A stretch of 64,000 nt of DNA from the NCBI GenBank assembly GCA_021786315.1, contig JAJYNN010000002.1:270997-334996 (forward strand). The letters run 5' to 3'. Shown here piece by piece: positions 1 through 64,000 of this stretch. How positions within the stretch are numbered: position 1 is the stretch's first letter; the number at the start of each line of letters is the position of its first letter. The translations under genes and the position numbers were made by a program. The DNA comes from a bacterium (GTDB lineage Bacteria; Patescibacteriota; Microgenomatia; Daviesbacterales; UBA10151). The notes below the pieces were generated by a model. The model was not told where the DNA came from, did not search any database, and saw only the letters and a program-made list of their open reading frames with translations.

Positions 1-80
1 TGAAAAATTTCACACCCCCATTCTATCTCAGTCTTGACCATGAGTATTTTTTGTGCGATGGTTTATTCTAATCAACAGAG

Positions 81-1166
81 GTGGTTAACCTTGAATATTT
101 ATTGGCGCTGCATTCGGTAAACGGTTTGGGGCCGGTTAGGCTTCGGGCTTTAATGGATTATTACCAGGACCCAAAGTTGGTTTGGGAAGCAGACCCCAAA
201 GAGCTTCAAAAACTGAGCATCTTCCAAAATGTAATTAATCTGCTTTTGGAAACCCGGAAAAAGTTGGTTCCGGAAAAATACCTGGAATATATCCAAAAAT
301 GCGGGATCTCCTGGGTGACAAGTTTTGATGAAAAATACCCCAGGCTTTTAAAGGAGATATCCGACCCGCCAATTATTTTGTACTACAAGGGCGATATTGT
401 TGAGGACGGAAAAACGATTGCGGTGGTAGGAACCAGGAAGATGACCGGGTACGGAGGATTGGTAACGGAAAAATTTGTTAGTGGTTTGGTCGAGGCCGGA
501 ATAACTATTGTTTCCGGGCTAGCGCGGGGTGTGGATACCCAGGCCCACAAAACTACAGTTAAATTGGAGGGGAGAACTTTGGCAGTTTTGGGCGGAGGGT
601 TAAATCGTATCTTTCCTCCGGAAAATACCCGTTTGGCGGGCGAAATTGCCTCCGGTTTCGGGGCAGTAATTTCAGAATTCCCTCCCGACCACCCATCACT
701 CCCGGGAAACTTTCCTGCCCGAAATAGAATTATCTCCGGGCTTTCAAAAGCAGTTTTGGTAACTGAGGCGGCGGAAGATTCCGGATCATTAATCACCGCC
801 AAACTGGCTCTAGAACAGGGCCGGGATGTTTTTGCTATCCCCGGGCCGATTACTTCCGATTTATCCCAAGGGCCACTACTTTTAATTAAACAGGGAGCAA
901 AGCTGGTGACGGAAGTGGAGGAAATACTCGAAGAGATTGGATTAACTAGATTTAAGAATACAGATTTAAGAATTAAGAATGAAAACGAATTAAACGAAAT
1001 GGAAAAGAAAATACTCGAAGTGTTGCAATCTGAGAGTAAACACATTGATGAAATATGCCGGGAGTTGCAATGCAGTGCGGCTTTGGTTTCCGCATCCCTG
1101 ATTAAAATGGAAATTTTTGGCCTGGTAAAAAATATGGGGGCAGGAAATTACATCAGAATTTGCTAA
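81..1166 (+). CDS. dprA: DNA processing protein A (DprA/Smf)
   Basis: 361 aa with a Rossmann-like DprA core (GTRKMTGYG, GLARGVDTQAHK, AVLGGG). GTG start at 81. Size typical of DprA. Confidence 0.85.
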   Translation: MVNLEYLLALHSVNGLGPVRLRALMDYYQDPKLVWEADPKELQKLSIFQNVINLLLETRKKLVPEKYLEYIQKCGISWVTSFDEKYPRLLKEISDPPIILYYKGDIVEDGKTIAVVGTRKMTGYGGLVTEKFVSGLVEAGITIVSGLARGVDTQAHKTTVKLEGRTLAVLGGGLNRIFPPENTRLAGEIASGFGAVISEFPPDHPSLPGNFPARNRIISGLSKAVLVTEAAEDSGSLITAKLALEQGRDVFAIPGPITSDLSQGPLLLIKQGAKLVTEVEEILEEIGLTRFKNTDLRIKNENELNEMEKKILEVLQSESKHIDEICRELQCSAALVSASLIKMEIFGLVKNMGAGNYIRIC

Positions 1167-1204
1167 GCTCTACAATCGTGAACCGGTTGTAGTAGAATAA
1201 AGGT

Positions 1205-1573
1205 ATGCAAATTCTCCTTAGCCGAAAATCAAAATTATTCTGGTTATTTTTCTCTGTGGTTTTAATTATCGGGACTGTGGTTATCAGCACCGGAAAAGCT
1301 CCTGAATATAAAAGAGGCTCATCCTATACCTATGACCTGGCAGTTGGCCGGGCTTTGTCGCTTTTTAAGAAGGATGTTTCTTTGGGTATTGATATGTCCA
1401 AGGGTCCATGCCTTTCCAATGATTTAATGCCGGGTTGGGTGGTGGACGTGGTCCACACCCCAAGGGAGCAAATGGATAACCAGCCGGAAAACGAATGCCA
1501 GGCATTTATTGAGGGAAGATCTACCCATTTTGTCGAGCTTGATACCAATGGGAATGTAGTCAGAGTACAGTGA
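1205..1573 (+). CDS. hypothetical membrane-anchored protein
   Basis: 122-aa ORF with an N-terminal hydrophobic helix. No recognisable motif. Confidence 0.4.
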   Translation: MQILLSRKSKLFWLFFSVVLIIGTVVISTGKAPEYKRGSSYTYDLAVGRALSLFKKDVSLGIDMSKGPCLSNDLMPGWVVDVVHTPREQMDNQPENECQAFIEGRSTHFVELDTNGNVVRVQ

Positions 1574-1583
1574 TATATCGACG

Positions 1584-4097
1584 ATGAAATACCTATATCT
1601 GCCAATTCATCTGCTAAAGTTTTGGTTTCTTGAAAGCCCCAAAGTAATTTTAAGATCCTGGAAAAACATCATCCTTTATCTGGAAGAAGACTTGGCTGTT
1701 GGGTTAATGTTTAAACTTTTGTTTACTCCCTTATTCCATGATTCTTCGATAGTGGGCAGGCTTTTGAGTTTCTCTTTTCGTTTAATTAGGATTTGTATTG
1801 GTTTGGTGGCTTTCCTTGGGGTTTCTGTTTTGGCTGCCGTTTTGCTGGTGGTTTGGCTGGCGCTCCCGCTTGCGGCCATTATTGAACCGGGTACCATAGC
1901 TTTAATTTGCCGGCTGCTGCTTTTTTCCGGGGTAGTTTTGTTTATTAACCATTTGGTTTCCCATCCTCACCAAAAGTTGCGGCAGGTGAAAGATTTTACC
2001 AAGATATGGAAGGCCAGTTTTGTCGGGAAAAATGATGTTAGTTTTACCAAGCTTTTAAAAACATATCCGGTAAAAAAACTGCTTTTGTACCTTGAGCAGA
2101 CACCGGAAAGCTTTACCGGTTTAAATGATATAGACAGTGATGAGGTTTTCAAGAAAGTTTATGAACTGGGCAATAGCTTAAAGCTTCCTTATCTTTCCCA
2201 GGAACATTTTTTTGTAGCCAAACTTTATCTGGTTCCGGGTATTGAAGAGCAGCTTTTAAAGCTGGGTTTAAAGCTTGGTGATTTTCTGGATGCCTTAAGT
2301 TTCCTAAAAAAGAAAGCTGATACCTGGAGAGTGATTTTGCCTTGGGATGAGGATTTTAAGGTCCACCACTTAAAGGGGGTCAACCGGGGTTGGATGGGGG
2401 TGCAAACTCCGACTTTGGACTCTGTTTGTGATGACATAACCAGGGAAGCTGCCAAACAGTATATTCCTGATTTTGTTGGCCGTCCGGAGGTTGTCAAAAG
2501 GGTAATCGACATCCTCTCCTTGGAGCAAGGCCAAAATGTGGCTTTAATTGGTGAGCCAGGATCGGGCCGGGGGGCCTTAATTTCCTATTTGGCAAAACTT
2601 ATTATCTCCGGGGATGCCCCCAAGGCCTTAGCCACTAAAAGACTGGTCAAGCTCGATATAAGCAGGCTTATGGCGGGGATTACCAATGAAGGAGACTTGG
2701 CAGCCAGACTGAAGAGTATCTTTGACGAGGTAAAGTTTTCCGGAAATATCATTGTCTATGTTGATGAGATCCAGGATTTGGGATTAGGCGAGGCCGGAAA
2801 CCAATTTAACCTTTATGCTTTGATTCTGCCTTACTTAGAAAGTTCCGATTTTCAATTCGTTGCCGTGGCGGATTCCGCAAGCTATACCAAAACGGTGGAG
2901 AAGAATAAAAGTTTTGCCCGGATATTTACCAAAGTGGAGTTACCTCCGGCTTCGGTTGCTGAAACAGTAGGGGTGTTAATAAACCGGGCAATTGAGGTTG
3001 AGCGTTACAAAAAAATCTGTACCACTGTTCCTGCCATTCACGCTATTGCCGAGTTGTCTAACCGTTACATCCATGATTCGGTCCTACCGGATATCGCCCT
3101 GAAGGTTTTTGAGGAGAGCCTTGGCGCGGCCGAAGACGGTTGGATTAAAAAGTTGGTTGTGGAAAAGGCAATTCAAAACCGGAGTAACATTCCCATTGCC
3201 GGTGCCGGATCAGAGACCACAAAACAGCTATTAAATCTGGAGGATCTTATCCACCAAAAAATGATTGACCAGGAGGAAGCGGTTTTGGCGGTGTCCAAAG
3301 CTTTGCGCCGGGCGGCAGCGGAACTCCGGGATAATAAACGCCCGATCGGTTCCTTCCTTTTTGTCGGCCCGACCGGTGTCGGTAAAACTGAATTGGCCAA
3401 GACTTTGGTTGATGTCTATTTTGCCGGGAAGGGGTATTTTGCCCGGTTCGATATGTCGGAATACCAAACTCCGGAAGCGATTGACAGGTTGATTGGGGGA
3501 AATAATGAGGAAGGGCAGTTAACGGAAACGGTTCGCCAGCATCCTTATTCCCTGGTGCTATTGGATGAGTTTGAAAAAGCGGATCCCAAAATCCTGACCC
3601 TCTTCCTCCAGGTTTTGGATGATGGGAGGCTAACCAGCGGAACCGGAAGGACAGTTGATTTTACCAACACCATTATTATTGCCACTTCCAATGCTGCCAG
3701 TGTCACCATTGCCAAAGGTTTGGAAGCGGGTCAAGGCATGGACCAGCTGAAAAAAGTTGTCAGTGATGAGTTGATAACTGTTTTTCGCCCGGAGTTGGTT
3801 AACCGTTTTGACGAGGTTGTTATCTTTAAACCATTATCTCCAACAGACTTGCAACAAGTAGTGAAATTAAAGTTATCTGAGTTGCAAAAGCAGCTCAAAA
3901 ACCAGGGTTTTGAGATAGATTTTGACCAAAAATTGATTGAAGGATTGGCCCAAAAAGGTTATGACCCTGTGCTTGGAGCCCGGCCTCTAAGAAGATTAAT
4001 TCAGGATACTCTAGAGGCCAAACTTTCGGTGATGATTTTGGAAAATAAACTTCCTAAAGGACAAAAGTTCTTGGCTTCGGAACAATTATTAAACTGA
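1584..4097 (+). CDS. membrane-anchored double-AAA+ Clp/Hsp100-family ATPase (ClpA/ClpB-like)
   Basis: 837 aa with N-terminal TM helices. D1 has a degenerate Walker A (GEPGSGRGAL) and Walker B (IVYVDEIQD). D2 is canonical: Walker A (VGPTGVGKTELAKTL), Walker B (LVLLDEFEKA), sensor 2 (GARPLRR). No M-domain coiled coil and no obvious IGF/LGF ClpP loop. Confidence 0.8.
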   Translation: MKYLYLPIHLLKFWFLESPKVILRSWKNIILYLEEDLAVGLMFKLLFTPLFHDSSIVGRLLSFSFRLIRICIGLVAFLGVSVLAAVLLVVWLALPLAAIIEPGTIALICRLLLFSGVVLFINHLVSHPHQKLRQVKDFTKIWKASFVGKNDVSFTKLLKTYPVKKLLLYLEQTPESFTGLNDIDSDEVFKKVYELGNSLKLPYLSQEHFFVAKLYLVPGIEEQLLKLGLKLGDFLDALSFLKKKADTWRVILPWDEDFKVHHLKGVNRGWMGVQTPTLDSVCDDITREAAKQYIPDFVGRPEVVKRVIDILSLEQGQNVALIGEPGSGRGALISYLAKLIISGDAPKALATKRLVKLDISRLMAGITNEGDLAARLKSIFDEVKFSGNIIVYVDEIQDLGLGEAGNQFNLYALILPYLESSDFQFVAVADSASYTKTVEKNKSFARIFTKVELPPASVAETVGVLINRAIEVERYKKICTTVPAIHAIAELSNRYIHDSVLPDIALKVFEESLGAAEDGWIKKLVVEKAIQNRSNIPIAGAGSETTKQLLNLEDLIHQKMIDQEEAVLAVSKALRRAAAELRDNKRPIGSFLFVGPTGVGKTELAKTLVDVYFAGKGYFARFDMSEYQTPEAIDRLIGGNNEEGQLTETVRQHPYSLVLLDEFEKADPKILTLFLQVLDDGRLTSGTGRTVDFTNTIIIATSNAASVTIAKGLEAGQGMDQLKKVVSDELITVFRPELVNRFDEVVIFKPLSPTDLQQVVKLKLSELQKQLKNQGFEIDFDQKLIEGLAQKGYDPVLGARPLRRLIQDTLEAKLSVMILENKLPKGQKFLASEQLLN

Positions 4098-4146
4098 TTA
4101 GGCCTATAAATTTGATTTATAGGTAGAGAGTACTATAATACCCGTT

Positions 4147-4830
4147 ATGAATATTGAAGATTTGCGTCACGCGGTTGAAGGCGCAAAAAGAAAAGCTAGT
4201 TCCTTTAGACTTTCTCGTAATAGGTGGGGAATTGCTGCAGCTTTAGTTGGAGGGGGTCTTACCCTAGTAACAATTACCAGCTGTACGCCTGCTCCTAAGA
4301 TAGAAACTCCAACTCCAGTTTCTATGCCTCCGGCTCCTACACGGGAAGCAACTATTACTCCCAGCCCCCTAAATTCTATTCTTGATAAGTTGCGTGATCC
4401 CTCAAAAGGAGTTATCGAAGTTTGGCTATATCGGAACAGAGATACCGATAGTAGCGGATTGGTCCATACCCCTGATCAATTACCTATTGCCCTATGTCCA
4501 AATGACTCCATAATGTTCCAAATCAAATATGATAAACCAACACAAGGGGAAGGTTTTACTGTATCCTCGAGTGGATTTGGAAATGTATCTGGCAATTTTA
4601 ATGATCGTATGGTTATGGAAGGGTTGTATGTTAATAGCAATAAGCCTGACGGCGATTATGAAGGCACAGCAACTGTGGAATGTACAGACGGGAATGCCGT
4701 AACGGCTGCAATGATTCGAGAGTATAAGATCCACTTACTCCAGCAGGCACCAGCTTATATACCTCTTCCCGGATCAGCTACACCAATACCGGAGAATAGA
4801 CCCGGAAAGTTGAAGTCCCTTCCTTTTTAG
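4147..4830 (+). CDS. hypothetical secreted/lipoprotein-like protein
   Basis: 227 aa. An N-terminal TM/signal segment (AAALVGGGLTLVTITSC) is followed by a Pro/Thr-rich linker. Confidence 0.45.
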   Translation: MNIEDLRHAVEGAKRKASSFRLSRNRWGIAAALVGGGLTLVTITSCTPAPKIETPTPVSMPPAPTREATITPSPLNSILDKLRDPSKGVIEVWLYRNRDTDSSGLVHTPDQLPIALCPNDSIMFQIKYDKPTQGEGFTVSSSGFGNVSGNFNDRMVMEGLYVNSNKPDGDYEGTATVECTDGNAVTAAMIREYKIHLLQQAPAYIPLPGSATPIPENRPGKLKSLPF

Positions 4831-4988
4831 GTATCAGGAAATTCCTAGCTTTGGAACAACTGTTAAGCTGATAGGTTGATCCTTTAGCACCTGCTTCGCC
4901 CACACTCTTCACACTATGTTATAGTAATATAGCGCTTGTTTCATGGAAGCCTGCCTTTTACCTGCGGTAAAATGCAACATATATTTAT

Positions 4989-6944
4989 ATGCAGAACCTT
5001 GTAATTGTGGAATCGCCGACAAAAGCCAAGACCCTCTCCAAATTTTTGGGGAGTAAGTATCAGGTGGAAGCCTCCATGGGGCATGTCCGTGACCTTCCCA
5101 AGGGTGATATCGGGGTGGATGTTGAACACGATTTTGCCCCCAAATATATCATTCCCCGGGATAAATCCAAAAAAGCCAATGAATTAAAGAAGCTGGCCAA
5201 AGAAGCCAAAACTTTGTGGCTGGCTACTGACCCTGATCGTGAAGGGGAAGCAATTGCCTGGCATTTAAAAGAACTATTTAATAGGAAGGATGCCTATAAA
5301 AGGGTGGTTTTCCATGAAATTACCGAGGATGCGATTAACGAGGCTTTTGCCCATCCCCGGGATTTGGATAAACAATTAATAGATGCCCAACAAGCCAGAA
5401 GGGTTTTGGACCGGTTGGTGGGTTACAAGCTTTCCCCGCTTCTTTGGAAAAAGGTAAAAAGTGGCCTGTCTGCTGGAAGGGTGCAATCTGTTGCATTGCG
5501 GCTCATCGTTGAGCGGGAAAGGGAGATTGAGGCCTTTAAGCCCCAAGAATATTGGAGTCTTGAAGCGGAGCTGGAGAAAAAAGGTGAGAAAGCTGCAAAC
5601 TTTGTGGCTGCTCTGGTTGAACAAAACGGTAAAAAACTGGCGATTAAAAACCAGGGGGAAGCAGATAAACACGTTAAAGCTTTGGAAAAAGCAGATTATC
5701 AGGTTGCAAAAATTACCCAAAAAGAAGTCAAAAAATATGCCGCTCCGCCGTTTACCACTTCCACTATGCAGCAAGCCGCTGCCAACCGTTTAGGATTTTC
5801 CGCCAAAAGGACGATGCAGCTGGCCCAGGTTTTATATGAGCATGGGTACATTACCTATATGAGAACCGATTCTTTGAATTTGTCTGCCCAGGCAATTGCG
5901 GCAGTCCGTGATTTTATCGGCCAACATATTGGCAAGAATTATCTTCCTAAAGAAGCCAAGGTCTATAAAACAAAATCCAAAGTTGCCCAGGAGGCCCACG
6001 AAGCGATCCGCCCGACCAATGTTAAGTTAGCTCCGGATGAATTGAAAAACATTGAGGGAATGACCCGGGATCATGTCCGGCTTTATGACATGATCTGGAA
6101 GAGGATGGTGGCCTCGCAAATGGCTGAGGCGGTGTTTGACCAAAAAACTGTGGATATAAAGGCTGATAGCTACACATTAAGAGTAACAGGAAGCACGCTA
6201 AAATTTGACGGCTGGATGATTGTTTATGGAAAAATCCAGGATGAAGAAGGGGAAGAGGGGGAGAAAATTTTGCCTGAGCTTACGGAAGGTGAAATTTTAA
6301 AACTTCTAAAACTTTTACCGACCCAACATTTCACCGAGCCGCCGGCCCGTTTTAATGAGGCTTCCTTAATTAAAAAGCTGGAAGAGCTTTCAATTGGCCG
6401 GCCTTCCACCTATGCCCCGATTTTGTCGACTATCCAGGAGCGTTTTTATGTAGAAAAAGTTGAAAAAAGGTTTTCTCCGACACCTTTGGGGATTGCCGTG
6501 ACCGACTTTTTGGTCAAATATTTCCCCAATATTGTGGACTATGACTTTACGGCTTCTATGGAGGATGCTTTGGATAATATTGCCAATGGAGAAGATCGCT
6601 GGCAGCCGATTATCGGCACTTTTTACCGGCCGTTTGAGAAAAAGATTAAAGAGGTGGATGAGGAAGCGGGACGGGTGGCTATTAAATCCGAAGAAGTCGA
6701 TAAAAAATGCCCCAAATGCGGCAAGAATTTACAAATTAAATACGGAAAGTTTGGCAAGTTTTTGGCCTGTACCGGATTCCCGGATTGTAAATACACCGAA
6801 AGTATCGAGGAAAAGGTGGATGTCCCTTGTCCTGATTGCGGTGGGGAAATAGTTATCCGAAAAACCCGCCGGGGCCGGCCTTTTTACGGGTGCAAAAACT
6901 GGCCTAATTGCAAATATGCCTCCTGGACGAAACCCAAAAAATAG
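4989..6944 (+). CDS. topA: DNA topoisomerase I
   Basis: 651 aa. TOPRIM N-terminus (LVIVESPTKAKT, DPDREGEAIAWH) and a Tyr active-site region. Two C-terminal Zn ribbons (CPKCGKN...CTGFPDCKY and CPDCGG...CKNWPNCKY). Confidence 0.93.
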   Translation: MQNLVIVESPTKAKTLSKFLGSKYQVEASMGHVRDLPKGDIGVDVEHDFAPKYIIPRDKSKKANELKKLAKEAKTLWLATDPDREGEAIAWHLKELFNRKDAYKRVVFHEITEDAINEAFAHPRDLDKQLIDAQQARRVLDRLVGYKLSPLLWKKVKSGLSAGRVQSVALRLIVEREREIEAFKPQEYWSLEAELEKKGEKAANFVAALVEQNGKKLAIKNQGEADKHVKALEKADYQVAKITQKEVKKYAAPPFTTSTMQQAAANRLGFSAKRTMQLAQVLYEHGYITYMRTDSLNLSAQAIAAVRDFIGQHIGKNYLPKEAKVYKTKSKVAQEAHEAIRPTNVKLAPDELKNIEGMTRDHVRLYDMIWKRMVASQMAEAVFDQKTVDIKADSYTLRVTGSTLKFDGWMIVYGKIQDEEGEEGEKILPELTEGEILKLLKLLPTQHFTEPPARFNEASLIKKLEELSIGRPSTYAPILSTIQERFYVEKVEKRFSPTPLGIAVTDFLVKYFPNIVDYDFTASMEDALDNIANGEDRWQPIIGTFYRPFEKKIKEVDEEAGRVAIKSEEVDKKCPKCGKNLQIKYGKFGKFLACTGFPDCKYTESIEEKVDVPCPDCGGEIVIRKTRRGRPFYGCKNWPNCKYASWTKPKK

Positions 6945-6969
6945 CCACGCAAGGGCAGCCCTTGCGTGG
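6945..6969 (+). terminator. perfect 11-bp stem hairpin just after the topA stop
   Basis: ccacgcaaggg-cag-cccttgcgtgg. No clean U-run follows, so possibly a rho-independent terminator or an RNA-stability element. Confidence 0.45.
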
Positions 6970-7041
6970 GTGTTGACAAAATAATGGGGAAGCTGTAATT
7001 ATATTGAGGGCCTCTAATTTCCCCCTCTAGTTTTTAAGATT

Positions 7042-8658
7042 ATGAAGTATATTTTTGTCTCCGGCGGAGTAATTTCCGGTATTGGTAAAGGTGTGGCTAC
7101 TGCCTCGATTGCCCTTAAGATCGGATCTGCAGGGTTTAAAGTTGCCCCCCTAAAAATTGACCCCTATTTAAATGTTGATGCCGGGACTATGAACCCTATT
7201 CACCACGGAGAGGTATTTGTTTTGGATGATGGCTCGGAAACTGACCAGGATTTGGGAAACTACGAGAGGTTTTTAGATGAACCCCTAAATAAAACAAATT
7301 ATGCGACATCCGGCCAGGTGTATTTATCGGTAATCCAACGGGAAAGAAGTTTGGGTTATGACGGTGACTGTGTGGAGGCGGTGCCCCACATTCCGGAAGA
7401 GATTATCAGAAGGATTGATGAGGCGGGAAAAAGCAAAAAAGCGGATATTGCGGTGATTGAGATTGGGGGAACGGTGGGTGAGATGCAAAATGTTTTCATC
7501 TTTGAAGCCAACAGGATGCTAAAGCTGAAAAAACCGGAAGATGTGATCCATATCCATCTAAGCTATCTGCCGATTCCTCCTTCTTTGGGCGAGATGAAGT
7601 CAAAACCGGTCCAGATGTCGGTCAAAGAGTTAAACTCCATGGGGATCCAGCCGGATATTTTACTGGCCCGATCGGGTGTTCCGGTTGATGAAATTCGCCG
7701 GAAAAAACTGGCACTGTTTTGTTCGGTGGAGCCGGAGGATATTATCTCGGCTCCGGACGTTAGAAACATTTATGAAGTGCCGGTTAATTACGAGGATGGT
7801 GGATTATCGGGAAGAATCCTGCAAAAACTGAGACTTAAAAGAAAGAACAAAGACTTAAAGGAGTGGCGGAAGTTTGAAAGCAAAGTTTCTTCTGCTGATA
7901 AACCTCTGAAAATTGGCATTGTGGGTAAATACTTCTCTACCGGCGATTTCACTTTGGCTGATTCCTATATTTCCGTTATTGAGGCTTTGAAGCATGCCGC
8001 TTTTACTCAAGGATATAAACCGGAAATTGCTTGGATTGATTCCGGGAAACTTTTAAAAGATATTGATCAGCTGCGGGATTACCAGGGGATTATTGTTCCG
8101 GGGGGGTTTGGATCCCGGGATATAGAAGGAAAAATTGAGGCCATCAGGTTTTGCCGGGTTAATAAAATTCCTTATTTCGGTTTGTGTTACGGAATGCAGT
8201 TGGCAGTAGTTGAATATGCCCGGAATGTTCTAAGGATGGCAGAGGCCAATACAACAGAAATTGATCCCAAAACAAAGTATCCGGTCATTCATATTATGTC
8301 TGATCAACAAAAGAAACTTTTGGAGAAAGATTATGGGGGAACGATGCGGTTGGGGGCTTGGGAGTGTAAATTAAAACCGGGAAGTTTGGTCAGAAAACTT
8401 TATGGGAAACCCAAGATTTCCGAACGCCACCGCCACCGCTATGAATTTAACAATGAGTTTCTAAAACAATTTAACAAGGAGCTATATGTTTCCGGAACCT
8501 CTCCTGACGGGAAACTGGTAGAGATTGTCGAGATGAAGGACCACCCGTTTTTTGTGGGAACCCAGTTCCATCCGGAATTAAAATCCCGCCCCCTTGACCC
8601 TCATCCTTTATTCATGGGTTTTATTAAAGCGGCTTCGAAAATTATTTTGCCCTCTTGA
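7042..8658 (+). CDS. pyrG: CTP synthase
   Basis: 538 aa. N-terminal MKYIFVSGGVISGIGKG. C-terminal GATase domain (GLCYGMQ, HRHRYEFN). Confidence 0.95.
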   Translation: MKYIFVSGGVISGIGKGVATASIALKIGSAGFKVAPLKIDPYLNVDAGTMNPIHHGEVFVLDDGSETDQDLGNYERFLDEPLNKTNYATSGQVYLSVIQRERSLGYDGDCVEAVPHIPEEIIRRIDEAGKSKKADIAVIEIGGTVGEMQNVFIFEANRMLKLKKPEDVIHIHLSYLPIPPSLGEMKSKPVQMSVKELNSMGIQPDILLARSGVPVDEIRRKKLALFCSVEPEDIISAPDVRNIYEVPVNYEDGGLSGRILQKLRLKRKNKDLKEWRKFESKVSSADKPLKIGIVGKYFSTGDFTLADSYISVIEALKHAAFTQGYKPEIAWIDSGKLLKDIDQLRDYQGIIVPGGFGSRDIEGKIEAIRFCRVNKIPYFGLCYGMQLAVVEYARNVLRMAEANTTEIDPKTKYPVIHIMSDQQKKLLEKDYGGTMRLGAWECKLKPGSLVRKLYGKPKISERHRHRYEFNNEFLKQFNKELYVSGTSPDGKLVEIVEMKDHPFFVGTQFHPELKSRPLDPHPLFMGFIKAASKIILPS

Positions 8659-8694
8659 AAAAGTTTTCCGGTTCCTGTAAAAAAGGAAAGCAAT

Positions 8695-9600
8695 ATGGCT
8701 GGAAAGATTGAAAAATATATGCCTGATTTGGACCGCATCAAGGAACATAGCAAAACCCCCGATCCATTAGTCCTTTCCCCTGAAGAATATGATGAAATCC
8801 TGGCAGAGCACAAGTTATACAGAGGCTCCCGTCTTTCCGATGTTGGCCTGTTAAAATGTATGGAGCTTGGGCTCATTAAAATTTGGAATGAAGATGGAAC
8901 ATGTCCTTTTAACGAAGAGCGTGTCCAGAGTTGCTCTTATGATGTCACACAAGGAAATGAATTTTGGCATTACATTGAACACGAGATTTCTGAAATCGAG
9001 TACGGAACTCACAAAGAAACAATCCAAAATTTGGATTTGCTTGCTTATAACTTCAGGAATACTGGAGAGACTTTTGTTTACCATCCCGGAAGCGTTGTCC
9101 TCTCATTCATCGGAGAAGGGATAAGCTTGGCTAATGTGGTGTCTGCTGATTTGGGGGGCAAAAGTTCTTTGGGGCGCCTTGGAACTCTAAACCACCAGAC
9201 TGCTTCGTTAGCTCATGCAGGTTTTAGTGGGAAAATCATGACAGAGCATTCTGTTAGCAATAGGTTATCTGTGAAAGTCCCGGTTGGCGCACCTATTGGG
9301 ACGCTTGTCTTTACCCTGCTTGACCAGCCCAGTACCCGGCCCGAAAACCAAAAATCTGACAGCCTAAGTAAAGCCTACAGACAGCGAGGGCCTTTTGGCT
9401 ATTGGAAGGATAAATGGACACAGATAAAAGCTGAGGCTATAGGAAGGTATATTTTAGCCAGGGAAAATGGTTCTGTTACTAATGACCACTACCTGGTGGA
9501 TATCAGAAGGAAGGCTGAGGAATATGATTCCCTTGTTGCTAGGGGGATTATTCCGGGACAAAATCCGGTTCCTTCGGGAAACGGCAGACACAGCATGTAG
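8695..9600 (+). CDS. dCTP deaminase/dUTPase-fold protein (DCD-like) with a ~120-aa N-terminal extension
   Basis: 301 aa. Carries the DCD signature GKSSLGRLG (compare GRSSLARLGL) and a jelly-roll C-terminal half (GFSGKIMTEH...PIGTLVF). Confidence 0.6.
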   Translation: MAGKIEKYMPDLDRIKEHSKTPDPLVLSPEEYDEILAEHKLYRGSRLSDVGLLKCMELGLIKIWNEDGTCPFNEERVQSCSYDVTQGNEFWHYIEHEISEIEYGTHKETIQNLDLLAYNFRNTGETFVYHPGSVVLSFIGEGISLANVVSADLGGKSSLGRLGTLNHQTASLAHAGFSGKIMTEHSVSNRLSVKVPVGAPIGTLVFTLLDQPSTRPENQKSDSLSKAYRQRGPFGYWKDKWTQIKAEAIGRYILARENGSVTNDHYLVDIRRKAEEYDSLVARGIIPGQNPVPSGNGRHSM

Positions 9601-9621
9601 AGCTTTTTGTAAAAAATAATT

Positions 9622-10131
9622 ATGGCAATCGAGAAGTTATCAGAAATATTAAAAAGGGTAGAAAAAGAGAATCTAATTGAAGGTTTGTGTGAACAAACAG
9701 GTAAGGGTGTGGGATTGAATCTAAGGTTAGGTAAAGTTTCCCAATGGATGGAAGGATATGCTGTAGGTTTTGACAGCAAGGGTTTGGATTATCGGCAAGC
9801 TGGGTGGAGGAACGTTGCCGATTGCCAGGGTGCGAGGTTCTTAGCTGAGTGCGACCAAGAGGACTTAGTTACCTCTCAAATCTTAAAACCTGGGGTTTAT
9901 TATCGGGTTGAGACGGTGGAAAAACTAAATGTTCCTACAGATCTCTTACCGGACGTTCGCTCAACACAACTTTTAGTGGATAACGGTTTGCGTTTAGAAG
10001 TGCCTGGAGGGATTGAACCAGGTTATACTGGGGCTATTCGGATGGGTTTGGTTAATCAAAATAGTTTTTCTGTCCCCATCCGTCTTGGCAGCCCGATTTG
10101 CCGGGTGGTTTTTCATAAAGTCGAAGAGTAG
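9622..10131 (+). CDS. dCTP deaminase-family protein (paralog 2)
   Basis: 169 aa. Shows LNLRLG (the DCD N-terminal DLRLG motif), GIEPGYTGAIRMGLVN (compare IDPGFRGEITLELxN) and ICRVVF. Confidence 0.65.
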   Translation: MAIEKLSEILKRVEKENLIEGLCEQTGKGVGLNLRLGKVSQWMEGYAVGFDSKGLDYRQAGWRNVADCQGARFLAECDQEDLVTSQILKPGVYYRVETVEKLNVPTDLLPDVRSTQLLVDNGLRLEVPGGIEPGYTGAIRMGLVNQNSFSVPIRLGSPICRVVFHKVEE

Positions 10132-10166
10132 TCTTCATCTGAATAAACTGTAAAGGTTAATAAGAT

Positions 10167-12038
10167 ATGCCAACAAAAGAAGGAAGTAGCCCCCAACAGA
10201 TTCTGGAAGTATACGGAATGCCACCAGTGAGAAAAGAAAATTATTTTGGACGCGGCGCTATCAACCTGCTTGCTCCGTTAGACTACAAGATGAGCATGTT
10301 GATCGGGGATCCGGATAGCGAAACGGCAATTATTACGGCTTGGGGTGACCCTTGGCACGCTTTACCCGAGGATATAGTGAAGGAATGCTCGGTAGCTGCC
10401 TCTCTAAGAATTCCCTGGGGTGTGGATTTAATGCTGCACAATTTAGCCAGTAATCCCCATATTCGGAGGGTGGGAATTTATGCCGCCGGGAAAAACGACA
10501 ACACCGAAACCGGGCAGATGCCTCTGGGTATTACCCGATCTTTGTGGACTAATGGAGTAACAGATGAGGGTGGGGTTATTGGCACTGGCCATAAACTTTC
10601 TCCGGAGCTGGTAAACGACGGCGCTATTGAAGCTGTCAGAGGTGTTTTAAATAATGTGGAGCTGTGTGAGTGGAGCCATCTTTCCCCGGAGGAATTATTA
10701 CAGGAAATTCAAAGATTCCCAAAGGTTGGACCATATGGGGAGAAGGTAGTGCTTCCGGAATTTAAAATCCAGGAAGTGGATACCTGGCCATCAGAGCTGG
10801 AGGGGCTAGTGGTTCGCAGGAGAGGAGCTTTTAATGCTTGGTTGGGAATAATTTCATCTATTATGCGTTATGGGCGGGAAGCATGTTTAGAAACAGCTAC
10901 CAGTATTAAGATTAAGGAACTTCCCTTTGTTCGGGTGGTGATTGAGGGCGAGAGGCCCTTTGATGATATTCCCCAATGGGCTTTGGACCTAAAAGCAGTA
11001 TCAATCACTCCTGAGGGATTGGAAGACTATTACCAAAGAATTTTTAGACCCGAGAGGCACCTCAAGGAGATCTTTCCTGGAGTGAAAAAGTTTGAAAGGC
11101 CAAAAGAGGAGAAGTATTTGTATGGGGAGTTAATCCATGCTTTTCCTAGGGATGAAAAGTACACCCGGGCTGTGTTGGAGCTGGCAAAACAAAGCGGCAT
11201 TCAAGTTACCAGGCAATTTTTGCGGGGTCTTGCTGGAGAGGCTACCGAGCAAATGGAAGAAACTGCTGACAGTGTTATTTCGGCAAAAGATTTGGATCCA
11301 GTACAACAAGCAGAGATTTTGCTAGAGGTGTATACACCAAGAACGAATCAGGTAGCCAAGGCTATCGAAAGAATCCGCCAGATTCCTGATGATGCCGATA
11401 AAACCTTTATCCTCTGGGATCCGGAAACCCATGGGATGCAATACCGGGGCAGACCATGTCTTTTGGAAATGGGACTTTTGGTAAGAGATGGGGCAATTTC
11501 CGGAAAAGCCGTCTTCCGGACGCATGACATGGCTAAAGGCTGGTTGCTCAACGCTTATGGAATCTGGAGAACTGTTGAGGATATTTGTAAAGAAACCGGC
11601 TATAAACAAGGTCCTCTGGTCATGGAATCGGAATCAGCTCATTTCTACAAAGGCGATATCAATTGGGTTAATGAGCTTTGGCAACAAGAGGTGCTCACTA
11701 GAGATATAGCTAAGCGGTTTGATTCAGCAAAGGCTGATCCCCGCGGTAACATTGTTGTGGATATTACCCCCGATAACAGGGTAGTAGTGAAGCTGACTGA
11801 CCCAAAGAGCGGAGCTACTATTCATAAATTTGAGGAAGATTCTGCCCGAGAGGCTCTTGCCCGTTTATCTCAGGAAGAAATTATTTCTCAACCCGGACAT
11901 GGTCTAGATATTGGTTTGCAATTAGGAGTTTTGGAGGTTGCCAGAAGATTGCGGGGAAAGGGTGTTGATATAGTCTTTACGCAAGATCAACCGTTTAAAA
12001 CTTGGGGAGCAGTTGAAGCAGAAGTAATAAAGGACTAA
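10167..12038 (+). CDS. divergent thymidylate synthase/dCMP-hydroxymethylase superfamily protein, 623 aa with large insertions and a C-terminal extension
   Basis: By eye against E. coli ThyA: IRQIPDDADKTFILWDPE aligns with LKNDPDSRRIIVSAWNVGE. GRPCLLE aligns with the APCH catalytic Cys. FRTHDMAKGWLLNAYG aligns with YQRSCDVFLGLPFNIASY, with the uracil-specifying Asn retained. ESAHFY aligns with GDTHLY. The N-terminus (KENYFGRGAINLL) resembles the TS N-terminal DRTGTGTLSIFG. Confidence 0.65.
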   Translation: MPTKEGSSPQQILEVYGMPPVRKENYFGRGAINLLAPLDYKMSMLIGDPDSETAIITAWGDPWHALPEDIVKECSVAASLRIPWGVDLMLHNLASNPHIRRVGIYAAGKNDNTETGQMPLGITRSLWTNGVTDEGGVIGTGHKLSPELVNDGAIEAVRGVLNNVELCEWSHLSPEELLQEIQRFPKVGPYGEKVVLPEFKIQEVDTWPSELEGLVVRRRGAFNAWLGIISSIMRYGREACLETATSIKIKELPFVRVVIEGERPFDDIPQWALDLKAVSITPEGLEDYYQRIFRPERHLKEIFPGVKKFERPKEEKYLYGELIHAFPRDEKYTRAVLELAKQSGIQVTRQFLRGLAGEATEQMEETADSVISAKDLDPVQQAEILLEVYTPRTNQVAKAIERIRQIPDDADKTFILWDPETHGMQYRGRPCLLEMGLLVRDGAISGKAVFRTHDMAKGWLLNAYGIWRTVEDICKETGYKQGPLVMESESAHFYKGDINWVNELWQQEVLTRDIAKRFDSAKADPRGNIVVDITPDNRVVVKLTDPKSGATIHKFEEDSAREALARLSQEEIISQPGHGLDIGLQLGVLEVARRLRGKGVDIVFTQDQPFKTWGAVEAEVIKD

Positions 12039-12047
12039 ACTAAAAAT

Positions 12048-12614
12048 ATGGCAGTTTTAGGACTTGATGAAGTACTTCGAAGAGTAAAAGAAGAAGGCCT
12101 CCTGGAAAATTTGGGAGACCGGGATTTAAATAACCCTGAAGGTGCGGGGTTGGATTTGCGTCTGGGAATTTTGTCCCGGATGACAGAAGGAGGGGCGTTT
12201 ATTGAAAGTGATGGGCCGGAAGGTTTAGGTAAAAGAAAGGGTGTTCAAACTGAGGTAGTTGCTGAATATAAACCAGGAGCCAAAACCCAGGAAGAAGTAG
12301 TTATTAAACCGGGTGAATATTATTTCGTTACCACTATTGAATCATTTAATGCTTCGGAAGACTTGTTATTTGTTCTTTATCCAAGAACTACTTTAATGAG
12401 AATGGGGCTTTTGCTTTTGGCCAACCGGGGAGATCCGGGATATAAGGGAACTGTTTCTATGGGTTTAGTAAATTTAAGTAAATTTGATGTCAAATTACAA
12501 ATGGGAGCCAGGGTTTGTAATGTAGTTTTCTATAAAGTAGAGGGTGAAACAGTTATGTACCGTGGCCAGCACGGCGGAAGGATAACTCCTACAGAGGTCG
12601 AACAACAAGTCTAA
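12048..12614 (+). CDS. dCTP deaminase-family protein (paralog 3; Dcd or bifunctional Dcd-Dut-like)
   Basis: 188 aa. Shows GLDLRLG, PRTTLMRMGLLL (compare GRSSLARLGL), GDPGYKGTVSMGLVN and CNVVFYKVEGE. The C-terminal dUTPase motif 5 is absent. Confidence 0.7.
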   Translation: MAVLGLDEVLRRVKEEGLLENLGDRDLNNPEGAGLDLRLGILSRMTEGGAFIESDGPEGLGKRKGVQTEVVAEYKPGAKTQEEVVIKPGEYYFVTTIESFNASEDLLFVLYPRTTLMRMGLLLLANRGDPGYKGTVSMGLVNLSKFDVKLQMGARVCNVVFYKVEGETVMYRGQHGGRITPTEVEQQV

Positions 12615-13079
12615 GCCCCAAGAAAGAGACCATCTTGTAGTAAAAACTACCCTGTTGACAAGAATTCCCAAAAGCTGCTACGTTTAAATGTACTGATCTG
12701 CTCCTGGCAGATTTTTTGTGATTTATGGAATCTGAATCGAAAATTGGACGGGAACAAAATAATAAAAATAATAACGGAACGGAAAGCATTCCGTCTAAAG
12801 CCCTTTATCCTGATAAAGGTGGACACTTTTTAAGAAGCCAATACTGGAAAGCGATGAAACTAATCGACCGCTCTTCTGAGCCCAGTTTCCGTTCAATGGT
12901 AACTGTTCCTGTTACTCCAGCAGATGTTAGCTGGCAAAGAAGAAGGTTCATGCCGCGCCATGGTATTAATGACGGTAGGCATTGACTTAAATCAAGGAAG
13001 CAGTTAGAATATCTGCAGTAAACATCTATTACTAGAGTTTTCCTGAATCCACTGGTAATAGAGAAGTCTAAGGAAAACG

Positions 13080-13904
13080 ATGAGTATTTCAGTTCCTTCA
13101 ATGCAGGATTTGTTAGAAGCGGGTGTTCATTTTGGACACCAGGTCCGCCGTGGCCACCCCAGGATGAAAGAGTTTATCTTTGGTGCCCGCGAAGGTGTCC
13201 ACATCATTAACCTGGAACACTCCGAGAAACTTTTACAGGAAGCTGCAGATTATGTTAATAAATTGGGGGCTGAGGGCAAGGTTATCCTTTTTGTGGGGAC
13301 CAAAAAACAAGCCCAGCCAATTATTAAAGAAGCAGCCGAAAAATGTAACGCTCCTTATGTTGATATCAAATGGATTGGCGGGTTCTTAACCAACTTTGAC
13401 GAAATCCGCAAGAATGTTAAAAAGCTTAATGATTTGGCAGAAAAAACCGAAAAAGGTGAATTAGTCCGTACTAAGAAAGAGCAGCTCTTGATTTCCAAGA
13501 AGCTGGAAAAGTTTGGCAAGGAATGGGGTGGAATTGCCAACATGGACAAGCTTCCGGATGCTTTGTTTATTGTCGATTGCGTGATGGAAAAGACTGCTGT
13601 TTTAGAGGCCAACAGGATGGAAATCCCGGTCATCGGCATTGCGGATTCCAACTGTAACCCGGCTCTTTTGGCCTTCCCGATTCCCGGAAACGATGATGCT
13701 ACCAAATCAATCAAGATTATTGTGGATGCTATCGCCGATGCTTATTCCCAAGGGTTAAAAGCTGCCGGGAAAGCGGCTGAAGCCAAGAAGAAAGAAGAAG
13801 AGGCTAAAGAAGAGAAAGCTGACGCTTCAATCGAAGCTGATGTGGAAGATGCTGAGGTGGCTGTAGAACAAGAAGCGGTTGAAGAAGCGAAAAGAGAAGT
13901 TTAA
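13080..13904 (+). CDS. rpsB: 30S ribosomal protein S2
   Basis: VHFGHQVRRGHPRM, and an acidic C-terminal tail. Confidence 0.95.
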   Translation: MSISVPSMQDLLEAGVHFGHQVRRGHPRMKEFIFGAREGVHIINLEHSEKLLQEAADYVNKLGAEGKVILFVGTKKQAQPIIKEAAEKCNAPYVDIKWIGGFLTNFDEIRKNVKKLNDLAEKTEKGELVRTKKEQLLISKKLEKFGKEWGGIANMDKLPDALFIVDCVMEKTAVLEANRMEIPVIGIADSNCNPALLAFPIPGNDDATKSIKIIVDAIADAYSQGLKAAGKAAEAKKKEEEAKEEKADASIEADVEDAEVAVEQEAVEEAKREV

Positions 13905-13914
13905 GATTAATAAG

Positions 13915-14370
13915 ATGGCTATTTCCACAGAAGATATCAAGAAATTACGGGAAGAAACGGGAGCCGGGATTGCGGACTGCAAAGAAGCCTTAACTGAATC
14001 CGATGGTGATATGGCCAAAGCCAAAGAATGGTTAAAGCAAAAAGGTTTTGACCGGGCCGCTAAAAAATCCGAAAGGGAAGTCAAATCCGGAGTTGTCGAA
14101 GTTTATTCCCACGGTGGCAGGGTTGGTGTAGTTGTGGAGGTGCTTTGTGAAACCGACTTTGTGGCCAAAACGGAAGATTTTAAGAACTTAGCTCACGAAA
14201 TTGCCTTGCAAATTGCTTCCATGAACCCGGAAGACAAAGAGGCGCTGCTTGCCCAGGAATATATCCGGGATAACAGCCAAACCATCTCCGACATGATAAA
14301 ATCAGTGGTAGGAAAGCTCGGAGAAAATATCCAAATCGGAAAGTTTTGCCGGGTAGTTCTCGGAGAGTGA
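13915..14370 (+). CDS. tsf: elongation factor Ts (short form)
   Basis: MAISTEDIKKLREETGAGIADCKEAL (UBA-like N-terminus of EF-Ts). ATG at 13915 lies downstream of the rpsB stop. The track ORF starts earlier, at 13879. Confidence 0.9.
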   Translation: MAISTEDIKKLREETGAGIADCKEALTESDGDMAKAKEWLKQKGFDRAAKKSEREVKSGVVEVYSHGGRVGVVVEVLCETDFVAKTEDFKNLAHEIALQIASMNPEDKEALLAQEYIRDNSQTISDMIKSVVGKLGENIQIGKFCRVVLGE

Positions 14371-14419
14371 CTAGATTTAGGATTTAAGATCTTAATTCCT
14401 AAACCCTAATTCTTAATTC

Positions 14420-14974
14420 ATGGATAATGTTTTAATCGAAGCCAATAATAGAATCCAACAAGCATTGGAGCATCTCAAAAAGGATTTGTCTACCATTCGG
14501 GCCGGTCGTGCCAACCCCACTTTAATTGAAGAAGTCCCGGTCAATGTTTATGGTTCCCGGATGAAGCTTGTGGAATTGGGGACCATTTCCGCCCCACAGC
14601 CTTCGCTTTTGACTGTCCAAATTTGGGATGCCAGTGTTGTCCAGGATGTTTTGAAATCCTTACAGGAAGCCAATTTAGGCTTAAATCCTTCTGTCGAAGG
14701 CCAGACTATCAGGCTGCCTATCCCCCCGCTGACTGCCGAAAGAAGGGAAGAGTTTATTAAACTAGCCCATCAAAAAATGGAGGGTGCAAGAATTGAAATC
14801 AGACAAATCCGTCAGGATGTCCGCGAGGAATGGAAGAAAGCTGAAGATGATAAAGAGTTTGGCGAAGATGAGTTTGAGAGAAGAAGTAAACTGCTTCAGG
14901 AGCTGATTGATAAATCTAGTGGGCAGATTGATGAACTAGGTAAGGCAAAAGAGGAAGAGCTATCACAAGTCTAG
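14420..14974 (+). CDS. frr: ribosome recycling factor
   Basis: 184 aa. LSTIRAGRANPTLIEEVPVNVYG, and a C-terminal coiled coil. Confidence 0.93.
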   Translation: MDNVLIEANNRIQQALEHLKKDLSTIRAGRANPTLIEEVPVNVYGSRMKLVELGTISAPQPSLLTVQIWDASVVQDVLKSLQEANLGLNPSVEGQTIRLPIPPLTAERREEFIKLAHQKMEGARIEIRQIRQDVREEWKKAEDDKEFGEDEFERRSKLLQELIDKSSGQIDELGKAKEEELSQV

Positions 14975-15038
14975 ATTTAAGAATGTAGATTTAAGATTTA
15001 AGAATAATTCCTAAATCCTAATTCCTAAATCCTAAATC

Positions 15039-16166
15039 ATGGTTATTACAATAATTGTTTTTATTCTCACGCTTTTAATTTTGGTCATCTCTCATGAATT
15101 TGGGCATTTTATTACGGCCAAAAAGTTTGGTATCAAAGTTTTGGAATTTGGTTTTGGGCTGCCTCCAAAAATCTGGGGTAAAAAGGTTGGGGAAACCTTA
15201 GTTTCTATTAACTGGCTGCCTTTGGGCGGCTTTGTTCGTTTGTTTGGAGAAGACGAAGTGGACAAAAAGGTTCTAAAAAATGAACGCTCTTTTGCGGCAA
15301 AACCAGTTGGCCAAAGGATTGTGGTGGTTGTTGCCGGAGTGGCGATGAACTTTCTTCTGGCAGCCCTAATCTTTTGGGTTGTCCTTTTTGCCGAAGGGTT
15401 CCGTGAACAAGTGCCGCTTTTAACCCCGTACCATTTTGTGGGGGTTAACCAGACCGATGAGACGCTTGTTTTGGTTGGTGGAGTGGCAAAAGATTCTCCG
15501 GCGGGGGCAGCGGGCATTAAGCCTGGAGACCAGATATTAAAGTTTGACAGTACGGCAATTACCGGCAGCGAACAGTTGATGTCTTTAACCAAAGCCCACG
15601 CCGACCAGCCGGTAAACCTGACTTTACAGGATCCGGAAAGGAACCAAAGGGAAGTGACAGTTACTCCCCGGGGCAATCCTCCGGCAGGTCAGGGTGCCTT
15701 GGGGGTAGAAATTGGTTCGGTAACGGTGGCCAATTTGAATTACCAGAGCTTTCCCCAGCGGCTTTTTTCCGGTATCACCCACAGCTATAACTTGGGTTCG
15801 TACTCGCTGACTGTTTTGGGGAGGTTTATTGGGGAAGCTATTTCCAGCCGGAATGTTGCTCCTGTTGCCGGTTCGGTATCCGGGCCTGTAGGGATTACCA
15901 ACATTGCCGGCATGATTTTACAAAGTAAATCACCACTGCTTCCTTATCTAAGTTTTATAGCTATGCTTTCCTTGAACTTAGCAATGATTAATATTTTGCC
16001 TTTTCCGGCTTTGGATGGGGGAAGGCTGGTATTTTTGGTGGTTGAGCTTATAACCAGGAGGCGGGTGAAAGCTGAGGTTGAAAGATGGGTACACACAATT
16101 GGTATGGTTATCCTTATTGCTTTGATTGTTTTGGTGACTTTTTCCGATATTAAAAAATTCTTCTAA
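15039..16166 (+). CDS. rseP: RIP zinc metalloprotease RseP (site-2 protease)
   Basis: HEFGHF HExxH motif in TM1, a PDZ domain, a C-terminal LDGG motif, and multiple TM segments. Confidence 0.9.
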   Translation: MVITIIVFILTLLILVISHEFGHFITAKKFGIKVLEFGFGLPPKIWGKKVGETLVSINWLPLGGFVRLFGEDEVDKKVLKNERSFAAKPVGQRIVVVVAGVAMNFLLAALIFWVVLFAEGFREQVPLLTPYHFVGVNQTDETLVLVGGVAKDSPAGAAGIKPGDQILKFDSTAITGSEQLMSLTKAHADQPVNLTLQDPERNQREVTVTPRGNPPAGQGALGVEIGSVTVANLNYQSFPQRLFSGITHSYNLGSYSLTVLGRFIGEAISSRNVAPVAGSVSGPVGITNIAGMILQSKSPLLPYLSFIAMLSLNLAMINILPFPALDGGRLVFLVVELITRRRVKAEVERWVHTIGMVILIALIVLVTFSDIKKFF

Positions 16167-16173
16167 GCCCGTT

Positions 16174-16488
16174 GTGGGATCCCTAACTGCTCAATTTTCT
16201 GCTTTGAGGTATTATTGGCATCTGTCCATGAAAAATGAGAAGCTGCCTGAGAATAACCCTGAAGAATTACAAAGAGAGGATATGACCAAAAGGATGGGTC
16301 TGCTTTTGGTTTGGGCCCAATCAGTCAAGACTATTGCTGACCAAATAGAAACTGAATTGGGAGGGGCGGGGATTCCGGTAATCAAGGAATACAAACTTGC
16401 ATCCTACAAATTGGCATTAGATCTATCGATGAATGCACAAATTTTGCGTAAGGCTTTAGGATCTACTGAGGTTTATTCGGGAGGTTGA
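16174..16488 (+). CDS. hypothetical protein
   Basis: 104-aa ORF in a gene-dense context. No motif. Confidence 0.35.
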   Translation: MGSLTAQFSALRYYWHLSMKNEKLPENNPEELQREDMTKRMGLLLVWAQSVKTIADQIETELGGAGIPVIKEYKLASYKLALDLSMNAQILRKALGSTEVYSGG

Positions 16489-16494
16489 ACGGAT

Positions 16495-16662
16495 ATAGTA
16501 CCTGTGTTAGGATATATTTAAGAAAGGCTGCGAAGGAGTTTCCCGCTCCGGAGTCGCATACGAGGAGTATTGCCGGAGGTTCCGTAATAACCAAAAATGA
16601 GAAGCAACTAAGGTGGTACCACGAGAGCACCTCGTCCTTGGATTAAAGGAGGGTGCTTTTTT
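16495..16662 (+). promoter_or_regulatory. T-box riboswitch leader upstream of proS
   Basis: Conserved T-box sequence AACTAAGGTGGTACCACGAG (consensus AATTAGGGTGGTACCGCGG). It is followed by a terminator hairpin gcacctcgtcc...ggagggtgc plus TTTTTT (16657-16662), immediately before the proS ATG. Confidence 0.6.
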
Positions 16663-16676
16663 GTTACACTAAAAAT

Positions 16677-18116
16677 ATGGCAAACCAGGGTAAATACATT
16701 ACTAAAAAAAGTGAAAACTTGTCTGATTGGTATAACGATGTGATTATTGCAGCTAAACTGGCTGAACACGGCCCTGTCCGCGGGACAATGATTATCCGCC
16801 CTTATGGATATGCCATCTGGGAGGCGATTCAAAAAAATTTAGACACTCGGATCAAAGATTTAGGCGCTGAAAATGCATATTTCCCAATGTTTATTCCTTA
16901 TTCTTTTTTGGAAAGGGAAAAGGATCACGTCGAGGGATTTTCGCCGGAGCTGGCTGTAGTGACCCACGCTGGCGGGGAAAAGTTGCCTGAGCCGCTGGTA
17001 GTCCGTCCAACTTCGGAAACAATTATTTATGATGCCTTCTCCCGTTGGATTCAATCCTACCGTGACTTGCCTTTGACGGTTAACCAGTGGAGTAATGTAG
17101 TGCGCTGGGAGAAACGCCCGTATCTGTTTTTAAGGACAACTGAATTTTTGTGGCAAGAAGGCCATAGCGCTCATAAAAGTAACGAGGAGTCACAAGAGTT
17201 GGTAGAGCAGGCCTTAAAGATGTACGTCGAAACTTATCAGGACGACTTGGCCTTATTCGGTTATGCAGGAAGAAAATCTGAAAGTGAAAAATTTGCCGGC
17301 GCTGTTGCTACCTATTCTTATGAAATGCTGATGCCGGATGGTAAAGCTTTACAGGGCTGCACTTCCCACAACTTAGGCCAAAATTTCTCCAAAGTCTTTA
17401 ATGTTAAATACCAAACTGAAAAAGGCCAGGAAGACTTAGTCTGGCAAAATTCCTGGGGTTTTACTACCCGCTCTATTGGCGGTTTGATTATGGCCCACGG
17501 AGATGATAACGGCTTAATTTTGCCTCCAGGTGTGGCTCCTATCCAGGTAAAAATTATTCCGATTGTGACCAAGAACTCTGACAATAAAGAAATTGAGGCA
17601 TTAGCCCAAAAAGCTTTTGCTGTTTTGGAAGGCCGGGATATCCGGGTGCGGATTGATAATAGCGATGCTTCCCCGGGCTGGAAATTTAACCAGGCGGATT
17701 TAGAGGGGGTGTCCCTCCGGGTTGAAATTGGAGCGACGGAAGCCAAAGAAGGAAAAGTTAGGGTGGTGAGGCGTGATAATAAGGAAAGTTTTCTCTTGAA
17801 CCCCCAGGAATTAGGGGACCAGGTAGATGAGATCTTGGCTAAAATGCAAAGTGACCTTTTGGAAAGGTCCAAGAAGTTTACCCTGGAAAATACCCGGGAA
17901 GCCCGGACTTACCCTGATTTTAAAGAGATTATGAATACCACCAAAGGGTTTATCAAGGCTTTTTGGTGTGAGGACCCGCATTGTGAGGAGATGATTAAAG
18001 AGGAAACTAAGGCTTCAACCAGGTGTTTGCCTTTGGGTTCGGAACCTTCAGAAGGGGTTTGTATTTATTGTCAAAAACCGGCAAAATTCCAGTGGCTGTT
18101 TGCCCAATCATATTAA
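16677..18116 (+). CDS. proS: prolyl-tRNA synthetase, archaeal/eukaryotic type
   Basis: Class II motifs, no INS editing domain, and a C-terminal Zn-binding domain (CIYC) ending in Tyr. ATG at 16677 chosen so the start lies after the T-box terminator. Confidence 0.9.
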   Translation: MANQGKYITKKSENLSDWYNDVIIAAKLAEHGPVRGTMIIRPYGYAIWEAIQKNLDTRIKDLGAENAYFPMFIPYSFLEREKDHVEGFSPELAVVTHAGGEKLPEPLVVRPTSETIIYDAFSRWIQSYRDLPLTVNQWSNVVRWEKRPYLFLRTTEFLWQEGHSAHKSNEESQELVEQALKMYVETYQDDLALFGYAGRKSESEKFAGAVATYSYEMLMPDGKALQGCTSHNLGQNFSKVFNVKYQTEKGQEDLVWQNSWGFTTRSIGGLIMAHGDDNGLILPPGVAPIQVKIIPIVTKNSDNKEIEALAQKAFAVLEGRDIRVRIDNSDASPGWKFNQADLEGVSLRVEIGATEAKEGKVRVVRRDNKESFLLNPQELGDQVDEILAKMQSDLLERSKKFTLENTREARTYPDFKEIMNTTKGFIKAFWCEDPHCEEMIKEETKASTRCLPLGSEPSEGVCIYCQKPAKFQWLFAQSY

Positions 18117-18157
18117 CATTTGTTTTATTCTTTCTGCTAAGTTAGAATTCTTATTCT

Positions 18158-18454
18158 ATGGAAAGCGCTAACTGTAGAATAAACCCTAATAAAGTTTGCC
18201 AACCTGGAGAGTTTGCTGACAATAAAACGGCTTGCTGTGTGAGAAGATGTCTAGAGGTTAAATCGATTTTCCGAAAAGGAGGAGGATTTTCCCCGCAAGA
18301 AGAGATAAAAATTGCAATGAAAAAAGTAGGATTTGCAGGATATGAGGTAGAAAGAGCCCTGGATTATTTACATAGATCTAAACATGTAGAGTTCAAAAAG
18401 GGCGGAAACGGTGCAAGAACGTGGGGGTTGGTAAATAGAGCTATAAATGAATAA
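18158..18454 (+). CDS. hypothetical protein
   Basis: 98-aa ORF, Cys-rich N-terminus. Confidence 0.35.
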   Translation: MESANCRINPNKVCQPGEFADNKTACCVRRCLEVKSIFRKGGGFSPQEEIKIAMKKVGFAGYEVERALDYLHRSKHVEFKKGGNGARTWGLVNRAINE

Positions 18455-18499
18455 TCAATCATTGATTTTAAGCTCAACTTCTGGTAAATTACTCTAGAT

Positions 18500-19600
18500 A
18501 TGATTTCTAAAAATATTGTTAAACAACCCAAGAGCATTGTTGAAGTTCAGGTGACTGTTCCCTGGGCAGATTTAGAACCCAAATGGAATGAAGTTTTAAA
18601 CAGGTTAGCCCAGGAAGTAGAAATTTCCGGTTTCAGAAAAGGCCAGGCTCCTTTAAATATGGTTGAGCAGCAACTGGGTAATAAACTTCAGGATGAGTTT
18701 TTCCGGACAGTCTTTCCACAATACTTAGTTGAAGCTTTACAGGGTTCAAACATTGTCCCGATTGATTATCCAAGATACCAATTGGTTTCATTTGCCAAGG
18801 GTCAGCAATTGGTCTTTAAGGCTCAGGTGACTGAAAAGCCGGAAGTAAAGATTGGTGAATATAAAACCATTGGTGTCCAAAGGCCGGCTCTAAAAACTGT
18901 TTCTGAGGATGAAGTAAATAAGTTAGTTGATGATTTGTTCAAGAGATGGAAGGTCAGGCAGCCTGAGGGCAATCAGCCGCAAAACCAGGGAGCCGGCTCC
19001 GGATCCATGTCCTTTAATCAGCCTTCGGGATTAGTTGATGCCCAGGGTAATCCTTTATCGGTTACCACCAGCGAGACCCCGGATGACAACTTTGCCAAAG
19101 CTGTTGGGGCTCAAAGTTTAGCCGACCTAAAAGAGAAAATTAAGACCGACCTTTCTAATGAAGCCAAGTTCAACAATGAATTGGATTTTGAGGAAGCAAT
19201 TTTGCAACAGGTAGAAAAAATTACTACCGTTGACGTGCCGGAAATTCTAATTGAGGATGAATTAAACAGGATGTTGGTCTCTTTGCAAAAAAGAGTTTCC
19301 GACATGGGGCTTTTGGTTGAGGAATACCTTAAGGGGCAGGGTGAAACTGTTGAGGGCTTGAAAACTAAGTGGAGAGAACAGGCGGAAAAGAATGTCCGGA
19401 TGGAGTTAGGTTTGGCGGAAATTGCTCGCCAGGAAAAAGTCGAAATCACCGATGCTGAGTTGCAGGCTGAAATAGACAAGATCCAGGATGCAAAACTTAA
19501 AGCCCAATTTGAGGCCCAGGAGCCGAGGCTTCATCTTCGCCATTCCTTGCGGCAGATGAGAACCCTCGATCTTTTAAAGACCCTCGTCAAAACTGCCTAG
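18500..19600 (+). CDS. tig: trigger factor lacking the PPIase (FKBP) domain
   Basis: N-terminal ribosome-binding domain (GFRKGQAPLNMVEQQLG) and a C-terminal chaperone-arm domain. The middle is replaced by a low-complexity Gln/Gly/Ser linker (QPQNQGAGSGSMSFNQPSG). Confidence 0.8.
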   Translation: MISKNIVKQPKSIVEVQVTVPWADLEPKWNEVLNRLAQEVEISGFRKGQAPLNMVEQQLGNKLQDEFFRTVFPQYLVEALQGSNIVPIDYPRYQLVSFAKGQQLVFKAQVTEKPEVKIGEYKTIGVQRPALKTVSEDEVNKLVDDLFKRWKVRQPEGNQPQNQGAGSGSMSFNQPSGLVDAQGNPLSVTTSETPDDNFAKAVGAQSLADLKEKIKTDLSNEAKFNNELDFEEAILQQVEKITTVDVPEILIEDELNRMLVSLQKRVSDMGLLVEEYLKGQGETVEGLKTKWREQAEKNVRMELGLAEIARQEKVEITDAELQAEIDKIQDAKLKAQFEAQEPRLHLRHSLRQMRTLDLLKTLVKTA

Positions 19601-19794
19601 ATAGTGGTACAATATCCCGGAAAGTCGGAATATCAGCGTATCAGAATATCGGAATGTTAAGTTCGATTTTCTGAAACTCTGACACACTGAAACTCTGATA
19701 ATCTGAACAGGAGGTGCTTTTTTTAATAAAATTTGTCAATAATGAGTCTACTTTGCCTGCGGCAAAGATCTTGTAATTGACAGTTTGTAAGCTT

Positions 19795-19992
19795 ATGTCG
19801 ATTATTGTAAGACGTGGACCAAAAGATACGACTGATATGGTTATTCGTAAGTTTCAGAAGAAGGTAGCTTTGGAAAATGTTATTCAGGAATATAGAGACC
19901 GCGAATTTCATAAAACAGCTTCCGAGAAACGTCAGGAAAGACGCCAGGAGCGACTACGAAAGATCATGAGAGCCAGAAGGATGAGAGATTAA
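19795..19992 (+). CDS. rpsU: 30S ribosomal protein S21
   Basis: MSIIVRRGPKD...RKFQKK...basic C-terminus. Confidence 0.9.
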   Translation: MSIIVRRGPKDTTDMVIRKFQKKVALENVIQEYRDREFHKTASEKRQERRQERLRKIMRARRMRD

Positions 19993-19995
19993 TTA

Positions 19996-20442
19996 ATGCT
20001 CAAAGACCGAATCCAAAAAGATTTACAGGAGGCTCAATTAAATAAAGACGAAAACAAGGTCAGTACCTTGCGTCTTCTGCTATCCGAAATCCGCTACGCC
20101 GAGATTAACTCGGGCGGTGAAATTGATGATGCCGGGGTAGTTGGTGTTGTCCAGAAAGAGATCAAAAAACGCCGCGAAGCTGCTGAAGGTTTCAAAAAAG
20201 GCGGAAGGGATGAGCAGGCCCAAAAAGAGGAGGCCGAGTTGGAAATTTTGTCCCCCTATTTACCGGCCCAGCTTTCTGATGAAGAACTTGATAAGATTAT
20301 TGGTGAAGCCATTGCTCAAACTGGGGCTTCGGCCATTTCCGATATGGGAAAGGTTATTGGTGTGGTTATGGGTAAAGTTGCCGGCCAGGCCGAAGGCGCC
20401 AGGGTTTCGGCAAAAGTTAAGGAGAAATTATCTAATGGTTAA
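19996..20442 (+). CDS. yqeY: GatB/YqeY domain protein
   Basis: N-terminal MLKDRIQKDLQEAQLNKDENKVSTLRLLLSEI. Confidence 0.85.
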   Translation: MLKDRIQKDLQEAQLNKDENKVSTLRLLLSEIRYAEINSGGEIDDAGVVGVVQKEIKKRREAAEGFKKGGRDEQAQKEEAELEILSPYLPAQLSDEELDKIIGEAIAQTGASAISDMGKVIGVVMGKVAGQAEGARVSAKVKEKLSNG

Positions 20443-20851
20443 TGTCATTATTGCTGCTGACCCCAGATACGATATCAACAAAGCATCCATCCAGACTTCA
20501 GTTTTGGGTGTTTTAAATAAACACCGGATTCGCGGAAAGGTTGAGGTTGAGGTCAATATTGTTGGTGACCGCAAGATGCATGAACTCAATAAACAATACC
20601 GGGATATTGACTCAACCACTGATGTTTTATCTTTTGTTTTTGAAGACCCCCAGCCGGCCAATTTGCAACATATCCCCAGAGTCGGTTTTGTAGCTGCTCC
20701 TGATGGGTGGCTTAGGTTGGGGTCAATTGTCATTTCCTATCCCCAGGCAGTGGAAGATGCGGCTTTGGACGGGACCTCGGTTGAGGACGAAATTTCTTTT
20801 TTGGTTGATCACGGTACTACCCACCTGCTCGGTATTCACCACCCGGAATAA
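20435..20851 (+). CDS. ybeY: rRNA maturation endoribonuclease YbeY
   Basis: HGTTHLLGIHH metal-binding motif. ATG at 20435 overlaps the yqeY stop by 8 nt. Confidence 0.88.
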   Translation: MVNVIIAADPRYDINKASIQTSVLGVLNKHRIRGKVEVEVNIVGDRKMHELNKQYRDIDSTTDVLSFVFEDPQPANLQHIPRVGFVAAPDGWLRLGSIVISYPQAVEDAALDGTSVEDEISFLVDHGTTHLLGIHHPE

Positions 20852-20914
20852 CCAAATTAATACAGTTTGCTGTCTTTACTATGGAATGGAAACTCATTAG
20901 TATTAACTACGAAA

Positions 20915-22489
20915 ATGGTTCTGTATCGTAAATACCGTCCACAAACTCTTGATGAAGTCATTGGCCAGACATTGGTCAAGCAAGCCTTAAAATCTGCCAT
21001 ATCTTCCGGAAAATTGTCCCACGCTTACCTCTTTTGTGGTCCCCGCGGGACAGGCAAAACTTCGACGGCCCGGATTTTGGCCAAGATGGTAAACTGCGAA
21101 GCCGGAAATGAAAAAGTCCCGTGCAATAAATGTTCAGCCTGTATGTCCATTACTGATGGATCAAATCTGGATGTGGTGGAAATGGATGCAGCATCCAATA
21201 GAGGCATTGAAGATATCCGGGTGTTACGGGACAACATCAAACTTTCCCCGACATCCTTAAAGAAAAAAGTCTACATTATCGATGAGGTGCATATGTTATC
21301 AACTGATGCCTTCAACGCCCTTTTAAAGACTTTGGAGGAGCCACCAGAGCATGTTTTATTTGTTTTGGCGACTACTGAGTTGCAAAAAATTCCGGCCACT
21401 ATTTTGTCCCGGGTTTCCAAGCTGGACTTTAAATCTGCAACCAGCGAGGAACTGGTTGAAGCTTTGGAAAGGGTAGCCAAGGCCGAAAAGATAAACGCGG
21501 ACAAAGGGGCAATTTTGGAGATCGGTAAAAAGGCCCAGGGCAGTTTCCGTGATGGAATTAAATTATTGGATTTGGTATCTACTCTTCCGGAAATCAACCA
21601 GGCGGCGGTCGAAGAATTTTTACGCGGGGGAGCGTTTGCCGGGGTAGCCGGACTCCTGGAAAATATTGCCGCCAAAAAAACCACAGAAGCCTTATCAAGT
21701 TTAGAAAAAGAGGTGGGTGCTGGGGTCAATATTAAAGAACTAACGATTACAATCCTGGATACCTTAAGGCAATTACTGCTTATTAAACACGGCTTGGGGA
21801 AGCAACTGGTAAGCGGGGAGGTTGATGAGGAGAAATATAAGGTGCTGGAAGGGCTGGCCGGAAAATTCGAAGCGGCCCATTTAGCTGTTGTAATTGAGAC
21901 TTTCCAAAAAAGCTTTGAACAGAACCGGTATTCCTCAGTGGCAATCCTGCCTTTGGAATTGGCGGTGGTGGAAAGTGCATCAGAGTATCAGAGTATCGGA
22001 GTATCGGAAGATCGGAAGGCGGAGGTGTTGGAAGATAAGCAGATCAGTAGAACGGAAAAATCTGATACGCCGATACATCGACACTCCGAAACACCAGCTG
22101 AGATTCCCATCATTGCCGTCCCTTCAGAGAACGCTTCCGAGGATATGCAAAAAATTACGGAAAAATGGAACTATATCCTGGAAACTGTCCGGGCGGCTAA
22201 TTTTTCCCTGGAAGCCTTGCTCCGTTCTTCGAGAATTGTAAAATGTGAGGGTAAAAACGTAGTTTTGGAAGTTCCCTATTCCTTCCACCAGAGGATAATT
22301 GAAGCCCCTAAAGCCCGGGATTTACTGGAAACAATTTTTGCTGATATTCTCCAGAGAAAGGTTCTTGTCTCAACCGTATTGGGGAAGAAAGCGGTAAAAA
22401 GTGAAGGATTGGCCAATGTTGAGGTGGCGGCGGATGATGAGATTGTCAAAATTGCCGCGGAGATTTTTAATTCGGAGCCGGCAAGCTAA
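20915..22489 (+). CDS. dnaX: DNA polymerase III subunit gamma/tau
   Basis: YRPQTLDEVIGQ, Walker A GPRGTGKTS, Zn module CNKCSAC, DEVHML, SRV. Confidence 0.93.
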   Translation: MVLYRKYRPQTLDEVIGQTLVKQALKSAISSGKLSHAYLFCGPRGTGKTSTARILAKMVNCEAGNEKVPCNKCSACMSITDGSNLDVVEMDAASNRGIEDIRVLRDNIKLSPTSLKKKVYIIDEVHMLSTDAFNALLKTLEEPPEHVLFVLATTELQKIPATILSRVSKLDFKSATSEELVEALERVAKAEKINADKGAILEIGKKAQGSFRDGIKLLDLVSTLPEINQAAVEEFLRGGAFAGVAGLLENIAAKKTTEALSSLEKEVGAGVNIKELTITILDTLRQLLLIKHGLGKQLVSGEVDEEKYKVLEGLAGKFEAAHLAVVIETFQKSFEQNRYSSVAILPLELAVVESASEYQSIGVSEDRKAEVLEDKQISRTEKSDTPIHRHSETPAEIPIIAVPSENASEDMQKITEKWNYILETVRAANFSLEALLRSSRIVKCEGKNVVLEVPYSFHQRIIEAPKARDLLETIFADILQRKVLVSTVLGKKAVKSEGLANVEVAADDEIVKIAAEIFNSEPAS

Positions 22490-23217
22490 TGGAAAAACTT
22501 AGATTAGGGATTTTTGCTTCCGGGGGCGGGACAACCGGAGAAGTAATCTTTGATAAGGCTGCTGTTATCTTAACCAACAACCCTCAAGCCGGCGTTATTG
22601 AGCTGGCTAAGCAACATCACATCCCTTGTGAAGTTTTGCTTCCAAGATCAGAGTTCCGTGTACTCAACTCTGTCGGGGAAAATGACAAAGAGTCGTCCCG
22701 CCTAAAATACGGGGAGTATCTGATTACAATTCTGAGTAACTATGCTGTTACCCATGGATCGTTGAATGGTTTTGATACTTTAATTCCTCAGAATGTAATT
22801 CAAGCATTTAAACTAGTGAATTCTCATCCCGGGCCTTTAGACCCCGGGTTTTTGGATTTTGGCGGAGAGGGTATGCATGGGTTGGCAGTACACCAAGCGG
22901 TAATCAATTTTTCTCGGATGATTGACCGGCCTTTTTCGACAGCAGTTTGTTTACATCGGGTAGTGGAAAAATATGATAAGGGGGAGTTGCTATCCCTTGT
23001 TGAAGTGGCGATTAAAGAAGATGACACCGCCGAGAGTTTGCAAGCGCGGGTGAAGGAAGTGGAGAAAGAGCAGAATAGAAAATTTTGGGAAAAAGTTGAA
23101 CAAGATAATGGGGAACTGAGGGTTATACAAAGGACTTCGAGAGTGATTTTACCGGGGGAGGAGGATCTTTTATTTCAGGCGAAAGAAGAGGCAATTGCCG
23201 CTTATCCTCACGGATAA
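22489..23217 (+). CDS. formyltransferase-family protein (PurN-like N-terminal formyl-transferase domain)
   Basis: LGIFASGGGTTG (compare PurN VLISGNGSN), NSHPGPL (compare NIHPSLLP with the catalytic N..H), and HQAV...DKGELL (the Asp region). Confidence 0.55.
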   Translation: MEKLRLGIFASGGGTTGEVIFDKAAVILTNNPQAGVIELAKQHHIPCEVLLPRSEFRVLNSVGENDKESSRLKYGEYLITILSNYAVTHGSLNGFDTLIPQNVIQAFKLVNSHPGPLDPGFLDFGGEGMHGLAVHQAVINFSRMIDRPFSTAVCLHRVVEKYDKGELLSLVEVAIKEDDTAESLQARVKEVEKEQNRKFWEKVEQDNGELRVIQRTSRVILPGEEDLLFQAKEEAIAAYPHG

Positions 23218-23238
23218 TATATAGTATAATAAGCACAT

Positions 23239-23511
23239 ATGGGATTTATGGATGGTTTAAAACAAATGGGCGATTTGAAGAAGATGCGCGACCAGGCAAT
23301 GGAAGTGCAAAAACGTCTTGCGGGAATCAAGATCACTGTGGAACATAAAGGTGTAACAGTAGTCATGACCGCTGACCAAAAAGTGGTTTCCATTTCCGGA
23401 GACAATGATTTGGATAAGGTTACTGAAGCTGTCAATGAAGCTTTGAAACAATCCCAAAAAGTGGCTGCGGAAGAGATGAAAACTCTCATGGGCGGTTTCC
23501 CCGGAATGTAA
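23239..23511 (+). CDS. ybaB: nucleoid-associated protein YbaB/EbfC
   Basis: 90 aa. MGDLKKMRDQAMEVQKRL...VTVVMTADQKVVSISGDN. Confidence 0.9.
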   Translation: MGFMDGLKQMGDLKKMRDQAMEVQKRLAGIKITVEHKGVTVVMTADQKVVSISGDNDLDKVTEAVNEALKQSQKVAAEEMKTLMGGFPGM

Positions 23512-23744
23512 ATTTCCAAGGTATGAACGAGGCGGACAAAAAATTTTCAGCAGGTGTTTCAGTGGAACAGAATCTTTCTGCAGGTAATTCCTTAAATAAA
23601 GAGAGACCTTTTTTGGCAAAAATTGTTCACCCGCTAATCCAAGCAAGGCAATGGGTCTATGATTCCATTACTCTCTTAATGCTTGGCTAAGGTTTTTTGT
23701 TAGGCTTCCTATTTATCCTGAAAAATGGTAAAATTGGCCTTGAA

Positions 23745-24341
23745 ATGGCCACAGTCCCCAAGGTTGTACAAAACTTAATTGAGGCATTTGAAAGGCTCCC
23801 TGGTATCGGGCCGAAGACAGCCCAGCGGTTAACTTATCACCTTTTGCATGCCCCCAAAGAAGAGGCTGAAGCCTTGGCCCGGGCGGCTTTGGACCTGAAG
23901 GATAAAACCGTAATTTGCGAGACTTGTTTTAATATCTCCGAAGAGTCCCCCTGCCAGATTTGTACCGATATCTCCCGCCAAAAATCGATCATTGCCGTTG
24001 TCGAAGACCCCTTGGATGTCTTGGCTTTGGAAAAGACTGGGTTTACCGGCCTGTATCATGTTTTGCATGGATCGATCTCGCCCTTGGAAAATATTGGTCC
24101 TGAGGAATTAAAGATTAGGGAGCTTCTGCCAAGATTAAAAGATGGGGTAGTCAAAGAGGTGATCTTGGCCACCAACCCAACTATGGAGGGGGAAGCGACG
24201 GCGATGTACATCGACCGTTTAATTTCTCCTTTGGGAATTAAAGTTACCCGCATTGCCCGGGGAATTCCGGTTGGGGGGGATTTGGAATATGCTGACGAAA
24301 CTACCTTAACCAGGGCCTTAGAGGGACGGAAAGAGTATTAA
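23745..24341 (+). CDS. recR: recombination protein RecR
   Basis: HhH LPGIGPKTAQRL, C4 Zn finger CETC...CQIC, Toprim domain. 198 aa from the ATG at 23745. Confidence 0.92.
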   Translation: MATVPKVVQNLIEAFERLPGIGPKTAQRLTYHLLHAPKEEAEALARAALDLKDKTVICETCFNISEESPCQICTDISRQKSIIAVVEDPLDVLALEKTGFTGLYHVLHGSISPLENIGPEELKIRELLPRLKDGVVKEVILATNPTMEGEATAMYIDRLISPLGIKVTRIARGIPVGGDLEYADETTLTRALEGRKEY

Positions 24342-24432
24342 ATTTCTAATTTCTAAGTACTAATTTCTAAATAAATCCCAATTCCAAAATTACTTAGATT
24401 AATTGGGTCAATTAGAAATTAGATCAATTTAT

Positions 24433-25731
24433 ATGTTAAAAACCTTTACTTTAAAAAATGGAATTCATGTTGCGACTTATAATTTGCCGAACTTAAAATC
24501 TGTTCATCTCCGTTTGGCTACCAAAGGCGGCATGCTAACCCAGAAACAGGATGGCGCAGCCCACTTGATGGAGCATATGCTGGTCCAGGGGATACCGTTT
24601 CTTCCAACCGCGGAAGAGTTTTCTTCTTATATAGAAAGCTTGGCTGGAACCTATGGGGCTTATACCCAGCAACTTCAGGTAGGTTTTGAAATTACCGTTC
24701 CTGCCCCATATTTGGATATTGCTGTGGAGATTTCCGCCCAGACTTTTTTTGAGCCTCTTTTTAAGCCGGAGGCTTTGGAAAAAGAAAGACAGGTAGTGGT
24801 TACCGAAATTAAACAGCGCTTAGATTCGAAGTGGCATAAAATTGGGGAATTTTTCCAACAATCCAGATTCAAGAAAGGAAGTATTATGACCCGGGAGTTG
24901 GGAGGTACAGTTGAGGAGCTGGAAAGGTTAACCCTGAAAGACTTAAAGGATCTTTGGGAGAAGTATTTTGTTCCGAAAAATACTTACCTGATAGTAGTAG
25001 GCAACTTTTCTGAATTGAAGCTTAAGGAACTTCTGCAAAAACATTTTGATAAATATACCTCCAAGGACCCATTTTTGGGTTTCCCTAAAATTTCCAAAAG
25101 TGATTTTTCAAGTGAAGAAATTTCTATACGTCATGATAAAACTTTGCAAAGCAATTATTTGGACCTGACATTTCCGGGGGTGACCTTGCTTGATAACGAT
25201 TTAAGGATGAAACAGAGCTTGGCATTGACGACCTTGGGCAGATTGCGCAACAGCAGGCTCTACAGGTTATTAAGGTACAACAAAGGTTTGGTTTATGATG
25301 TCCGGGCAGGATCTAGTCTTTTGCCGGGGTTGGGGTATGTTTTTGTTTCCTCAGAGGTATCCAAGGAACACCTTTGGGAAGTGGCAGGATTAATTGTGGC
25401 GGAAGTGGCCGATTTTGTTAAAAACGGACCCTTGACGGAGGAGATCGAATTTTCCAAAAATTTCTTAATTAACCAATGGCTAATGGCTTTTGACCACCCG
25501 TCATCAATTGCTTCCTGGCTAGAGGGGGAACTGCTTTGGGAGGACAAGATCAGGCTTCCGGAAGAAATTGTTTCTGAAGTAAGAGAAATAAAAGCGAAGG
25601 ATGTTTGGGAGATGATGCAAAACAATTGGGATTTTAGTAAACTGAATTTAACAGTTCAGGGTCCGTTAGGGAAAACTCCTGAAACGGTAAGGAAATTCAC
25701 TGAACTTATAGAAAGACTTAAAAATGGCTAA
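24433..25731 (+). CDS. M16-family zinc peptidase (insulinase-like, catalytic subunit)
   Basis: HLMEHML HxxEH inverted zinc-binding motif. Confidence 0.8.
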   Translation: MLKTFTLKNGIHVATYNLPNLKSVHLRLATKGGMLTQKQDGAAHLMEHMLVQGIPFLPTAEEFSSYIESLAGTYGAYTQQLQVGFEITVPAPYLDIAVEISAQTFFEPLFKPEALEKERQVVVTEIKQRLDSKWHKIGEFFQQSRFKKGSIMTRELGGTVEELERLTLKDLKDLWEKYFVPKNTYLIVVGNFSELKLKELLQKHFDKYTSKDPFLGFPKISKSDFSSEEISIRHDKTLQSNYLDLTFPGVTLLDNDLRMKQSLALTTLGRLRNSRLYRLLRYNKGLVYDVRAGSSLLPGLGYVFVSSEVSKEHLWEVAGLIVAEVADFVKNGPLTEEIEFSKNFLINQWLMAFDHPSSIASWLEGELLWEDKIRLPEEIVSEVREIKAKDVWEMMQNNWDFSKLNLTVQGPLGKTPETVRKFTELIERLKNG

Positions 25732-26137
25732 CGGACCAATAGGTGCAATAAAACAAACAGCTGTGGACTTGGGGGAGGCTATAGGGAAGCCTGTGGTTGA
25801 TGAGGTGGGGAAAGCGATTGAAGAAGGTGCGCAATCTGCAACCGGATATACCCCTAAACCTCTTGACCCCCAGGAACAGCAAAAAAAGATGGAGGAAGAC
25901 CAAAAGAAAAAAGCTTGGGCGATCCATGTAATTGAATGGAATAAAAAGATCCAGGAAGAACAGGCTAAGATCCGCCAGCAACAAAAGCAACAGGAGATGC
26001 AAAAGACCCAACAGGAAACCGAGAAGAAAAAAGTAAAACAGTTTCAAATTATGGAGCAAAAACAAAAACAAGTCCAACTCTCGGAAGCTCAAAAGGCAGC
26101 CACTAAAGCCGAGCGTAAGGGTGGAGTAGGAGGATGA
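25724..26137 (+). CDS. hypothetical Lys/Gln/Glu-rich coiled-coil protein
   Basis: 137 aa of low-complexity sequence (QEEQAKIRQQQKQQEMQKTQQETEKKK). Confidence 0.4.
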   Translation: MANGPIGAIKQTAVDLGEAIGKPVVDEVGKAIEEGAQSATGYTPKPLDPQEQQKKMEEDQKKKAWAIHVIEWNKKIQEEQAKIRQQQKQQEMQKTQQETEKKKVKQFQIMEQKQKQVQLSEAQKAATKAERKGGVGG

Positions 26138-26138
26138 G

Positions 26139-27482
26139 ATGTTAAAACTCTATAATACTTTGACCCGAAAAGTTGAGGAATTTAAATCCCTTAAAAACAA
26201 AGAAGTGGCAATGTACACCTGTGGTCCTACGGTTTACGACTTTGCCCATATCGGAAATTTGCGGACCTATATCTTTGAGGATTTATTGAGACGTGTTTTG
26301 GAAGTAAATGGCTATCAGGTGAAGCAGGTGATGAACATTACCGATATTGAGGACAAAATCATTAAAAAAGCCAAAGAGAAAGGTGTGAGCATTGATGAAG
26401 TTACCCGGCCTTTTGAGAAAGCATTCCTGGAGGATTTGAGTAAGCTAAATATCGAGCCAGCCAGTGTTTATCCCCGGGCTACAGAACATATTGGCCAGAT
26501 GATCAAGTATGTGGAAGAGCTTATAAAAAAAGGCTACGCCTATATTGAAAAGGATGGGTCTGTTTATTTTGATATTTCTAAATTTCCTGACTATGGAAAA
26601 TTATCCCAACTGGACAAAAGGGAGGTCATGGCGGGAGCCAGAGTTTCGGCGGACGAGTATACCAAAGAAAATGCCCAGGATTTTGCTCTGTGGAAATCAG
26701 TGGAACCGGATGAGGTAGGATACAGTTCTCCCTGGGGTCGAGGCAGGCCTGGATGGCATATTGAGTGTTCGGTGATGAGCCAGGAGTATTTGGGGGAGAC
26801 AATGGATATCCATGGGGGTGCAGTAGACTTAATTTTCCCTCATCATGAAAATGAAATTGCCCAATCAGAGGCCAAAACAGGGAAAACCTTTGCCAATTTG
26901 TTTATCCATGGAGAACACTTGTTGGTTAACAACCAAAGAATGGCAAAGTCCGCCAATAATTTTTTTACCCTGAGGGATATCGAGGAAAAGGGTTATGACC
27001 CCTTGGCTTATAGATATTTAGATCTAACAGCTCATTACAGAGACAAATTAAACTTCACCTGGGAATCTTTAGAGGCGGCACAAAATGCTTTAAACAATTT
27101 AAGGGAAGAGGTTAGGGCTTGGGAACAACCTGATAAGACAGATGAAGCTTTTTGGCAAAAGTTTTTGGATAGCGCTAATAATGATTTGGGGATACCACAA
27201 GCCCTTGCGGTGTTGCATGAGCTGGTACACAGCCAGTTGGATAGCGCCACAAAAGCGGCAACAATTTTAGAAATGGATAAGGTTTTGGGATTGAGACTTG
27301 ATGAATACGTTGGTAAGCCGTTGGAAGTTCCGGAAGAAGTCCAAAAGTTAGTAGATGAACGGGAAGAGGCCAGAGAAAATAAAGACTTCCAAAAGTCTGA
27401 TGAACTGAGAGACAAAATTAAGGATTTAGGATTTGAAGTTAAGGACACCTCTGCCGGTCCCCGAATAAAAAAGTCCCATTAA
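26139..27482 (+). CDS. cysS: cysteinyl-tRNA synthetase
   Basis: HIGN (the HIGH motif), KMAKSANN (the KMSKS motif), and a Zn-binding Cys. Confidence 0.93.
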   Translation: MLKLYNTLTRKVEEFKSLKNKEVAMYTCGPTVYDFAHIGNLRTYIFEDLLRRVLEVNGYQVKQVMNITDIEDKIIKKAKEKGVSIDEVTRPFEKAFLEDLSKLNIEPASVYPRATEHIGQMIKYVEELIKKGYAYIEKDGSVYFDISKFPDYGKLSQLDKREVMAGARVSADEYTKENAQDFALWKSVEPDEVGYSSPWGRGRPGWHIECSVMSQEYLGETMDIHGGAVDLIFPHHENEIAQSEAKTGKTFANLFIHGEHLLVNNQRMAKSANNFFTLRDIEEKGYDPLAYRYLDLTAHYRDKLNFTWESLEAAQNALNNLREEVRAWEQPDKTDEAFWQKFLDSANNDLGIPQALAVLHELVHSQLDSATKAATILEMDKVLGLRLDEYVGKPLEVPEEVQKLVDEREEARENKDFQKSDELRDKIKDLGFEVKDTSAGPRIKKSH

Positions 27483-27490
27483 CGAATATT

Positions 27491-27961
27491 ATGTGGGAAA
27501 GGGAAAACAAAAGACTTCGGAAGATTTTAGGAGAAATCCCTCAAAATGCGGCCGGAAATAATTCCCCCAGGTTTGATATGAGGATTTGGAAAACTCTGGA
27601 ACCATCTCAGATTTCAGAAGAGGGTAGATGGTTCGTTTTTGACCAGATCAGGTCATTTGCGGCCAATGGTGTAGTTACAGTACCTACTCCCAAGGATCTG
27701 GCTCGGCCATATTTTTTACAACCTTATTCTTTGGCTGAGTTTAAAGGGTTTACCTCTTTACTGACAAACTCCCCCAACGGTGGCTTATATGGGCCAGAGG
27801 GGAAAGCTATCGAAAGAGTTCTATTTTTGGAAATAGCCAACCCTCTTTCTGAATTCTCTGCTACCGAGACAGAAGGTATAATTATGGGTCTATTGTATTG
27901 GGTTGCACGCTTAGTAAACTGGGAGGAATCTTTTGTAAAGTATCACGGAGAGAAACCCTAA
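27491..27961 (+). CDS. hypothetical protein
   Basis: 156-aa ORF. Confidence 0.4.
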   Translation: MWERENKRLRKILGEIPQNAAGNNSPRFDMRIWKTLEPSQISEEGRWFVFDQIRSFAANGVVTVPTPKDLARPYFLQPYSLAEFKGFTSLLTNSPNGGLYGPEGKAIERVLFLEIANPLSEFSATETEGIIMGLLYWVARLVNWEESFVKYHGEKP

Positions 27962-28018
27962 AGGAAGTAATTTAGCATATTGTCCGGCTTTTATCTTGGT
28001 GCTAAACTCAATTGTTAA

Positions 28019-29287
28019 ATGAAATATAAACTTTCCACTTTAAAAAACGGTTTAACAGTTATCTCTATTGACCAACCCAATATCGAATCCGTAACTACCA
28101 TGGTGGCAGTTGGGGCAGGTTCCCGGAATGAATCTAAAAATGAAATGGGGATTGCCCACTTTTTCGAACATATGTTTTTTAAGGGATCGCGCAAGTACCC
28201 AACAGCCTTGGAAATTTCTACTCTAGTTGATGGGGTGGGGGCAATTAATAATGCTTTTACCTCTAAAGAGTTTACTGGTTATTGGATAAAATCTGCGACG
28301 AATAATGTGGAGTTAGCAGCCGATATAATATCAGCTGGTCTTACTGAGCCAATACTGTCTGAAGAGGAGATAGATCGGGAAAAAGGTGTCATTATTGAGG
28401 AGAAAAGAATGTATCAGGATAACCCTACTCGTTATGTTTGGGATCTTTTCTTTAGTTTAGTGTTTGGAAATACACCTTTAGGATGGAACGTCATTGGGAC
28501 TGATCAAACTATAACCTCTTTTTCTAGGAATGATTTTCTAAAATACATCCGAAGTTTTTATTCCCCAGAAAACATGGCATTAATATTCGCCGGCAAGATT
28601 GGCAATAAAGGGGTAGAACTTGCTAAGCAATATTTTTCAGACATGCCAACGCACCGGAACAACTCTCCCTTGGCATTTAAACCGAAAGAGCAGAAAAAAC
28701 CGGGGATAAACATTTTCTACAAAAAGACAGATCAAGTAAATGTTGTTTTGGGTGGTTTGGGTTATAAACGTAGTGATTCCAGAAGATACACAGCTGCATT
28801 GATAGCAAGTCTTTTGGGGGAGGGAATGAGTTCTCGTTTGTTTATCCAAGTCAGGGAGAGGAGAGGTTTGGCGTATCATGTCGCAGCTGATATCGAAGAT
28901 TTTAGGGATACCGGTATTTTTGCTGCTTATGCTGGGCTTAAGCAGGAAAAGGTGGAGGAAGGTGTGAAGGTTATAAAAGAACAGTTGGACAGGCTGAAAG
29001 TGGAAAGTGTCCCAGGGGATGAACTTAAAAAAGTGAAAGAAATGATAAAAGGAAGATTAGCAATTAGATCAGAATCAACGAATTTTTTGGCAGAGTTTTA
29101 CGGTTTACAGTGGGTTGTGGACCGAAATATTGAAACCCCGGAAGAATATATTAAAAAAATAGAAGCAGTAACAGCTGAGGATGTAAAAGAAGTTGCTAAC
29201 GATCTTTTTGAGAGCCGAAAACTCAATTTACAGATAATTGGCCCCTTGAAAAATTCCTCAGAATTTGAAAGAATCTTAGAGGGCTGA
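28019..29287 (+). CDS. M16-family zinc peptidase (second insulinase-like protein)
   Basis: HFFEHMFFKGS HxxEH motif. Confidence 0.8.
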   Translation: MKYKLSTLKNGLTVISIDQPNIESVTTMVAVGAGSRNESKNEMGIAHFFEHMFFKGSRKYPTALEISTLVDGVGAINNAFTSKEFTGYWIKSATNNVELAADIISAGLTEPILSEEEIDREKGVIIEEKRMYQDNPTRYVWDLFFSLVFGNTPLGWNVIGTDQTITSFSRNDFLKYIRSFYSPENMALIFAGKIGNKGVELAKQYFSDMPTHRNNSPLAFKPKEQKKPGINIFYKKTDQVNVVLGGLGYKRSDSRRYTAALIASLLGEGMSSRLFIQVRERRGLAYHVAADIEDFRDTGIFAAYAGLKQEKVEEGVKVIKEQLDRLKVESVPGDELKKVKEMIKGRLAIRSESTNFLAEFYGLQWVVDRNIETPEEYIKKIEAVTAEDVKEVANDLFESRKLNLQIIGPLKNSSEFERILEG

Positions 29288-29321
29288 GGCCTTTATCTAG
29301 AAAGGCCTTTTTTTGTTTTTT
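29288..29321 (+). terminator. rho-independent terminator
   Basis: aggcctttatctagaaaggcct followed by tttttttgtttttt. Confidence 0.8.
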
Positions 29322-29326
29322 AACAT

Positions 29327-30646
29327 ATGAGTCAACAGAATCCATTTGAAAGCGCTTTAGTTTTACTCCGGCAGGCAGCCGAAAAGATGCAGCTTGAGGA
29401 TTCAGTTTTAAAAATATTATTGGTTCCTGAAAGGGTCATTGAGTTATCCCTTCCGCTTAAAAAAGATTCCGGAGAATTGGAAATAATTCGGGGTTACCGG
29501 GTGCAATACAATAACTGGCTTGGGCCTTACAAGGGCGGGCTACGTTTTCATCCCCAAGTTGACATGAATGAGGTTAAAGCTTTGGCCTTCTGGATGACTA
29601 TCAAAAATGCCGTCTGCAATGTGCCTTTCGGTGGTGGTAAAGGTGGACTCGAAATTGATCCTAAAACTTTATCAAAAGAAGAACTGGAAAGGTTAACCCG
29701 GGAATTTGCGAAAGAACTTGCCCCCAATGTTGGGCCGGAAGTTGACGTTCCTGCCCCCGACGTTAACACTAACGGCCAAATTATGGATTGGTTTAGGGAT
29801 GAGTATTCGAAAGTTGTCGGAAAAGATTCTCCGGCTGTGGTTACCGGCAAGCCGGTCGGCAAAGGTGGATCATTAGGCAGGGAAGAGGCAACAGGAATGG
29901 GTGGGTTTTTTGTTCTGGAACAGTTAGTCGAAAAATTATCGCTGGAGAAACCTTTAACTGTAGCCGTTCAGGGATTTGGCAATGTGGGTTTGCATATTGC
30001 CCGCTTGCTTTCCGAAAATGGTTATAAAGTTGTGGCTTTGTCTGATTCCAAAGGCGGGGTTTCTGATTTGGAAAACGGGTTTGATGTCCGCGAGGCAGAA
30101 AGCAACAAAAAGGAAAAGGGTTCATTGGGGGAATCTTATCCTGACAAAAAAATTACCAATGAAGAGCTTTTGGAATTACCGGTGGATATCTTAGTTCCGG
30201 CTGCCTTAGAAGGGGTTATTAATAAGGACAACGCCGGGAAAATTCAGGCCAAGATAATTTTAGAAATGGCTAATGGGCCAATAACGGCGGAAGGTGATGA
30301 GATCTTAAACCAGAAAGAAATTAAGGTTGTTCCTGATGTCCTGGCGAATTCCGGCGGAGTTACAGTTTCATATTTTGAATGGTATCAGAATATGCATAAA
30401 GAGGAATGGAGTGAAGAAGACGTAAATAAAAAACTCAAAGAAAAAATGGTTTCATCTTTTGCAGAAGTTTGGGGGATCCATGAAGAGAAAAATGTTAATT
30501 TCCGGACAGCAGCTTATATTTTGGCGATCCAAAGATTACTGGACTCCAGGTTACATGTTGAGCCTGTGCAAGGCGACGCCTTGCGTGAGGAATCAGAAGA
30601 GAATTTTGAAGAGCCAGTTTTTAATTTGCCAGCCGGCAGCAACTGA
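29327..30646 (+). CDS. gdhA: NAD(P)-specific glutamate dehydrogenase
   Basis: KGGLRFHP, FGGGKGG, and a Rossmann GFGNVG motif. Confidence 0.93.
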   Translation: MSQQNPFESALVLLRQAAEKMQLEDSVLKILLVPERVIELSLPLKKDSGELEIIRGYRVQYNNWLGPYKGGLRFHPQVDMNEVKALAFWMTIKNAVCNVPFGGGKGGLEIDPKTLSKEELERLTREFAKELAPNVGPEVDVPAPDVNTNGQIMDWFRDEYSKVVGKDSPAVVTGKPVGKGGSLGREEATGMGGFFVLEQLVEKLSLEKPLTVAVQGFGNVGLHIARLLSENGYKVVALSDSKGGVSDLENGFDVREAESNKKEKGSLGESYPDKKITNEELLELPVDILVPAALEGVINKDNAGKIQAKIILEMANGPITAEGDEILNQKEIKVVPDVLANSGGVTVSYFEWYQNMHKEEWSEEDVNKKLKEKMVSSFAEVWGIHEEKNVNFRTAAYILAIQRLLDSRLHVEPVQGDALREESEENFEEPVFNLPAGSN

Positions 30647-31120
30647 GATAAATCCGAGAACGATTCCTCCGATGATATCAAAGGGATAGTGGACTCCTAT
30701 AAAAATCCGGGCAAAACCCACAATAAGCATAAGTATTAACAAAAGCGGGGCAAACCTGGATTTATAAAAGGTAAAACTCCAAGCTGTTACTGCCATAACT
30801 GTAGTGTGGCCGGAAGGGAAGGCTGCATCAACGGCATGTTTAATTAGGGGGGCGATATCATAAGTTACAAAAGGGCGGGGCTCGAAATAAAAGCCGTGGA
30901 TTATTCTTGTTAAAACCTCAGCAATTATCAAACCAATAAAAGCTAGTATAGTCGATTTTTTTTCTTTGGCGGATCCGAACAATGCCAAAAGCACGACGAG
31001 TAAAAATGTAGCAAAGATTAAATATTGGGCGTTAAAGATCATAAACTTATCCAGGACAGCGTTGTGATAAGCAAGCCCGAAAATTCTAAAAAATAAGGAA
31101 ATATTACTTCCGACTTCCAT
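30593..31120 (-). CDS. PAP2-family phosphatase (undecaprenyl-diphosphatase-like)
   Basis: PSGH and SRxxxxxHxxxD-like motifs (AAFPSGHTT). Multi-TM. Confidence 0.75.
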   Translation of the reverse strand: MEVGSNISLFFRIFGLAYHNAVLDKFMIFNAQYLIFATFLLVVLLALFGSAKEKKSTILAFIGLIIAEVLTRIIHGFYFEPRPFVTYDIAPLIKHAVDAAFPSGHTTVMAVTAWSFTFYKSRFAPLLLILMLIVGFARIFIGVHYPFDIIGGIVLGFISVAAGWQIKNWLFKILF

Positions 31121-31121
31121 A

Positions 31122-31493
31122 TTAAAACCTTAAATAAGGTAGGAAAATTATTATACCAACAATTGAGGCAGAAATGGCAGTGATCAAAACGGCGGCAGCC
31201 CCGATATCTTTAGCGTATTTTGCCCGAGGATGTTGTTCGGGGGTAAATGAATCGACAATAGCTTCAATGGCGGTGTTGGTGAGTTCTAGGGTAAGCACTA
31301 ACCCGGTCATGATAATAATAAAGATCCAATCCAGGGAACTAATTTGGAAATAAAATCCTGCCGTTATTACTAAAAGGGCAAAAAAGAAATGGAATTTTAG
31401 ATTGGGTTCTTCCTTAAAGGCTGCATACAAACCTTCAAAAGCATATTTAAAAGAGAGGATGCGGTGAAAACGTGAATGGCGAGGTTTTAGCAT
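31122..31493 (-). CDS. dgkA: prokaryotic diacylglycerol/undecaprenol kinase (DgkA family)
   Basis: 123 aa, 3 TM. EEPNLKFHF...LELTNTAIEAIVD. Confidence 0.8.
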   Translation of the reverse strand: MLKPRHSRFHRILSFKYAFEGLYAAFKEEPNLKFHFFFALLVITAGFYFQISSLDWIFIIIMTGLVLTLELTNTAIEAIVDSFTPEQHPRAKYAKDIGAAAVLITAISASIVGIIIFLPYLRF

Positions 31494-31514
31494 AAATCCA
31501 GTATACCATGATCT

Positions 31515-32252
31515 CTAGGTGATTGATTTATATCCCCATTCCTCAACATCTATCTTGTAGGGGTCAATTGCCAACAGTAGCCCCCGGGTAATCTTTTCCT
31601 TGGGGATGGGTGAGCTGAGTTGATAAGTTAAACGCCTAATAAGTTCCGCCATCAACCACCCCGGAACGATATGCTTTTCCGAAGGATAAACAAAGCGGAA
31701 GTTTAAGATGTGGGCAAAAAGTATTTCCCAGTGGGCCTCCATCCTCGTGAGCAATCTCTTCCAATCCAAACTGTCTCCTTTTTTTAAAAACATATGGTTT
31801 ATATCAGGGCCGTCGTAACGGTATCGGTCTTGGCGGTAAGCTTTTGACCAGATGATCTCTTCCGGCGGAACGAGCCGGACTTTTTGTCCTAATATTTCCG
31901 CAGGATAGGGGGTTTCGAACCAGGTATCGTCGATCGGGACTACGCCTTGAGCAGTCCCGAAAATTAAATCAACAACAGATTTGTTAAAGAAAGCTTTGGC
32001 CAGCCATCTTGGGTCAGAAATTTCAGTTTTGAATTCGGCATGTTTAAATAAATCCAGTATCTGCAAATAATCACCCGGTTTACAAAAAATATCAAAATCA
32101 TTGGTCTCCCTTTTGATTCCGGTATAATCCATGACGGCGTAGGATCCTCCTACAAGAAACGGAAGTCCGCTTTTATTCAAAATTTTTAGGGCTTGGGTAT
32201 AGAAATCTTCCGGACAATTGATATTCTCCTCTGCCATCTTACCTTCGTACAT
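31515..32252 (-). CDS. nucleotidyltransferase-fold protein (putative)
   Basis: GGSYAV...NDFDIF matches the minimal NTase hG[GS]x9-13DhDh signature. Confidence 0.4.
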   Translation of the reverse strand: MYEGKMAEENINCPEDFYTQALKILNKSGLPFLVGGSYAVMDYTGIKRETNDFDIFCKPGDYLQILDLFKHAEFKTEISDPRWLAKAFFNKSVVDLIFGTAQGVVPIDDTWFETPYPAEILGQKVRLVPPEEIIWSKAYRQDRYRYDGPDINHMFLKKGDSLDWKRLLTRMEAHWEILFAHILNFRFVYPSEKHIVPGWLMAELIRRLTYQLSSPIPKEKITRGLLLAIDPYKIDVEEWGYKSIT

Positions 32253-32297
32253 TAAATAAGATTGATGTGATGATGATGAATATCAGGAAAGAATTTT

Positions 32298-33305
32298 GTG
32301 AGTTGGATAGCTTTAGGTATAATTAGATCCATGAAAAATTTTTGGAACAAGCTTAATAAACCATTTTTTGCTCTGGCTCCTATGGAGGATGTAACTGACA
32401 CTGCTTTCCGTCAAGTAGTGGCCTCGATTGGTAAACCGGACGTTTTTTTTACTGAGTTTGCCAATGTTGACGGAATTTTTTCAGCTGGGGAAAAGAAGGT
32501 CTTCCCTCGTTTGAAGTTTACCTCAAAAGAACATCCAATTGTGGCTCAGATTTGGGGGGCGAAATTAGAAAACTTTACCAAAGCTGCCAGATTAATTGCG
32601 GAGATGGGTTTTGACGGGATCGATATTAATATGGGTTGTCCCCAAAAGTCAGTTATTAAACAAAAAGCCTGTTCTGCTTTAATTAATTATCCCGAAAAAG
32701 CCAAAGAAATATTTTTAGCAGTTAAAAGAGGTGCAGGGGATTTACCGGTAAGTATTAAAACCCGAATTGGTTTTGACAAAATCCAGACAGAAGAATGGAT
32801 CGGATTTTTATTAGAATTAGAACCGGCAGTCTTAACGGTTCATGGGCGAACTGTTAAAGAACAGTCAGAAGGCTTGGCACATTGGGATGAAATCGGCAAG
32901 GTTGTAAAAATGAGAGACAAATTAAAATCCAAAACTTTAATTATGGGTAATGGGGATGTGGCGAGCTTGGATAATGCAAGGGAAAAATGTCAGCAGTATG
33001 GGGTGGATGGGGTGATGATCGGGCGCGGAGTGTTCCATAATCCTTGGGTTTTTAATCCCGAAGTTGATTTAAATAAAGTAACAATCAAAGATAGGTTAAA
33101 AGTTTTGGAAAAACACCTGCAGCTTTTCGAAAAAAGTTGGCAAGGGGAAAAGGACTTTAACATTTTGAAAAAATTCTTTAAAGCATATATTCGGGACTTT
33201 GATGGTGCTTCAGAACTCCGGACTAAATTAATGGAAGTAAATAATCCTCAAGAGGTCCATAATCTTCTGCAAGGTGACGCCTTGCAGAGAACTAAACAAT
33301 TGTAG
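32298..33305 (+). CDS. dus: tRNA-dihydrouridine synthase
   Basis: FALAPMEDVTDTAFR, and a TIM-barrel FMN site including a catalytic Cys (MGCPQ). Confidence 0.88.
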   Translation: MSWIALGIIRSMKNFWNKLNKPFFALAPMEDVTDTAFRQVVASIGKPDVFFTEFANVDGIFSAGEKKVFPRLKFTSKEHPIVAQIWGAKLENFTKAARLIAEMGFDGIDINMGCPQKSVIKQKACSALINYPEKAKEIFLAVKRGAGDLPVSIKTRIGFDKIQTEEWIGFLLELEPAVLTVHGRTVKEQSEGLAHWDEIGKVVKMRDKLKSKTLIMGNGDVASLDNAREKCQQYGVDGVMIGRGVFHNPWVFNPEVDLNKVTIKDRLKVLEKHLQLFEKSWQGEKDFNILKKFFKAYIRDFDGASELRTKLMEVNNPQEVHNLLQGDALQRTKQL

Positions 33306-33954
33306 AGGTGCGTAGGGTAGAGATCATGCTTTCTATTTCCGGCGTGTAATCGATTGGGCTGCTGGCAGGAAAACCTGTCGTTGAAACCCTGTTGGTGATT
33401 TTTAGAACCGGGTTGGTATTAGTGCACCAAAGGTTTTGGGTAAAGTTGGGAGTAACTGTAGTTGATTTTAAAGTAGGGATAGACCCAATACTTACAGTGG
33501 TCCCGTCGCACCCGGCTAAGCTGTTATCAACAATTACCGTGATTGGTTTTTGGGCTGTCCCACAAATCACATTTAGCTGGTCAATCCCGGTTGCCGGATC
33601 AAATTCAAAGTTAGGGGAGTTGTTACAAGTCAAAAGCCCCCAATTTGCCGGATAATTAAGAGTAAATCCCGGACCAGTAACAGTTTTTACTAAGTTAAAA
33701 GTAGTGACAGGAACTGGTGTCGGGGTAACTACTATTATTTGAGGAGTGGGGGTGGGAATAGGAGCGCTGCTGATAGGGGTGGGCGTCGGGGTTGTTATAA
33801 CTGTGGGTATGGATGTAGGTGTAGGGGTTGGAGTCACAACCGCAGTTGGAGTGCTCACTGCTCTGAAAATAAAAGAGATCAAAAATCCGATGATAATTAA
33901 AAAAATAATTACAGCGATGATGATAAGAATAATTACAATAATCTGCCTACTCAC
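33292..33954 (-). CDS. hypothetical secreted protein with a Pro/Thr-rich linker
   Basis: N-terminal TM (IIVIILIIIAVIIFLII), then (TP)n repeats and a C-terminal domain. Confidence 0.45.
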   Translation of the reverse strand: MSRQIIVIILIIIAVIIFLIIIGFLISFIFRAVSTPTAVVTPTPTPTSIPTVITTPTPTPISSAPIPTPTPQIIVVTPTPVPVTTFNLVKTVTGPGFTLNYPANWGLLTCNNSPNFEFDPATGIDQLNVICGTAQKPITVIVDNSLAGCDGTTVSIGSIPTLKSTTVTPNFTQNLWCTNTNPVLKITNRVSTTGFPASSPIDYTPEIESMISTLRTSTIV

Positions 33955-34064
33955 AGCTTATCTTAATTTAGCAAAATCAAGATAGGAAAAGATAAGAGAG
34001 AGGTCGTAACTTTGAAAGAATATCTTAGGTTTTTTTATGTTAAAATTACTCAGGAATAATTGCG

Positions 34065-34961
34065 ATGGCTAAACGTAAATCCTCCCACCGGTTTCAGATT
34101 TCCCCCGCTCACCTTAATATTATTCTCCTGGCAATTTTATTAACCCTTTTCGGCATTTATAGGACTTATGTTTTAGAGAATGAACCAAATTCCGGAAGGG
34201 AGGTTAGGGAGATGGGGCAACTGCCGTCAGAAATTAAAAAAGAACTTCAGGTTGCTTCCCCTTCTGCCACGTTCAGAGTCCCTGTTTTGCTTTACCACTA
34301 CGTTGAGTATGTCCAGGACAAAAAAGATACCACCCGGCAGTCGCTAAACATTAATCCTTATATCTTCGAGACTCAAGTTAAAACTTTGAAAGATGCCGGT
34401 TTCACTTTTATGACAGCTTCGGATATTGCCGATGTTTTGGATGGGAAAAAAGCTTTACCCCAAAAACCTGTGGCTCTGACTTTTGATGATGGGTACAGGG
34501 ACTTATATACTGATGTTTTGCCGATCCTTAAAAAATACGGTGCCCACGCGACTGCCTTTATTGTCCCGGGGTTTATTGATGGCCCAAACTCGATGTATGC
34601 CTGGCAACTCAAAGATGTTGCGGGAAGCGGGTTAGTGGAAATTGGGGCTCACACCATGCACCACAGCTACCTTAAAGGTATGGCGCTAAGTCGTGTCCAA
34701 TTCGAAGTTGACCAAAGTAAAGAAGCTTTGCAAAAAGAATTAGGAATTCCGGTTTCTTCTTTTGCTTATCCTTACGGGGCTTTTGATAAACAAACTGAAG
34801 ATGTTGTTAAAAATGCCGGTTTTAGAATTGCTATCTCTACAGTTCCCGGTGTAGAAGTAAACCAGGCAGACCGCTTTTTTGTTTACCGGATCCGTCCCGG
34901 TGCAAGAACAGGGGAAGAGCTTATTAAATTCTTAGAACAAAAAACATTTCACCCCTACTAA
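34065..34961 (+). CDS. polysaccharide deacetylase (NodB homology domain)
   Basis: ALTFDDGY...HTMHH NodB motifs, and an N-terminal TM anchor. Confidence 0.82.
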   Translation: MAKRKSSHRFQISPAHLNIILLAILLTLFGIYRTYVLENEPNSGREVREMGQLPSEIKKELQVASPSATFRVPVLLYHYVEYVQDKKDTTRQSLNINPYIFETQVKTLKDAGFTFMTASDIADVLDGKKALPQKPVALTFDDGYRDLYTDVLPILKKYGAHATAFIVPGFIDGPNSMYAWQLKDVAGSGLVEIGAHTMHHSYLKGMALSRVQFEVDQSKEALQKELGIPVSSFAYPYGAFDKQTEDVVKNAGFRIAISTVPGVEVNQADRFFVYRIRPGARTGEELIKFLEQKTFHPY

Positions 34962-35908
34962 AACATTTGTCGGTCTTTCAAATCCTGTTTGATTATTTCA
35001 ATAAATTTAGCGCTTCCGGTTTCATTTAAATGATCTGAATTGTCAGCAAAATCATCAGTATTAAACCTCTGGTCTTTTAAATAATTAAGATAAGGAATTT
35101 GTAGCTTTTCCGATATTTTGCCAACTGTTTTTTGCAAGTTCTCGTATTTTACCGGATCGACAGAAGAGTAATATGAGGCTGTTGCCGGGAAAGTGATTAA
35201 TACTACTTTTACTCCATGGCTCTGTAGCTTACTGATGGTATCTTCTAGGAGAGCGGTATTTTTAGGGATCAATGCCGGTCTCATGAAACTGGTATGTTTT
35301 TGGGCATTTTTTTGCCCGGCATTTTTCTCTTGTGACCTTTTTATCTTGGGGAAATCATACCATCCTACAGATGTGTTGTACTCAAGGAGATTATTTCTAA
35401 AACCGCTCATGGCCAGTGTGCGGATTGTTTCCGGATCATAAGAAGCGACCAAACTATAGTTTCGGGGATCTAAAGGATCGGGCTTTGCGGGAGGAATATC
35501 AAAGAATCGTTGGTAAAAAAATTTCCGCCAATATTCATTAGTGTTTTCTAAACTAAATTCTAAAGAAAAGTAGGAAATGCCGATAAAGGCTACTTTCAGA
35601 TTTGGCATCATATTGATGTATTTTGAAAGAATGGCGTGATCGTAATAGATATCCTGATTGGAGTTGGCTAAGTTACAGGAATTTTTAAAAAAGGCCGCGG
35701 GGTTAATATCATAATGGGCCTGGGAAGATCCAAGAATAATCATCTCTACTTTTGCCGGATCTTTTTCAATGCAGTTCCTTTTTAGAGTATAACTATTAGA
35801 AACAGAAGCAAGATTGTATTCCAAAATTAACACAAGAATTACCGGGACCGTTAAGAAAAGCAGTAACCTCTTTATAAAAAATATTGGAGAACCCGTTGTT
35901 CTATACAT
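34958..35908 (-). CDS. membrane-anchored SGNH/DltD-like putative acyl-esterase
   Basis: N-terminal TM. ILGSSQAHY (block I GDS-like) and SDHLNETG (block V DxxH). Confidence 0.45.
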   Translation of the reverse strand: MYRTTGSPIFFIKRLLLFLTVPVILVLILEYNLASVSNSYTLKRNCIEKDPAKVEMIILGSSQAHYDINPAAFFKNSCNLANSNQDIYYDHAILSKYINMMPNLKVAFIGISYFSLEFSLENTNEYWRKFFYQRFFDIPPAKPDPLDPRNYSLVASYDPETIRTLAMSGFRNNLLEYNTSVGWYDFPKIKRSQEKNAGQKNAQKHTSFMRPALIPKNTALLEDTISKLQSHGVKVVLITFPATASYYSSVDPVKYENLQKTVGKISEKLQIPYLNYLKDQRFNTDDFADNSDHLNETGSAKFIEIIKQDLKDRQMF

Positions 35909-36082
35909 TGCAATATATACAAAGAAATTATATAGTTATCTCATGCGTTTGGGAATGAAGATCTTAGCCTATCTTGTGGTGGCCCTGATTCTGATGGGCT
36001 TGGGGTATTATTTTATTTTCTCCTCAAAAAATTCCAATACCGGAACAGTTGGAGAACCTCCCATAAAAAGCATCTACGGATA

Positions 36083-37810
36083 TTGAAAATGAGGAGTTTC
36101 CCAAAACGTTTAGCTATTCAGGTTTTATTCGCAATTTTCCTGGTTCTAACTTTTTTCGAAATCTTGCTAAGAATATTTTGGAATCCTCCTTATTTGGAAG
36201 AAAAATATAAAAGAAATGATCTGGCCTGGCTTCAACAAAATGTAAAACTTAACCACTTTGGTTACCGTGACCGGGAGTTTGATTTAAAAAAGGATCCTGG
36301 GACTTTCCGGATATACACTGCTGGGAGCTCATATTCTTTTGGCTGGTACCTTAACGATTATAAATTGTCTTATCCTAAACAACTCGAATTATTACTTACT
36401 GACAAATTCAAAGACCACAAAATTGAAGTGGTAAACAGCGCTCGACCGGGGTTTAGTTTAGGGGAGCGGGTTAATAGATTAAAGACTGATGGTTTATTGT
36501 TTGACCCGGATATGTTTATATTAAGTATTAATCCATTCGATCTCTCGGTCAAAAGTTTTAAGCCGGGGATTACCAACTTGAAATTTATTCGGGATTTAAG
36601 GTTGTATCAATTTCTATATGCCAGGTTCGAAATTGCCCGGGTAGCCAAACTTCGCGATGCAGAGATTGTCGAAAATGCATCTGAGAACTCTAGCCAGTTG
36701 CAAAAAGTTGAAAAATTAATATTGGATGCTAAAAAGACGGCGGATGATAATGGGATAGATTTTGTGTTGTTGCTTTTTCCGGAACTGGATATAAATAATC
36801 CCAACGGTACCTATAAGTACACTAAGGTTAATGAGCAGTTTAAAACATTTGCCAAAGAAAATTCGATAAATTTTATTGATGCGTTTGAAGGATATAAAGG
36901 TTACCCTAAGAAGGGAGATCTAATTATAAATCCTACAGACCCTCACCCCAGTGCGCTTGCAAATAAGTTAACTGCTAACTATCTTTTAAATCAAATCGAT
37001 TTTGAAAAAATCATTAATTCATCCCGAACTTCCCCCGCTGTAGAAACTGCAACTGTTTCTTTAAATATGCCTTTAGATAGCTTTAATTTCATCTCATCAA
37101 TTGAGCCTTCAGGTTGGCTATATTTTAATAAGGAATTTGGGGGGACAATGAATTTCTTTTTACCGGATAGCCCGGACAGGGAAGTTTTGTATATGGAAGA
37201 TGTTTTAAAAACATCGGCCGGATTCACTAATGATGGTTGGCCGGGAGCAAAAATTGAACATCGAATTTTAGCTAAATCTAATCCTTTGGTGCTTCCGCAA
37301 AAATTGTATGGATATCGGGTGGTAGGAATTTCCGGGATAACCGGTTTTTGGGTGGAGGATGGTGCTTTACGGAGTAAAGATTTAGATCTTGTTTCTACAG
37401 AAATTACCAGAGACCAAAATAATATTTATCTGAAAGTAAATGACCCGCAAAAATTCCTGTTATATAAAATTACTGCAGATATCAGAATCAAACAATTTGA
37501 TATTGAAAAAGGAAAAATTACTGATTTATTTTCCACCCGATTAGAATCCGCAAGTGTTAACCAAGGCGGGCAAAAGGTATCTTTACAAGTTGAAGGTAAG
37601 ATCGGGTCTTTACCAAAGTTTACGTATTTAGGTAAGAAGGTTGGCTATGTCTGGCTGGATAATAAATTAGTTGGTGCTGATATTTCTGTGTCCGGTAATC
37701 AATTGGATATAGTTTTAAAAAACAAAGTTATAAAAGATTCGACTCTGGAAGTTCCCCTTGCCGAAGAGTTAGATAAGACTGTTGAAATGCCAACAATTTA
37801 TTATAAGTAG
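36083..37810 (+). CDS. membrane-anchored SGNH-hydrolase-like protein with a C-terminal beta-rich domain
   Basis: N-terminal TM. IYTAGSSYSFGW (GDS-like) and TDPHPS (DxH). Confidence 0.45.
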   Translation: MKMRSFPKRLAIQVLFAIFLVLTFFEILLRIFWNPPYLEEKYKRNDLAWLQQNVKLNHFGYRDREFDLKKDPGTFRIYTAGSSYSFGWYLNDYKLSYPKQLELLLTDKFKDHKIEVVNSARPGFSLGERVNRLKTDGLLFDPDMFILSINPFDLSVKSFKPGITNLKFIRDLRLYQFLYARFEIARVAKLRDAEIVENASENSSQLQKVEKLILDAKKTADDNGIDFVLLLFPELDINNPNGTYKYTKVNEQFKTFAKENSINFIDAFEGYKGYPKKGDLIINPTDPHPSALANKLTANYLLNQIDFEKIINSSRTSPAVETATVSLNMPLDSFNFISSIEPSGWLYFNKEFGGTMNFFLPDSPDREVLYMEDVLKTSAGFTNDGWPGAKIEHRILAKSNPLVLPQKLYGYRVVGISGITGFWVEDGALRSKDLDLVSTEITRDQNNIYLKVNDPQKFLLYKITADIRIKQFDIEKGKITDLFSTRLESASVNQGGQKVSLQVEGKIGSLPKFTYLGKKVGYVWLDNKLVGADISVSGNQLDIVLKNKVIKDSTLEVPLAEELDKTVEMPTIYYK

Positions 37811-37882
37811 GGATTACTGGATTCATACCCCAAACTCACGCAATTATTTCTGCTCAAATTTAAGATTTACCCATTAATTTCG

Positions 37883-38983
37883 ATGAAAGAGGTTTTGGTT
37901 GTTTTTCTTGTTTGGATTACGTCAATTAACCTTTTTGCCTTTACAGCCTTTCACCGCTTTAACCTAACGGGAGACACTGCCTATAACTGGACAAGCCGCT
38001 ATTTTTTACCGGCAAGGGATACGGATTTTTTTTCGCTGCATGAGAGGTGGGACTCTTATTGGTACTTGGATATTGCTGAACATGGATATTCGTTTCACAG
38101 TGGGGATAGTTTATCCAATGTAGCATTCTTTCCGCTTTATCCATTTTTAATAAGGATTTCCACTCCCATCTTTTTCGGCCAGGCAAATATAGCCGGTTGG
38201 TTTATAAGTGCCGTATCTTTACTTTTGGTGCTGATATATTTTTATAAACTAATCAAAAGATTTCATCCAAATATAAATCCTCATCTAGTTTTAGTTTTTC
38301 TGTTATTATTTCCGACTGCATTTTTTTTAAACGCGATTTATACAGAATCATTGTTTCTATTTTTGTCTATTGCTGCCTTTTACTACATGTTCAGTAAAAA
38401 CTTATTATTATCAGGAATCTTTGGCTTTTTGGCATCGGTGACGAGGCCTTCAGGTGTCTATCTCTTTATCCCACTTCTTTGGGAATATTACAGGCAAAAT
38501 TCCAGTATTAGAGCATTATTCAGAAAGGAATCTTTGTTTGTATTCTTAACTCCATTAGGTTTTGCTGTAACGCTGTTGATAGATTATTTACTTTTCCGCG
38601 ATCCGTTGTTATTTTTCAAAGTGGAAGGATGGTGGGGCAGGGGTTTTAACTTGAGGTCCGTATATATTAATCTTTTTAGTCAACCATCGGTTGTGAATTT
38701 TGCTTGTGACGTTTCGTTTTTCTTTTTTGCGGCTGCGGCCGCATATTTCCTTTTTAAAAATATCCGCACTTCTTATGGTCTTTATGTTTTGGTCACGATT
38801 TTGCCGGCAATTGCTTCGGGGACTTTGCTTAGTATCGGCAGGTATATTTTAGTGTTATTCCCGATATATATCTTGCTGGCTTCGATAAAAAACAAATATA
38901 TCCAGGCCTTAGTTCTTTTTAACTTTTCCCTCTATTTGGCCATGTTTACCACCCTTTTTGTAAACTACTATTGGACAGGATAG
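37883..38983 (+). CDS. polytopic membrane protein, putative GT-C-fold glycosyltransferase (PIG-V/DUF2029-like)
   Basis: 366 aa with about 9-10 TM helices. The Phe/Tyr/Leu-rich profile is typical of GT-C mannosyltransferases. Confidence 0.4.
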   Translation: MKEVLVVFLVWITSINLFAFTAFHRFNLTGDTAYNWTSRYFLPARDTDFFSLHERWDSYWYLDIAEHGYSFHSGDSLSNVAFFPLYPFLIRISTPIFFGQANIAGWFISAVSLLLVLIYFYKLIKRFHPNINPHLVLVFLLLFPTAFFLNAIYTESLFLFLSIAAFYYMFSKNLLLSGIFGFLASVTRPSGVYLFIPLLWEYYRQNSSIRALFRKESLFVFLTPLGFAVTLLIDYLLFRDPLLFFKVEGWWGRGFNLRSVYINLFSQPSVVNFACDVSFFFFAAAAAYFLFKNIRTSYGLYVLVTILPAIASGTLLSIGRYILVLFPIYILLASIKNKYIQALVLFNFSLYLAMFTTLFVNYYWTG

Positions 38984-39004
38984 ATTTGTGAGATAATAGC
39001 GCCA

Positions 39005-39301
39005 ATGGATTCCATTACTGATTTGTTTGATTTTGACTTTGAAGTTGAATATATGCTTTTTGTGGACGAGTTGGAAAACTCAGCCGGAATTTATGTTGTC
39101 CATACTGAAAAGGAAATATTAGATGCCGGGGAAACTGAGGACTTAAAAGAGGCAATAGAATCGCATCCTCATACCAAAAGCTGGATTGATAAAGCTCAAA
39201 AGGGGGATATCTATATTGCCTTCCATTCCGATCCAGATCCCGAAAGCCGCAAAGATAAGCTGCTTTATATCCAGTCTAAAATAATTCCTCAAGTAAGATA
39301 A
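39005..39301 (+). CDS. hypothetical acidic protein
   Basis: 98-aa ORF. Confidence 0.35.
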   Translation: MDSITDLFDFDFEVEYMLFVDELENSAGIYVVHTEKEILDAGETEDLKEAIESHPHTKSWIDKAQKGDIYIAFHSDPDPESRKDKLLYIQSKIIPQVR

Positions 39302-39371
39302 TCTTCTTTCTTCTTACTTACAAAAAGTTAATCCATTTTTAAGCTCTTCAAGATATCATTACTCTCGTAAA

Positions 39372-40211
39372 ATGCCTGCCACAAGGAGTAAAGAAAAAAA
39401 ATTCCAAAAAGAAGTTAAACTTGACCAAAAAGCTCAAAGAGCCTTGGCTTATCTTTCCGGAATTCCTCCGACAGAAGAAGAGACACTGACTCAAAATGTA
39501 ACTCTTTCGGAAGAAGAGAATGAGGAGTTTGAACACCTGCTTTCTATCTGGCTAACCCTACAGGAAACCGAGATTAAAGAGATAGGCAAAACTTTATTGG
39601 AGGTAATCCAAAGGTTAAAACTTTCTGCCAAAGGCATCCGCGGAAGGATCGAAAGCCAGGAGTATTTAAGGTTAGTGAGAAAAGCTTTTCGGAATTGGGC
39701 GGCAGCGGAGAGTGAAGAAAGAAGGATTCTGGTAAGAAATTTATTGGTTAATGCTGCCTCCAGATCTACGAGTCCGGATAATATTATATCGATGTTTATC
39801 GACTGGATAGACAACTATTCTGATGAACACTTCCGGGTAATCCGGGAAATTTCCCAAACCCAACCGGAGGGATTAACCAGAAGGGAGATGTGGGAACGGT
39901 TTTATCCCGGAAGGGAAATTCCGGCAGAGGATAGTGCCGAAGCGGATATGTTTAAGATGTTAATTTTGGATTTAACAACTGGGTATGTAATCCGGCAACC
40001 CCGGGAGAAAGATTTTTACGGATATTATGTCAGAGCCAGATCTACCACCAAGGCTGTTGCCGGAACGGAGGCTGTCCAAAGGACTACGGCCTTTGATAAT
40101 AGTAAAAAATACGTTTTAACGGAGCTTGGTAAACAATTTGTGCTTTATACTATGGAAGAGACTGAACCGGAAATGGAAAATACCTCCGAGGAAACCGCGA
40201 TAGACATATGA
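39372..40211 (+). CDS. hypothetical protein
   Basis: 279-aa ORF. No motif recognised. Confidence 0.4.
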   Translation: MPATRSKEKKFQKEVKLDQKAQRALAYLSGIPPTEEETLTQNVTLSEEENEEFEHLLSIWLTLQETEIKEIGKTLLEVIQRLKLSAKGIRGRIESQEYLRLVRKAFRNWAAAESEERRILVRNLLVNAASRSTSPDNIISMFIDWIDNYSDEHFRVIREISQTQPEGLTRREMWERFYPGREIPAEDSAEADMFKMLILDLTTGYVIRQPREKDFYGYYVRARSTTKAVAGTEAVQRTTAFDNSKKYVLTELGKQFVLYTMEETEPEMENTSEETAIDI

Positions 40212-40224
40212 TATTATCTAGTTA

Positions 40225-40689
40225 ATGCCTAAGATTCTTCGTTTAATTTTGGCTGTTTTGCTTTGTGAGGGGGCGGGAATTCTAGGTTCCTTATTTACTA
40301 TTTCTTCAATACCGACCTGGTACGCTACTTTAAATAAACCATTTTTTAGTCCTCCCAACTCTATCTTCGGGCCGGTCTGGACTATCCTTTATCTTTTAAT
40401 GGGTGTTGCCTTGTTTTTAATCTGGGAAAACAAGGGAAGCAAGGGAAGGGCTTTACAGGTTTTCTTTATTCAATTGGGTCTAAACGTGTTATGGTCTCTG
40501 GTTTTCTTTGGCGCTCACCAGCTGCTTTTGTCTTTAATTATCATCGTCGCCTTGTGGTACTTTATTTTCCAAACCATCAAGGCTTTTGCCCGGATAAATA
40601 AAACTGCCTCATATTTGCTTTACCCATATTTGACATGGGTCTCTTTTGCCTTAATTTTGAACTTAGGAATTGTGATTTTAAACCGCTGA
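40225..40689 (+). CDS. tspO: TspO/MBR tryptophan-rich sensory protein
   Basis: WYATLNKPFFSPPNSIFGPVWTILYLLMG, five TM. Confidence 0.82.
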   Translation: MPKILRLILAVLLCEGAGILGSLFTISSIPTWYATLNKPFFSPPNSIFGPVWTILYLLMGVALFLIWENKGSKGRALQVFFIQLGLNVLWSLVFFGAHQLLLSLIIIVALWYFIFQTIKAFARINKTASYLLYPYLTWVSFALILNLGIVILNR

Positions 40690-43050
40690 CTACTTGTATT
40701 TATTCAGGAGACGAAAAGCGATTTCTTTTCTGTTTAAAGTCGGAGGCTTAATGTCTGTCACTGGTTTTTCTTCGTGTCTTTCTTCCTTCTTTTCTTCCCT
40801 TTTTTCCTCCTGTTTAGGTTTGACAGTGGGAGTGGGAACATCAACTACAAAATCGTCAGTGTTAAAAGGCTTTTCTTTACCCACTTTAGTATACCTTTCC
40901 TGGGAAACCTTAATAATCTTCTCCCGGTTTTGGTTTTTGCAGTCAGGTAAAGGCAGGCTTTGGGCCACAAATGGGGAGGAGGTTAGTCCGTCAATGGCCA
41001 TTTTGACAATCATCTGGTAAGTCCCCAAAGAAAGAAGATCAACGTCTTTAAATCTTTCCCCGAACTCCCGGGCTAAAATCGGCGCGTCTTCAGCACCAAT
41101 AATAAAGGACAGCATGGTTCCGGCGTTCCCAAAAATAGCGGACCGGACATGCTCCTCAATTTGGCCAATATATTGGTTAGCCAAAATTAAGTCTAAGCGG
41201 TATTTTCTCGCTTCGGACAAAATTTTGATAAAGCTGGAAGTGGCAAAATTTTGGAACTCATCAACATACATGTAAAAATCCCGGCGCTCCGGTTCGGGAA
41301 TATTGACCCGGTGCATGGCTGCCAGTTGAATTTTGGTGATGATCATGGCTCCCAACAGTGAGGAATTATCCTCTCCGATTTTTCCCTGGGAAAGGTTTAA
41401 GATGACAATCTTTCCCTGATCCATGGCTTCGGCCAGATTAACGGTAGATTTGGGGGAACCAACAATATTGCGGATGACCTGGGAAGAAAGGAACTGGCCT
41501 ACCTTGTTTAAGATTGGCGATATGGCCTCATTCATTTGCTGGGGGGACATCTTTTCAAATTCGTTGACCCAGAAGTTTTTTAGGACCGGATCGGCTAGTT
41601 TATCCACTACTTTTTGACGGAATCTTTTATTTGTCAAAAGCTCAGGAATCATGAGCATAGTAGAATTAGGCACTTCGAGCAGTGTTAAAATCGTATTTCT
41701 TAAAATGTATTCCAGCCTTGGCCCCCATGAGTGGGCATAGAGCTTAATAAAGATGGAAACGATACCGGAGGCCACGAGTTCCTTTTGGGTGGAACTGTCC
41801 ACTTCCAGCGGGTTTAAGTGGAATGGGTGGTCTAAATCGGCAGGGTTTAAGTAAGCGACATCGTTTATCCGGTGTGAAGGAATGTAATCCAAAAGGATTT
41901 CCGATAAATCCCCGTGGGGATCAATAACCGCAATGCCTTCGCCGTTTCGAATGTCGTTTATGGCCATATTGGCAATAAGGGTAGATTTACCGACACCGGT
42001 TTTACCGATGATGTACATGTGCTTGCGGCGGTCAACCTTTCTGATACCAAATGTCGCCGCGGTGTTTTTATACTCTGTTTTACCAAAGAAATTAATTTGC
42101 CCCTTATCCTCGGCGGCGATTCCTTGAGCCACCGGCAGGTTTTCAGGAGGATCAGAAAGAATTGTTTTAGACCAGGAAATATTGCGGATAGATTGCAGTT
42201 TTTCTCCCGGCAAATGGAAAAGGGTAGCCAGTTCCAAAAGATTTAAAATTTGGTTTTGGGGGATGGTCTCACCGGTTCGTCCCAGAATTGCCTTAAGCAT
42301 GGTTTTTTTCTCTAAAAATCCCGGTCCCGCTAAAGCAACACTATTTCCCTGAGGGTTATTGAATCCGGTAAAACAAGCGGCGGTAAGACCTAACAAAGAA
42401 GTATTAGGCCCGGCGGAAAGGATCCTGATCCCGGTTTTAAATCCGGGGTAGGAAATCTTTTCCTGGATAATTTTGGCGTAGGCATTTAAATTAAATGGAT
42501 CCTCGACAGGGGTTCCGTCAGCATTTTTAGAGCCTTTCCGCTCCAAGGCTTGTCGGCCTTTGCTTTGCCATTTATTGCTTTGGGGGATCAGCAAAAATTG
42601 TACCAATACTGTATCTTCCGGCCCAAGCTTGGACATCATCCCCAAAAGGGAAGACATCGGATCAACGTCTTTGAAATCCTTATAAGTCTTTAGGGGGTAA
42701 ACGTTAGGGGATTGAAGCTTGAGTTGCCCGTAAGAATAGGACAGCGGATCTTGAAAGGGAGCCATCATTTGTTCTAATTTAACGGGGGTGACCAAGGCCC
42801 GGGGGTATTGGGAGAGCAATTGGCTCTCGATAAATGATTGGTAGGAGGTGGGGATAACTACATAAAAGTGGATGGTTTGGTTAAAAGCTACAATTTCAAA
42901 ACTTAAAGGAAGCTCGGGAGCGCTTTTCCAAAAAGACCCGGATTTGGGGGCTTTAAGCTGAACAAGACTCCCAAAGAATTGGGCCATGGCCTCTGGGGTT
43001 TCTGTTCCCGTGCGAGGTGTTCTGATCTCGAGGGCAATTTTATTATCCAT
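40690..43050 (-). CDS. TraD/TraG/VirD4-family P-loop ATPase (type IV secretion coupling-protein-like), no N-terminal TM anchor
   Basis: 786 aa. Walker A IIGKTGVGKST and Walker B FYMYVDEFQNF. C-terminal ANQYIGQI...SAIFGNAGTMLSF is typical of the TrwB/TraD all-alpha and ATP-binding regions. Charged C-terminal tail. Confidence 0.65.
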   Translation of the reverse strand: MDNKIALEIRTPRTGTETPEAMAQFFGSLVQLKAPKSGSFWKSAPELPLSFEIVAFNQTIHFYVVIPTSYQSFIESQLLSQYPRALVTPVKLEQMMAPFQDPLSYSYGQLKLQSPNVYPLKTYKDFKDVDPMSSLLGMMSKLGPEDTVLVQFLLIPQSNKWQSKGRQALERKGSKNADGTPVEDPFNLNAYAKIIQEKISYPGFKTGIRILSAGPNTSLLGLTAACFTGFNNPQGNSVALAGPGFLEKKTMLKAILGRTGETIPQNQILNLLELATLFHLPGEKLQSIRNISWSKTILSDPPENLPVAQGIAAEDKGQINFFGKTEYKNTAATFGIRKVDRRKHMYIIGKTGVGKSTLIANMAINDIRNGEGIAVIDPHGDLSEILLDYIPSHRINDVAYLNPADLDHPFHLNPLEVDSSTQKELVASGIVSIFIKLYAHSWGPRLEYILRNTILTLLEVPNSTMLMIPELLTNKRFRQKVVDKLADPVLKNFWVNEFEKMSPQQMNEAISPILNKVGQFLSSQVIRNIVGSPKSTVNLAEAMDQGKIVILNLSQGKIGEDNSSLLGAMIITKIQLAAMHRVNIPEPERRDFYMYVDEFQNFATSSFIKILSEARKYRLDLILANQYIGQIEEHVRSAIFGNAGTMLSFIIGAEDAPILAREFGERFKDVDLLSLGTYQMIVKMAIDGLTSSPFVAQSLPLPDCKNQNREKIIKVSQERYTKVGKEKPFNTDDFVVDVPTPTVKPKQEEKREEKKEERHEEKPVTDIKPPTLNRKEIAFRLLNKYK

Positions 43051-43120
43051 TGGACAAGCTAAAAATATTATACAATGTTTAAGCTTACAAGCGATAACAT
43101 TTTTCTTGCTAATTCCTTCG

Positions 43121-43149
43121 TTGACAAATAGCCTCAGTTGGGCTACAAT
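43121..43149 (+). promoter_or_regulatory. sigma70-like promoter (TTGACA-17-TACAAT)
   Basis: ttgacaaatagcctcagttgggctacaat, about 70 nt upstream of the 43216 ORF. Confidence 0.55.
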
Positions 43150-43215
43150 CTTCGGGTAAAGTTTGGGTTTGATATTTAGGTTTGGAAATTTAATTTAGGT
43201 AAGGAGGTGAGTTAA

Positions 43216-43653
43216 TTGGACCCAAAAAAAGAAGAAAAACAAACTCTACCCGAGGCTCCGGCTTCAGTTACTGCCAGGGTTATTTCTGACCAAGGCTTCC
43301 ACTTGTTATTCACTCTTCGGGATACATCTGTCTCCGGATTGATTACAAAATTTCAGGAGTTCCAAAAGTATGTTTTATCGTGCGGCTGGAAACCTGACGG
43401 TAAAACGGAATTTTCCGAAAAAGAGTTGGATAAGCCTAACTGGTCTAACGGGTTAAAGAAGACTACCAATAGATCTTATTTTGCCCAAGAGATTTCAGCC
43501 CCGAAACATAAGGCCATTAAATCTGAACCGGCGACCTGTGCTGTTTGCGGCGCTCCCGCGACAAAAAAATCAGGCACCAGAAAAGATGGCAGTTTATGGG
43601 AAGGAGTTTTTTGCTCAACCGGTGATGAATTACACAAGGTCTGGCTAAGCTAA
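43216..43653 (+). CDS. hypothetical protein with a C-terminal Cys4 zinc ribbon
   Basis: CAVCGAP...C. Confidence 0.45.
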   Translation: MDPKKEEKQTLPEAPASVTARVISDQGFHLLFTLRDTSVSGLITKFQEFQKYVLSCGWKPDGKTEFSEKELDKPNWSNGLKKTTNRSYFAQEISAPKHKAIKSEPATCAVCGAPATKKSGTRKDGSLWEGVFCSTGDELHKVWLS

Positions 43654-43734
43654 CTTTGTGGAGATTCTTACCCCATTTTGACTGGGTTCTTATCTTGCCC
43701 CCTTAAGATGTGAAGGTCTAAAGGGGGTGAGAAT

Positions 43735-44340
43735 ATGGCAAAAACGATTTTCGGTATTTTTAATAACCGGGATGATGCTGAAGAAGCTATCAATAGGTTA
43801 AAGGATCAAGATTACAACCCCAAGGATATGTCCATTGTTATAAGAGATACGGGGGAAGCCCGCGCCATGAGCGAAGACATGGGGGCAAATATCGGCGGGG
43901 GAGCTGTTTCCGGAGCTGCAACCGGAGGGGTTATCGGCGCAATCGCCGGCCTTTTAATCGGAGTGGGAGCAATTGCCGTTCCGGGAATCGGCGCGCTTTT
44001 AATAGGCGGGCCTTTGGCGGTCGCTTTGGGATTGACGGGCGCAGCTGCCACAACGGTTTCCGGCGCCTTGACCGGAGTTCTGGCCGGAGGTTTGGTGGGC
44101 GCATTGGTTAGTTTAGGAATTCCGGAAAATGAGGCCCGGGTTTATGAAGAGAGGGTCAAAAGTGGTGCAATTTTATTGGCCGTTCCGGCTCGGGATGGGG
44201 AAGAAGAGGAGGTTAGAAATATCATGGAAGATACAGGAGCAACTAACGTGAGCACGGTTTCGATGAGCCACGACCATTACGAACATCATCGGGATGAGGA
44301 AGAAAGAAAAAGAGATGATGATGAGGATGATATGGAGTAA
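43735..44340 (+). CDS. YflT/GSP17M-like general stress protein with a Gly-zipper membrane segment and an acidic tail
   Basis: N-terminal MAKTIFGIFNNRDDAEEAINRLKDQDY (YflT-like). GxxxG-rich TM region. C-terminus DDDEDDME. Confidence 0.55.
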   Translation: MAKTIFGIFNNRDDAEEAINRLKDQDYNPKDMSIVIRDTGEARAMSEDMGANIGGGAVSGAATGGVIGAIAGLLIGVGAIAVPGIGALLIGGPLAVALGLTGAAATTVSGALTGVLAGGLVGALVSLGIPENEARVYEERVKSGAILLAVPARDGEEEEVRNIMEDTGATNVSTVSMSHDHYEHHRDEEERKRDDDEDDME

Positions 44341-44347
44341 AGATTTG

Positions 44348-44388
44348 CCTTGGGGTTGGCAGTTACATTTAACCCCAAGGTTTTAAGG
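44348..44388 (+). terminator. rho-independent terminator-like hairpin
   Basis: ccttggggtt-N13-aaccccaagg followed by tttt. Confidence 0.55.
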
Positions 44389-44399
44389 AGGTGTAGCAT

Positions 44400-44555
44400 A
44401 TGGCTAAATATGGACCCAAAACCCAGGAAGAAGTACACAAAGAGTTGCACGAACACAAACATGAGGGTAAATGGAAAAACCGCAAACAAGCAATCGCCGT
44501 AGGTTTATCGGAAGCCCGGGAAAAAGGATATAAAGTTCCCCCAAAAAAGGATTAG
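44400..44555 (+). CDS. small basic hypothetical protein (51 aa)
   Basis: Strong SD aaggaggtg 8 nt before the ATG. MAKYGPKTQEEVHKELHEHKHEGKWKNRKQAIAVGLSEAREKGYKVPPKKD. Below the 60-aa cutoff of the ORF track. Confidence 0.4.
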   Translation: MAKYGPKTQEEVHKELHEHKHEGKWKNRKQAIAVGLSEAREKGYKVPPKKD

Positions 44556-44579
44556 ACTTCCCATGTATAATTATGGGAG

Positions 44580-45047
44580 ATGAAAAAAGTACTACTCTCC
44601 CTAGTAGTTATTTTAGGGTTTGCGTTTTATGCTTTTGGCCAAAAGGACAAGGAAGGCCAGGCTAATGAGGTTGGTGTATTGCCGCTTCCTACCCCAGCTG
44701 ATACAGGTACTCCGATATCTGACCAGAATATTCCTGCTCAGACAAATCCTCCGGCATCCCCGGGAAAATATCGGGATGGTGAATATACGGGTGATTCTGC
44801 TGATGCTTATTACGGAAATGTCCAAGTTAAAGTGGTTATTTCCGGCGGGAAAATTAGCGATGTTCAATTTTTAGATTATCCACGCGATAGGCGGACTTCT
44901 CAGCTGATTAATTCTCAAGCAATGCCGTTTTTAAAGCAGGAGGCAATCCAGGCCCAAAACGCTAATGTCGACATTATCTCCGGTGCTACTGCTACCAGCG
45001 AGGCTTTCAGGCAGTCTTTGCAGTCGGCGTTATCAAAGGCAATTTAA
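44580..45047 (+). CDS. secreted FMN-binding domain protein (substrate of ApbE flavinylation)
   Basis: Signal peptide MKKVLLSLVVILGFAFYAFG. FMN_bind domain with the flavinylation motif DIISGATATS (Dxx[ST]GAT[ST]). Confidence 0.8.
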   Translation: MKKVLLSLVVILGFAFYAFGQKDKEGQANEVGVLPLPTPADTGTPISDQNIPAQTNPPASPGKYRDGEYTGDSADAYYGNVQVKVVISGGKISDVQFLDYPRDRRTSQLINSQAMPFLKQEAIQAQNANVDIISGATATSEAFRQSLQSALSKAI

Positions 45048-45048
45048 A

Positions 45049-45789
45049 ATGAAACAGACCCGGATAATGTGGGATATGCCGATTACGGTAGAGGTTGTTG
45101 ATCCGCAAGCTGCGGAAAAAGATATTGATAAAGTTTTTTTATATTTTGAGGTTGTTGATAAAAAATTCAGCACTTTTAGAAAAGATAGCGAAATAAGCCT
45201 GATTAATGATAAAAGATTAATGATTGATGAAAGCAGCAAAGACATGCAAACTATTTTTAAATTAGCTGGACAAACGAAAAGAGAGACAAACGGATATTTT
45301 GATATTCGGCGGGCTAACAAATATGACCCCTTGGGGTTGGTCAAGGGTTGGGCAATTTTGAATGCGGCCCGGATTTTAGATGAATCAGGTTTTAAAAATT
45401 ATTTTATAGAAGCGGGTGGCGATATTCAGGTTTCCGGAAAAAATAACCAGGGAGAAAGTTGGAAAGTGGGGATCAGAAACCCGTTTAATACGGAACAAAT
45501 TGTCAAGGTTGTCCGGCTTTCTCATGAAGGGATTGCCACATCAGGCACTTATTTGCGGGGAAAACATATTTATAATCCTAAAAATCAATTCAAACCAGCT
45601 GATGAGATTGCCAGTATGACTGTAATTGGACCAAATATTTATGAAGCAGACAGGTTTGCAACGGCTACCTTTGTAATAGGGAAAGAGGGCATTAATTTTA
45701 TTGAAGCACAGCTAAATTTAGAAGGATATATGATTGATAAGGAGGGAGTTGCCACAATGACCTCTGGTTTTGATAAATACGCCGTATGA
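45049..45789 (+). CDS. apbE: FAD:protein FMN transferase ApbE
   Basis: 246 aa. The region ATSGTYLRGKHIYNP is typical of ApbE. Starts 2 nt after the FMN_bind stop. Confidence 0.8.
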   Translation: MKQTRIMWDMPITVEVVDPQAAEKDIDKVFLYFEVVDKKFSTFRKDSEISLINDKRLMIDESSKDMQTIFKLAGQTKRETNGYFDIRRANKYDPLGLVKGWAILNAARILDESGFKNYFIEAGGDIQVSGKNNQGESWKVGIRNPFNTEQIVKVVRLSHEGIATSGTYLRGKHIYNPKNQFKPADEIASMTVIGPNIYEADRFATATFVIGKEGINFIEAQLNLEGYMIDKEGVATMTSGFDKYAV

Positions 45790-47297
45790 ATTTTATCGAT
45801 AACTTTTTGAATAACATTACCATGTATCGATTGGTGCTTTATGTATTAATCGGTTTGCTGGTGATAGCAGCTTTCTTCGGATTGTTAGGGCTTTTACCTT
45901 ATTCACCTTGGGCAATTATTTTCTCGGCAGCTATTTTGGTCCTTGTTTCCTGGATCGTAAATTATATTTTTGCCAAGGTTTATGAGGTTCCGGCTAATGC
46001 GGAATCTTTCTTTATTTCAGCGCTAATCTTGGCATTAATTTTATCCCCGGCTAATAAATTTTCAGATTTGCCGTTTTTAATTTGGGCAGCTGTTTTAACT
46101 ATGGCCTCAAAATACATTATAAATATCAGGGGAAAACATATTTTTAACCCTGTGGCTTTGGCTGTGACTTTAACCTCTTATGCTGCGGGGCAGTCGGCAA
46201 CTTGGTGGGTAGGAAACATTCCTATGTTGCCATTTGTTGTAATTGGGGGGTTATTGATTATTCGAAAAATCAAAAGATTTAACTTCATCGTCACTTTTCT
46301 AATAGTGTCAATTTTGGCAATAGGCATTTTGAGTTTATTGGCAGGTAACGATCCCGCGTCTACCATTAAAAAAACTATTATTTATTCGCCCTGGTTTTTC
46401 TTTGCCTCAGTAATGCTTACTGAGCCGTTAACAACTCCACCCCGGAAATTACAACAGATGATCTATGCCGGGATAACGGGTTTCCTGTTTGCTCCGCAGG
46501 TGCATTTTGGGTCGCTGTATACTACGCCGGAGCTGGCACTTTTGATTGGCAATATCTATTCATATCTGGCAAGCCCCAAAGAAAAGCTATTACTCAAATT
46601 AAAACAGGCCTTAAAGATCGGGCCGGATATCTATGATTTTATTTTTTCCGGGCCGCGGACTCATTATTTGCCTGGTCAATACATGGAATGGACTTTGGGT
46701 TACGGGAATGCAGATTCAAGAGGGAACAGAAGATACTTTACTTTGGCTTCATCGCCGACAGAAGAAGATTTGCGGATTGGAGTGAAGTTTGCTGAAAAAT
46801 CAAGCACCTTTAAAAAGTCTATGTTAGAACTTACTTCCCAAAGCCCGGTTGTGGCAGCAGGATTGGCAGGGGATTTTATTTTGCCCCATGACCCAAATAA
46901 AAAATTGGCTTTTGTTGCCGGGGGAATCGGTATTACGCCTTTTCGGAGTATGCTTAAATATTTAATTGACACCCATCAAAAGAGGGACATAGTTCTTTTT
47001 TATTCGGCAAGAAAACAAGAGGATTTGGTTTATGGGGATGTAATTAACCAGGCGGTTAGGGAATTAGGTCTTAAGGTCGTAGTAACCCTTACCGATACTG
47101 AGCAAGTTTCTTCTGGGTGGGCTGGAAGAACAGGGTATCTTAATGAGCAAATGATTGTAGAGACGACGCCCGATTATAAAGAAAGAACATTTTATATCTC
47201 CGGGCCGCAAGCTTTAGTTTTCTCAGTGAAATCTGTTTTGAAACATACAGGACTAAAAGAGAAACAAATTATTACTGATTATTTCCCCGGATTTTAA
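45786..47297 (+). CDS. membrane oxidoreductase: polytopic N-terminal domain fused to an FNR-like FAD/NAD(P)-binding domain
   Basis: 503 aa. About 6 TM helices with an FNPVALAV (NqrB/RnfD-like NPA[LV]) segment. The C-terminus has RYFTLASSP (the RxYS FAD motif) and VAGGIGITPF (NAD(P)-binding). Confidence 0.65.
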   Translation: MNFIDNFLNNITMYRLVLYVLIGLLVIAAFFGLLGLLPYSPWAIIFSAAILVLVSWIVNYIFAKVYEVPANAESFFISALILALILSPANKFSDLPFLIWAAVLTMASKYIINIRGKHIFNPVALAVTLTSYAAGQSATWWVGNIPMLPFVVIGGLLIIRKIKRFNFIVTFLIVSILAIGILSLLAGNDPASTIKKTIIYSPWFFFASVMLTEPLTTPPRKLQQMIYAGITGFLFAPQVHFGSLYTTPELALLIGNIYSYLASPKEKLLLKLKQALKIGPDIYDFIFSGPRTHYLPGQYMEWTLGYGNADSRGNRRYFTLASSPTEEDLRIGVKFAEKSSTFKKSMLELTSQSPVVAAGLAGDFILPHDPNKKLAFVAGGIGITPFRSMLKYLIDTHQKRDIVLFYSARKQEDLVYGDVINQAVRELGLKVVVTLTDTEQVSSGWAGRTGYLNEQMIVETTPDYKERTFYISGPQALVFSVKSVLKHTGLKEKQIITDYFPGF

Positions 47298-47368
47298 GGC
47301 CAGTTGACATTTGTCCACAGGATGTTTAATATACAAAACATCTACTATGTGCAATAGTAGATTTATAC

Positions 47369-48094
47369 ATGACTAACCCCCGAAAGAAAAATAATATTCC
47401 ATTATTCCGCGTTGAAAATACATTAGGTTTTTTGGAACTTGAGGTGATGAGAATCATCTGGCATCACAAAGTTACAACGGTTAGGGAAGTGGTTGAGCTC
47501 TTAAACCAAAGAAGACCGATTGCCTATACCACGGTGATGACTGTGATGGATAATTTATATAAAAAGGGATTCCTTACCAGAAAAAAGGTAGAAAAATCAT
47601 ACCACTACTGCCCGGCATTTTTAGAGAAGCACCTCATTCAAGCCACGCTCCGTTTAATCTTCAAAGATTTAGCGTCCCGTTATGGGAAAAGAAAGATTTT
47701 TATGTCTGCTGTCGGAAGCAACTTACCGGAGATGCCTAAAGAAGTAGTTTTGCCTGTTCCGGCAAAAGTTGTGAGAAATTATAAAGCTCCGGTTATTTCC
47801 GGTATTTCTTTAACCCTATTATTTGCCATGCTGTCTTTTTCAGTCTTTGATTTAATGCAAAGTTCACACTCTTCGGGAACCTTGGACTATATAAATTTGT
47901 CAGCTTCTGAACCGTCACTATTTTTAAGCCGGATCCATCTTTTCCTCCTGGCTATTTGGGAAAGTTTGCCGATAGCTAACTTGTCTTTCACCACAATCCT
48001 GATGGCATTGTTTATAATACTGGGAAGAAAAATGTGGCAGCTTTTGAGAATCAACAGAATCCCCTTTAGTTTCTTGGGAGGAATAACCGGATGA
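47369..48094 (+). CDS. BlaI/MecI/CopY-family winged-helix repressor with a C-terminal transmembrane extension
   Basis: N-terminal LELEVMRIIWHHKVTTVREVVELLN...YTTVMTVMDNLYKKGFLTR. The C-terminal half is hydrophobic. Confidence 0.7.
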   Translation: MTNPRKKNNIPLFRVENTLGFLELEVMRIIWHHKVTTVREVVELLNQRRPIAYTTVMTVMDNLYKKGFLTRKKVEKSYHYCPAFLEKHLIQATLRLIFKDLASRYGKRKIFMSAVGSNLPEMPKEVVLPVPAKVVRNYKAPVISGISLTLLFAMLSFSVFDLMQSSHSSGTLDYINLSASEPSLFLSRIHLFLLAIWESLPIANLSFTTILMALFIILGRKMWQLLRINRIPFSFLGGITG

Positions 48095-48546
48095 AAGATA
48101 GAAAAGTTGTTTTAACAGGAGTCGGTATTGGTGTAGGCATCGCCATAGTTTTATTATTGGTTTTTATGGCCGGTGTTTTTTGGGGAGCTCATGGTTTGCG
48201 GTATTCTCCTTTTGGCAGACGGCAAATGATGTCTAGGGGTTTTGTAGCTAATCGTTTAGGTCACGGAGTAGTGGGCACTATCGATTCTCTGGGAAACAAC
48301 ACTTTGGTGGTCAAAGACCGTAATGGCCAGTTAGATACTGTCACAGTTAACAATGACACCGTTATTAGACAGGGCACGGCTCCTATTAAGTTTCCTGATT
48401 TAAAAAAGGATGAAAATGTAATTGTGATTGGGGAGCCACAGAATCAGGAAGGTGCTACTTTGGCTCGGGTTATCAGAGTTATTGAACCTGCTGCTCAAAA
48501 TGCCACTGGGTCAGGCATATTTATCAGGCGAATGGAAGGAATATAA
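48091..48546 (+). CDS. hypothetical secreted protein
   Basis: 151 aa, N-terminal TM. Confidence 0.4.
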   Translation: MKDRKVVLTGVGIGVGIAIVLLLVFMAGVFWGAHGLRYSPFGRRQMMSRGFVANRLGHGVVGTIDSLGNNTLVVKDRNGQLDTVTVNNDTVIRQGTAPIKFPDLKKDENVIVIGEPQNQEGATLARVIRVIEPAAQNATGSGIFIRRMEGI

Positions 48547-48551
48547 GATAA

Positions 48552-49820
48552 ATGAAATTTATGGGGCTAATCAGGCCGGTTACAAAAAAGAAAATACTTA
48601 TTTTAATTTTGGTTTTGGCTGTAGGGGGAGTTTTATACTGGAAAACAATTGGGGCAAAGGCTCAAACTCCCCAATATGAATCACAGCAAGTCGCTCGAGG
48701 AACTGTCGTTTCTTCAATTTCTGCTTCCGGCCAGATCACTTCCGGTTCCAGTATGCCAATTACTTCCCAGGCTACAGGAATTGTGAGTAATGTTTATGTT
48801 AAAGATGGTGATACTGTTCAGGCTGGACAGACAATTGCTGATTTGAACTTGGACTTGGCTTCCCAACAGAAGCAAGCAGCTGCTTGGAACTCATACTTAA
48901 CTGCTAAAAATAATTTAAATAGCGCTCAGGCGGATTTGAATTCTTTACAGTCGGCTGAATTTAAGGCTAACCAAAAATTTATTAATGATGCAGCGGATCG
49001 GGATTTAGCAACAGATGACCCAACCTATATTCAGGAAAATGCCGATTGGTTACAAGCGGAAGCGAACTATAAAAACCAACAAGGGGTGATCGACCAATCA
49101 CAGGCGGCGGTAAGTAGCGCTTGGCTAAATTACCAACAGCTATCCTCAAGTATTACTGCCCCGATTGCCGGAACTGTTAGTGGATTGACTGTCGCTCCGG
49201 GGTCAGCTGTTGTTTCTTCCGGTACAGGCAACTCGCAATCTTTAGGAAACGTCTTGGTAAGCGGCCCGTTACAAGCAGTAGTAGATCTTTCTGAGGTTGA
49301 CGTGACTAAAGTAAAGATTGGCCAAAAGGCAACCTTAACCCTTGACGCTTTTCCGGGAAAAACCTTCGCCGGAAAAGTCGCCAGTATTAATACCTCAGGG
49401 GTTGTTTCATCAGGGGTAACAAATTATCCGGTGACAATTTCTTTGGATTCCTCAACTGATGGCATTTACCCCAATATGGCGGTGACTGCCAACATCATCA
49501 CAGATACAAAGTCTGATGTATTGGTAATCCCTTCGGCAGCAATTCAAAATCAGAATGGGCAGAATACAGTCCGGATTTTAAATAACGGTAAAGTAACTGA
49601 TGTTCCGGTTACTACCGGTATTTCTTCTGATACGGAGATTGAGGTGGTTTCCGGACTTAATGAGGGCGACAATGTAGTAACAGGTGTAATTTTATCAGGC
49701 AGCACAAGTTCATCCGGTACAAGATCGGTGTTTTCTGGCGGCGGCTTTGGGGGTATGGGTGGAGGTAATATGAGGTTTACTACAGGAGGGGGGAACCGTG
49801 GTGGTGCTAGGGGAGGTTAA
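48552..49820 (+). CDS. efflux transporter periplasmic adaptor subunit (MacA/HlyD family) with a Gly-rich C-terminal tail
   Basis: Biotinyl-lipoyl-like hairpin VYVKDGDTVQAGQTIADLN, a long coiled coil and a beta-barrel domain. Confidence 0.8.
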   Translation: MKFMGLIRPVTKKKILILILVLAVGGVLYWKTIGAKAQTPQYESQQVARGTVVSSISASGQITSGSSMPITSQATGIVSNVYVKDGDTVQAGQTIADLNLDLASQQKQAAAWNSYLTAKNNLNSAQADLNSLQSAEFKANQKFINDAADRDLATDDPTYIQENADWLQAEANYKNQQGVIDQSQAAVSSAWLNYQQLSSSITAPIAGTVSGLTVAPGSAVVSSGTGNSQSLGNVLVSGPLQAVVDLSEVDVTKVKIGQKATLTLDAFPGKTFAGKVASINTSGVVSSGVTNYPVTISLDSSTDGIYPNMAVTANIITDTKSDVLVIPSAAIQNQNGQNTVRILNNGKVTDVPVTTGISSDTEIEVVSGLNEGDNVVTGVILSGSTSSSGTRSVFSGGGFGGMGGGNMRFTTGGGNRGGARGG

Positions 49821-49822
49821 GG

Positions 49823-50518
49823 ATGATCCAAATAAAGAACGTTTCCAAAGTCTATCGTAACGATACTGTTGAAACTAAAGCCCTCGATGATGTTGCCTTT
49901 GAAATAAAAAAAGGTGAGTTTGTGGCCATAATGGGTCCTTCCGGATCCGGTAAATCCACCTTAATGCATATTTTAGGGGCTTTGGATACTCCTACCTCAG
50001 GTACCTATATTCTGGATGGTGAAGAAGTGGGTAAACTATCTGATGATAAATTAGCCGAAATCAGAAATAAAAAGATAGGGTTTGTCTTTCAGGCTTTTAA
50101 TTTATTGCCCCGGACAACAGCCATGAAAAATGTGATGCTGCCCATGGTTTATGGGGATGTGGCGAAAAGCGAACGTGAGGCGAGGGCAAAGAAATATCTA
50201 GAGATGGTCGGCTTGGGCGACAGGATGCAGCACACATCCAGCCAGCTTTCCGGCGGACAAATGCAGCGGGTAGCCATTGCCAGATCGCTGGTTATGGATC
50301 CGGCAATTATCTTAGCAGATGAACCAACGGGGAATATTGCCTCTAACCAAGCTTCAGAAATTATGGCCATTTTTCAGGATCTGAATGAACAGGGCCATAC
50401 CATTATTATGATTACCCATGAACCGGACATTGCTGAACACGCCAAAAGGATTATCCATATTAAGGACGGAAAGATTGTAAAAGACAGTGATAAGCATTCC
50501 CAGAGGAGAGCAAAGTAA
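49823..50518 (+). CDS. ABC transporter ATP-binding protein (MacB/LolD-like)
   Basis: Walker [10 protein letters not shown], signature [15 protein letters not shown], and Walker B ILADEPTG. Confidence 0.92.
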
Positions 50519-51741
50519 TGGAATTTGGTGAAATCCTTTCTGAAGCCTTAACTGCCTTAACCATTAATAAAATGCGGACAGGGTTGGCGACTTTGGGAAT
50601 TATTATTGGTATCGGAGCGGTGATTGCCTTAATTTCTTTAGGCCAGTCCGGCCAAAAAGCGGTAGAGTCACAGATCCAGTCTTTAGGCTCAAATTTATTA
50701 ACAGTTATCCCAGGATCACCAAACAGTGGCGGTATCAGGCAGGCTGCCGGAGGATTAACTACTTTAACATACGATGATGCCAAGGCGATTACCACTTCGG
50801 CGACGGTTACCGATGTCGCCAATGTTTCGGCGGAACTTTCCCGGAGGGCACAAGTTACTTCAGGAAAAAATAACACAAACACCCAAATTATCGGAGTAAC
50901 ACCCAGCTATCTTACAGTTCATAACTTATCTATGCAGTCAGGGTCCTTTATTATCCAGAGAGATGTAGATTCTTTAGGGAAGGTGGTGGTTATCGGACCG
51001 CAAGTGGTTAGCGACCTGTTTGGTGACGGATCAAACCCTATTGGCCAGACGATCAGGGTAAACAAATTAGCCCTAAAAGTTATTGGGGTAACGGCTTCTA
51101 AAGGGGGAAGCGGTTTTATGAACCAGGATGATATGGTTTTTGTGCCTTTAACCACGGCCCAAAAACAGCTTTTTGGAGTCGATTACTTAAGCGCAATTTC
51201 TATCCAAGCCAAAAGCGACAAGGTTATGACTGATGCCCAGGACCAAGTGGGTTATCTTTTATTAAGCCGCCACAAAATTGGGAATCCGGCCCAAGCTGAC
51301 TTTTCCATTCTTTCCCAGCAAGACATTATGGGAGCTGCCTCTTCTATCACCGGAACATTTACTGCTCTTTTGTCCGGAATTGCGGCGATTTCTTTAGTGG
51401 TTGGAGGGATTGGGATTATGAACATTATGTTAGTGACTGTGGTAGAGCGGACACGGGAAATTGGTTTAAGAAAAGCACTGGGAGCCAAAAAGAAAAGCGT
51501 TATCCAGCAATTTTTGGTGGAATCAATTATTTTGACTATGTTGGGTGGAGTTTTGGGGATGGTTTTGGGGATGGTCCTTTCTGTTGCAGTCTCTAAAATT
51601 ATTAATTTGCCTTTTGTAATTTCCTTCCAAGCTATTGCCCTGGCTATTGGGGTTTCAGGCGGAATTGGAATTTTATTTGGCTGGTATCCGGCCAGAAAAG
51701 CCTCGAATTTAAGTCCGATTGAAGCCTTAAGATATGAGTAA
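50518..51741 (+). CDS. ABC transporter permease (MacB/FtsX family)
   Basis: N-terminal TM, a periplasmic MacB_PCD domain, and a C-terminal FtsX 3-TM bundle. Confidence 0.88.
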   Translation: MEFGEILSEALTALTINKMRTGLATLGIIIGIGAVIALISLGQSGQKAVESQIQSLGSNLLTVIPGSPNSGGIRQAAGGLTTLTYDDAKAITTSATVTDVANVSAELSRRAQVTSGKNNTNTQIIGVTPSYLTVHNLSMQSGSFIIQRDVDSLGKVVVIGPQVVSDLFGDGSNPIGQTIRVNKLALKVIGVTASKGGSGFMNQDDMVFVPLTTAQKQLFGVDYLSAISIQAKSDKVMTDAQDQVGYLLLSRHKIGNPAQADFSILSQQDIMGAASSITGTFTALLSGIAAISLVVGGIGIMNIMLVTVVERTREIGLRKALGAKKKSVIQQFLVESIILTMLGGVLGMVLGMVLSVAVSKIINLPFVISFQAIALAIGVSGGIGILFGWYPARKASNLSPIEALRYE

Positions 51742-51769
51742 ATTAATTATTGGGATTCTCTGAGGGGAG

Positions 51770-52180
51770 GTGATTTTTATAAATAAAGCATTACCTATTG
51801 TTGCTGTGGGGATAGTGGCGCTTGCCGGAGGATTTTTTGGTGGGATGAAATACCAGCAAACTAAAACTCCTGCAGCTGCCGGATACAGAATAAGACAATT
51901 TCAGGGAAGAATGGAACAAAATTTCCGCCCGGTTAATGGTGACATCATCAGCCAAGATGACAAAAGCATCACCGTTAAACTTAACGACGGAAGCAGTAAG
52001 ATAGTCCTACTTTCCGATAAAACTTCCATCAATGAAGCAACCCAAGCCGCCAAAACTGATTTGCAGGTTGGTAAAAAGGTGGCAGTTTTTGGAAGTGAGA
52101 ATTCTGACGGAAGTGTGACAGCCCAAAGCATACAATTAAATCCAACCGTAAGAATGTTTGGCCAAGGTCAGGGCGGGTAG
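51770..52180 (+). CDS. hypothetical secreted protein
   Basis: 136 aa, N-terminal TM. Confidence 0.4.
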   Translation: MIFINKALPIVAVGIVALAGGFFGGMKYQQTKTPAAAGYRIRQFQGRMEQNFRPVNGDIISQDDKSITVKLNDGSSKIVLLSDKTSINEATQAAKTDLQVGKKVAVFGSENSDGSVTAQSIQLNPTVRMFGQGQGG

Positions 52181-52187
52181 TTTCAGG

Positions 52188-53213
52188 ATGAAGAAATTTT
52201 TGTGGCTAGGTATAATTTTGTTACTTCTTGTGGCGGGAGCAGGCTTTTATCTGGAAAGCTCCCGCCCAAAAATTTTGCCTCCGGTTTTAACCCCCACCCG
52301 CACAAAAGAGAACAACCCTCTAAATATCCAGGCGATGAGGGAAAAATCCTATCCGGGAAGTGATATTAAAATTGAGGAGACATTGGCTGACGGGGAAAAT
52401 TACCATCAGTATATTGCCTCATACCAATCCGATGGATTAAAAATTTTTGGGCTATTAACTGTACCTATGGGTGAAAAACCGGCCAATGGTTGGCCGGCAA
52501 TTATTTTTAACCATGGCTATATTCCGCCTGCCCAGTACCGGACAACGGAGAGGTATGTAGCTTATGTTGATGCCTTTGCCAGAAACGGTTATGTGGTTTT
52601 TAAATCAGACTACCGGGGGAACGGTAATTCTGAAGGCCAGCCTGAAGGAGCATACTATTCCCCGGCGTATACTGTTGATGTTTTAAATGCCTTAGCATCC
52701 GTTAAAAAATATCCCGGAGTGGATCCAAATAAAATTGGAATGTGGGGACACTCAATGGGAGGAAATATAACTTTAAGGAGTTTGGTCATTTCTCCGGATA
52801 TTAAGGCGGCAGTGATTTGGGGTGGAGTTGTGGGGACCTATGATGATTTAATGAATAACTGGCAAAGGAGGGTAAGCTACCAGCCGCCGCCTAATGAGTT
52901 AGCCAACAGAAACAGGAACAGGCAAACTTTAATCCAAAAATACGGAACACCTGCCCAAAACCCTGACTTTTGGCATTCCATTGACCCTAATTTTAACTTG
53001 CAATATGTTACTGCTCCGGTGCAGCTCCATGCAGGACTTGCTGACGAGGAAGTGCCTTGGCAGTTTTCCCAGGGGTTGGATGAAAGACTGAAGCAGGCCG
53101 GGAAGACGGCGGAGTTTTATACCTATCCCGGGGCAGATCACAATATTTCTGGACCCAGTTTTGACCTGGCCATGCAAAGGTCAATAGAATTTTTCGACAA
53201 GTACTTAAAATGA
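52188..53213 (+). CDS. secreted alpha/beta hydrolase (S9 prolyl-oligopeptidase/dienelactone hydrolase-like)
   Basis: GHSMGG nucleophile elbow, with a C-terminal Asp/His. Start chosen at ATG 52188, after the upstream stop. Confidence 0.7.
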   Translation: MKKFLWLGIILLLLVAGAGFYLESSRPKILPPVLTPTRTKENNPLNIQAMREKSYPGSDIKIEETLADGENYHQYIASYQSDGLKIFGLLTVPMGEKPANGWPAIIFNHGYIPPAQYRTTERYVAYVDAFARNGYVVFKSDYRGNGNSEGQPEGAYYSPAYTVDVLNALASVKKYPGVDPNKIGMWGHSMGGNITLRSLVISPDIKAAVIWGGVVGTYDDLMNNWQRRVSYQPPPNELANRNRNRQTLIQKYGTPAQNPDFWHSIDPNFNLQYVTAPVQLHAGLADEEVPWQFSQGLDERLKQAGKTAEFYTYPGADHNISGPSFDLAMQRSIEFFDKYLK

Positions 53214-53240
53214 CCTGTTTGTGTTAGAATTTTTCAAGAG

Positions 53241-53663
53241 ATGTTCAAGTGGATCCAAAGAAACATTATGTATATTGCTTTAGCCCAGGCTTTAGCTGCA
53301 ACTTTAGGCAGTCTCTATTTTAGTGAAATAAAGCATTACACTCCCTGTGTCCTTTGCTGGTACCAACGGATTTTGATGTACCCCCTGGTTTTAATAATAA
53401 CCGTGGGAATTTTAAGAAAAGACAAAAAACTTTACCAATACGTTTTTCCACTCTCAATCCTCGGTTGGTTTATTGCCTTGTACCACAATTTACTCCAATG
53501 GAGGATCTTGCCGGAAGCTGTCGCTCCCTGTACTTTAAGCGGGACCTGCACCGTTCGTTATACCGGCTACTTTGGTTTCATTACCATCCCCCTGATGTCA
53601 CTTACAGCCTTTACAGTGATTAATGTTTGCATGTATATTATGGCAAAGGGGAAGAAGAAATGA
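53241..53663 (+). CDS. dsbB: disulfide bond formation protein B (DsbB/BdbC family)
   Basis: CVLCWYQR, and a second Cys pair in the periplasmic loop (CTLSGTC). Confidence 0.8.
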   Translation: MFKWIQRNIMYIALAQALAATLGSLYFSEIKHYTPCVLCWYQRILMYPLVLIITVGILRKDKKLYQYVFPLSILGWFIALYHNLLQWRILPEAVAPCTLSGTCTVRYTGYFGFITIPLMSLTAFTVINVCMYIMAKGKKK

Positions 53664-54340
53664 CCCAGGAAGTAAAAACTTTATTAATTATTGGAGTAGT
53701 GACATTGGTTTTAGTTGTGGGGGGCATCTTTCTATTAGGTCGGGGAGGCAGCTCATCTTCCGAGATCAATACTCCTATTGATACTAAACTTTTGGTCCGG
53801 GCAGACAGTGACAAGATTGCCACTGATTCAGCAAAAGTCACAGTTGTTGAATTTGGTGATTTTGAGTGCCCGGCTTGCGGGGCAGCCCAACCGGTCACCA
53901 AACAGGTTATTGATGACTACAAGGGAAAGATTGACTATGTTTTCCGTAATTTCCCCTTACCTCAACATGACAAGGCTTTGATTGCAGCTGAGGCAGCGGA
54001 AGCGGCCGGAGCTCAGGGAAAGTATTGGGAGATGCACGATAAGTTATATGAAACTCAAGATACTTGGTCTGTGGCGGATAAGCCTTTGGATTTGTTTGTC
54101 CAATATGCCCAAAGCTTTGGTCTGGATGTAAATAAATTCAGGGATGATGTAACTAATAATAAATATCAAGCTAAAATTACCCAGGATTTTCAGGACGGAA
54201 CGGCTGTTGGGATCCGCGCCACTCCGACATTCTTTATTGCCAAAAATGTTAACGGAGGATTAAGTAACCCGCAAAAGCTTGAAGGAGTACCTACCTACGA
54301 GCAGATAAAGGCCTTAATAGACTCCAAACTTACCAATTAA
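53660..54340 (+). CDS. DsbA/BdbD-like thioredoxin-fold thiol:disulfide oxidoreductase
   Basis: N-terminal TM, CPAC active site, cis-Pro region. Overlaps the dsbB stop. Confidence 0.8.
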   Translation: MTQEVKTLLIIGVVTLVLVVGGIFLLGRGGSSSSEINTPIDTKLLVRADSDKIATDSAKVTVVEFGDFECPACGAAQPVTKQVIDDYKGKIDYVFRNFPLPQHDKALIAAEAAEAAGAQGKYWEMHDKLYETQDTWSVADKPLDLFVQYAQSFGLDVNKFRDDVTNNKYQAKITQDFQDGTAVGIRATPTFFIAKNVNGGLSNPQKLEGVPTYEQIKALIDSKLTN

Positions 54341-54936
54341 TATGATTTTTCCGGGTTTGAAACTTGGCCTTCAGGGGTAATATTTCTTTCGGGCATGATC
54401 AGTCTTAAGAGTTCCCTTCTTTTATCAATGAGTTGGGTCTCATCATTAAAATCTACGAATTTTTGTAAGTTAACCAATGATCGCGGGCCAAAGATATCGA
54501 GATGAATCGCTCCATTCCGCCTGGGGTTACTTAAGGATTCTGTGATTCCGTCGAGATCTTCAAAAGGGTGGTCAAACATCCAGTTGCCGCCTTCGTCTTT
54601 AAGTGACATGGCAAATTGGCAGGCCTGCAACTCTTCTGAATTGGCAAAGCGGAATAAAGCTCTGACGTAAAACTTGGCTGCTTCTGATAAGCCTTTTCTG
54701 GTCATCTCTTCTTCCAGCTCTGTTCCTGTATAAGATTCCCGTTCCGGATAGGCAAAGACCTCATTGTTGGTAAAAGGTTCTCCGCTGACCTCGACTTTAG
54801 GAATTGTCAGCCTTCCCAGCGTATTTCCCGGGTATTCATGGCTGGCATAGACCTTAATAATTCTTCCTCCGTGAGGGATGCCTTTTTCTTCCAGGCTTTT
54901 GATAAACTCTGACCAGTCGCTAAAGTGCAAAAACAT
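54337..54936 (-). CDS. hypothetical protein
   Basis: 199-aa ORF. Confidence 0.4.
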   Translation of the reverse strand: MFLHFSDWSEFIKSLEEKGIPHGGRIIKVYASHEYPGNTLGRLTIPKVEVSGEPFTNNEVFAYPERESYTGTELEEEMTRKGLSEAAKFYVRALFRFANSEELQACQFAMSLKDEGGNWMFDHPFEDLDGITESLSNPRRNGAIHLDIFGPRSLVNLQKFVDFNDETQLIDKRRELLRLIMPERNITPEGQVSNPEKSY

Positions 54937-54986
54937 GGTTTAAATTATACCTTTTTACCTTAAATAATGCGAGAATAGGGTAGGAG

Positions 54987-55262
54987 GTGATTGCTTTGAA
55001 TGGTGATAAAAACCAGGGGTTGGAGGTCAGTGTGAATCCTGATACAACCCCGGTAGTCTATACGGATAACGTCCAAATGGTGGCCAATGAAGATGGGGTG
55101 GTTTTGGATATTGGCCAAAGGCTGGGGGCGACAAACCAAATCAGGATAGTGTCCCGGGTGGGAATGAGCAGGGAACATGCTAAAAAGTTAATTAAGGCTT
55201 TAAGTGATGTCTTGGATTCCACTAGTGGACAAAGCCAAACGGGGAAAGTAGCTAGGGCTTAA
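54987..55262 (+). CDS. hypothetical protein
   Basis: 91-aa ORF. Confidence 0.35.
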   Translation: MIALNGDKNQGLEVSVNPDTTPVVYTDNVQMVANEDGVVLDIGQRLGATNQIRIVSRVGMSREHAKKLIKALSDVLDSTSGQSQTGKVARA

Positions 55263-55263
55263 A

Positions 55264-55554
55264 TTATTCTAAACCTACGGAATCAATTTTGGGGAAGAGG
55301 GTTTTAACTTCAGCATGGAATTTATCAGCTAAGGAATTAGTAAACTTTCCATAACCGCTGCTTTCAGAGTGTGAACAGAGCATGTTCTCGTATCTTCTGA
55401 TGATATCCAAAACATCCTGCCCGGTTCCGTTAAATTGGGCTTTATAAGTTTTTGGGTCTTTGACAAAGTTGTCATGGACCTCACGAAACTCGTCGAACAA
55501 TTTCTTGTTTTGTTTGAGCATCATCTCAAATGTTTCCCTGTACTTTACTGACAT
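55264..55554 (-). CDS. hypothetical protein
   Basis: 96-aa ORF. Confidence 0.35.
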   Translation of the reverse strand: MSVKYRETFEMMLKQNKKLFDEFREVHDNFVKDPKTYKAQFNGTGQDVLDIIRRYENMLCSHSESSGYGKFTNSLADKFHAEVKTLFPKIDSVGLE

Positions 55555-55634
55555 AAAAATATTTTACCATTTCTTTCTTAAGTCTTACTCTGCTTTGTGA
55601 GATCTCAGAAGGTGCTCGGTTAAGATGAACTTGG

Positions 55635-56054
55635 ATGAAAAAGGATAACCTGGGGAAGAGGTATCTGGTGATTTTGGCGGACAGGGAAAAGGTCAGGTTT
55701 TTTACAATCTACCTGGGCCATTTTGAGGGTGAAGTGGAAGAAATTGATATAGAGGATGTACCCCAAAAGGTAAAGTCAGAAGGATACAGGCCGGGAAAGG
55801 TCCAACGCCATATTGCCGATCATTTAAAGCATCATTTGAAAAACGTCGGGAAGGAAGCCTGGCAATATGTAGTCAAAAAAAGGATTAAGCAGCTGGATGG
55901 GGTTTTCTTAGGAACCCATAAATCACTATTTGGGGATTTAAAAAATAACCTGCCCGCTAAATTAAAACACAAAGTTTTGGGAGAATTTGTTATGGAACCA
56001 AATAATGCCGTGGGGGATATCGCCAACACAATTATTTCCAAATTTAACCTCTAA
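55635..56054 (+). CDS. host-attachment-protein-like / baeRF-family (bacterial eRF1-like) protein
   Basis: N-terminal RYLVILADREKVRFF resembles the WVLVADGSRARIF signature of the Host_attach family. Confidence 0.4.
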   Translation: MKKDNLGKRYLVILADREKVRFFTIYLGHFEGEVEEIDIEDVPQKVKSEGYRPGKVQRHIADHLKHHLKNVGKEAWQYVVKKRIKQLDGVFLGTHKSLFGDLKNNLPAKLKHKVLGEFVMEPNNAVGDIANTIISKFNL

Positions 56055-56108
56055 TTTCTGGATTGACAGCTGGTAAGGGTTTATATACACTGCTTCGGGA
56101 GATTTTTT

Positions 56109-57419
56109 GTGGCTAAAGAAATTGCAGCAGCTAAAAACTATTTTCGTGGTGTTGTCTTAATAACAGATATTCTCTGGGGAGATGGCGGTAAGGGTAAGAT
56201 TGCGGATTTGGGAGCCCAATATTCTGATGTTGTTGTCAAAACCAATGGTGGCGCCAACGCTGGGCATACAGTTTGTAATGAACACGGGCATTTCCCCCTA
56301 CACTTAGTGCCTTCCGGAATCTTTAACCCCAGAGCGTTGTGTGTTGTTGGTTCCGGTGTGGCTGTTGACCCAATCCAATTTACCCGGGAATATACGGGAC
56401 TTTTGAATTCCGGTATTCCTTTGGCTCAGTGTTTATTGGCTGAGGATGCCCACATGGTTATGCCCTGGCACAAATTACGGGATAATTTAAAGGAAAAAGC
56501 TTTGGGGAATAAGGAAATCGGCACTACCGGGCAAGGAATTGGCCCGGCATATGCTGACAGGACAAACCGGGAAGGGTTAAGGTTAAAGGACCTAAAAAGC
56601 CCGGATTTTGAGCGGTCGTTTTTGTCCACCTTGGCTTACCAGCAAAGGCTGATCCGGGCAATGGATCCGGAGATTGTTGAAGATTATTTCGATCCGGATA
56701 AGATTTTGGGGGATTTGCGTTTAGCCCGGGAAATTTTACCCCCGATAATTGCCGATACCCGGACGATTTTAGGCAGGATGAATGACGAGGGGAGAGATAT
56801 TTTAGGTGAGGCCGGACAGGGAGCGCTTTTGGATAAAGATATGGGAGGTTACCCTTATGTTACCTCCAGCCACCCGGGGGTAATTGGCTTCTGGATTTCT
56901 ACAGGTTTTAGGCCTAACCAGGTAACTGGTGTCGCTAAGGCATATGCCACCAGGGTAGGAAAGGGGCCGATGCCGACAGAACAAAATAATGGTATGGGCC
57001 ATCACTTACAGGAAGTGGGGCAGGAAGTTGGGGTTACCAGCGGGAGGGTCCGCCGGTGTGGATGGTTTGATGCAGTAGCGGCAGAATATGGGGTGAGAGC
57101 GGCAGGAGTGACAAGACTTGCCTTAACCAAGCTGGACGTTTTGGATGGGGTAGACCAAATTAAAGTATGTGTTGGATACCGGGTGGATGACCAAGTCTGG
57201 AAGAAAATATATCATGCAGATGCGGAGTTTATGGAAAAGGCTGAGCCAGTGTATGAGACCTTACCCGGCTGGTCCAGGTCAACCAAAGAAGTCCGGCGTT
57301 TTCAGGATTTACCCGAAAATGCTCGGGGTTACGTCAGAAAAATTGAGAGTTTAGTTGATCTTCCAATAGATATTGTCTCTGTTGGGCCAGACCGTGAGGC
57401 AACCATCTTCCGGGATTAA
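56109..57419 (+). CDS. purA: adenylosuccinate synthetase
   Basis: GDGGKGKIAD P-loop, GTTGQGIGPAY, GANAGHT. Confidence 0.93.
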   Translation: MAKEIAAAKNYFRGVVLITDILWGDGGKGKIADLGAQYSDVVVKTNGGANAGHTVCNEHGHFPLHLVPSGIFNPRALCVVGSGVAVDPIQFTREYTGLLNSGIPLAQCLLAEDAHMVMPWHKLRDNLKEKALGNKEIGTTGQGIGPAYADRTNREGLRLKDLKSPDFERSFLSTLAYQQRLIRAMDPEIVEDYFDPDKILGDLRLAREILPPIIADTRTILGRMNDEGRDILGEAGQGALLDKDMGGYPYVTSSHPGVIGFWISTGFRPNQVTGVAKAYATRVGKGPMPTEQNNGMGHHLQEVGQEVGVTSGRVRRCGWFDAVAAEYGVRAAGVTRLALTKLDVLDGVDQIKVCVGYRVDDQVWKKIYHADAEFMEKAEPVYETLPGWSRSTKEVRRFQDLPENARGYVRKIESLVDLPIDIVSVGPDREATIFRD

Positions 57420-57420
57420 T

Positions 57421-58677
57421 TCATTTACCAAGGGTGAATTTGTCTTCAATCATCTGCCAGAGGTTGGGGTATTGTTTGTCGTAACCTAAAGTCCAAATGG
57501 CAACCCCAGCTAAATCCAAGTTCTTTGCGTAATCATATTTAATACCGATGGATTTATCATCTTCCAGCCAAACCTGGTGGTTAACATCTGTTTCTGGGTC
57601 AGTGTACCAGCACCATGTAGCTTCTGCATCAGGGTCCCATTGGCATTGGTCAGGTTTCAACTGGTCAAAGCTTTGGGCCCGGCCGTAAGAAATAATTGCC
57701 GGGTAGCCATTAGCGTCGTTTCCTTCCAGGGTTTTGCTTTGTAGAGTTTTACCATTTTCCACTGGGTAGTCCCAGCCGTAATAAGGGACACCTAAAACCA
57801 ATTTTTCCTTGGGGACAAATTTTAAGTAATCATCCAAAGAGGTGGTGACGTCAAAAATATACTTCTTGTCGGAAAAACCTTTCATGGGGGCGACTGGTCC
57901 GGCGATATCCGAGGTGCTGGAATAAAAGTCATAGGACATAATAATGACCCGGTCAAAAAGTGGTGCCAGTTTGGCGATATCAAAAAGGCGGGGCTTGCGG
58001 ACGGAAAGGGGATACATATCAATACTCATCTCAGTTTTTGGCGACTCCCTCTTAAATTTGGCGGTTAGGTTTTGGTTAAATTCCACAAATTTTTGCCTTA
58101 GACTTTCCTCCGGCTCTCCGTCGTATTCAAAATCAATATTGATTCCGTCCAGGTGTTTATTGGAAACTTCTGCCAGAAGGTTGTCAATAAGAGTTGTTTG
58201 GGCGCTGGGGTTGTTTAAAAAAGTCTCCAGGTCTTTATTTTTTTGCATAGCCACTGTCACGGAAACTTTGCCGCCGCGGATTTGGGTTTGGGTAATCAGG
58301 TCTTTGACTGTCGGGCTGTTCCACCATCTCCAGCCGGGGTCGGTCTCGTTCTTGACGATTTTGATAAAATTTCCATCGGCGCCTGCCGTCAAGCTAAAAT
58401 AAATGACCTCGGAAACCAAATCGTACCGCAGGTATTTGGTGTCATCCATCCGCCAGTAAGGTAAAAAACCGATCACCTCCTTGGTCATTTGGGCATGAGG
58501 GTGGTTAAAGCTGGTAATAAGATAAGTGGAGGAATCAAACGGGGAGGCAACAGGGTATTTATAGTGCAGATAAGCCAGTAAACTTACAACTACAAGTACG
58601 AGGGGCAGGAAAATAAAAAGCAGAGGTTTTTTAAACCTGGCCAATAAGGTTTTTTTGGGAGAAATTTCTTCGTCCAT
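57421..58677 (-). CDS. membrane-anchored glycoside hydrolase family 18 (chitinase-like) protein
   Basis: N-terminal TM. Catalytic motif LDGINIDFEY (DxxDxDxE). Confidence 0.75.
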   Translation of the reverse strand: MDEEISPKKTLLARFKKPLLFIFLPLVLVVVSLLAYLHYKYPVASPFDSSTYLITSFNHPHAQMTKEVIGFLPYWRMDDTKYLRYDLVSEVIYFSLTAGADGNFIKIVKNETDPGWRWWNSPTVKDLITQTQIRGGKVSVTVAMQKNKDLETFLNNPSAQTTLIDNLLAEVSNKHLDGINIDFEYDGEPEESLRQKFVEFNQNLTAKFKRESPKTEMSIDMYPLSVRKPRLFDIAKLAPLFDRVIIMSYDFYSSTSDIAGPVAPMKGFSDKKYIFDVTTSLDDYLKFVPKEKLVLGVPYYGWDYPVENGKTLQSKTLEGNDANGYPAIISYGRAQSFDQLKPDQCQWDPDAEATWCWYTDPETDVNHQVWLEDDKSIGIKYDYAKNLDLAGVAIWTLGYDKQYPNLWQMIEDKFTLGK

Positions 58678-58748
58678 TCTCTAATGATACACCATTTAAC
58701 ACGCTGATCTTGCCTGGCTCGTGCCTGGTGTGACATAATTGATAGCAG

Positions 58749-59741
58749 ATGTCAGACGGTATTTCCGCAGTTTTATATCTCCACCCTAAGTCTTGGCAGT
58801 TTTTACGGGCGGATAAAATTGATATCTTTCCGGCAAAAGTATCCAATTTAGGGCGTTTATTAAAAAAAGAAAATATTAAAGATAAAAAGATAGCAATCCT
58901 TTTGGATGATTCCTTAATCCATAAAAAAGAGATCTCTTTAGAAGACCCGGAAAAAGCCCAAAATGATTATGAGGATTTTTTAAAAGGGCTCCTGATTGAT
59001 GAAGGCAACTTAGCCAGTGTCAAAGTTTATGAAGGTAATACTTTAAGTGCTTTGGTGGTTGATAAGTCTTTCTATCAAGGGGTTCAGTCCTTAATTAAAG
59101 AGAAGGGCGCGAAAGTTGAGGCTGTTTTACCCGGGTCGTTTTTAGAAATTAAGGAACTCAGTAAGGGAAGCTTAGAGCTGATTATTCAGAATAAGGCTTC
59201 TTTTCATAAGTTTAACTTTATTAAGGAAACAAAAAGCCATCTTTTAACCCCCCCAAAAAATATTTCGGGAAAGAAGACCAAGCCTGACAGGAAAAATTCC
59301 TTGTTTTGGGCGGTTTTAGGATTAATCCTGCTTGTTGGGGGAGGCATGTATGTGAATAAAGACAAGCTTTTTAATTTAAAACAAAATATCCCCCTAAAAA
59401 AACAAGTTGCGCAAGTCCCATCCCAAAATGAATCCAGCCCTTCAGCTGGTACTCAGTTGTCGCTCCGGGAAGGAGTTAAAATCCAGATATTAAACGCTTC
59501 CGGAATAAAGGGATTGGCGGGTAAGGTTCAGGATAAGCTGGAGGCGGTGGGGTATACCAATATCGTGGTGGATAGCTTAAGCCAAGTTCAAAGGGGCAAC
59601 TCGGTTGTTGTTTTTGGCCCGAATATCCAGGCAGATTTAGCTTCAGAAATTAAAGATGCGGTAAAAAAGATTGATAAAAATGTGGAAGAAGTGGCAACCA
59701 AAAGCGCGGAATTTGATGCGGTGGTGACGATCAAAAGATAG
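58749..59741 (+). CDS. membrane protein with a C-terminal LytR_C domain
   Basis: TM LFWAVLGLILLVGGGMYV. C-terminus IQILNASGIKGLAGKVQDKLEAVGY...VVVFG (LytR_C). Confidence 0.6.
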   Translation: MSDGISAVLYLHPKSWQFLRADKIDIFPAKVSNLGRLLKKENIKDKKIAILLDDSLIHKKEISLEDPEKAQNDYEDFLKGLLIDEGNLASVKVYEGNTLSALVVDKSFYQGVQSLIKEKGAKVEAVLPGSFLEIKELSKGSLELIIQNKASFHKFNFIKETKSHLLTPPKNISGKKTKPDRKNSLFWAVLGLILLVGGGMYVNKDKLFNLKQNIPLKKQVAQVPSQNESSPSAGTQLSLREGVKIQILNASGIKGLAGKVQDKLEAVGYTNIVVDSLSQVQRGNSVVVFGPNIQADLASEIKDAVKKIDKNVEEVATKSAEFDAVVTIKR

Positions 59742-59948
59742 GGCTACTGAAAATAGATTTTTGGTTAGGGTATACAGGAGAAAAGCTTCAAAGGGATAAA
59801 ATTAATATTTTCAAGCTTTAAAGCCTGAGATATCAAAGACAAACCTTCTTCGCCTACTTCCTTAAAATTTTCGTTTTGGATCCCGGTTTAACAGGGAAGC
59901 TTGCCCGGTTGCCCGGTTGGGCTTCCCTGCTTGTGGGATGTGGAGGGG

Positions 59949-60371
59949 CTAGGATTGGATGTCTGATCGAGTTATTTCTCTCGACATGCGGGCGACCAAG
60001 ATGGCTTGGCAAATCAGAAGAAATGCCGGCGCAATAATGATCGCTTGACCGATAATGGTTTGACCGAGAGTTACATAAATCAGCCCCACATCAACGCTTG
60101 AAATCACGATGATTGGGATCATCATCAGGGCCGCCGATTTGGGGCGGATGATGAAAGTGCTAAGGACGAGCAGGGCGGCAACCCCGATCATTGTCCTCTG
60201 TGAGAACAATGCGGTCGATGTTCCGTCGATTACTGAGTAACCGATGTACGCCATGATTAAAATGGAGACCACTGTACTAAGCCAGGTTTTTGATCCCTGG
60301 ACTGCGGCCGCGGTGTTAGCCATTGATTGGTTTGATTGCCGACGGTTGCTGATAGCCTGGTCGCTCAACAT
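59949..60371 (-). CDS. cassette gene A: small 4-TM membrane protein
   Basis: 140 aa. SD aggagga and ATG. Preceded by the conserved leader and consensus promoter. Moderately elevated GC. Confidence 0.55.
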   Translation of the reverse strand: MLSDQAISNRRQSNQSMANTAAAVQGSKTWLSTVVSILIMAYIGYSVIDGTSTALFSQRTMIGVAALLVLSTFIIRPKSAALMMIPIIVISSVDVGLIYVTLGQTIIGQAIIIAPAFLLICQAILVARMSREITRSDIQS

Positions 60372-60573
60372 TTAGTTTCCTCCTAAGCCATTTATACGTC
60401 ACGGGCGTTAAAAAATTTCACCCGTAACGGATCCAAAGTTATATATTTTTAAGGTCCGCTCAGCTTCAAGAAGCGAGTGGCCTGTATACCCTGTTAAAGT
60501 TCTCTGTCCCGTCGTGTTTGCCAAAAGCAAAAAATCTACCGCATAACGATAGATCCACAGGAAAGATAGGGTA

Positions 60574-60602
60574 ATTATAATACTATGGGTCTTAAAAATC
60601 AA
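60574..60602 (-). promoter_or_regulatory. consensus sigma70 promoter of cassette A (TTGATT-17-TATAAT on the minus strand)
   Basis: Minus strand reads ttgatttttaagacccatagtattataat. Duplicated at 61761-61789. Confidence 0.6.
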
Positions 60603-60813
60603 GTTTTGGGGGTACAAATTGGGTCAGGGTATACAGACGGGGACTTTGCAAAGGATGCAGTTAATATTTTTCAAGCAAAAGCTTGAGATATCAAAAGCAA
60701 ATTTTGCTTTTTCCTTTGTCTTGGACTATTCCTTGGGATCCCCTCTGGTAGGGAAGCTTGGTCCTGGATTAAATCCAGGATTACGCTTCCCAACCTGGAA
60801 GGGATATTGTGGA

Positions 60814-61596
60814 TCAGCGATCTATCCGATACGCTTCGAAGACCCCAGATTGAGGCGGAAAGAAGTGCTTTTCGCCGGATTTGAAGGTCAGGCCGGTGGC
60901 TTTGTCCCGAAGTGCCCAACCGGGCTTCACGGTGGCGAAGAGTTGGGCTCCCTGAGGGAACTGGATCGAGTGGGTCTCGGGCTTGAACGAGTAGGAAACG
61001 ATGTTTCCGTCGTAGGAAAGCTCTGCCTGCTCGACCGTGCCATTGAACATGGAAGCGACCGATGTGATAGGGTCTTGAGTGCTCCACCAAGAACTGACCA
61101 ACATCCCAAGGGCGATGATAGCGACTACGAGTGCAGCCGTTGCTGCGGCAGCTAGCCACGGTTGGTTTGCTACTTGGTTGGTGGTCCGGGCCTGAGGCCT
61201 GTTGCTCATCTGCCGTGCTATGGCTTGGGTTTGCACCCGAAGCATTTGCGATTCAGCCATGATTAGACCAGTCTCTGCCCTTCTCCTGTCTGCTTCGGCC
61301 TCGATCAACCGGGTTTCAGCCTTTACCTGTGCGGCTTGGGCATCGACCAGCCTGATATTGGCGCTCCGCAGCCTGGTGAGCATACGGGTGCAGTAGATTT
61401 GGGCTCTCCTGAGGGAATCCTCTTCTTCCTGCGGGGAAACGATAGTCTGCTCCCGGGAGGCGCCGGGTTCGGTTGTTGCCGCTACCGGAATCTCCTGGGT
61501 GGCGTTGGGGTCGGTGTTGGTTTCCGTGCCGTCCGTTGCCGGTTCGGTTTCGGATTCCTCCAAGACTCCAGTGCCGTTGTCTCCTGCCATTGTCAC
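60814..61596 (-). CDS. cassette gene B: bitopic membrane protein with an acidic/coiled-coil N-terminus and an extracytoplasmic C-terminal domain
   Basis: 260 aa. SD ggagga and ATG. TM WLAAAATAALVVAIIALGMLV. GC about 58%. Same leader and promoter as cassette A. Confidence 0.55.
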   Translation of the reverse strand: MTMAGDNGTGVLEESETEPATDGTETNTDPNATQEIPVAATTEPGASREQTIVSPQEEEDSLRRAQIYCTRMLTRLRSANIRLVDAQAAQVKAETRLIEAEADRRRAETGLIMAESQMLRVQTQAIARQMSNRPQARTTNQVANQPWLAAAATAALVVAIIALGMLVSSWWSTQDPITSVASMFNGTVEQAELSYDGNIVSYSFKPETHSIQFPQGAQLFATVKPGWALRDKATGLTFKSGEKHFFPPQSGVFEAYRIDR

Positions 61597-61760
61597 TCAT
61601 CCTCCGTAATTAATCCATCTGAACGATACGGGCGTTAAAAATTTCACCCGTAACGGTTCCAAAGTAAATATATATCCAAGACTTACCTACCTTTTAAGGG
61701 GTAGAGTAGTCTGTATACCCTGTTAAAGTGCGTTCTTCCTTAAAGGGAAAAACTTTGCGT

Positions 61761-61789
61761 ATTATAATACTATGGGATCCTAAAGTCAA
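61761..61789 (-). promoter_or_regulatory. consensus sigma70 promoter of cassette B (TTGACT-17-TATAAT on the minus strand)
   Basis: Minus strand reads ttgactttaggatcccatagtattataat. Confidence 0.6.
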
Positions 61790-61866
61790 AAAATTTAGAC
61801 CTATAATTAAGAATCTACAAGAACTACAGGCTTGTTTAGGTGTGAATAAGAGAAAGCCCTATAGGA

Positions 61867-61895
61867 TTGAATTGCACTTGACAGCTTGGTATAAT
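61867..61895 (+). promoter_or_regulatory. sigma70 promoter TTGAAT-17-TATAAT driving the 62.1-63.0 kb small-gene operon
   Basis: ttgaattgcacttgacagcttggtataat, followed by a ~190-nt leader carrying gagcc/ggctc hairpins. Confidence 0.55.
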
Positions 61896-62094
61896 AGATA
61901 GTAACAAAGCGGGTAACCCCAGACATAGGCTGTTTGGTGTGTTGTCCTATTTGCAATTATTTTAACTTTGCACTTTGACAGTTTGTTGGAAAGTATCTAG
62001 GAGCCTGGGCTCTTTTTGGTTATAAACATATCTTGTAGCCGGAAAGAGCCTAAGGCTCATATTTTTTTGGCTAAGAGCCAGAAAGGACGACAGG

Positions 62095-62424
62095 TTGAAA
62101 CTGGGGATGTTGACGGGAAGAGTGAAAGCGTTTAGCAGACAGATGGGACGAGGCCATGCGGTTACCCCAGGGGGGAAGAGAATCATCTTCTATGATGATG
62201 GTCGCAAGGTCTACACCAAAGCAAACGCTGGTCTGAACAACGGTAACGGGATCGAGGTCCATGGTCGTGGCAGATTTGTTGACGATCGTGACCCGCGCAA
62301 GGGCGACACGCTCCTCTTTGAGAGGGTGAAAAGAACCCGCAGTGGTTACAAAGGGCGTTCCTGGATTATCAAGGTAAGGACAGGAAACACCGTAACATGC
62401 TCAATTGCTGATGCAATAGCCTAA
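62095..62424 (+). CDS. hypothetical small basic protein (island gene 1)
   Basis: 109-aa ORF, high GC. The true start is possibly ATG 62107. Confidence 0.45.
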   Translation: MKLGMLTGRVKAFSRQMGRGHAVTPGGKRIIFYDDGRKVYTKANAGLNNGNGIEVHGRGRFVDDRDPRKGDTLLFERVKRTRSGYKGRSWIIKVRTGNTVTCSIADAIA

Positions 62425-62440
62425 ATAAGGAGGCATCAGG

Positions 62441-62674
62441 ATGCGGACAGTTGGTTGCACTCCTCTGGGTCACAAGGTGACGGTGGAATGGACCAAGCGA
62501 GATGGTCGTTGGGGAAATCATGTCTTTGTCTACAACAAGGGCAGGGTTCCTCAAAGAATCCGTCATGCTTCGAACGAAGCGCCAGGGATGGTTGCTCAAG
62601 AGCTGGTAAACGGCAAGAGGGCCTATCCCGAGATTGACGAAACTAATCAAGAAAGATTGGGAGGAAGAGGATGA
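62441..62674 (+). CDS. hypothetical small protein (island gene 2)
   Basis: 77 aa, with an SD aggaggcatcagg before the ATG. Confidence 0.45.
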   Translation: MRTVGCTPLGHKVTVEWTKRDGRWGNHVFVYNKGRVPQRIRHASNEAPGMVAQELVNGKRAYPEIDETNQERLGGRG

Positions 62675-62976
62675 ATGCAAGTCTGGTTTTAGCAGGTAAG
62701 GTTTCCCATTCCAACGGTGGCTCGAAAGTTCTCGCCGGTGCGACTCAATGTGCCGAGGACACGCTCAAGGTGCTTCATAAGATGTGTTGCGACCGGGGGC
62801 CGGTTTTTCCAGGACGAGTTCCTGATTGTCTCCCTGTCGCCAAGAAGTTAGGCATCAAGCAGGAGAATGTGATTATTGCAGGTCTTTATGAGCTGCATGA
62901 TCGCGGCTTAGTCCGGTATCTGGGAGGCGATCGGTTTGTCCCCTTTGGAGAGAAAATCCTTTCTTACGATATCTAA
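62671..62976 (+). CDS. hypothetical small protein (island gene 3), possible winged-helix C-terminus
   Basis: 101 aa. Overlaps the upstream stop (translational coupling). Confidence 0.45.
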   Translation: MNASLVLAGKVSHSNGGSKVLAGATQCAEDTLKVLHKMCCDRGPVFPGRVPDCLPVAKKLGIKQENVIIAGLYELHDRGLVRYLGGDRFVPFGEKILSYDI

Positions 62977-63076
62977 TACTTTCCCAACAACTGAATAGCG
63001 CAAAGACTCAGGCGCCGACCGGCAGGTGAGTTGGAATAGCCAACTCTTAACTTGCCCTAAGGCGCCTCTTTGCTAT

Positions 63077-63298
63077 CTAGACATCTATTTCAAAAATTTT
63101 GTGTTTGGATTTTGCTCCGGATATAAGCCTGACGTTTGATTTACCGGTTTTAAAATATTCCGCTAGGGAAGTAAGTGTGGCCTGGTTGGCCTTACCTTCT
63201 AAAGGAGGCTGGTTGACATAAACATGCAACTCCCCAAAAAGATCCTTCTCAATCCTTTCCTTTTTGGCATTTGGGTGCACAATCACCGAAACCTTCAC
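63077..63298 (-). CDS. DUF167/YggU-family protein
   Basis: 73 aa. MKVSVIVHPNAKKERIE...LHVYVNQPPLEGKAN. Confidence 0.7.
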   Translation of the reverse strand: MKVSVIVHPNAKKERIEKDLFGELHVYVNQPPLEGKANQATLTSLAEYFKTGKSNVRLISGAKSKHKIFEIDV

Positions 63299-63370
63299 AA
63301 CTTATTTTACCTCATAACGACCGCAAACAGACCTTTGACTTTGATATAGCCCAGGATATAATAGGTCAAA

Positions 63371-64000
63371 TGATCAGGTTGGAAACAGAATTAAACGATC
63401 GCTGGAATGGTCTTTGGCAAAGGCTGGGTGCGACTGGCAATCCTGATATTCCGTTTGGGGAGATAATGACTCGCTACAGTGAACCCGGACGCCATTACCA
63501 CACCTCGCTTCATATTAAAAACTGTTTAGATCAATTGGAATTAGTGAGAGAATTGGTTACTGATACTAATGCTTTGGAATTTGCAATCTGGACTCATGAT
63601 GTTATTTACGATCCTAAAGCACCTGATAATGAAGAAAAATCGGCTGAATTCGCCAGAGATATACTAGCCCGGGCACAGGTCGTTCCCGCAATGGCGGATA
63701 AAGTTGATCACTTAGTCCAGATTACAAAAACTCATATACCTGGTGACGGTATCGATGAGCAAGTGATGGCTGATATTGATATTTTAATCTTAGGCAGCCA
63801 CCCAATAGTTTATGAGGAATACATGGATGGAATCAGGAAAGAATATACCTCGGTGCCTTTCCACCTGTTCAGAAGGGGAAGACAGAAAGTATTGCAAAGT
63901 TTACTCGGAAGGCTAGAGGCTGGCGAACTATTTCATGTGCCTACATATAGATATAAGTACGAGGAAAGCTCCCGTTATAACCTGTTAGGTGAAGTGAAAG
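63371..64000 (+). CDS. HD-superfamily phosphohydrolase-like protein (COG4339-like), 3'-truncated by the window edge
   Basis: Hand-translated: MIRLETEL...RHYHTSLHIKNCLD...WTHDVIYDP. The ORF runs off the window end. Confidence 0.6.

What the first reader, a model, noticed from the sequence alone, without database searches (positions are those of the whole stretch)
8695..12614. Candidate deoxypyrimidine-modification module inserted between pyrG and rpsB: three dCTP-deaminase-fold paralogs around a giant TS-superfamily enzyme
Four consecutive co-oriented genes sit between two universally conserved genes, and these are DCD-like (301 aa), DCD-like (169 aa), TS-like (623 aa) and DCD-like (188 aa). 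The three DCD/dUTPase-fold proteins carry the DLRLG, GxSSLxRLG-like and DPGY[KR]G signatures. The central protein has the thymidylate synthase/dCMP-hydroxymethylase catalytic core (DPDxxx-IxxxW, PC nucleophile, R-x-x-D, AH[FI]Y). One dcd plus one thyA would be ordinary dTMP synthesis. Three DCD paralogs feeding a doubly sized, highly divergent TS-fold enzyme looks like a dedicated pathway making a (hyper)modified dUMP/dCMP derivative. Phage hydroxymethyl-dU/dC systems do this, as do deoxynucleotide-depleting defence systems. An alternative is an unusual thymidylate route in a folate-poor reduced genome. I could not place this arrangement in any described system.
Basis: partly seen in the sequence, partly recalled or inferred. 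Interest (0 to 1): 0.8.

Follow-up and report, generated by a model that had tools for sequence, protein, structure and literature searches.

The report
Thymidylate operon with three-domain archaeal-type synthase
The four genes are most likely an ordinary dCTP-to-dTMP (thymidylate) pathway sitting in a conserved chromosomal slot, not a DNA-modification or defence module; the unusual part is that the thymidylate synthase sits between two uncharacterised domains (MtrA-like and DUF4346), as in many DPANN archaea.

Summary
The four co-oriented ORFs exist exactly as described (8695-12614, + strand, between pyrG and rpsB). They are not "three dCTP deaminases around a giant TS".

- **301-aa protein:** it keeps the dCTP-deaminase catalytic Glu/Ser/Arg.
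- **188-aa and 169-aa proteins:** these are 37%-identical paralogs that lack that Glu. They look like archaeal-type DCD-fold dUTPases, and the 169-aa copy is degenerate.
- **623-aa protein:** its layout is an MtrA-like domain, then a ThyA-class core, then DUF4346. The core is closest to the methanogen-type model. All uracil/methylation residues are present (Cys431, Arg451, Asp454, Asn462, His492, Tyr494, Tyr319).
- **Distribution:** this three-domain layout is common, with at least 404 50%-identity clusters below 1e-30. Sources name members "thymidylate synthase" in DPANN archaea and Thermoproteota.
- **Synteny:** in about 20 related bacterial loci the same topA...rpsB slot carries this gene. 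Its neighbours there are dcd and dut, or nrdD, glyA and folD, or tmk, or tdk.
- **Negative results:** there are no PADLOC hits and essentially no viral relatives.

Verdict: this is a housekeeping dTMP operon. The residual novelty lies in the uncharacterised accessory domains, which have lost MtrA's cobalamin ligand His. It also lies in a subfamily that has lost the two phosphate-binding arginines and gained Arg429 plus a 65-aa insert.

The parts
6973..7002 (+). Promoter-like site upstream of pyrG, a possible start of a pyrG-to-12614 transcription unit
   Evidence: TTGACA-18-AATTAT, 10 of 12 matches, with TG. This is a consensus match only; the number of such sites equals the shuffle expectation.
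7042..8658 (+). pyrG (CTP synthase), 36 bp upstream of the module; it supplies CTP
   Evidence: translation. Orthologous genes in L002, L003 and L005 carry CTP_synth_N and GATase. tblastn identity is 69-77%.
8695..9600 (+). 301-aa dCTP-deaminase-like protein (inferred reaction: dCTP to dUTP), with an N-terminal extension of about 45 aa and a C-terminal extension of about 70 aa
   Evidence: PF22769 at 5e-20. TIGR02274 at 84.8 bits, below the 92.8 cut-off. E. coli Dcd 1xs1 matches at 1e-16, and the alignment puts S157, R161 and E184 on S111, R115 and E138 but H174 on D128. Orthologs in L002, L003 and L005 share the N-terminal KIEKYxPDLD motif and keep the Glu.
9622..10131 (+). 169-aa degenerate DCD-fold paralog of the 188-aa protein. 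It lacks the deaminase Glu, its motif II is lost or shifted, and it has EPGY instead of DPGY. It may be a non-catalytic or altered-specificity subunit.
   Evidence: PF22769 at 7e-14. It is 37% identical to the 188-aa protein, E 2e-27. Motifs are shown. I did not find it in the other loci examined.
10167..12038 (+). 623-aa three-domain thymidylate synthase (MtrA-like domain, ThyA-class core with helical insert, DUF4346 domain)
10239..10751 (+). MtrA-like Rossmann-type domain (about aa 25-195). MtrA's cobalt ligand His84 is replaced by Thr113, and Glu54 is deleted.
10800..11702 (+). ThyA-class TS core (about aa 212-512), closest to the methanogen-type model
11145..11339 (+). Helical insert of 65 aa (aa 327-391, four predicted helices) between the Tyr94-equivalent loop and the 'NQ' helix; specific to this subfamily
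   Evidence: Alignment A2. AF2 helices 330-389 have pLDDT 83-93. In the family alignment the insert co-occurs 20 of 20 times with loss of the RR pair and gain of R429.
11457..11459 (+). Codon of the catalytic nucleophile Cys431 within GRPC. G428 occupies the E. coli L143 position and R429 is subfamily-specific.
   Evidence: Cys is conserved in 262 of 263 sequences.
11718..12002 (+). DUF4346 (PF14251) domain, a beta3-alpha3 fold of unknown function, with invariant D524, G527 and H578
12048..12614 (+). 188-aa archaeal-type (DCD-fold) dUTPase-like protein (inferred reaction: dUTP to dUMP + PPi)
   Evidence: PF22769 at 1e-19 and PF00692 dUTPase at 3e-7. NF002598, the archaeal dUTPase model, gives 9e-17 (61 bits, below the 130 cut-off). 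It keeps R-T-T-x-x-R and DPGYKG but has Gly in place of the deaminase Glu.
12695..12713 (+). Terminator-like hairpin plus T-run about 80 bp after the last gene of the module
   Evidence: This is a consensus match only.

Best explanation
This is a vertically inherited, housekeeping thymidylate-synthesis operon of a small-genome bacterium.

Proposed route:
1. PyrG makes CTP.
2. A ribonucleotide reductase makes dCTP. It is not in this window, but nrdD is adjacent in relatives.
3. The 301-aa Dcd-like enzyme deaminates dCTP to dUTP.
4. The 188-aa DCD-fold dUTPase hydrolyses dUTP to dUMP. The degenerate 169-aa paralog may be a partner or spare subunit.
5. The 623-aa enzyme methylates dUMP to dTMP by the ThyA mechanism. 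Cys431 adds to C6 and 5,10-methylene-tetrahydrofolate from SHMT donates the carbon.

Shown:
- Gene content, domain architecture and conservation of catalytic residues.
- Synteny and gene linkage in related loci.
- Loss of the MtrA cobalamin-ligand residue.

Inferred:
- The activity of each enzyme.
- Folate as the one-carbon carrier.
- Operon status.
- The idea that Arg429 replaces the lost Arg126/Arg127 pair in binding the dUMP phosphate.

The MtrA-like and DUF4346 domains form a module that is contiguous in other proteins, and here it brackets the TS core. Its role is unknown. My best guess is binding, presentation or recycling of the pterin cofactor.
For: Catalytic residues:
- The family alignment conserves Cys431 in 262 of 263 sequences, Arg451 in 261, Asp454 in 253, Asn462 in 260, His492 in 248, Tyr494 in 256 and Tyr319 in 259.
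- These residues align to ThyA C146, R166, D169, N177, H207 and Y209.
- Asn at the N177 position indicates dUMP. Asp169 is not Asn, and the L143 position is not acidic. These rules are quoted from PMC13326640.

Gene linkage in related loci:
- L008 has DCD-like, DCD, TS, then Tmk.
- L009 has DCD, TS, then thymidine kinase.
- L007 has DCD, TS, an unknown gene, then SHMT.
- L002, L003 and L005 have pyrG, Dcd, a classical Dut and TS. L005 also has a nucleoside deoxyribosyltransferase.
- L011-L024 have nrdD and TS followed by glyA and folD, or by rpsB. L019 was verified by Pfam.
- The archaeal locus L026 has DCD, TS, dUTPase and NDK.
- Protein P0111 fuses a dCMP deaminase domain to the same three-domain TS.

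Synteny and annotation:
- The same topA...rpsB-tsf slot is used throughout, and GC content is uniform.
- Sources name the family 'thymidylate synthase'.

The DCD-fold proteins:
- The 301-aa protein keeps E184, S157 and R161.
- The two shorter proteins lack the Glu.

Folate use:
- The window also encodes a formyltransferase-domain protein.
Against: - No biochemical data exist for any member of the three-domain family; I found no papers.
- No protein passes a curated NCBIfam equivalog cut-off: TIGR03283 71.5 of 174.55, TIGR02274 84.8 of 92.8, NF002598 61 of 130.
- The window subfamily lacks both dUMP-phosphate arginines (A410 and D411 in place of R126 and R127).
- The residue at the L143 position is Gly, and N/S/H/G/D across the family. 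It is not the bulky hydrophobic residue associated with methyl products.
- The Dcd-like protein has His where the conserved DPG Asp normally sits.
- I could not check the rest of the genome for thyX, thyA, folA, RNR or tmk. The organism was not found in the genome collection.
Confidence: 0.75

Rival explanations
1. Base-modification pathway. The TS-fold enzyme makes 5-hydroxymethyl-dUMP or another C5 derivative rather than dTMP, fed by the DCD-fold enzymes. The product is then incorporated into DNA.
For: - The L143-equivalent position is Gly428, and N/S/H/G/D across the family. It is not a water-excluding hydrophobic residue.
- The Arg126/Arg127 pair is lost.
- The accessory domains have unknown function.
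Against: - Asn462 indicates a uracil substrate. Asp454 is not the D169N signature. The L143 position is not Asp or Glu as in known hydroxymethylases.
- The neighbours are tmk, tdk, glyA, folD, nrdD, dut and ndk. There are no glycosyltransferases, kinases for modified nucleotides, or aminotransferases.
- The gene sits in a conserved housekeeping slot with uniform GC.
- Only one weak viral relative was found, 20% identical over the TS core.
Confidence: 0.07
2. The enzyme is a thymidylate synthase that uses a non-folate one-carbon system inherited from archaea. Candidates are a methanopterin-like pterin, or a corrinoid bound by the MtrA-like domain, in place of methylene-tetrahydrofolate.
For: - The closest curated model is the methanogen-type TS TIGR03283.
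- The N-terminal domain is an MtrA homolog.
- The family is mainly archaeal, from DPANN and Thermoproteota.
- Gly57 and Asn64 of MtrA's nucleotide-tail pocket are conserved as G85 and N92.
Against: - MtrA's cobalt ligand His84 is Thr113 here, and S/T/M/N across 263 sequences. Its partner Glu54 is deleted.
- In the bacterial loci the gene is directly followed by glyA and folD, which are folate enzymes.
- The window encodes a formyltransferase-domain protein.
- No mtr or methanopterin genes appear in any locus examined.
Confidence: 0.1
3. Anti-phage defence by deoxynucleotide depletion. The DCD-fold enzymes destroy dCTP or dUTP pools on infection.
For: DCD-fold enzymes are used in a known defence system (my own knowledge). 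Three DCD-fold genes sit in one locus.
Against: - None of the four proteins hits any PADLOC model at E up to 0.01.
- The locus lies in a conserved slot between pyrG or topA and rpsB across related genomes. There is no island signature and no mobile genes.
- Defence dCTP deaminases are not linked to a TS, tmk or glyA (my own knowledge).
Confidence: 0.02

Closest known systems
Three-domain 'thymidylate synthase / DUF4346 domain-containing protein' of DPANN archaea and Thermoproteota (MtrA PF04208, Thymidylat_synt PF00303, DUF4346 PF14251; about 460-530 aa)
   Same: - The domain order is the same and so are the invariant TS residues.
- The invariant residues of the accessory domains are shared (W59, G85, D524, G527, H578).
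- DCD and dUTPase genes also flank it in an archaeal genome.
   Different: - The window protein is only 20-30% identical to these relatives.
- It carries a 65-aa helical insert.
- It has A410-D411-K412 in place of R-R-A, and G428-R429 in place of [NSH]-P before the catalytic Cys.
- It is found in bacteria in a bacterial syntenic context.
- The family appears to be experimentally uncharacterised.
Methanogen-type stand-alone thymidylate synthase (NCBIfam TIGR03283, about 200 aa)
   Same: It is the best-scoring curated model for the TS core. It is a short ThyA fold lacking the bacterial elaborations.
   Different: The score of 71.5 bits is far below the 174.55 cut-off. The window protein is fused to two extra domains and carries an insert.
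Classical ThyA (E. coli, L. casei) and the E. coli dcd-dut-thyA route to dTMP
   Same: - The same catalytic residues and fold are present.
- The pathway logic is the same: dCTP to dUTP to dUMP to dTMP (textbook knowledge).
   Different: - The Arg126/Arg127 pair is absent and the L143 position is Gly.
- The extra domains are not found in classical ThyA.
- In E. coli these genes are dispersed, whereas here they are clustered.
- Here the dUTPase is DCD-fold (archaeal type) rather than the classical Dut.
MtrA, the cobalamin-binding subunit of methyl-H4MPT:CoM methyltransferase (PDB 5l8x, 5laa)
   Different: - The cobalt ligand His84 and Glu54 are not conserved.
- There is no membrane anchor and there are no mtrB-H neighbours.
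- Here the domain is fused to a TS.
Bifunctional DHFR-TS of protozoa and plants
   Same: A TS is fused to a second domain of cofactor metabolism. The TS core aligns to T. cruzi DHFR-TS.
   Different: No DHFR domain is detectable. The partner domains here are MtrA-like and DUF4346, and their function is unknown.
Phage TS-fold nucleotide modifiers (T4 dCMP hydroxymethylase, MilA, flavin-dependent 5-hydroxy-dCMP synthase 9iqc)
   Different: The diagnostic residues differ. Here the enzyme has Asn rather than Asp at the N177 position, Asp rather than Asn at D169, and Gly rather than Asp/Glu at L143. The genomic context is cellular and housekeeping.

Membership tests
ThyA-class thymidylate synthase (PF00303, EC 2.1.1.45) | Profile match above the Pfam gathering score | tested here: met
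   PF00303 at 34.9 bits against a cut-off of 24.3, residues 391-508.
ThyA-class thymidylate synthase (PF00303, EC 2.1.1.45) | Catalytic Cys in a Pro-Cys motif, plus Arg166, Asp169, Asn177, His207, Tyr209 and Tyr94 equivalents | tested here: met
   C431, R451, D454, N462, H492, Y494 and Y319. The alignment to solved TS structures is, and conservation ranges from 248 to 262 of 263 sequences.
ThyA-class thymidylate synthase (PF00303, EC 2.1.1.45) | Arg126'/Arg127' pair that binds the dUMP phosphate across the dimer | tested here: not met
   A410 and D411 align to the RR pair. 188 of 263 family members have RR. All 20 members of the window subfamily lack both arginines and carry R429 instead.
ThyA-class thymidylate synthase (PF00303, EC 2.1.1.45) | Bulky hydrophobic residue at the L143 position (associated with a methyl rather than a hydroxymethyl product) | tested here: not met
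   G428 aligns to this position. The family column reads N98/S50/H29/G21/D18. The rule is quoted from PMC13326640.
ThyA-class thymidylate synthase (PF00303, EC 2.1.1.45) | TS fold | tested here: met
ThyA-class thymidylate synthase (PF00303, EC 2.1.1.45) | dUMP plus CH2-THF converted to dTMP plus DHF | not testable with these tools
   This needs an enzyme assay or complementation of a thyA deletion.
Methanogen-type TS (NCBIfam TIGR03283 equivalog) | Score at or above the curated cut-off | tested here: not met
   71.5 bits against 174.55. Even the DPANN relatives reach only 139-168 bits.
MtrA (cobalamin-binding methyltransferase subunit) | Rossmann-type MtrA fold | tested here: met
MtrA (cobalamin-binding methyltransferase subunit) | Cobalt-ligating His84 with its Glu54 hydrogen-bond partner | tested here: not met
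   His84 aligns to T113 and Glu54 aligns to a deletion. The family column is S97/T76/M34/N19 with no His majority. The residues are defined in PMC4915002.
MtrA (cobalamin-binding methyltransferase subunit) | Curated model score and mtrB-H gene context | tested here: not met
   TIGR01111 gives 22.3 bits against a cut-off of 249.15. No mtr genes appear in the window or in any related locus.
dCTP deaminase (TIGR02274), for the 301-aa protein | Catalytic Glu138 with Ser111 and Arg115 | tested here: met
   E184, S157 and R161 align to the E. coli Dcd residues.
dCTP deaminase (TIGR02274), for the 301-aa protein | Curated cut-off and the conserved DPG Asp (E. coli D128) | tested here: not met
   84.8 bits against 92.8. 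The D128 position is H174. It is His in L002 and Glu in L003 and L005; the L007-L009 homologs retain Asp.
dCTP deaminase (TIGR02274), for the 169-aa and 188-aa proteins | Catalytic Glu138 | tested here: not met
   Both have Gly (sequence ...MGLVN) where E. coli Dcd and 4xjc have Glu.
Archaeal DCD-fold dUTPase (NF002598), for the 188-aa protein | Profile match, motif II Arg-Ser/Thr-Ser/Thr, motif III Asp, and absence of the deaminase Glu | tested here: inconclusive
   The E-value is 9e-17 but the score of 61.1 bits is below the 130 cut-off. R-T-T-x-x-R and DPGYKG are present and the Glu is absent. Activity has not been tested.
TS-fold hydroxymethylases and hydroxylases (T4 dCH, MilA, 5ho-dCMP synthase) | N177D (cytosine substrate), L143D/E (hydroxymethyl product), D169N (flavin hydroxylase) | tested here: not met
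   The window protein has N462, G428 and D454. The criteria come from PMC13326640.
dCTP-deaminase-type anti-phage defence | Match to a PADLOC defence model, and a variable or island genomic context | tested here: not met
   There are no PADLOC hits for any of the four proteins. The syntenic slot is conserved.

The most novel reading that the evidence does not exclude
The MtrA-like plus DUF4346 module that brackets the TS core may be a built-in cofactor device. It could bind the pterin or a redox cofactor and make the enzyme independent of a separate dihydrofolate reductase. That could work by re-reducing the oxidised pterin in place, or by supplying the hydride. This would explain why the gene clusters with glyA and folD but never, in the loci seen, with folA.

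The bacterial subfamily (RR lost, Arg429 gained, 65-aa insert) would then be a remodelled active site acquired from DPANN-like archaea.

The evidence does not exclude this reading and supports it only indirectly:
- The module is contiguous in NF002128-type proteins.
- DUF4346 also terminates an archaeal DHPS-like pterin protein.
- The accessory-domain residues W59, D524, G527 and H578 are nearly invariant.
Probability: 0.15. Interest if true: 0.75.

Novelty: new variant of a known kind. Interest (0 to 1): 0.4.

Why it matters
As a DNA-modification or defence system, the finding does not hold up. What remains is a widespread three-domain thymidylate synthase: at least 404 50%-identity clusters score below 1e-30, and it occurs in DPANN archaea, Thermoproteota and a small-genome bacterial lineage. 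Its two accessory domains have no known function, and I could find no published characterisation.

Thymidylate synthesis is essential. How ThyA-type organisms without an obvious DHFR recycle their pterin is a long-standing gap. One cited paper also notes that archaeal TS enzymes are barely characterised (PMC9931769).

The bacterial subfamily is a natural experiment on the TS active site. Both inter-subunit phosphate arginines are lost, and an arginine next to the nucleophile co-varies with that loss. The locus also suggests that a dcd-TS-dut cluster is shared, or was exchanged, between DPANN-like archaea and bacteria.

Tried and rejected
- **Organism identity.** Two genome-contig scans (alignment A1, then the single protein) found no relative, and a third attempt with A2 had no usable pattern. 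I therefore could not name the organism or check its genome for thyX, thyA or folA. Cluster look-ups returned no names.
- **Wasted search.** A profile search with A2 in the word-indexed database returned only the nine closest relatives plus the window protein itself.
- **Internal domain duplication.** hhalign found no similarity between the MtrA-like and DUF4346 domains (probability below 1%), so I rejected the idea that one is a duplicate of the other.
- **Literature.** Searches for DUF4346, PF14251, MJ0757, TIGR03283, MtrA plus thymidylate synthase, and MtrA-like found nothing on this architecture.
- **Defence.** PADLOC gave no hits.
- **Phage origin.** One weak viral relative was found, and PHROG hits were only to generic dCTP deaminase and TS families.
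- **RNA elements.** There are no Rfam families and no tRNAs in the window.
- **Other thymidylate or folate genes in the window.** I scanned about 50 further ORFs with Pfam. There is no thyX, thyA, folA, glyA, tmk or classical dut.
- **Cobalamin-dependent TS.** I considered this and rated it low because the His84 ligand is not conserved anywhere in the family.

Full report
**Observation**

The window carries four + strand ORFs at 8695-9600 (301 aa), 9622-10131 (169 aa), 10167-12038 (623 aa) and 12048-12614 (188 aa). They are separated by 9-35 bp and lie between pyrG (7042-8658) and rpsB (13080-13904). GC content is uniform across the region (0.42-0.46).

The three small proteins match Pfam DCD (PF22769) at 5e-20, 7e-14 and 1e-19. 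The large one matches Thymidylat_synt (PF00303) at 1e-8, above the gathering score. The genes and their superfamily assignments are therefore real.

**The three DCD-fold proteins are not equivalent**

- The 301-aa protein aligns to E. coli Dcd (1xs1, 1e-16). S157, R161 and E184 fall on the catalytic S111, R115 and E138, but His174 replaces the conserved Asp of the DPG motif. Orthologs in related loci share its N-terminal KIEKYxPDLD extension and keep the Glu.
- The 188-aa and 169-aa proteins are 37% identical to each other (E 2e-27). They are barely similar to the 301-aa protein. Both have Gly where the deaminase Glu should be.
- The 188-aa protein keeps R-T-T-x-x-R and DPGYKG. It also matches dUTPase models: PF00692 at 3e-7, and the archaeal dUTPase NF002598 at 9e-17, although the latter is below its cut-off.
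- The 169-aa protein has a degenerate or shifted motif II and EPGY.

My reading is one dCTP deaminase, one archaeal-type dUTPase, and a degenerate duplicate of that dUTPase. None passes an NCBIfam equivalog cut-off, so the activities are inferred.

**The 623-aa protein has three domains**

2. *Residues about 212-512* are a ThyA-class core, closest to the methanogen-type model TIGR03283 (7e-20, 71.5 bits, cut-off 174.55). It carries a 65-aa four-helix insert at residues 327-391.
3. *Residues about 518-612* are DUF4346 (PF14251). The hit is weak in this protein but clear in relatives.

A direct alignment to solved TS structures puts C431, R451, D454, N462, H492 and Y494 on E. coli C146, R166, D169, N177, H207 and Y209. 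It puts A410-D411 on the R126-R127 pair and G428 on L143. In a 263-sequence family alignment the catalytic residues are conserved in 248 to 262 of 263 sequences.

Diagnostic positions were summarised in a 2026 paper (PMC13326640):
- Asn at the N177 position indicates dUMP, and Asp indicates dCMP.
- An acidic residue at L143 goes with hydroxymethylation.
- D169N marks the flavin-dependent 5-hydroxy-dCMP synthases.

By these positions the enzyme reads as a uracil-specific enzyme that is neither a known hydroxymethylase type nor a hydroxylase type. However, it lacks the bulky hydrophobic residue at the L143 position.

**The architecture is widespread**

- An exhaustive profile search found 7831 proteins at E up to 1e-3 and 404 at E up to 1e-30. 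Most are 460-530 aa.
- Relatives score above Pfam thresholds for all three domains in the same order.
- A search with one of them returned 957 relatives. Where sources name them, they are called 'thymidylate synthase', 'thymidylate synthase (methanogen type)' or 'DUF4346 domain-containing protein'. They come from Diapherotrites, Nanoarchaeia, Woesearchaeota, Aenigmarchaeota, Micrarchaeia and Thermoproteota.
- One relative (P0111) carries an additional dCMP deaminase domain.
- The window protein belongs to a small subfamily of 20 of the 263 sequences sampled. Every member lacks both arginines of the RR pair, has Arg429 next to the catalytic Cys, and carries an insert of at least 60 aa. By contrast, 188 members have RR, no insert and no Arg429.

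**Context decides the function**

The window and its closest relatives share the order clpB-topA-pyrG-[module]-rpsB-tsf-frr-rseP. The slot contains:
- Dcd, a classical Dut and TS in L002, L003 and L005. L005 also has a nucleoside deoxyribosyltransferase.
- DCD-like, DCD, TS and thymidylate kinase in L008.
- DCD, TS and thymidine kinase in L009.
- DCD, TS, an unknown gene and SHMT in L007.
- In 14 further metagenomic loci, nrdD and TS followed by glyA and folD, or by rpsB. In L019, Pfam confirms NRDD at 6e-173, SHMT at 3e-154 and both FolD domains.

An archaeal genome shows DCD, TS, dUTPase and NDK. Every recurrent neighbour belongs to dNTP, thymidylate or folate one-carbon metabolism.

None of the four proteins hits a PADLOC defence model. 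Only one weak viral relative exists. A promoter-like site precedes pyrG and a terminator-like hairpin follows the 188-aa gene. These are consensus matches only, and they are compatible with a single pyrG-to-12614 transcript.

**Mechanism**

The best-supported account is the classical route:
1. PyrG makes CTP.
2. A ribonucleotide reductase makes dCTP.
3. The 301-aa Dcd-like enzyme makes dUTP.
4. The 188-aa dUTPase makes dUMP.
5. The 623-aa TS makes dTMP, using methylene-tetrahydrofolate from SHMT.
6. Tmk then makes dTDP.

The enzyme steps are inferred from residues and context and are not demonstrated. Folate rather than methanopterin is inferred from the adjacent glyA and folD genes and from a formyltransferase-domain gene in the window. 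I propose that Arg429 compensates for the lost Arg126/Arg127 pair. This rests only on the perfect co-variation.

**The accessory domains**

- MtrA binds cobalamin through His84, which is held by Glu54 (PMC4915002). In this protein His84 aligns to Thr113 and Glu54 to a deletion. Across the family the column is S/T/M/N. MtrA-style His-on cobalamin binding is therefore unlikely, although the nucleotide-pocket residues Gly57 and Asn64 are kept as G85 and N92.
- The NCBIfam model NF002128 covers both the MtrA-like domain and DUF4346 contiguously. TIGR00284, an archaeal DHPS-like protein, ends in DUF4346. So the two domains form a module that also occurs without a TS and alongside pterin-binding enzymes. 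In this protein the TS core sits between them.
- The two domains are not homologous to each other.
- Its role remains open. I favour a pterin or cofactor-handling role, at low confidence.

**Limits**

- The organism could not be named and its genome could not be searched. Whether this is the only TS, and whether a DHFR exists, remain untested.
- The rest of the 64-kb window holds no thyX, thyA, folA, glyA, tmk or classical dut.
- The full-length AF2 model is moderate (pLDDT 78.9, pTM 0.52), so I did not interpret domain packing.
- I found no literature on this architecture. One paper notes that archaeal TS enzymes are poorly characterised and that ThyA and FolA normally form a coupled unit (PMC9931769).

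**Verdict**

This is a housekeeping thymidylate operon, not a modification or defence module.

The noteworthy remainder has three parts: an uncharacterised three-domain TS family, a bacterial subfamily with a remodelled phosphate site, and non-orthologous replacement of classical Dut by duplicated DCD-fold dUTPases in this genome.

I rate it a new variant of a known kind, with interest about 0.4.

Noticed in passing
Relatives P0034, P0198, P0018, P0010 and L019:4902-6773: The NCBIfam model NF002128 (a 390-position 'MtrA' model) matches both the N-terminal MtrA-like domain (model positions about 125-277) and the C-terminal DUF4346 domain (about 285-370) of the TS fusions. TIGR00284, an archaeal DHPS-like protein, also ends in DUF4346. 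MtrA-like plus DUF4346 therefore appears to be a contiguous module elsewhere, and the TS core sits between the two halves here.
   Followed up: partly
L011-L024, e.g. L019:3194-8897: In a sister clade of the same bacterial lineage, the TS fusion is flanked by an anaerobic ribonucleotide reductase (nrdD) upstream. Downstream lie glyA and folD, or rpsB-tsf. There are no dcd or dut genes in that slot.
   Followed up: yes
L002:9567-10001, L003:8762-9190, L005:8273-8731 compared with window 9622-10131 and 12048-12614: Close relatives use a classical bacterial trimeric dUTPase (142-152 aa, ending in an RG[GK]FGxxG-type motif). The window genome instead has two DCD-fold dUTPase-like paralogs. This looks like non-orthologous displacement followed by duplication.
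   Followed up: partly
L026:5287-8400 (archaeal assembly GCA_964427715.1): An archaeal member of the TS family is flanked by a DCD gene on one side and by dUTPase and NDK genes on the other. This mirrors the bacterial arrangement and may reflect transfer of a dcd-TS-dut cluster between domains.
   Followed up: no
L008:3465-4514: Two tandem thymidylate-kinase-like genes follow the TS fusion. The second is 41% identical to the first and is cut by the contig end.
   Followed up: no
L002:11844-12566, L003:11977-12642, L005:12385-13050, L007:5933-6508: Conserved proteins of 191-240 aa with no Pfam family lie directly downstream of the TS fusion in several relatives. The 221-aa type is shared by L003 and L005 at 51% identity. 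The window has no counterpart.
   Followed up: partly
window 22489-23217 (+): A 242-aa protein has only a Formyl_trans_N domain (6e-13). It looks like a short Fmt-like formyltransferase without the usual C-terminal domain. It indicates use of formyl-folate.
   Followed up: no
window about 33300-40200: GC content drops to 0.36-0.39, compared with 0.41-0.46 in most of the rest of the window. Several sizeable ORFs here have no Pfam family (33292-33954 -, 34958-35908 -, 36083-37810 +, 39372-40211 +). A VirD4/TrwB-like coupling protein lies next to the region at 40690-43050 (-). This may be a horizontally acquired segment.
   Followed up: no
window 44580-47297 (+): A cluster encodes an FMN_bind protein, ApbE (flavin transferase), and a 503-aa protein that combines an RnfD/NqrB-like membrane domain with an NAD_binding_1 domain. 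This is an unusual fusion.
   Followed up: no
window 55635-56054 (+): A 139-aa protein matches baeRF_family10, a bacterial archaeo-eukaryotic release-factor-like family (2e-12).
   Followed up: no
window 12615-13079, and the whole window: A 465-bp non-coding gap lies upstream of rpsB and has no Rfam match. The whole 64-kb window has no tRNA gene and no Rfam family at gathering threshold. Nearly all genes are on the + strand and GC skew is steadily positive.
   Followed up: partly
window 24403-25731 and 28019-29287 (+): Two M16-family (insulinase-like) peptidase genes lie a few kb apart, flanking cysS and small unknown ORFs.
   Followed up: no

Follow-up and report, generated by a model that had tools for sequence, protein, structure and literature searches.

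Thymidylate synthesis is essential and a classic drug target. To our knowledge, only two enzyme solutions to it have been established, namely ThyA together with dihydrofolate reductase (DHFR) and the flavin-dependent ThyX. In the textbook thymidylate synthase (TS), the partner subunit contributes the Arg126/Arg127 pair that contacts the dUMP phosphate, and this inter-subunit phosphate-binding site is treated as a hallmark of the obligate dimer. The bifunctional DHFR-TS of protozoa and plants carries its TS fused downstream of an alpha/beta nucleotide-type domain, and the archaeal methanogen-type TS (TIGR03283, which we take to be the M. jannaschii MJ0757 type) is a single-domain protein of about 200-220 aa, the one-carbon donor of which is, as far as we know, not settled. 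The TS fold also includes hydroxymethylases and hydroxylases, for which N177D and D169N are signatures (PMC13326640), while at the L143 position a bulky hydrophobic side chain, which excludes water, correlates with a methyl product in TS homologues of phages, and acidic or non-bulky residues correlate with hydroxymethyl products (PMC13326640).

A further architecture, in which an MtrA-like domain (PF04208), a TS domain (PF00303) and a DUF4346 domain (PF14251) follow one another, is common in Patescibacteria as proteins of about 500 aa (~460-530 aa), which are annotated "thymidylate synthase" by PGAP and JGI. With 404 representative clusters at E<=1e-30, this three-domain family is widespread in the Candidate Phyla Radiation (CPR) though uncharacterised, and a literature search on DUF4346, on MtrA with thymidylate and on CPR/Patescibacteria thymidylate synthase found no paper on the architecture. 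Here, we describe a long-form member of the family from a stretch of 64,000 nucleotides (hereafter, the window) of a genome of ~943 kb. The features discussed below are as follows.

7042..8658 (+): pyrG (CTP synthase), upstream boundary of a conserved slot, from synteny; 83% identical to a Candidatus Daviesbacteria MAG
8695..9600 (+): dCTP deaminase-like gene (Dcd-like), 301 aa, with N- and C-terminal extensions and the Dcd catalytic Glu kept (PF22769, 5e-20; TIGR02274, 6e-24)
9622..10131 (+): dUTPase-like paralogue, 169 aa, with Gly replacing the Dcd catalytic Glu
10167..12038 (+): complete 623-aa ORF with MtrA-like, TS and DUF4346 domains, from the ORF list, homologues and an AF2 model
10167..10286 (+): N-terminal leader, aa 1-40, containing KENYFGRGAINLL (aa 23-35), ahead of any TS homology
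10287..10736 (+): MtrA-like Rossmann-type domain, aa ~41-190, lacking the corrinoid-ligating His84/Glu54 dyad
10806..11699 (+): short (archaeal-type) TS domain, aa ~214-511
11049..11090 (+): insertion 1, aa 295-308 (PERHLKEIFPGVKK), long-form-specific, missing from ~500-aa relatives in the alignment
11130..11336 (+): insertion 2, aa ~322-390, a bundle of helices that separates the equivalents of Y94 and Q111 at the small-domain site of TS, from alignment spacing and AF2
11385..11402 (+): PDDADK, aa 407-412, with A410-D411 in place of TS Arg126/Arg127, from alignments to TS
11451..11459 (+): R429-P430-C431, putative catalytic Cys (C146 equivalent) preceded by a clade-specific Arg, with G428 at the L143 position, from alignments
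11517..11552 (+): R451-T452-H453-D454 to N462, equivalents of Arg166, Ser167, Asp169 and Asn177 (phosphate, pterin and uracil contacts), from HMM alignments to PDB TS
11634..11648 (+): S490-A491-H492-F493-Y494, containing the His207 and Tyr209 equivalents (deoxyribose 3'-OH contacts), from alignments
11736..12035 (+): C-terminal DUF4346 (PF14251) domain, aa ~524-610, and tail
12048..12614 (+): dUTPase-like gene, 188 aa, conserved slot member with Gly at the Dcd Glu position (NF002598, 9e-17)

Domain organization of the 623-aa protein

The reading frame of the 623-aa ORF is unbroken, and the same protein, identical throughout, is called on six contigs of independent assemblies. Since full-length homologues of 40-53% identity cover 96-99% of its length, the ORF is not a frameshift artefact, a concern that a sequence-only reading of this DNA had raised. 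Its three domains stand in the order of the patescibacterial three-domain TS (MtrA-like at aa ~41-190, TS at aa ~214-511, DUF4346 at aa ~524-610), with full-length homology to that family (for example, 2.9e-26 at 92% coverage against the short form P0010), and the AF2 model has a mean pLDDT of 78.9, with low-confidence linkers at aa 200-212 and 512-525.

The sequence-only reading had taken KENYFGRGAINLL for the arginine loop of TS and pictured a TS fold split by some 250-300 residues. This motif lies in the leader, outside the TS fold; R22, P37 and K41, in the leader and at the start of the following domain, are conserved within the long-form clade only. Positions 2-198 of the 201 in the TIGR03283 model match aa 215-498, and hhalign pairs aa 222-236 with helix A of E. 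coli ThyA. TS homology thus starts at aa ~215 and there is no internal insertion of 250-300 aa; what the TS domain does contain beyond the ~500-aa relatives is one insertion of about 14 aa (295-308) and a second of about 65 aa (322-390). The C-terminal extension that had been described after the core does exist, at about 110 aa.

The thymidylate synthase core and its predicted catalytic residues

As the sequence-only reading had it, the catalytic core begins near aa 390: PF00303 matches aa 391-508 with 34.9 bits, above its gathering cut-off of 24.3, and the Cys of the P-C nucleophile motif is positionally equivalent to E. coli C146. The hhalign probability against E. coli ThyA is 99.2%, and the profile of the three-domain family finds TS structures in the PDB at 1.5e-28. 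The best-scoring TS model is the methanogen-type TIGR03283 (6.7e-20), yet the window protein misses every NCBIfam TS equivalog cut-off (71.5 against 174.55 bits for TIGR03283, 18.9 against 108.35 for TIGR03284 and 25.9 against 327 for PRK01827), whereas short relatives come near that of TIGR03283 (168.7 bits for P0040). The archaeal proteins of this type have one domain, compared with three here.

The proposed catalytic positions also bear out that reading: C431, R451 and the Asn of LLNAYG (N462) correspond to C146, R166 and N177 of the E. coli enzyme, so that the uracil-specifying Asn is retained. In an alignment of 48 family members, these three residues do not vary, and conservation reaches 90% or more at D454, H492 and Y494. 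Altogether, the ThyA-type set is present as N462, R451, D454, Y319, H492 and Y494 (Asn177, Arg166, Asp169, Tyr94, His207 and Tyr209, respectively), and with canonical ThyA (E. coli, L. casei; PF00303, TIGR03284) the protein shares the fold as well as the C146 and Q111 equivalents. It differs from canonical ThyA in its two flanking domains, in a short N-terminal half in which the helix-B, E58 and W80 region does not align, in four substitutions (H147 to Leu, L143 to Gly, Q165 to Phe and D205 to Ser) and in the absence of three of the four canonical phosphate-binding arginines (R126, R127 and, tentatively from hhalign, R21). At R21, hhalign places E242 with low column confidence; K250 and E251 are conserved candidates in this region. 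Taken together, the alignments support a predicted TS-superfamily enzyme with a nucleophilic Cys and a uracil-specifying Asn.

Enzymes of the dCMP hydroxymethylase/MilA kind have Asp at N177 and an acidic residue at L143 (PMC13326640), positions that are here N462 and G428, and the flavin-dependent 5-hydroxy-dCMP synthases (RB69 gp48/HY126 type, PDB 9iqc) combine D169N with N177D. In contrast to these enzymes and to T4 dCMP hydroxymethylase, the window protein keeps Asn at 177 and Asp at 169, and its context is that of cellular housekeeping. The L143 equivalent, three residues before the Cys, is not bulky and hydrophobic: long forms have a Gly there (Gly428), and 112 of 242 short forms have a Glu. 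Because the L143 rule was derived from canonical and phage clades and fails for short three-domain forms such as P0040, it may not transfer to short-type TS.

A long-form clade with an apparently re-wired phosphate site

Long forms make up a rare subclade of about 20 clusters, of which the window protein is a member; a family-alignment scan of the contigs of GTDB species representatives, a collection without the window's own genome, returned no long-form member. Long and short forms agree in domain order, catalytic residues and DUF4346 invariants, although the window protein is only 21-31% identical to short forms and adds the two insertions, DxDK for Arg-Arg and R-P-C for P-P-C. In insertion 1 and just beyond it, G305, V306 and F309 are nearly invariant among long forms. 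Insertion 2 is reflected in the Y.YG-to-PC spacing, which is 108-134 residues in 22 long forms versus about 50 in short forms; AF2 models it as four helices (330-343, 345-356, 361-372 and 378-389; pLDDT 83-93). This small-domain site is likewise expanded in the L. casei and E. faecalis TS. A Pfam scan of insertion 2 gave no family match; a nucleoside 2-deoxyribosyltransferase identity was considered for the insert and set aside, the Pfam match being weak (E 0.14) and taken as noise.

The second difference concerns the nucleotide-phosphate site. DxDK occurs in all 22 long forms examined, none of which has RR, while RR is kept in 194 of 242 short forms; two residues before the Cys, Arg is found in 22/22 long forms and Pro in 178/242 short forms. 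The two changes covary perfectly, occurring jointly in every one of the 22 long forms and in 0 of the 242 short forms. From these alignments, the phosphate site of the long forms appears to be re-wired, with the Arg-Arg pair lost and an Arg near the putative catalytic Cys, together with a helical insert, gained.

Operon and chromosomal slot

The genes around the three-domain TS are arranged in the order pyrG-dcd-dut-TS-dut, in a conserved chromosomal region of housekeeping character in a Daviesbacteria-like genome, and the topA-pyrG-dcd-dut-TS-rpsB synteny is kept in two relatives with a long-form TS (L001 and L003). The flanking genes had been read as deaminases, which holds for one of the three: aligned to E. 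coli Dcd (1xs1), the product of 8695-9600 retains the catalytic Glu, whereas the other two have Gly at this position and look like dUTPases. Given this operon, dUMP arising from deaminated dCTP is the likely substrate, in agreement with the earlier proposal. The Dcd-like protein is 41-45% identical to the Dcd beside the long-form TS in L001 and L003 and 26% identical to that of the ThyA-type relatives; for the dUTPase-like product of 12048-12614, identity in ThyA-type relatives is 56-71%.

In seven related Daviesbacteria (L008, L009, L011, L014, L016, L027 and L031), the slot between pyrG and rpsB holds Dcd, ThyA, FolA and Dut, with a canonical ThyA (PF00303, 8e-96) and a FolA matching PF00186 at 1e-53. 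In the window, L001 and L003, the same slot holds Dcd, Dut and the three-domain TS, and neither ThyA nor FolA. No DHFR was found within the 8-10 kb flanks of eight three-domain TS contexts, tblastn with the L008 DHFR gave no match in the 64-kb window, and Pfam scans of most of the larger ORFs of the window found no DHFR, GlyA, FolD or ThyX. A Formyl_trans_N protein was the sole folate-related Pfam match in the scanned window ORFs, and scanning the window for Rfam families and tRNAs gave no match. In several lineages, short-form genes adjoin Tmk and Dcd; one member of the family is fused to a dCMP deaminase.

The fusion occupies the place of separate thyA and folA in relatives, which recalls the bifunctional DHFR-TS. 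Compared with that enzyme, however, the window protein has no PF00186 match, its N-terminal domain is not a DHFR, and a role as a reductase would be hypothetical.

The flanking MtrA-like and DUF4346 domains

MtrA is the corrinoid subunit of the methyl-H4MPT:CoM methyltransferase (PDB 5l8x, 5laa), and its cobalt ligand, His84, is hydrogen-bonded to Glu54 (PMC4915002). The N-terminal domain of the window protein has the Rossmann-type fold of MtrA; by alignment, T113 takes the place of His84, the residue opposite Glu54 is not a Glu, and the GAIPF(Y/F)xEN motif is not conserved. Unlike MtrA, the protein also lacks a membrane anchor and mtr partner genes. It scores 22.3 bits with the MtrA model TIGR01111 (cut-off 249), and PF04208 passes in relatives only.

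Likewise, PF14251 gives 13.4 bits against a gathering score of 29.6 in the window protein, while the DUF4346 domains of relatives pass; for the terminal domains of long and short forms, the hhalign probability is 100%. By alignment, D524, R526, H578 and D607 are invariant, and P525, G527 and Q606 invariant or nearly so. The two domains recur as a pair: positions 109-242 of NF002128 match the N-terminal domain and positions 284-369 match DUF4346, which also ends the DHPS-like TIGR00284 and is common to DHPS-like and MtrA-like proteins. By homology, they appear to be an older two-domain module, found elsewhere in the company of pterin enzymes. Very tentatively, the module may bind or process the pterin cofactor; its MtrA-like domain lacks the known corrinoid ligands, and DUF4346 has no solved relative.

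Proposed function and alternative explanations

We consider it probable that the gene encodes a housekeeping thymidylate synthase converting dUMP to dTMP, as a long-form member of a Patescibacteria-wide three-domain family. In the pathway proposed, CTP synthase would act first, Dcd would convert dCTP to dUTP, and the two dUTPase-like proteins would yield dUMP. The subsequent chemistry is modelled on residue conservation and established TS enzymology: Cys431 would attack C6 of dUMP, with Asn462 reading the uracil face, Arg451 holding the phosphate and His492 and Tyr494 the 3'-OH; Asp454 would bind the donor, a methylene-tetrahydropterin of the folate or a related type, by its pterin ring, and Tyr319 would aid removal of the C5 proton. 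In the least certain step, the MtrA-like and DUF4346 module may make a separate DHFR unnecessary, as the gene sits where relatives have thyA and folA. A tentative and rather doubtful extension, suggested by the comparison of Daviesbacteria slots, is that the module renders this ThyA-type enzyme self-contained and DHFR-free, either through in situ reduction of the dihydropterin or with reducing equivalents that another cofactor supplies, so that one gene would stand in for the thyA-folA pair.

The lack of folA in the slot would also be explained by an enzyme that modifies C5 of dUMP without the final hydride transfer, such as a dUMP hydroxymethylase producing 5-hmdUMP, since tetrahydrofolate would then not be oxidised and DHFR not needed. 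The Gly428 of long forms and the Glu of 112/242 short forms at the L143 position are of the type that correlates with hydroxymethyl products (PMC13326640). Nevertheless, this rule breaks down in short forms that lie just under the TIGR03283 cut-off (P0040, 168.7 vs 174.55 bits), the slot holds a canonical thyA in close relatives, several lineages carry the gene in housekeeping operons with thymidylate kinase, Dcd and Dut, no record in the phage collection has the architecture, and the cell still needs dTMP, all of which makes a hydroxymethylase unlikely. The low equivalog scores and the lost Arg-Arg pair, along with the heavy reliance of CPR bacteria on salvage, could instead indicate a degenerate or regulatory TS paralogue devoid of catalysis, with dTMP obtained by salvage. 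Against such decay, hundreds of clusters show no variation in the nucleophile and the remaining core residues, the gene shares its transcript with those of dUMP-making enzymes, and the Arg loss covaries with the gain of an invariant Arg near the Cys, which looks compensatory; we regard this reading as highly improbable, even more so than the corrinoid route considered next.

In that route, which we judge very unlikely, the MtrA-like domain would carry a methyl-corrinoid that methylates C5 of the Cys-activated dUMP and is recharged from a methyl-pterin held by DUF4346. Corrinoid proteins of the His-off type exist, with which the Thr at the His84 position could be compared, and in one relative a PduO-type adenosyltransferase lies 4.5 kb away; on the other hand, neither the His84/Glu54 dyad nor the GAIPF motif of MtrA is conserved, no corrinoid genes occur among the scanned ORFs of the 64-kb window, and the conserved equivalent of the pterin-binding Asp169 in the TS site argues for a methylene-pterin donor. 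Least probable of all is the model of the sequence-only reading, in which a TS fold interrupted by ~250-300 aa would use its insert and C-terminal extension for a second activity, the transfer of a group onto a 5-hydroxymethyl intermediate, comparable to the hypermodification known from phages. A length more than twice that of a normal TS and the flanking deaminase-family genes speak for it, but the anatomy refutes it: the N-terminal 200 aa form an independent MtrA-like domain ahead of the TS homology, the actual insert is a helical stretch of about 65 aa without a family match, and the C-terminal domain is a DUF4346. Nothing in this extra sequence or in its chromosomal housekeeping setting points to a phage-style second activity of this kind, and nothing similar is seen in phages. 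A phage-type hypermodification enzyme was likewise rejected, as the phage collection contained no record with the three-domain architecture and gave just a weak match to the TS core.

Implications for thymidylate synthesis in Patescibacteria

A widespread probable thymidylate synthase of the CPR is permanently fused to two domains that otherwise occur with pterin enzymes, and at one chromosomal site it is seen to displace both thyA and folA. The long-form clade offers a natural experiment in which the inter-subunit phosphate-binding site appears to have been re-wired. If true, a DHFR-free three-domain TS would add a third route to thymidylate to the two established ones, ThyA/FolA and ThyX. 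The family provides a testable lead on how minimal, folate-poor cells make thymine and on the old question of how ThyA may work without FolA.

Genomic setting and the pyrG-rpsB slot

PyrG in the window is 83% identical to that of a Candidatus Daviesbacteria MAG, and the gene order topA-pyrG ... rpsB-tsf-frr-rseP-proS is common to the window and about 15 related genomes, which marks the window as an unremarkable stretch of chromosome from a Daviesbacteria-like bacterium (Microgenomates, CPR). The thymidylate synthase (TS) gene is separated from its neighbours by gaps of 10-37 bp, consistent with an operon whose predicted order reads CTP synthase, dCTP to dUTP, dUTP to dUMP, and TS:

8695-9600, Dcd-like protein of 301 aa with N- and C-terminal extensions, in which the catalytic Glu known from E. 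coli Dcd is retained
9622-10131, dUTPase-like paralogue with Gly at the Dcd catalytic Glu position
10167-12038 (+), three-domain TS, an unbroken frame of 623 codons
12048-12614, dUTPase-like paralogue of 188 aa, likewise with Gly at the Dcd catalytic Glu position

The two dUTPase-like paralogues share 37% identity, and ThyA-type relatives have orthologues of the 188-aa copy only. Relatives of the three-domain TS elsewhere adjoin thymidylate kinase and Dcd, within ribosomal-protein and rpoBC clusters.

The most informative result of the analysis comes from the pyrG-to-rpsB slot (window 7042-13904), a hot spot in Daviesbacteria-like genomes that houses at least three alternative dTMP-synthesis cassettes. 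Across the window and loci L001, L003, L007, L008, L009, L011, L013, L014, L016, L027 and L031 of related genomes, three different cassettes were found.

Alternative contents of the pyrG-to-rpsB slot
Cassette 1 (L008, L009, L011, L014, L016, L027, L031): Dcd-ThyA-FolA-Dut
Cassette 2 (window, L001 and L003, the latter two both with long forms of the TS): a different Dcd, dUTPase, three-domain TS
Cassette 3 (L007): dCMP deaminase, kinase, Dut, Tmk, standalone 243-aa short TS-like protein

In cassette 1, ThyA is canonical and full-length (333 aa; PF00303, 8e-96), FolA is a 163-aa dihydrofolate reductase (DHFR; PF00186, 1e-53), and Dut is the orthologue of the 188-aa dUTPase-like gene of the window (56-71% identity). 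Neither ThyA nor FolA occurs in the slot of the window, L001 or L003, and Dcd is 41-45% identical among long-form carriers but only 26% identical to that of the ThyA-type cassette. Since the same slot has alternative contents in relatives, the three-domain gene is a positional replacement of the thyA-folA pair. No DHFR was found within the 8-10 kb flanks covered for eight three-domain TS contexts, and scans of most larger ORFs in the 64-kb window found none either.

The standalone protein of L007 (8304-9035, +) belongs to a very abundant TS-like family (P0282-P0401; about 215-245 aa; >5,700 hits, annotated "thymidylate synthase") with invariant D-P-P-C, FRSWD and Asn, without the Arg-Arg pair, and reaching only 74-88 bits against TIGR03283 (cut-off 174.55). 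Loci L009, L010, L012, L013, L017, L018 and L027 bear the GTDB title "uncultured Gammaproteobacteria bacterium", yet show Daviesbacteria-like topA-pyrG synteny, extending to rpsB where the locus reaches that far, and PyrG 66-77% identical to that of the window; these titles look wrong.

Elsewhere in the window, the stretch 34000-43050 has a GC content of 0.36-0.39, against about 0.43-0.46 outside it, and possibly represents an island that is mobile or linked to secretion; beyond it lies a pairing that is unusual for a minimal genome:

34958-35908 (-), large ORF with no Pfam match
36083-37810, large ORF with no Pfam match
40690-43050 (-), adjoining these, a 786-aa TrwB/VirD4- and HerA-like ATPase
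44965-47297, ApbE flavin-transferase gene followed directly by a 503-aa protein with an NQR2/RnfD-like region and a NAD_binding_1 reductase domain

Neither tRNA genes nor Rfam families at gathering score were found across window 1-64000.

Domain organization and the three-domain family

The sequence-only reading described a TS fold split by a long insertion and left room for a frameshift artefact. A frameshift or fusion artefact is excluded by the continuous frame, by identical calls of the 623-aa protein in independent assemblies (six contigs, including one of 942,606 bp), and by nine homologues (24-53% identity) whose alignments span 92-99% of it. Profile searches limit TS homology to aa ~215-508, where the methanogen-type model TIGR03283 matches at 6.7e-20 (model positions 2-198 of 201) and PF00303 scores 34.9 bits over aa 391-508 (gathering score 24.3). 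Upstream, aa 45-189 match MtrA (TIGR01111, 8e-5; PDB 5l8x, 1e-4), and towards the C terminus PF14251 (DUF4346) is matched weakly (E 0.14). The AF2 model (mean pLDDT 78.9) comprises three folded units joined by low-confidence linkers (aa 200-212 and 512-525). In hhalign, the family TS-domain profile matched E. coli ThyA at a probability of 99.2%, with helix A paired with aa 222-236; KENYFGRGAINLL (aa 23-35), formerly assigned to the TS Arg21 loop, lies upstream even of the MtrA-like core and outside the TS fold.

Searched exhaustively with a profile, 1.84 billion representatives yielded 404 clusters at E<=1e-30, mostly of 460-530 aa, named "thymidylate synthase" or "hypothetical protein" and belonging to Patescibacteria such as Vogelbacteria, Ryanbacteria, Pacebacteria and Parcubacteria. 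Pfam cut-offs are exceeded in these relatives by PF04208 (MtrA), PF00303 and PF14251 alike, and the terminal domains of long and short forms align at an hhalign probability of 100% (E about 1e-38), which places the window protein, by profile comparison, in the three-domain family. Among family members, P0111 (733 aa; from the profile search) has an extra C-terminal dCMP deaminase domain (PF00383, 2.3e-18), a Rosetta-stone link to dUMP supply, and P0031, P0067 and P0152 (786-862 aa) carry additional unassigned or duplicated segments.

NCBIfam models show that the MtrA-like and DUF4346 domains form a module pre-existing the TS fusion: the DUF4346 sequences of relatives match positions 284-369 of NF002128 ("MtrA", 390 positions), the N-domain matches its positions 109-242, and DUF4346 sequences additionally match TIGR00284 ("dihydropteroate synthase-like protein") over its final 80 positions. 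In the fusions, this module is parted, with one half on either side of the TS domain. DUF4346 thus recurs with three kinds of pterin-related protein, the sole functional clue to it; a literature search found no paper on DUF4346 or an MtrA-TS fusion.

Catalytic residues and the long-form clade

The same equivalences emerge whether the protein is aligned with solved TS structures or with E. coli ThyA: Y319 (Y94 in E. coli), Q395 (Q111), C431 (C146), R451 (R166), T452 (S167), D454 (D169), G458 (G173), N462 (N177), H492 (H207) and Y494 (Y209). C431, R451 and N462 are invariant in 48 diverse family members, bearing out the proposed catalytic Cys and Arg and the retained uracil-specifying Asn. At position 177, Asn gives dUMP and Asp dCMP specificity (PMC13326640; compare PDB 1njc, an N229D mutant with dCMP). 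Because flavin-dependent 5-hydroxy-dCMP synthases have D169N (PMC13326640), conservation of Asp at the position equivalent to 169 favours a pterin over a flavin as donor. Canonical H147, Q165 and D205 are replaced by Leu, Phe and Ser, and L143 by Gly428; the N-terminal half of the TS fold is of the short archaeal type, unlike canonical ThyA, whose helix-B, E58 and W80 region has nothing alignable in the window protein.

The window protein belongs to a small long-form subclade, about 20 clusters with lengths of 577-686 aa, distinguished from the common form by insertions of about 14 aa (aa 295-308) and of 60-85 aa (window aa 322-390, after the Y94 and before the Q111 equivalent). The latter is predicted by AF2 as a confident helical bundle, and the small domain of L. 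casei and E. faecalis TS is enlarged at the same site. Whereas Arg126/Arg127 of canonical TS extend from one subunit to the dUMP phosphate bound in the other, the window protein has A410-D411 there, inside a PDDADK motif invariant in the clade, and an invariant Arg at Cys-2 creates R-P-C. Among 264 scorable family sequences (22 long and 242 short forms), the covariation is perfect: DxDK and R-P-C occur in 22/22 long forms, and DxDK in 0/242 short forms, which have RR in 194 and Pro at Cys-2 in 178. Basic residues conserved in long forms only are K308, R311, R328, R402, K412 and R440. We infer that loss of the Arg pair and gain of R-P-C would be compensatory, with the phosphate site rebuilt in cis, and quaternary structure has perhaps changed as well.

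Predicted function

The three-domain architecture is already in databases, auto-annotated as thymidylate synthase, and appears uncharacterised; new here are the clade of long forms with its re-wired active site, and the displacement of thyA-folA. As judged from sequence, the protein is likely a housekeeping enzyme converting dUMP to dTMP by standard Cys-dependent chemistry with a methylene-tetrahydropterin donor. The main alternative, an enzyme stopping at a hydroxymethyl or other product, would spare DHFR as well, but is distinctly improbable: the gene replaces canonical thyA in housekeeping operons, and the L143 rule, by which a bulky hydrophobic residue at that position goes with a methyl product (PMC13326640), rests on phage and canonical enzymes and fails for short three-domain forms scoring just under the methanogen TS model, such as P0040 (168.7 bits; cut-off 174.55). 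Corrinoid-dependent methyl transfer is disfavoured, since the pterin-binding Asp is conserved and the MtrA ligand residues are missing. The cobalt-ligand dyad of MtrA is His84/Glu54 (PMC4915002); the MtrA-like domain lacks it, with Thr113 at the His position. In view of that MtrA-like N-domain, we note a single case in which a gene for a cob(I)alamin adenosyltransferase of the PduO type (L050 15457-15993) stands 4.5 kb away from a three-domain TS of the short form.

A further gene of the window bears on the cofactor in use:

22489-23217, Formyl_trans_N protein of 242 aa (6e-13), without the Fmt C-terminal domain

Its presence suggests that a folate-type (formyl-folate-type) cofactor is probably used in this genome. 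Since the MtrA-like/DUF4346 module is associated with pterin enzymes, and since folA has been lost from the slot, the module may bind or recycle pterin; the strong version, in which the three-domain TS would need no separate DHFR, is unlikely.

Follow-up and report, generated by a model that had tools for sequence, protein, structure and literature searches.

What a bacterium of the candidate phyla radiation (CPR, or Patescibacteria) might do with genes for attaching a flavin to an anchored protein and for delivering electrons to it is the question raised by three consecutive genes in the window analysed here, a stretch of 64,000 nucleotides from contig JAJYNN010000002.1. CPR bacteria are generally regarded as fermentative and devoid of a respiratory chain. 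The open reading frames of all three genes are present on the forward strand. Gene 1 (44580-45047, 155 amino acids) encodes an FMN_bind flavoprotein that would play a role like that of RnfG/NqrC, gene 2 (45049-45789, 246 amino acids) a compact member of the ApbE family of FAD:protein FMN transferases, and gene 3 (45786-47297, 503 amino acids) a membrane domain fused to an FAD/NAD(P)H domain. The tight coupling described in the initial annotation holds, as does the 4-nt overlap (ATGA) between genes 2 and 3; the gap between genes 1 and 2, however, is of 1 nt (TAA A ATG) rather than 2. By its sequence, the trio matches the published 'NQR/RNF-like' flavinylation-associated system, a kind already known and defined by bioinformatics only. 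In the literature searched, we found no experimental study of any member of this class.

The product of gene 1 matches the Pfam family FMN_bind (PF04205; E = 6.4e-11, 43 bits against a cutoff of 22) and carries the consensus D-x-x-[ST]-G-A-[ST] near the C-terminus of that domain, in the form DIISGAT137. The exact ApbE flavinylation motif that had been read here, DIISGATATS, is indeed present at residues 131-140 (44970-44999, + strand). The predicted FMN-phosphoester acceptor, Thr137 (codon 44988-44990, + strand), is Thr in 18 and Ser in 3 of 21 aligned sequences, the window's included. A profile of the gene 1 domain finds the SaFMN3-D2 structure (PDB 8p2a; E = 1.2e-21) and aligns Thr137 with the Thr of its SGAT motif. 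SaFMN3-D2 is flavinylated by ApbE in vitro and has an Em of -184 mV (PMC10339131).

Three parts can be told apart in the gene 1 protein: a hydrophobic anchor (residues 1-22), a Pro/Thr-rich linker (23-62) and the FMN_bind domain (about 63-155). Its only hydrophobic segment is that of residues 1-22, with a hydropathy peak of 1.89 (19-residue window) after MKK. The succession of MKK, hydrophobic segment, variable linker and conserved domain recurs in 20 of 20 aligned syntenic homologues; in gene 1 and all homologues, an MKK or MKR start is followed by about 17 hydrophobic residues and then by a variable Pro/Thr/Ser-rich linker of 25 to more than 150 residues. The initial annotation was right to call this an FMN-binding protein, but its signal peptide looks more like a retained anchor, since the sequence of the hydrophobic N-terminus is conserved among homologues and a conserved cleavage site is absent. 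An N-terminal transmembrane helix, a linker and an FMN domain also make up the layout of RnfG/NqrC (PMC12174285). Tat export of a pre-folded gene 1 protein was considered and rejected, as none of the homologues has a twin-arginine motif.

The C-terminal part of gene 3 (residues about 265-503; 46578-47297, + strand) is an FNR-type FAD and NAD(P)H module, as had been claimed. Its motifs fit the consensus forms R-x-[YF]-[ST] (FAD), G-G-x-G-x-x-P (NAD(P)) and [CS]-G-P. It carries the FAD motif RRYFTLAS (46728-46751; R316-x-F318-T319), the NAD(P) motif GGIGITP (46920-46940; G379-P385), the motif YISGP (47193-47207; Y470-x-S-G-P) and a C-terminal aromatic motif, DYFPGF (47277-47294; F500/F503), all on the + strand, and its FAD and NAD motif columns are invariant or nearly so among 35 homologues. 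Residues 376-481 match NAD_binding_1 (PF00175; E = 1.6e-16), while the NCBIfam matches over residues 285-500 are to flavohaemoprotein, Fre and NqrF, and the best PDB sequence matches are NqrF FAD domains. In the model, a six-strand barrel precedes an alpha/beta domain, and Foldseek returns structures of the FNR family (Fre, 1qfj: TMt 0.85, rmsd 2.6).

The N-terminal part (residues 1-262; 45786-46571, + strand) is more divergent in sequence. It matches Pfam NQR2_RnfD_RnfE (PF03116) with E = 4.9e-6 and 26.6 bits, just under the cutoff of 27.7; hhalign against E. coli RsxD gives 92% probability for a local alignment covering residues 152-257, and among PDB sequences the profile reaches one RnfD, over its C-terminal half only. 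A fold search that uses the model of all of gene 3 is dominated by matches to the FNR domain, so the membrane domain was modelled and searched alone. With this model (pLDDT 89.5), the top 15 PDB matches are all RnfD/NqrB chains (TMq 0.62-0.72, probability 1.00), followed by urea transporters, which are known relatives of RnfD/NqrB. The proposed NqrB/RnfD likeness is thus borne out by the modelled fold. The count of six transmembrane helices is not, for the AlphaFold models show about ten, as in RnfD/NqrB. Several polar residues inside the domain are invariant (E73, K109, K117, H118, N121, K161 and E213); E213 lies in TEP, the counterpart of which in RsxD is TDP.

At the outer end of helix 5/6 lies GQSATWW (residues 135-141; 46188-46208, + strand), part of a conserved SA[ST]WW motif in which a second flavinylation site had been suspected. 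Among 120 homologues W140 and W141 are invariant, and position 139 is Ser in 95, Thr in 21, Asn in 3 and Asp in 1. This position does not fit the ApbE consensus, lacking Asp at -6 and Gly at -2. In a global profile alignment with RsxD, QSAT pairs with QMTS (139-142), the motif also aligns to W220, and the 68-residue insertion that separates these two points, found only in RsxD and holding the flavinylated T187, has no counterpart in gene 3. Placing FNP and QSAT required forcing this global alignment, whose overall probability is low (33%), although the flanking anchors, FNP and the GG..RW helix, are convincing. Huang 2024 (PMC11334425) likewise reports that the NqrB/RnfD-like domain of the NQR/RNF-like class is without the flavinylated Thr, and the missing covalent-FMN loop agrees with the AlphaFold-multimer model of the same study. 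These alignments are direct evidence of SA[ST]WW being a remnant beside the deleted flavinylation loop, not a second site, a point possibly useful to specialists.

The class to which we assign the trio is operationally defined by an NqrB/RnfD-like N-terminal domain (PF03116) joined to an NqrF-like C-terminal PF00175 domain, encoded at most 5 genes from an ApbE or FMN_bind gene (PMC8238504). Gene 3 combines PF03116 (at 26.6 bits, below the 27.7 cutoff) with PF00175, and the FMN_bind and ApbE genes stand immediately upstream. It also shares the feature singled out by Huang 2024, a membrane domain without the flavinylated Thr of NqrB/RnfD. Comparison with the published classes of ApbE-associated clusters, which the initial annotation had recommended, therefore ends in a match. 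The class is reported mainly from Actinobacteria and CPR (Meheust 2021, PMC8238504; Huang 2024, PMC11334425), so the view that the module is notable in a reduced-genome bacterium was overstated.

The order FMN_bind-ApbE-fusion is found in 20 of 30 related loci, from CPR, Ktedonobacteria, Anaerolineae, Mesorhizobium and Methylocapsa. Because this gene order recurs across several phyla and classes (CPR, Chloroflexota and Alphaproteobacteria), the association of the three genes is far beyond chance. The closest relatives of the window's module are from CPR; two Ktedonobacteria loci (L003 and L010) share the gene order and encode fusion proteins 49-52% identical to gene 3. RnfA/E (NqrD/E), RnfB, an NqrF with 2Fe-2S and RnfC/NqrA are absent beside the module, and no such families are recurrent in the 30 related loci.

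A Pfam scan covered 41 of the larger ORFs of the window. The genes adjoining the module encode DUF6496, YflT, a BlaI-like protein, DUF5666, HlyD, an ABC ATPase and MacB, among which there is neither an acceptor nor a partner reductase. A MacB-type ABC exporter and DUF5666 proteins are also recurrent neighbours of the module in CPR. The downstream genes are equipped with a promoter-like site and an operator-like inverted repeat of their own. We rejected co-regulation of the module with the BlaI-like operon downstream: near the start of gene 1, that repeat has no more than a 3-mismatch match, which lies within chance.

Gene 2 was called ApbE from the start, and the assignment is secure at the level of sequence family: it matches Pfam ApbE (PF02424) with E = 4e-39 and 135 bits against a cutoff of 25.6, and it retains the family motifs KG, AGGD, (A/S)TSG, H-x-x-(D/N)-P and ADxxxT, in the forms KGWA, AGGD, ATSG, HIYNP and EADRFATA. 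The residues conserved in them are presumably catalytic or Mg2+ ligands. Its best PDB match is E. coli ApbE (4xgw, E = 8e-20), with which HIYNP pairs with HVIDP and EADRFAT with EADAWDT. Gene 2 is thus an ApbE-family FAD:protein FMN transferase, predicted to move FMN from FAD to a Thr of its substrate. In the same alignment it is about 50 residues short in the helical insertion domain, query residues 86-97 spanning 104-167 of the chain. The closest relatives of the window's form share this shortening.

ApbEs that serve extracytosolic substrates typically have an N-terminal lipoprotein or secretion signal. Gene 2 has neither an export signal nor a hydrophobic segment (maximum 19-residue hydropathy 0.73), and in 25 of 25 related loci with a linked ApbE that enzyme also has no export signal, which makes 26 clusters with the window's own. 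Comparison with the homologues places the start at the ATG at 45049. Upstream of it the ORF stays open as far as 44965, and this extension is not conserved; a longer ApbE beginning there was rejected, as its extra 28 residues overlap gene 1, are unconserved and contain neither a lipobox nor a proper hydrophobic core. In most ApbE homologues the ORF opens just 2-9 codons ahead of the conserved MKQTR..MGMP, hence there is no room for a signal. Export of ApbE as a frameshift fusion with gene 1 was likewise rejected, since the junction has no in-frame slippery heptamer and the spacing or overlap of the ORFs varies among loci. In PMC8238504 and PMC11334425 we found no statement that the linked ApbE is signal-less and shortened.

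The NQR/RNF-like system is probably a reduced relative of RNF and NQR that corresponds to their RnfC-RnfD-RnfG / NqrB-NqrC part and in which electrons run one way. The domain identities, folds, motifs and conserved gene order are observed; from them we infer, as follows, its cofactors (by homology), which way the electrons flow, its topology and its acceptor. NAD(P)H would reduce the FAD of the cytosolic FNR-type domain of gene 3, from which electrons would enter the fused RnfD/NqrB-fold domain; by homology, this would bind a flavin non-covalently close to its cytoplasmic side, at the place of the riboflavin site of RnfD/NqrB. The electrons would then pass to the FMN that ApbE (gene 2) is predicted to link, as a phosphoester, to Thr137 of gene 1. 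The FMN_bind domain would be tethered outside the membrane by the N-terminal helix and the flexible linker. It probably docks in the pocket occupied by the covalent FMN in RnfD/NqrB, since gene 3 has lost that loop. The reduced surface FMN could finally deliver its electrons to an extracytosolic acceptor, for example Fe(III), O2, or a soluble or host-derived oxidant. The NAD(P)H-driven transmembrane path to a surface flavoprotein proposed in the initial annotation is thus supported by domain, fold and synteny evidence. A path from NAD(P)H through the membrane domain to a flavinylated FMN_bind protein has already been proposed for the class (PMC8238504, PMC11334425).

Should the acceptor be Fe(III), the module would be a surface ferric reductase supplying Fe(II) for uptake, a special case of the one-way path. 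A VIT1 iron transporter is found in six published NQR/RNF-like clusters (PMC8238504), an FTR1 iron permease lies 1.7 kb downstream in one related locus (L001), and the layout of membrane domain plus FNR domain parallels that of FRE/NOX ferric reductases. However, there is no iron transporter within 8 kb of the module in the window or near most related loci, and what recurs beside it in CPR is the MacB-type exporter and DUF5666; we consider this specialization unlikely. Another proposal is that of a minimal ion pump, in which electrons running from NAD(P)H to the surface FMN would drive Na+ or H+ through the RnfD/NqrB-like channel and so build a membrane potential without a respiratory chain. 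The whole RnfD/NqrB fold, one proposed ion path in RNF/NQR (PMC12174285), is kept, polar residues inside it (listed above) are invariant, and the potential difference between NAD(P)H (about -320 mV) and an FMN like that of SaFMN3 (-184 mV) could pay for about 1 ion per electron pair. Yet RnfA/E (NqrD/E), the other candidate ion path and redox switch, is absent, and the class has been read as performing simple one-way electron transfer (PMC8238504). Ion pumping is, in our judgement, very improbable.

The one-way path puts the FMN_bind domain outside, and an ApbE without export signal would then be in a different compartment from its substrate, unless flavinylation precedes export. The label 'extracytosolic flavinylation module' is for this reason not secure, and the consistent lack of an export signal on the linked ApbE raises a testable question as to the place and time of flavin attachment. 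It is possible, and we propose it tentatively, that the flavin transferase of the class is cytosolic and that the gene 1 protein receives its FMN before export or in the course of it. Such a 'flavinylate first, export later' route would need neither FAD export nor an exported ApbE, would suit minimal CPR genomes, and would add a pathway that has not been described for the maturation of ApbE substrates. Alternatively, the accepted view that the FMN_bind subunit lies outside would not hold for the NQR/RNF-like class. Flavinylation and the FMN_bind domain would then both be cytosolic, gene 1 shuttling electrons from the FNR domain to the cytoplasmic-side flavin of the RnfD-like domain, and reduction of the final acceptor would take place at or within the membrane (e.g. 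with a scavenged quinone) or on the outward side of gene 3. Some quinone-like membrane acceptor may be hinted at by a DsbB gene lying 6 kb downstream of the module; against this, CPR bacteria are generally not known to make quinones. The cytosolic topology would agree with the 26 of 26 clusters whose ApbE has no signal peptide or hydrophobic segment, and with the known signal-less ApbEs, which act on cytosolic substrates: that of Klebsiella pneumoniae, a cytoplasmic enzyme, flavinylates a soluble fumarate reductase (PMC12052999). It is at odds with the MKK/MKR start, hydrophobic stretch and variable Pro/Thr/Ser-rich linker of gene 1 and its homologues, which are typical of exported wall-spanning tethers, with the periplasmic location of the RnfG/NqrC homologues (PMC12174285) and with the published AlphaFold-multimer model, which puts the FMN_bind domain outside (Huang 2024, PMC11334425). 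On balance we hold a cytosolic FMN_bind domain to be quite improbable. Under either reading, the presence of a compact ApbE without export signal in every NQR/RNF-like cluster examined would set these enzymes apart as a distinct subfamily.

The module is one of few membrane redox devices in CPR. It may serve there to discard the electrons of NAD(P)H extracellularly or to reduce iron, as has been pointed out in earlier publications; what the window contributes is a clean, tightly coupled example and not a new system. With proteins of 155, 246 and 503 amino acids, the trio is a convenient target for a first experimental test of the class.

Among known systems, RNF and Na+-NQR share with the module the RnfD/NqrB fold of gene 3 and the RnfG/NqrC layout, with its SGAT Thr, of gene 1; the C-terminal domain of gene 3 is closest to the FAD/NADH domain of NqrF. 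Unlike them, the module is without RnfA/E, RnfB, RnfC and NqrA/D/E genes and without Fe-S domains, gene 3 lacks the covalent-FMN loop, and electrons from NAD(P)H enter through a module that forms one polypeptide with the RnfD-like domain. The proposed electron flow is one-way here, not semicircular. The secreted, anchored and multi-flavinylated SaFMN3 of Streptomyces azureus (PDB 8P2A) has the same type of FMN_bind domain and, like gene 1, an N-terminal anchor, but it contains three FMN domains where gene 1 has one, and the gene contexts differ. With the cytoplasmic ApbE of K. pneumoniae (PMC12052999), gene 2 shares the lack of a signal peptide; there the substrate is cytosolic, whereas here it has an N-terminal membrane anchor or signal, and some 50 residues of the enzyme's helical domain are missing.

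The initial annotation likened the module to flavin-based extracellular electron transfer (EET) or to ApbE-associated reductase systems. The former comparison is an analogy only. The likeness to NOX/FRE and to Listeria EET (Ndh2-EetAB-PplA-FmnB) is functional, NAD(P)H electrons being passed to an outside acceptor, in Listeria by way of the ApbE-flavinylated outside carrier PplA. The transmembrane wire is haem in NOX/FRE, quinone and EetAB in Listeria, and would be an RnfD-like flavin domain here; Ndh2, EetA/EetB, DmkA/DmkB and PplA are not found among the 41 window ORFs scanned against Pfam. It is the NQR/RNF-like system, as modelled for Ktedonobacter racemifer, from which the module shows no essential difference: gene content is identical, the phylogenetic range is the same, and the flavinylation Thr of NqrB/RnfD is missing in both.

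The three genes lie on the + strand where the initial annotation placed them. Gene 1 (44580-45047; 155 aa) matches Pfam FMN_bind (E = 6.4e-11), gene 2 (45049-45789) matches ApbE (E = 4e-39) and gene 3 (45786-47297; 503 aa) matches NAD_binding_1 (E = 1.6e-16). Genes 2 and 3 do overlap by an ATGA, but the gap between genes 1 and 2, given as 2 nt, is 1 nt (gene 1 stop TAA at 45045-45047, gene 2 ATG at 45049). Upstream on the same strand are genes for a YflT-type stress protein with a Gly-rich hydrophobic middle (43735-44340) and, directly before gene 1, a 51-aa DUF6496 protein (44400-44555); both may be co-transcribed with the flavin module. A TspO/MBR tetrapyrrole-binding membrane protein gene (40225-40689, +) abuts, on the opposite strand, that of a 786-aa TrwB/VirD4-like coupling ATPase (40690-43050). 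The surrounding chromosome is ordinary (DprA, a Clp-type ATPase, TopA, CTP synthase, ProRS, trigger factor, DnaX, CysRS, glutamate dehydrogenase), and no iron transporter, acceptor enzyme, RnfA/B/C/E or NqrA/D/E gene adjoins the module in the window. DsbB and a DsbA-like thioredoxin are encoded on the same strand 6 kb downstream (53241-54340). Quinones are the usual electron acceptor of DsbB; CPR bacteria are not known to make them.

Gene 1 is indeed an FMN-binding protein with a flavinylation motif: in addition to the Pfam match, its FMN_bind domain terminates in DIISGAT(137)ATS. The window holds just one further D-x-x-[ST]-G-[AS]-[ST] motif, DPKSGAT, in a 623-aa ORF (10167-12038) with only a partial thymidylate-synthase match; it probably occurs there by chance. 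The single hydrophobic segment of gene 1 (residues 1-22) is followed by a Pro/Thr-rich linker and then the domain, a layout also seen in RnfG and NqrC. The same plan holds for all 20 syntenic homologues, with a conserved anchor sequence (MKKxLLSxFVV..F..YA), no conserved cleavage site after it, and linkers of ~25 to >150 residues. Of 21 sequences, the window's included, 18 have Thr at the acceptor position and 3 have Ser. The domain profile matches PDB 8P2A (E = 1.2e-21), and the SGAT Thr falls in register. The structure covers one domain of Streptomyces azureus SaFMN3, shown by experiment to be flavinylated by ApbE, with an Em of -184 mV and a reduced form that reacts with O2 (PMC10339131).

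Gene 2 is a genuine ApbE relative, as its Pfam match, its motifs (KGWA, AGGD, ATSG, HIYNP, EADRFATA) and its best solved match, E. coli ApbE (E = 8e-20), all indicate. It is atypical in two respects. One is the loss of ~50 residues from the helical insertion domain (query 86-97 against chain 104-167), giving a shortened form of ~245 aa that the closest relatives have as well. The other is that gene 2 lacks any signal peptide, lipobox or hydrophobic stretch (maximal 19-residue hydropathy 0.73), and no export signal was found on any ApbE linked to a fusion homologue (the window plus 25 loci). A start-codon artefact was considered and rejected: the reading frame of most syntenic loci opens just 2-9 codons before the conserved MKQTR..MGMP, and the longer extensions seen in the others are Arg-rich and lack conservation. 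The normal-length ApbEs of divergent Saccharibacteria/Actinobacteria clusters likewise begin directly at the domain. Signal-less ApbEs are known solely with cytosolic substrates (PMC12052999), and the predicted substrate here, gene 1, has an N-terminal membrane anchor. Because the ApbE looks cytosolic, the initial designation of the module as extracytosolic flavinylation is uncertain. On a less probable reading, flavin attachment would be cytosolic throughout the class and would precede export, or else the topology assumed for the class would be mistaken. No discussion of the missing ApbE signal was found in the accessible parts of the literature on the class (NQR/RNF-like, below).

The N-terminal half of gene 3 matches NQR2_RnfD_RnfE (E = 4.9e-6) at 26.6 bits, slightly below the 27.7-bit threshold. 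Modelled alone, this membrane domain has ~10 helices (pLDDT 89.5), not the six initially counted. Its 15 best PDB matches are all RnfD (Acetobacterium woodii, Azotobacter vinelandii, Clostridium tetanomorphum) or NqrB (Vibrio cholerae), with TMq 0.62-0.72 and probability 1.00. Next come urea transporters, known relatives of this fold (PMC12174285). Residues 285-500 match full FAD + NAD modules (flavohaemoprotein, Fre, BenC, NqrF; NCBIfam), with NqrF FAD domains as the top solved-structure sequence matches. A confident AlphaFold model of gene 3 built from 35 homologues (pLDDT 87, pTM 0.83) shows a beta-barrel and then an alpha/beta domain beyond residue 265, and retrieves FNR-family structures in Foldseek. 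R316-x-F318-T319, GGIGITP (379-385), Y470-x-SGP and C-terminal aromatic residues are invariant or nearly so in homologues. Since the FAD/NAD motifs are thus present on alignment, the attempt to refute the proposed FNR-type FAD/NAD(P) domain by their absence fails.

GQSATWW in gene 3 had been proposed as a second flavinylation site. SA[ST]WW[VI]G is strongly conserved in 120 homologues, with W140 and W141 invariant and position 139 occupied by Ser (95), Thr (21), Asn (3) or Asp (1). However, the motif departs from the ApbE consensus, lacking Asp at -6 and having Gln at -3 and Ser/Thr instead of Gly at -2. Global alignment of the gene 3 and E. coli RsxD profiles sets FNP(120-122) against FNP(121-123) and QSAT against QMTS(139-142). 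RsxD next carries 68 extra residues, including SQAT with the flavinylated T187, after which the alignment picks up again at W140/W220 and the GG..RW helix. Because this T187-bearing stretch is without counterpart, the alignment argues that the gene 3 family has lost the flavinylation loop, the motif being what is left on the two sides of the deletion; a second site is not supported. Huang et al. 2024 likewise state that the membrane subunit has no flavinylation site (PMC11334425). SA[ST]WW sits where helices 5/6 end on the outer side and, from this position, may line the pocket where the gene 1 FMN docks.

Among species-representative genomes, the closest relatives of gene 3 are from CPR bacteria (Amesbacteria, Levyibacteriota, 'Patescibacteria group'; 50-55% identity), which suggests a CPR origin. 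A full-length fusion homologue defines 30 related loci, 25 with a linked ApbE and 20 with FMN_bind, ApbE and fusion in identical order; the latter come from CPR, Ktedonobacteria (Dictyobacter, Ktedonospora), Anaerolineae, Mesorhizobium humile and Methylocapsa. Among 1.84 billion representatives, the membrane-domain family accounts for 593 clusters (50% identity) at E <= 1e-30 and for 1393 at E <= 1e-10; the majority of members are ~500 aa long, i.e. fused. Saccharibacteria/Actinobacteria clusters encode a divergent anchored partner in which S[GS]SSLTP replaces the C-terminal SGAT (L018 5082-5558; L020 357-938; also L025, L028, L033, L034). At locus L001, from a genome of CPR size (1.22-Mb contig), an FTR1-type iron permease (9196-10020) lies 1.7 kb downstream of the trio, which fits the iron-reduction idea.

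Downstream of the module, a BlaI/Penicillinase_R-type winged-helix regulator of 241 aa with a fused C-terminal membrane region (47304-48094 with its upstream sites) heads a HlyD-ABC-MacB/FtsX exporter operon (48091-52180) with two flanking DUF5666 membrane proteins. A promoter-like site (47304-47332) precedes the regulator gene. The regulator's likely operator, also ahead of the gene, is CTACTAT-N5-ATAGTAG (47342-47360), a perfect inverted repeat with arms of 7 bp, or 9 bp counting flanks. This operon is probably a transcription unit separate from the flavin module. HlyD-ABC-MacB and DUF5666 genes often lie near the module in CPR loci, in varying arrangements (window, L005, L007, L009, L029), and not in Chloroflexota or Alphaproteobacteria loci; the proximity may reflect a functional link or lineage synteny only.

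Two clusters retrieved solely via the common FNR motif, L055 (7122-9793) and L076 (7215-9900), fuse a haem ferric-reductase-type membrane domain to the FNR module, followed by FMN_bind and ApbE; they belong to a separate published class, 'MsrQ-like'. The NQR/RNF-like class was defined by Meheust et al. 2021 as flavinylation clusters with an NqrB/RnfD-like membrane domain fused to PF00175 (PMC8238504). We found no experimental study of it in the literature. Huang et al. 2024 presented a model of the Ktedonobacter racemifer complex with its two subunits, remarked on the absent Thr and proposed that the small subunit samples the membrane subunit's flavin pocket with its covalent FMN (PMC11334425). 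Apart from the second flavinylation site and the extracytosolic place of flavinylation, the initial interpretation in essence equals the published reading. The window cluster does not have the defining features of RNF or NQR proper and shows every element of the Meheust et al. definition; with small corrections the observation is confirmed, and the cluster belongs to this already published class.
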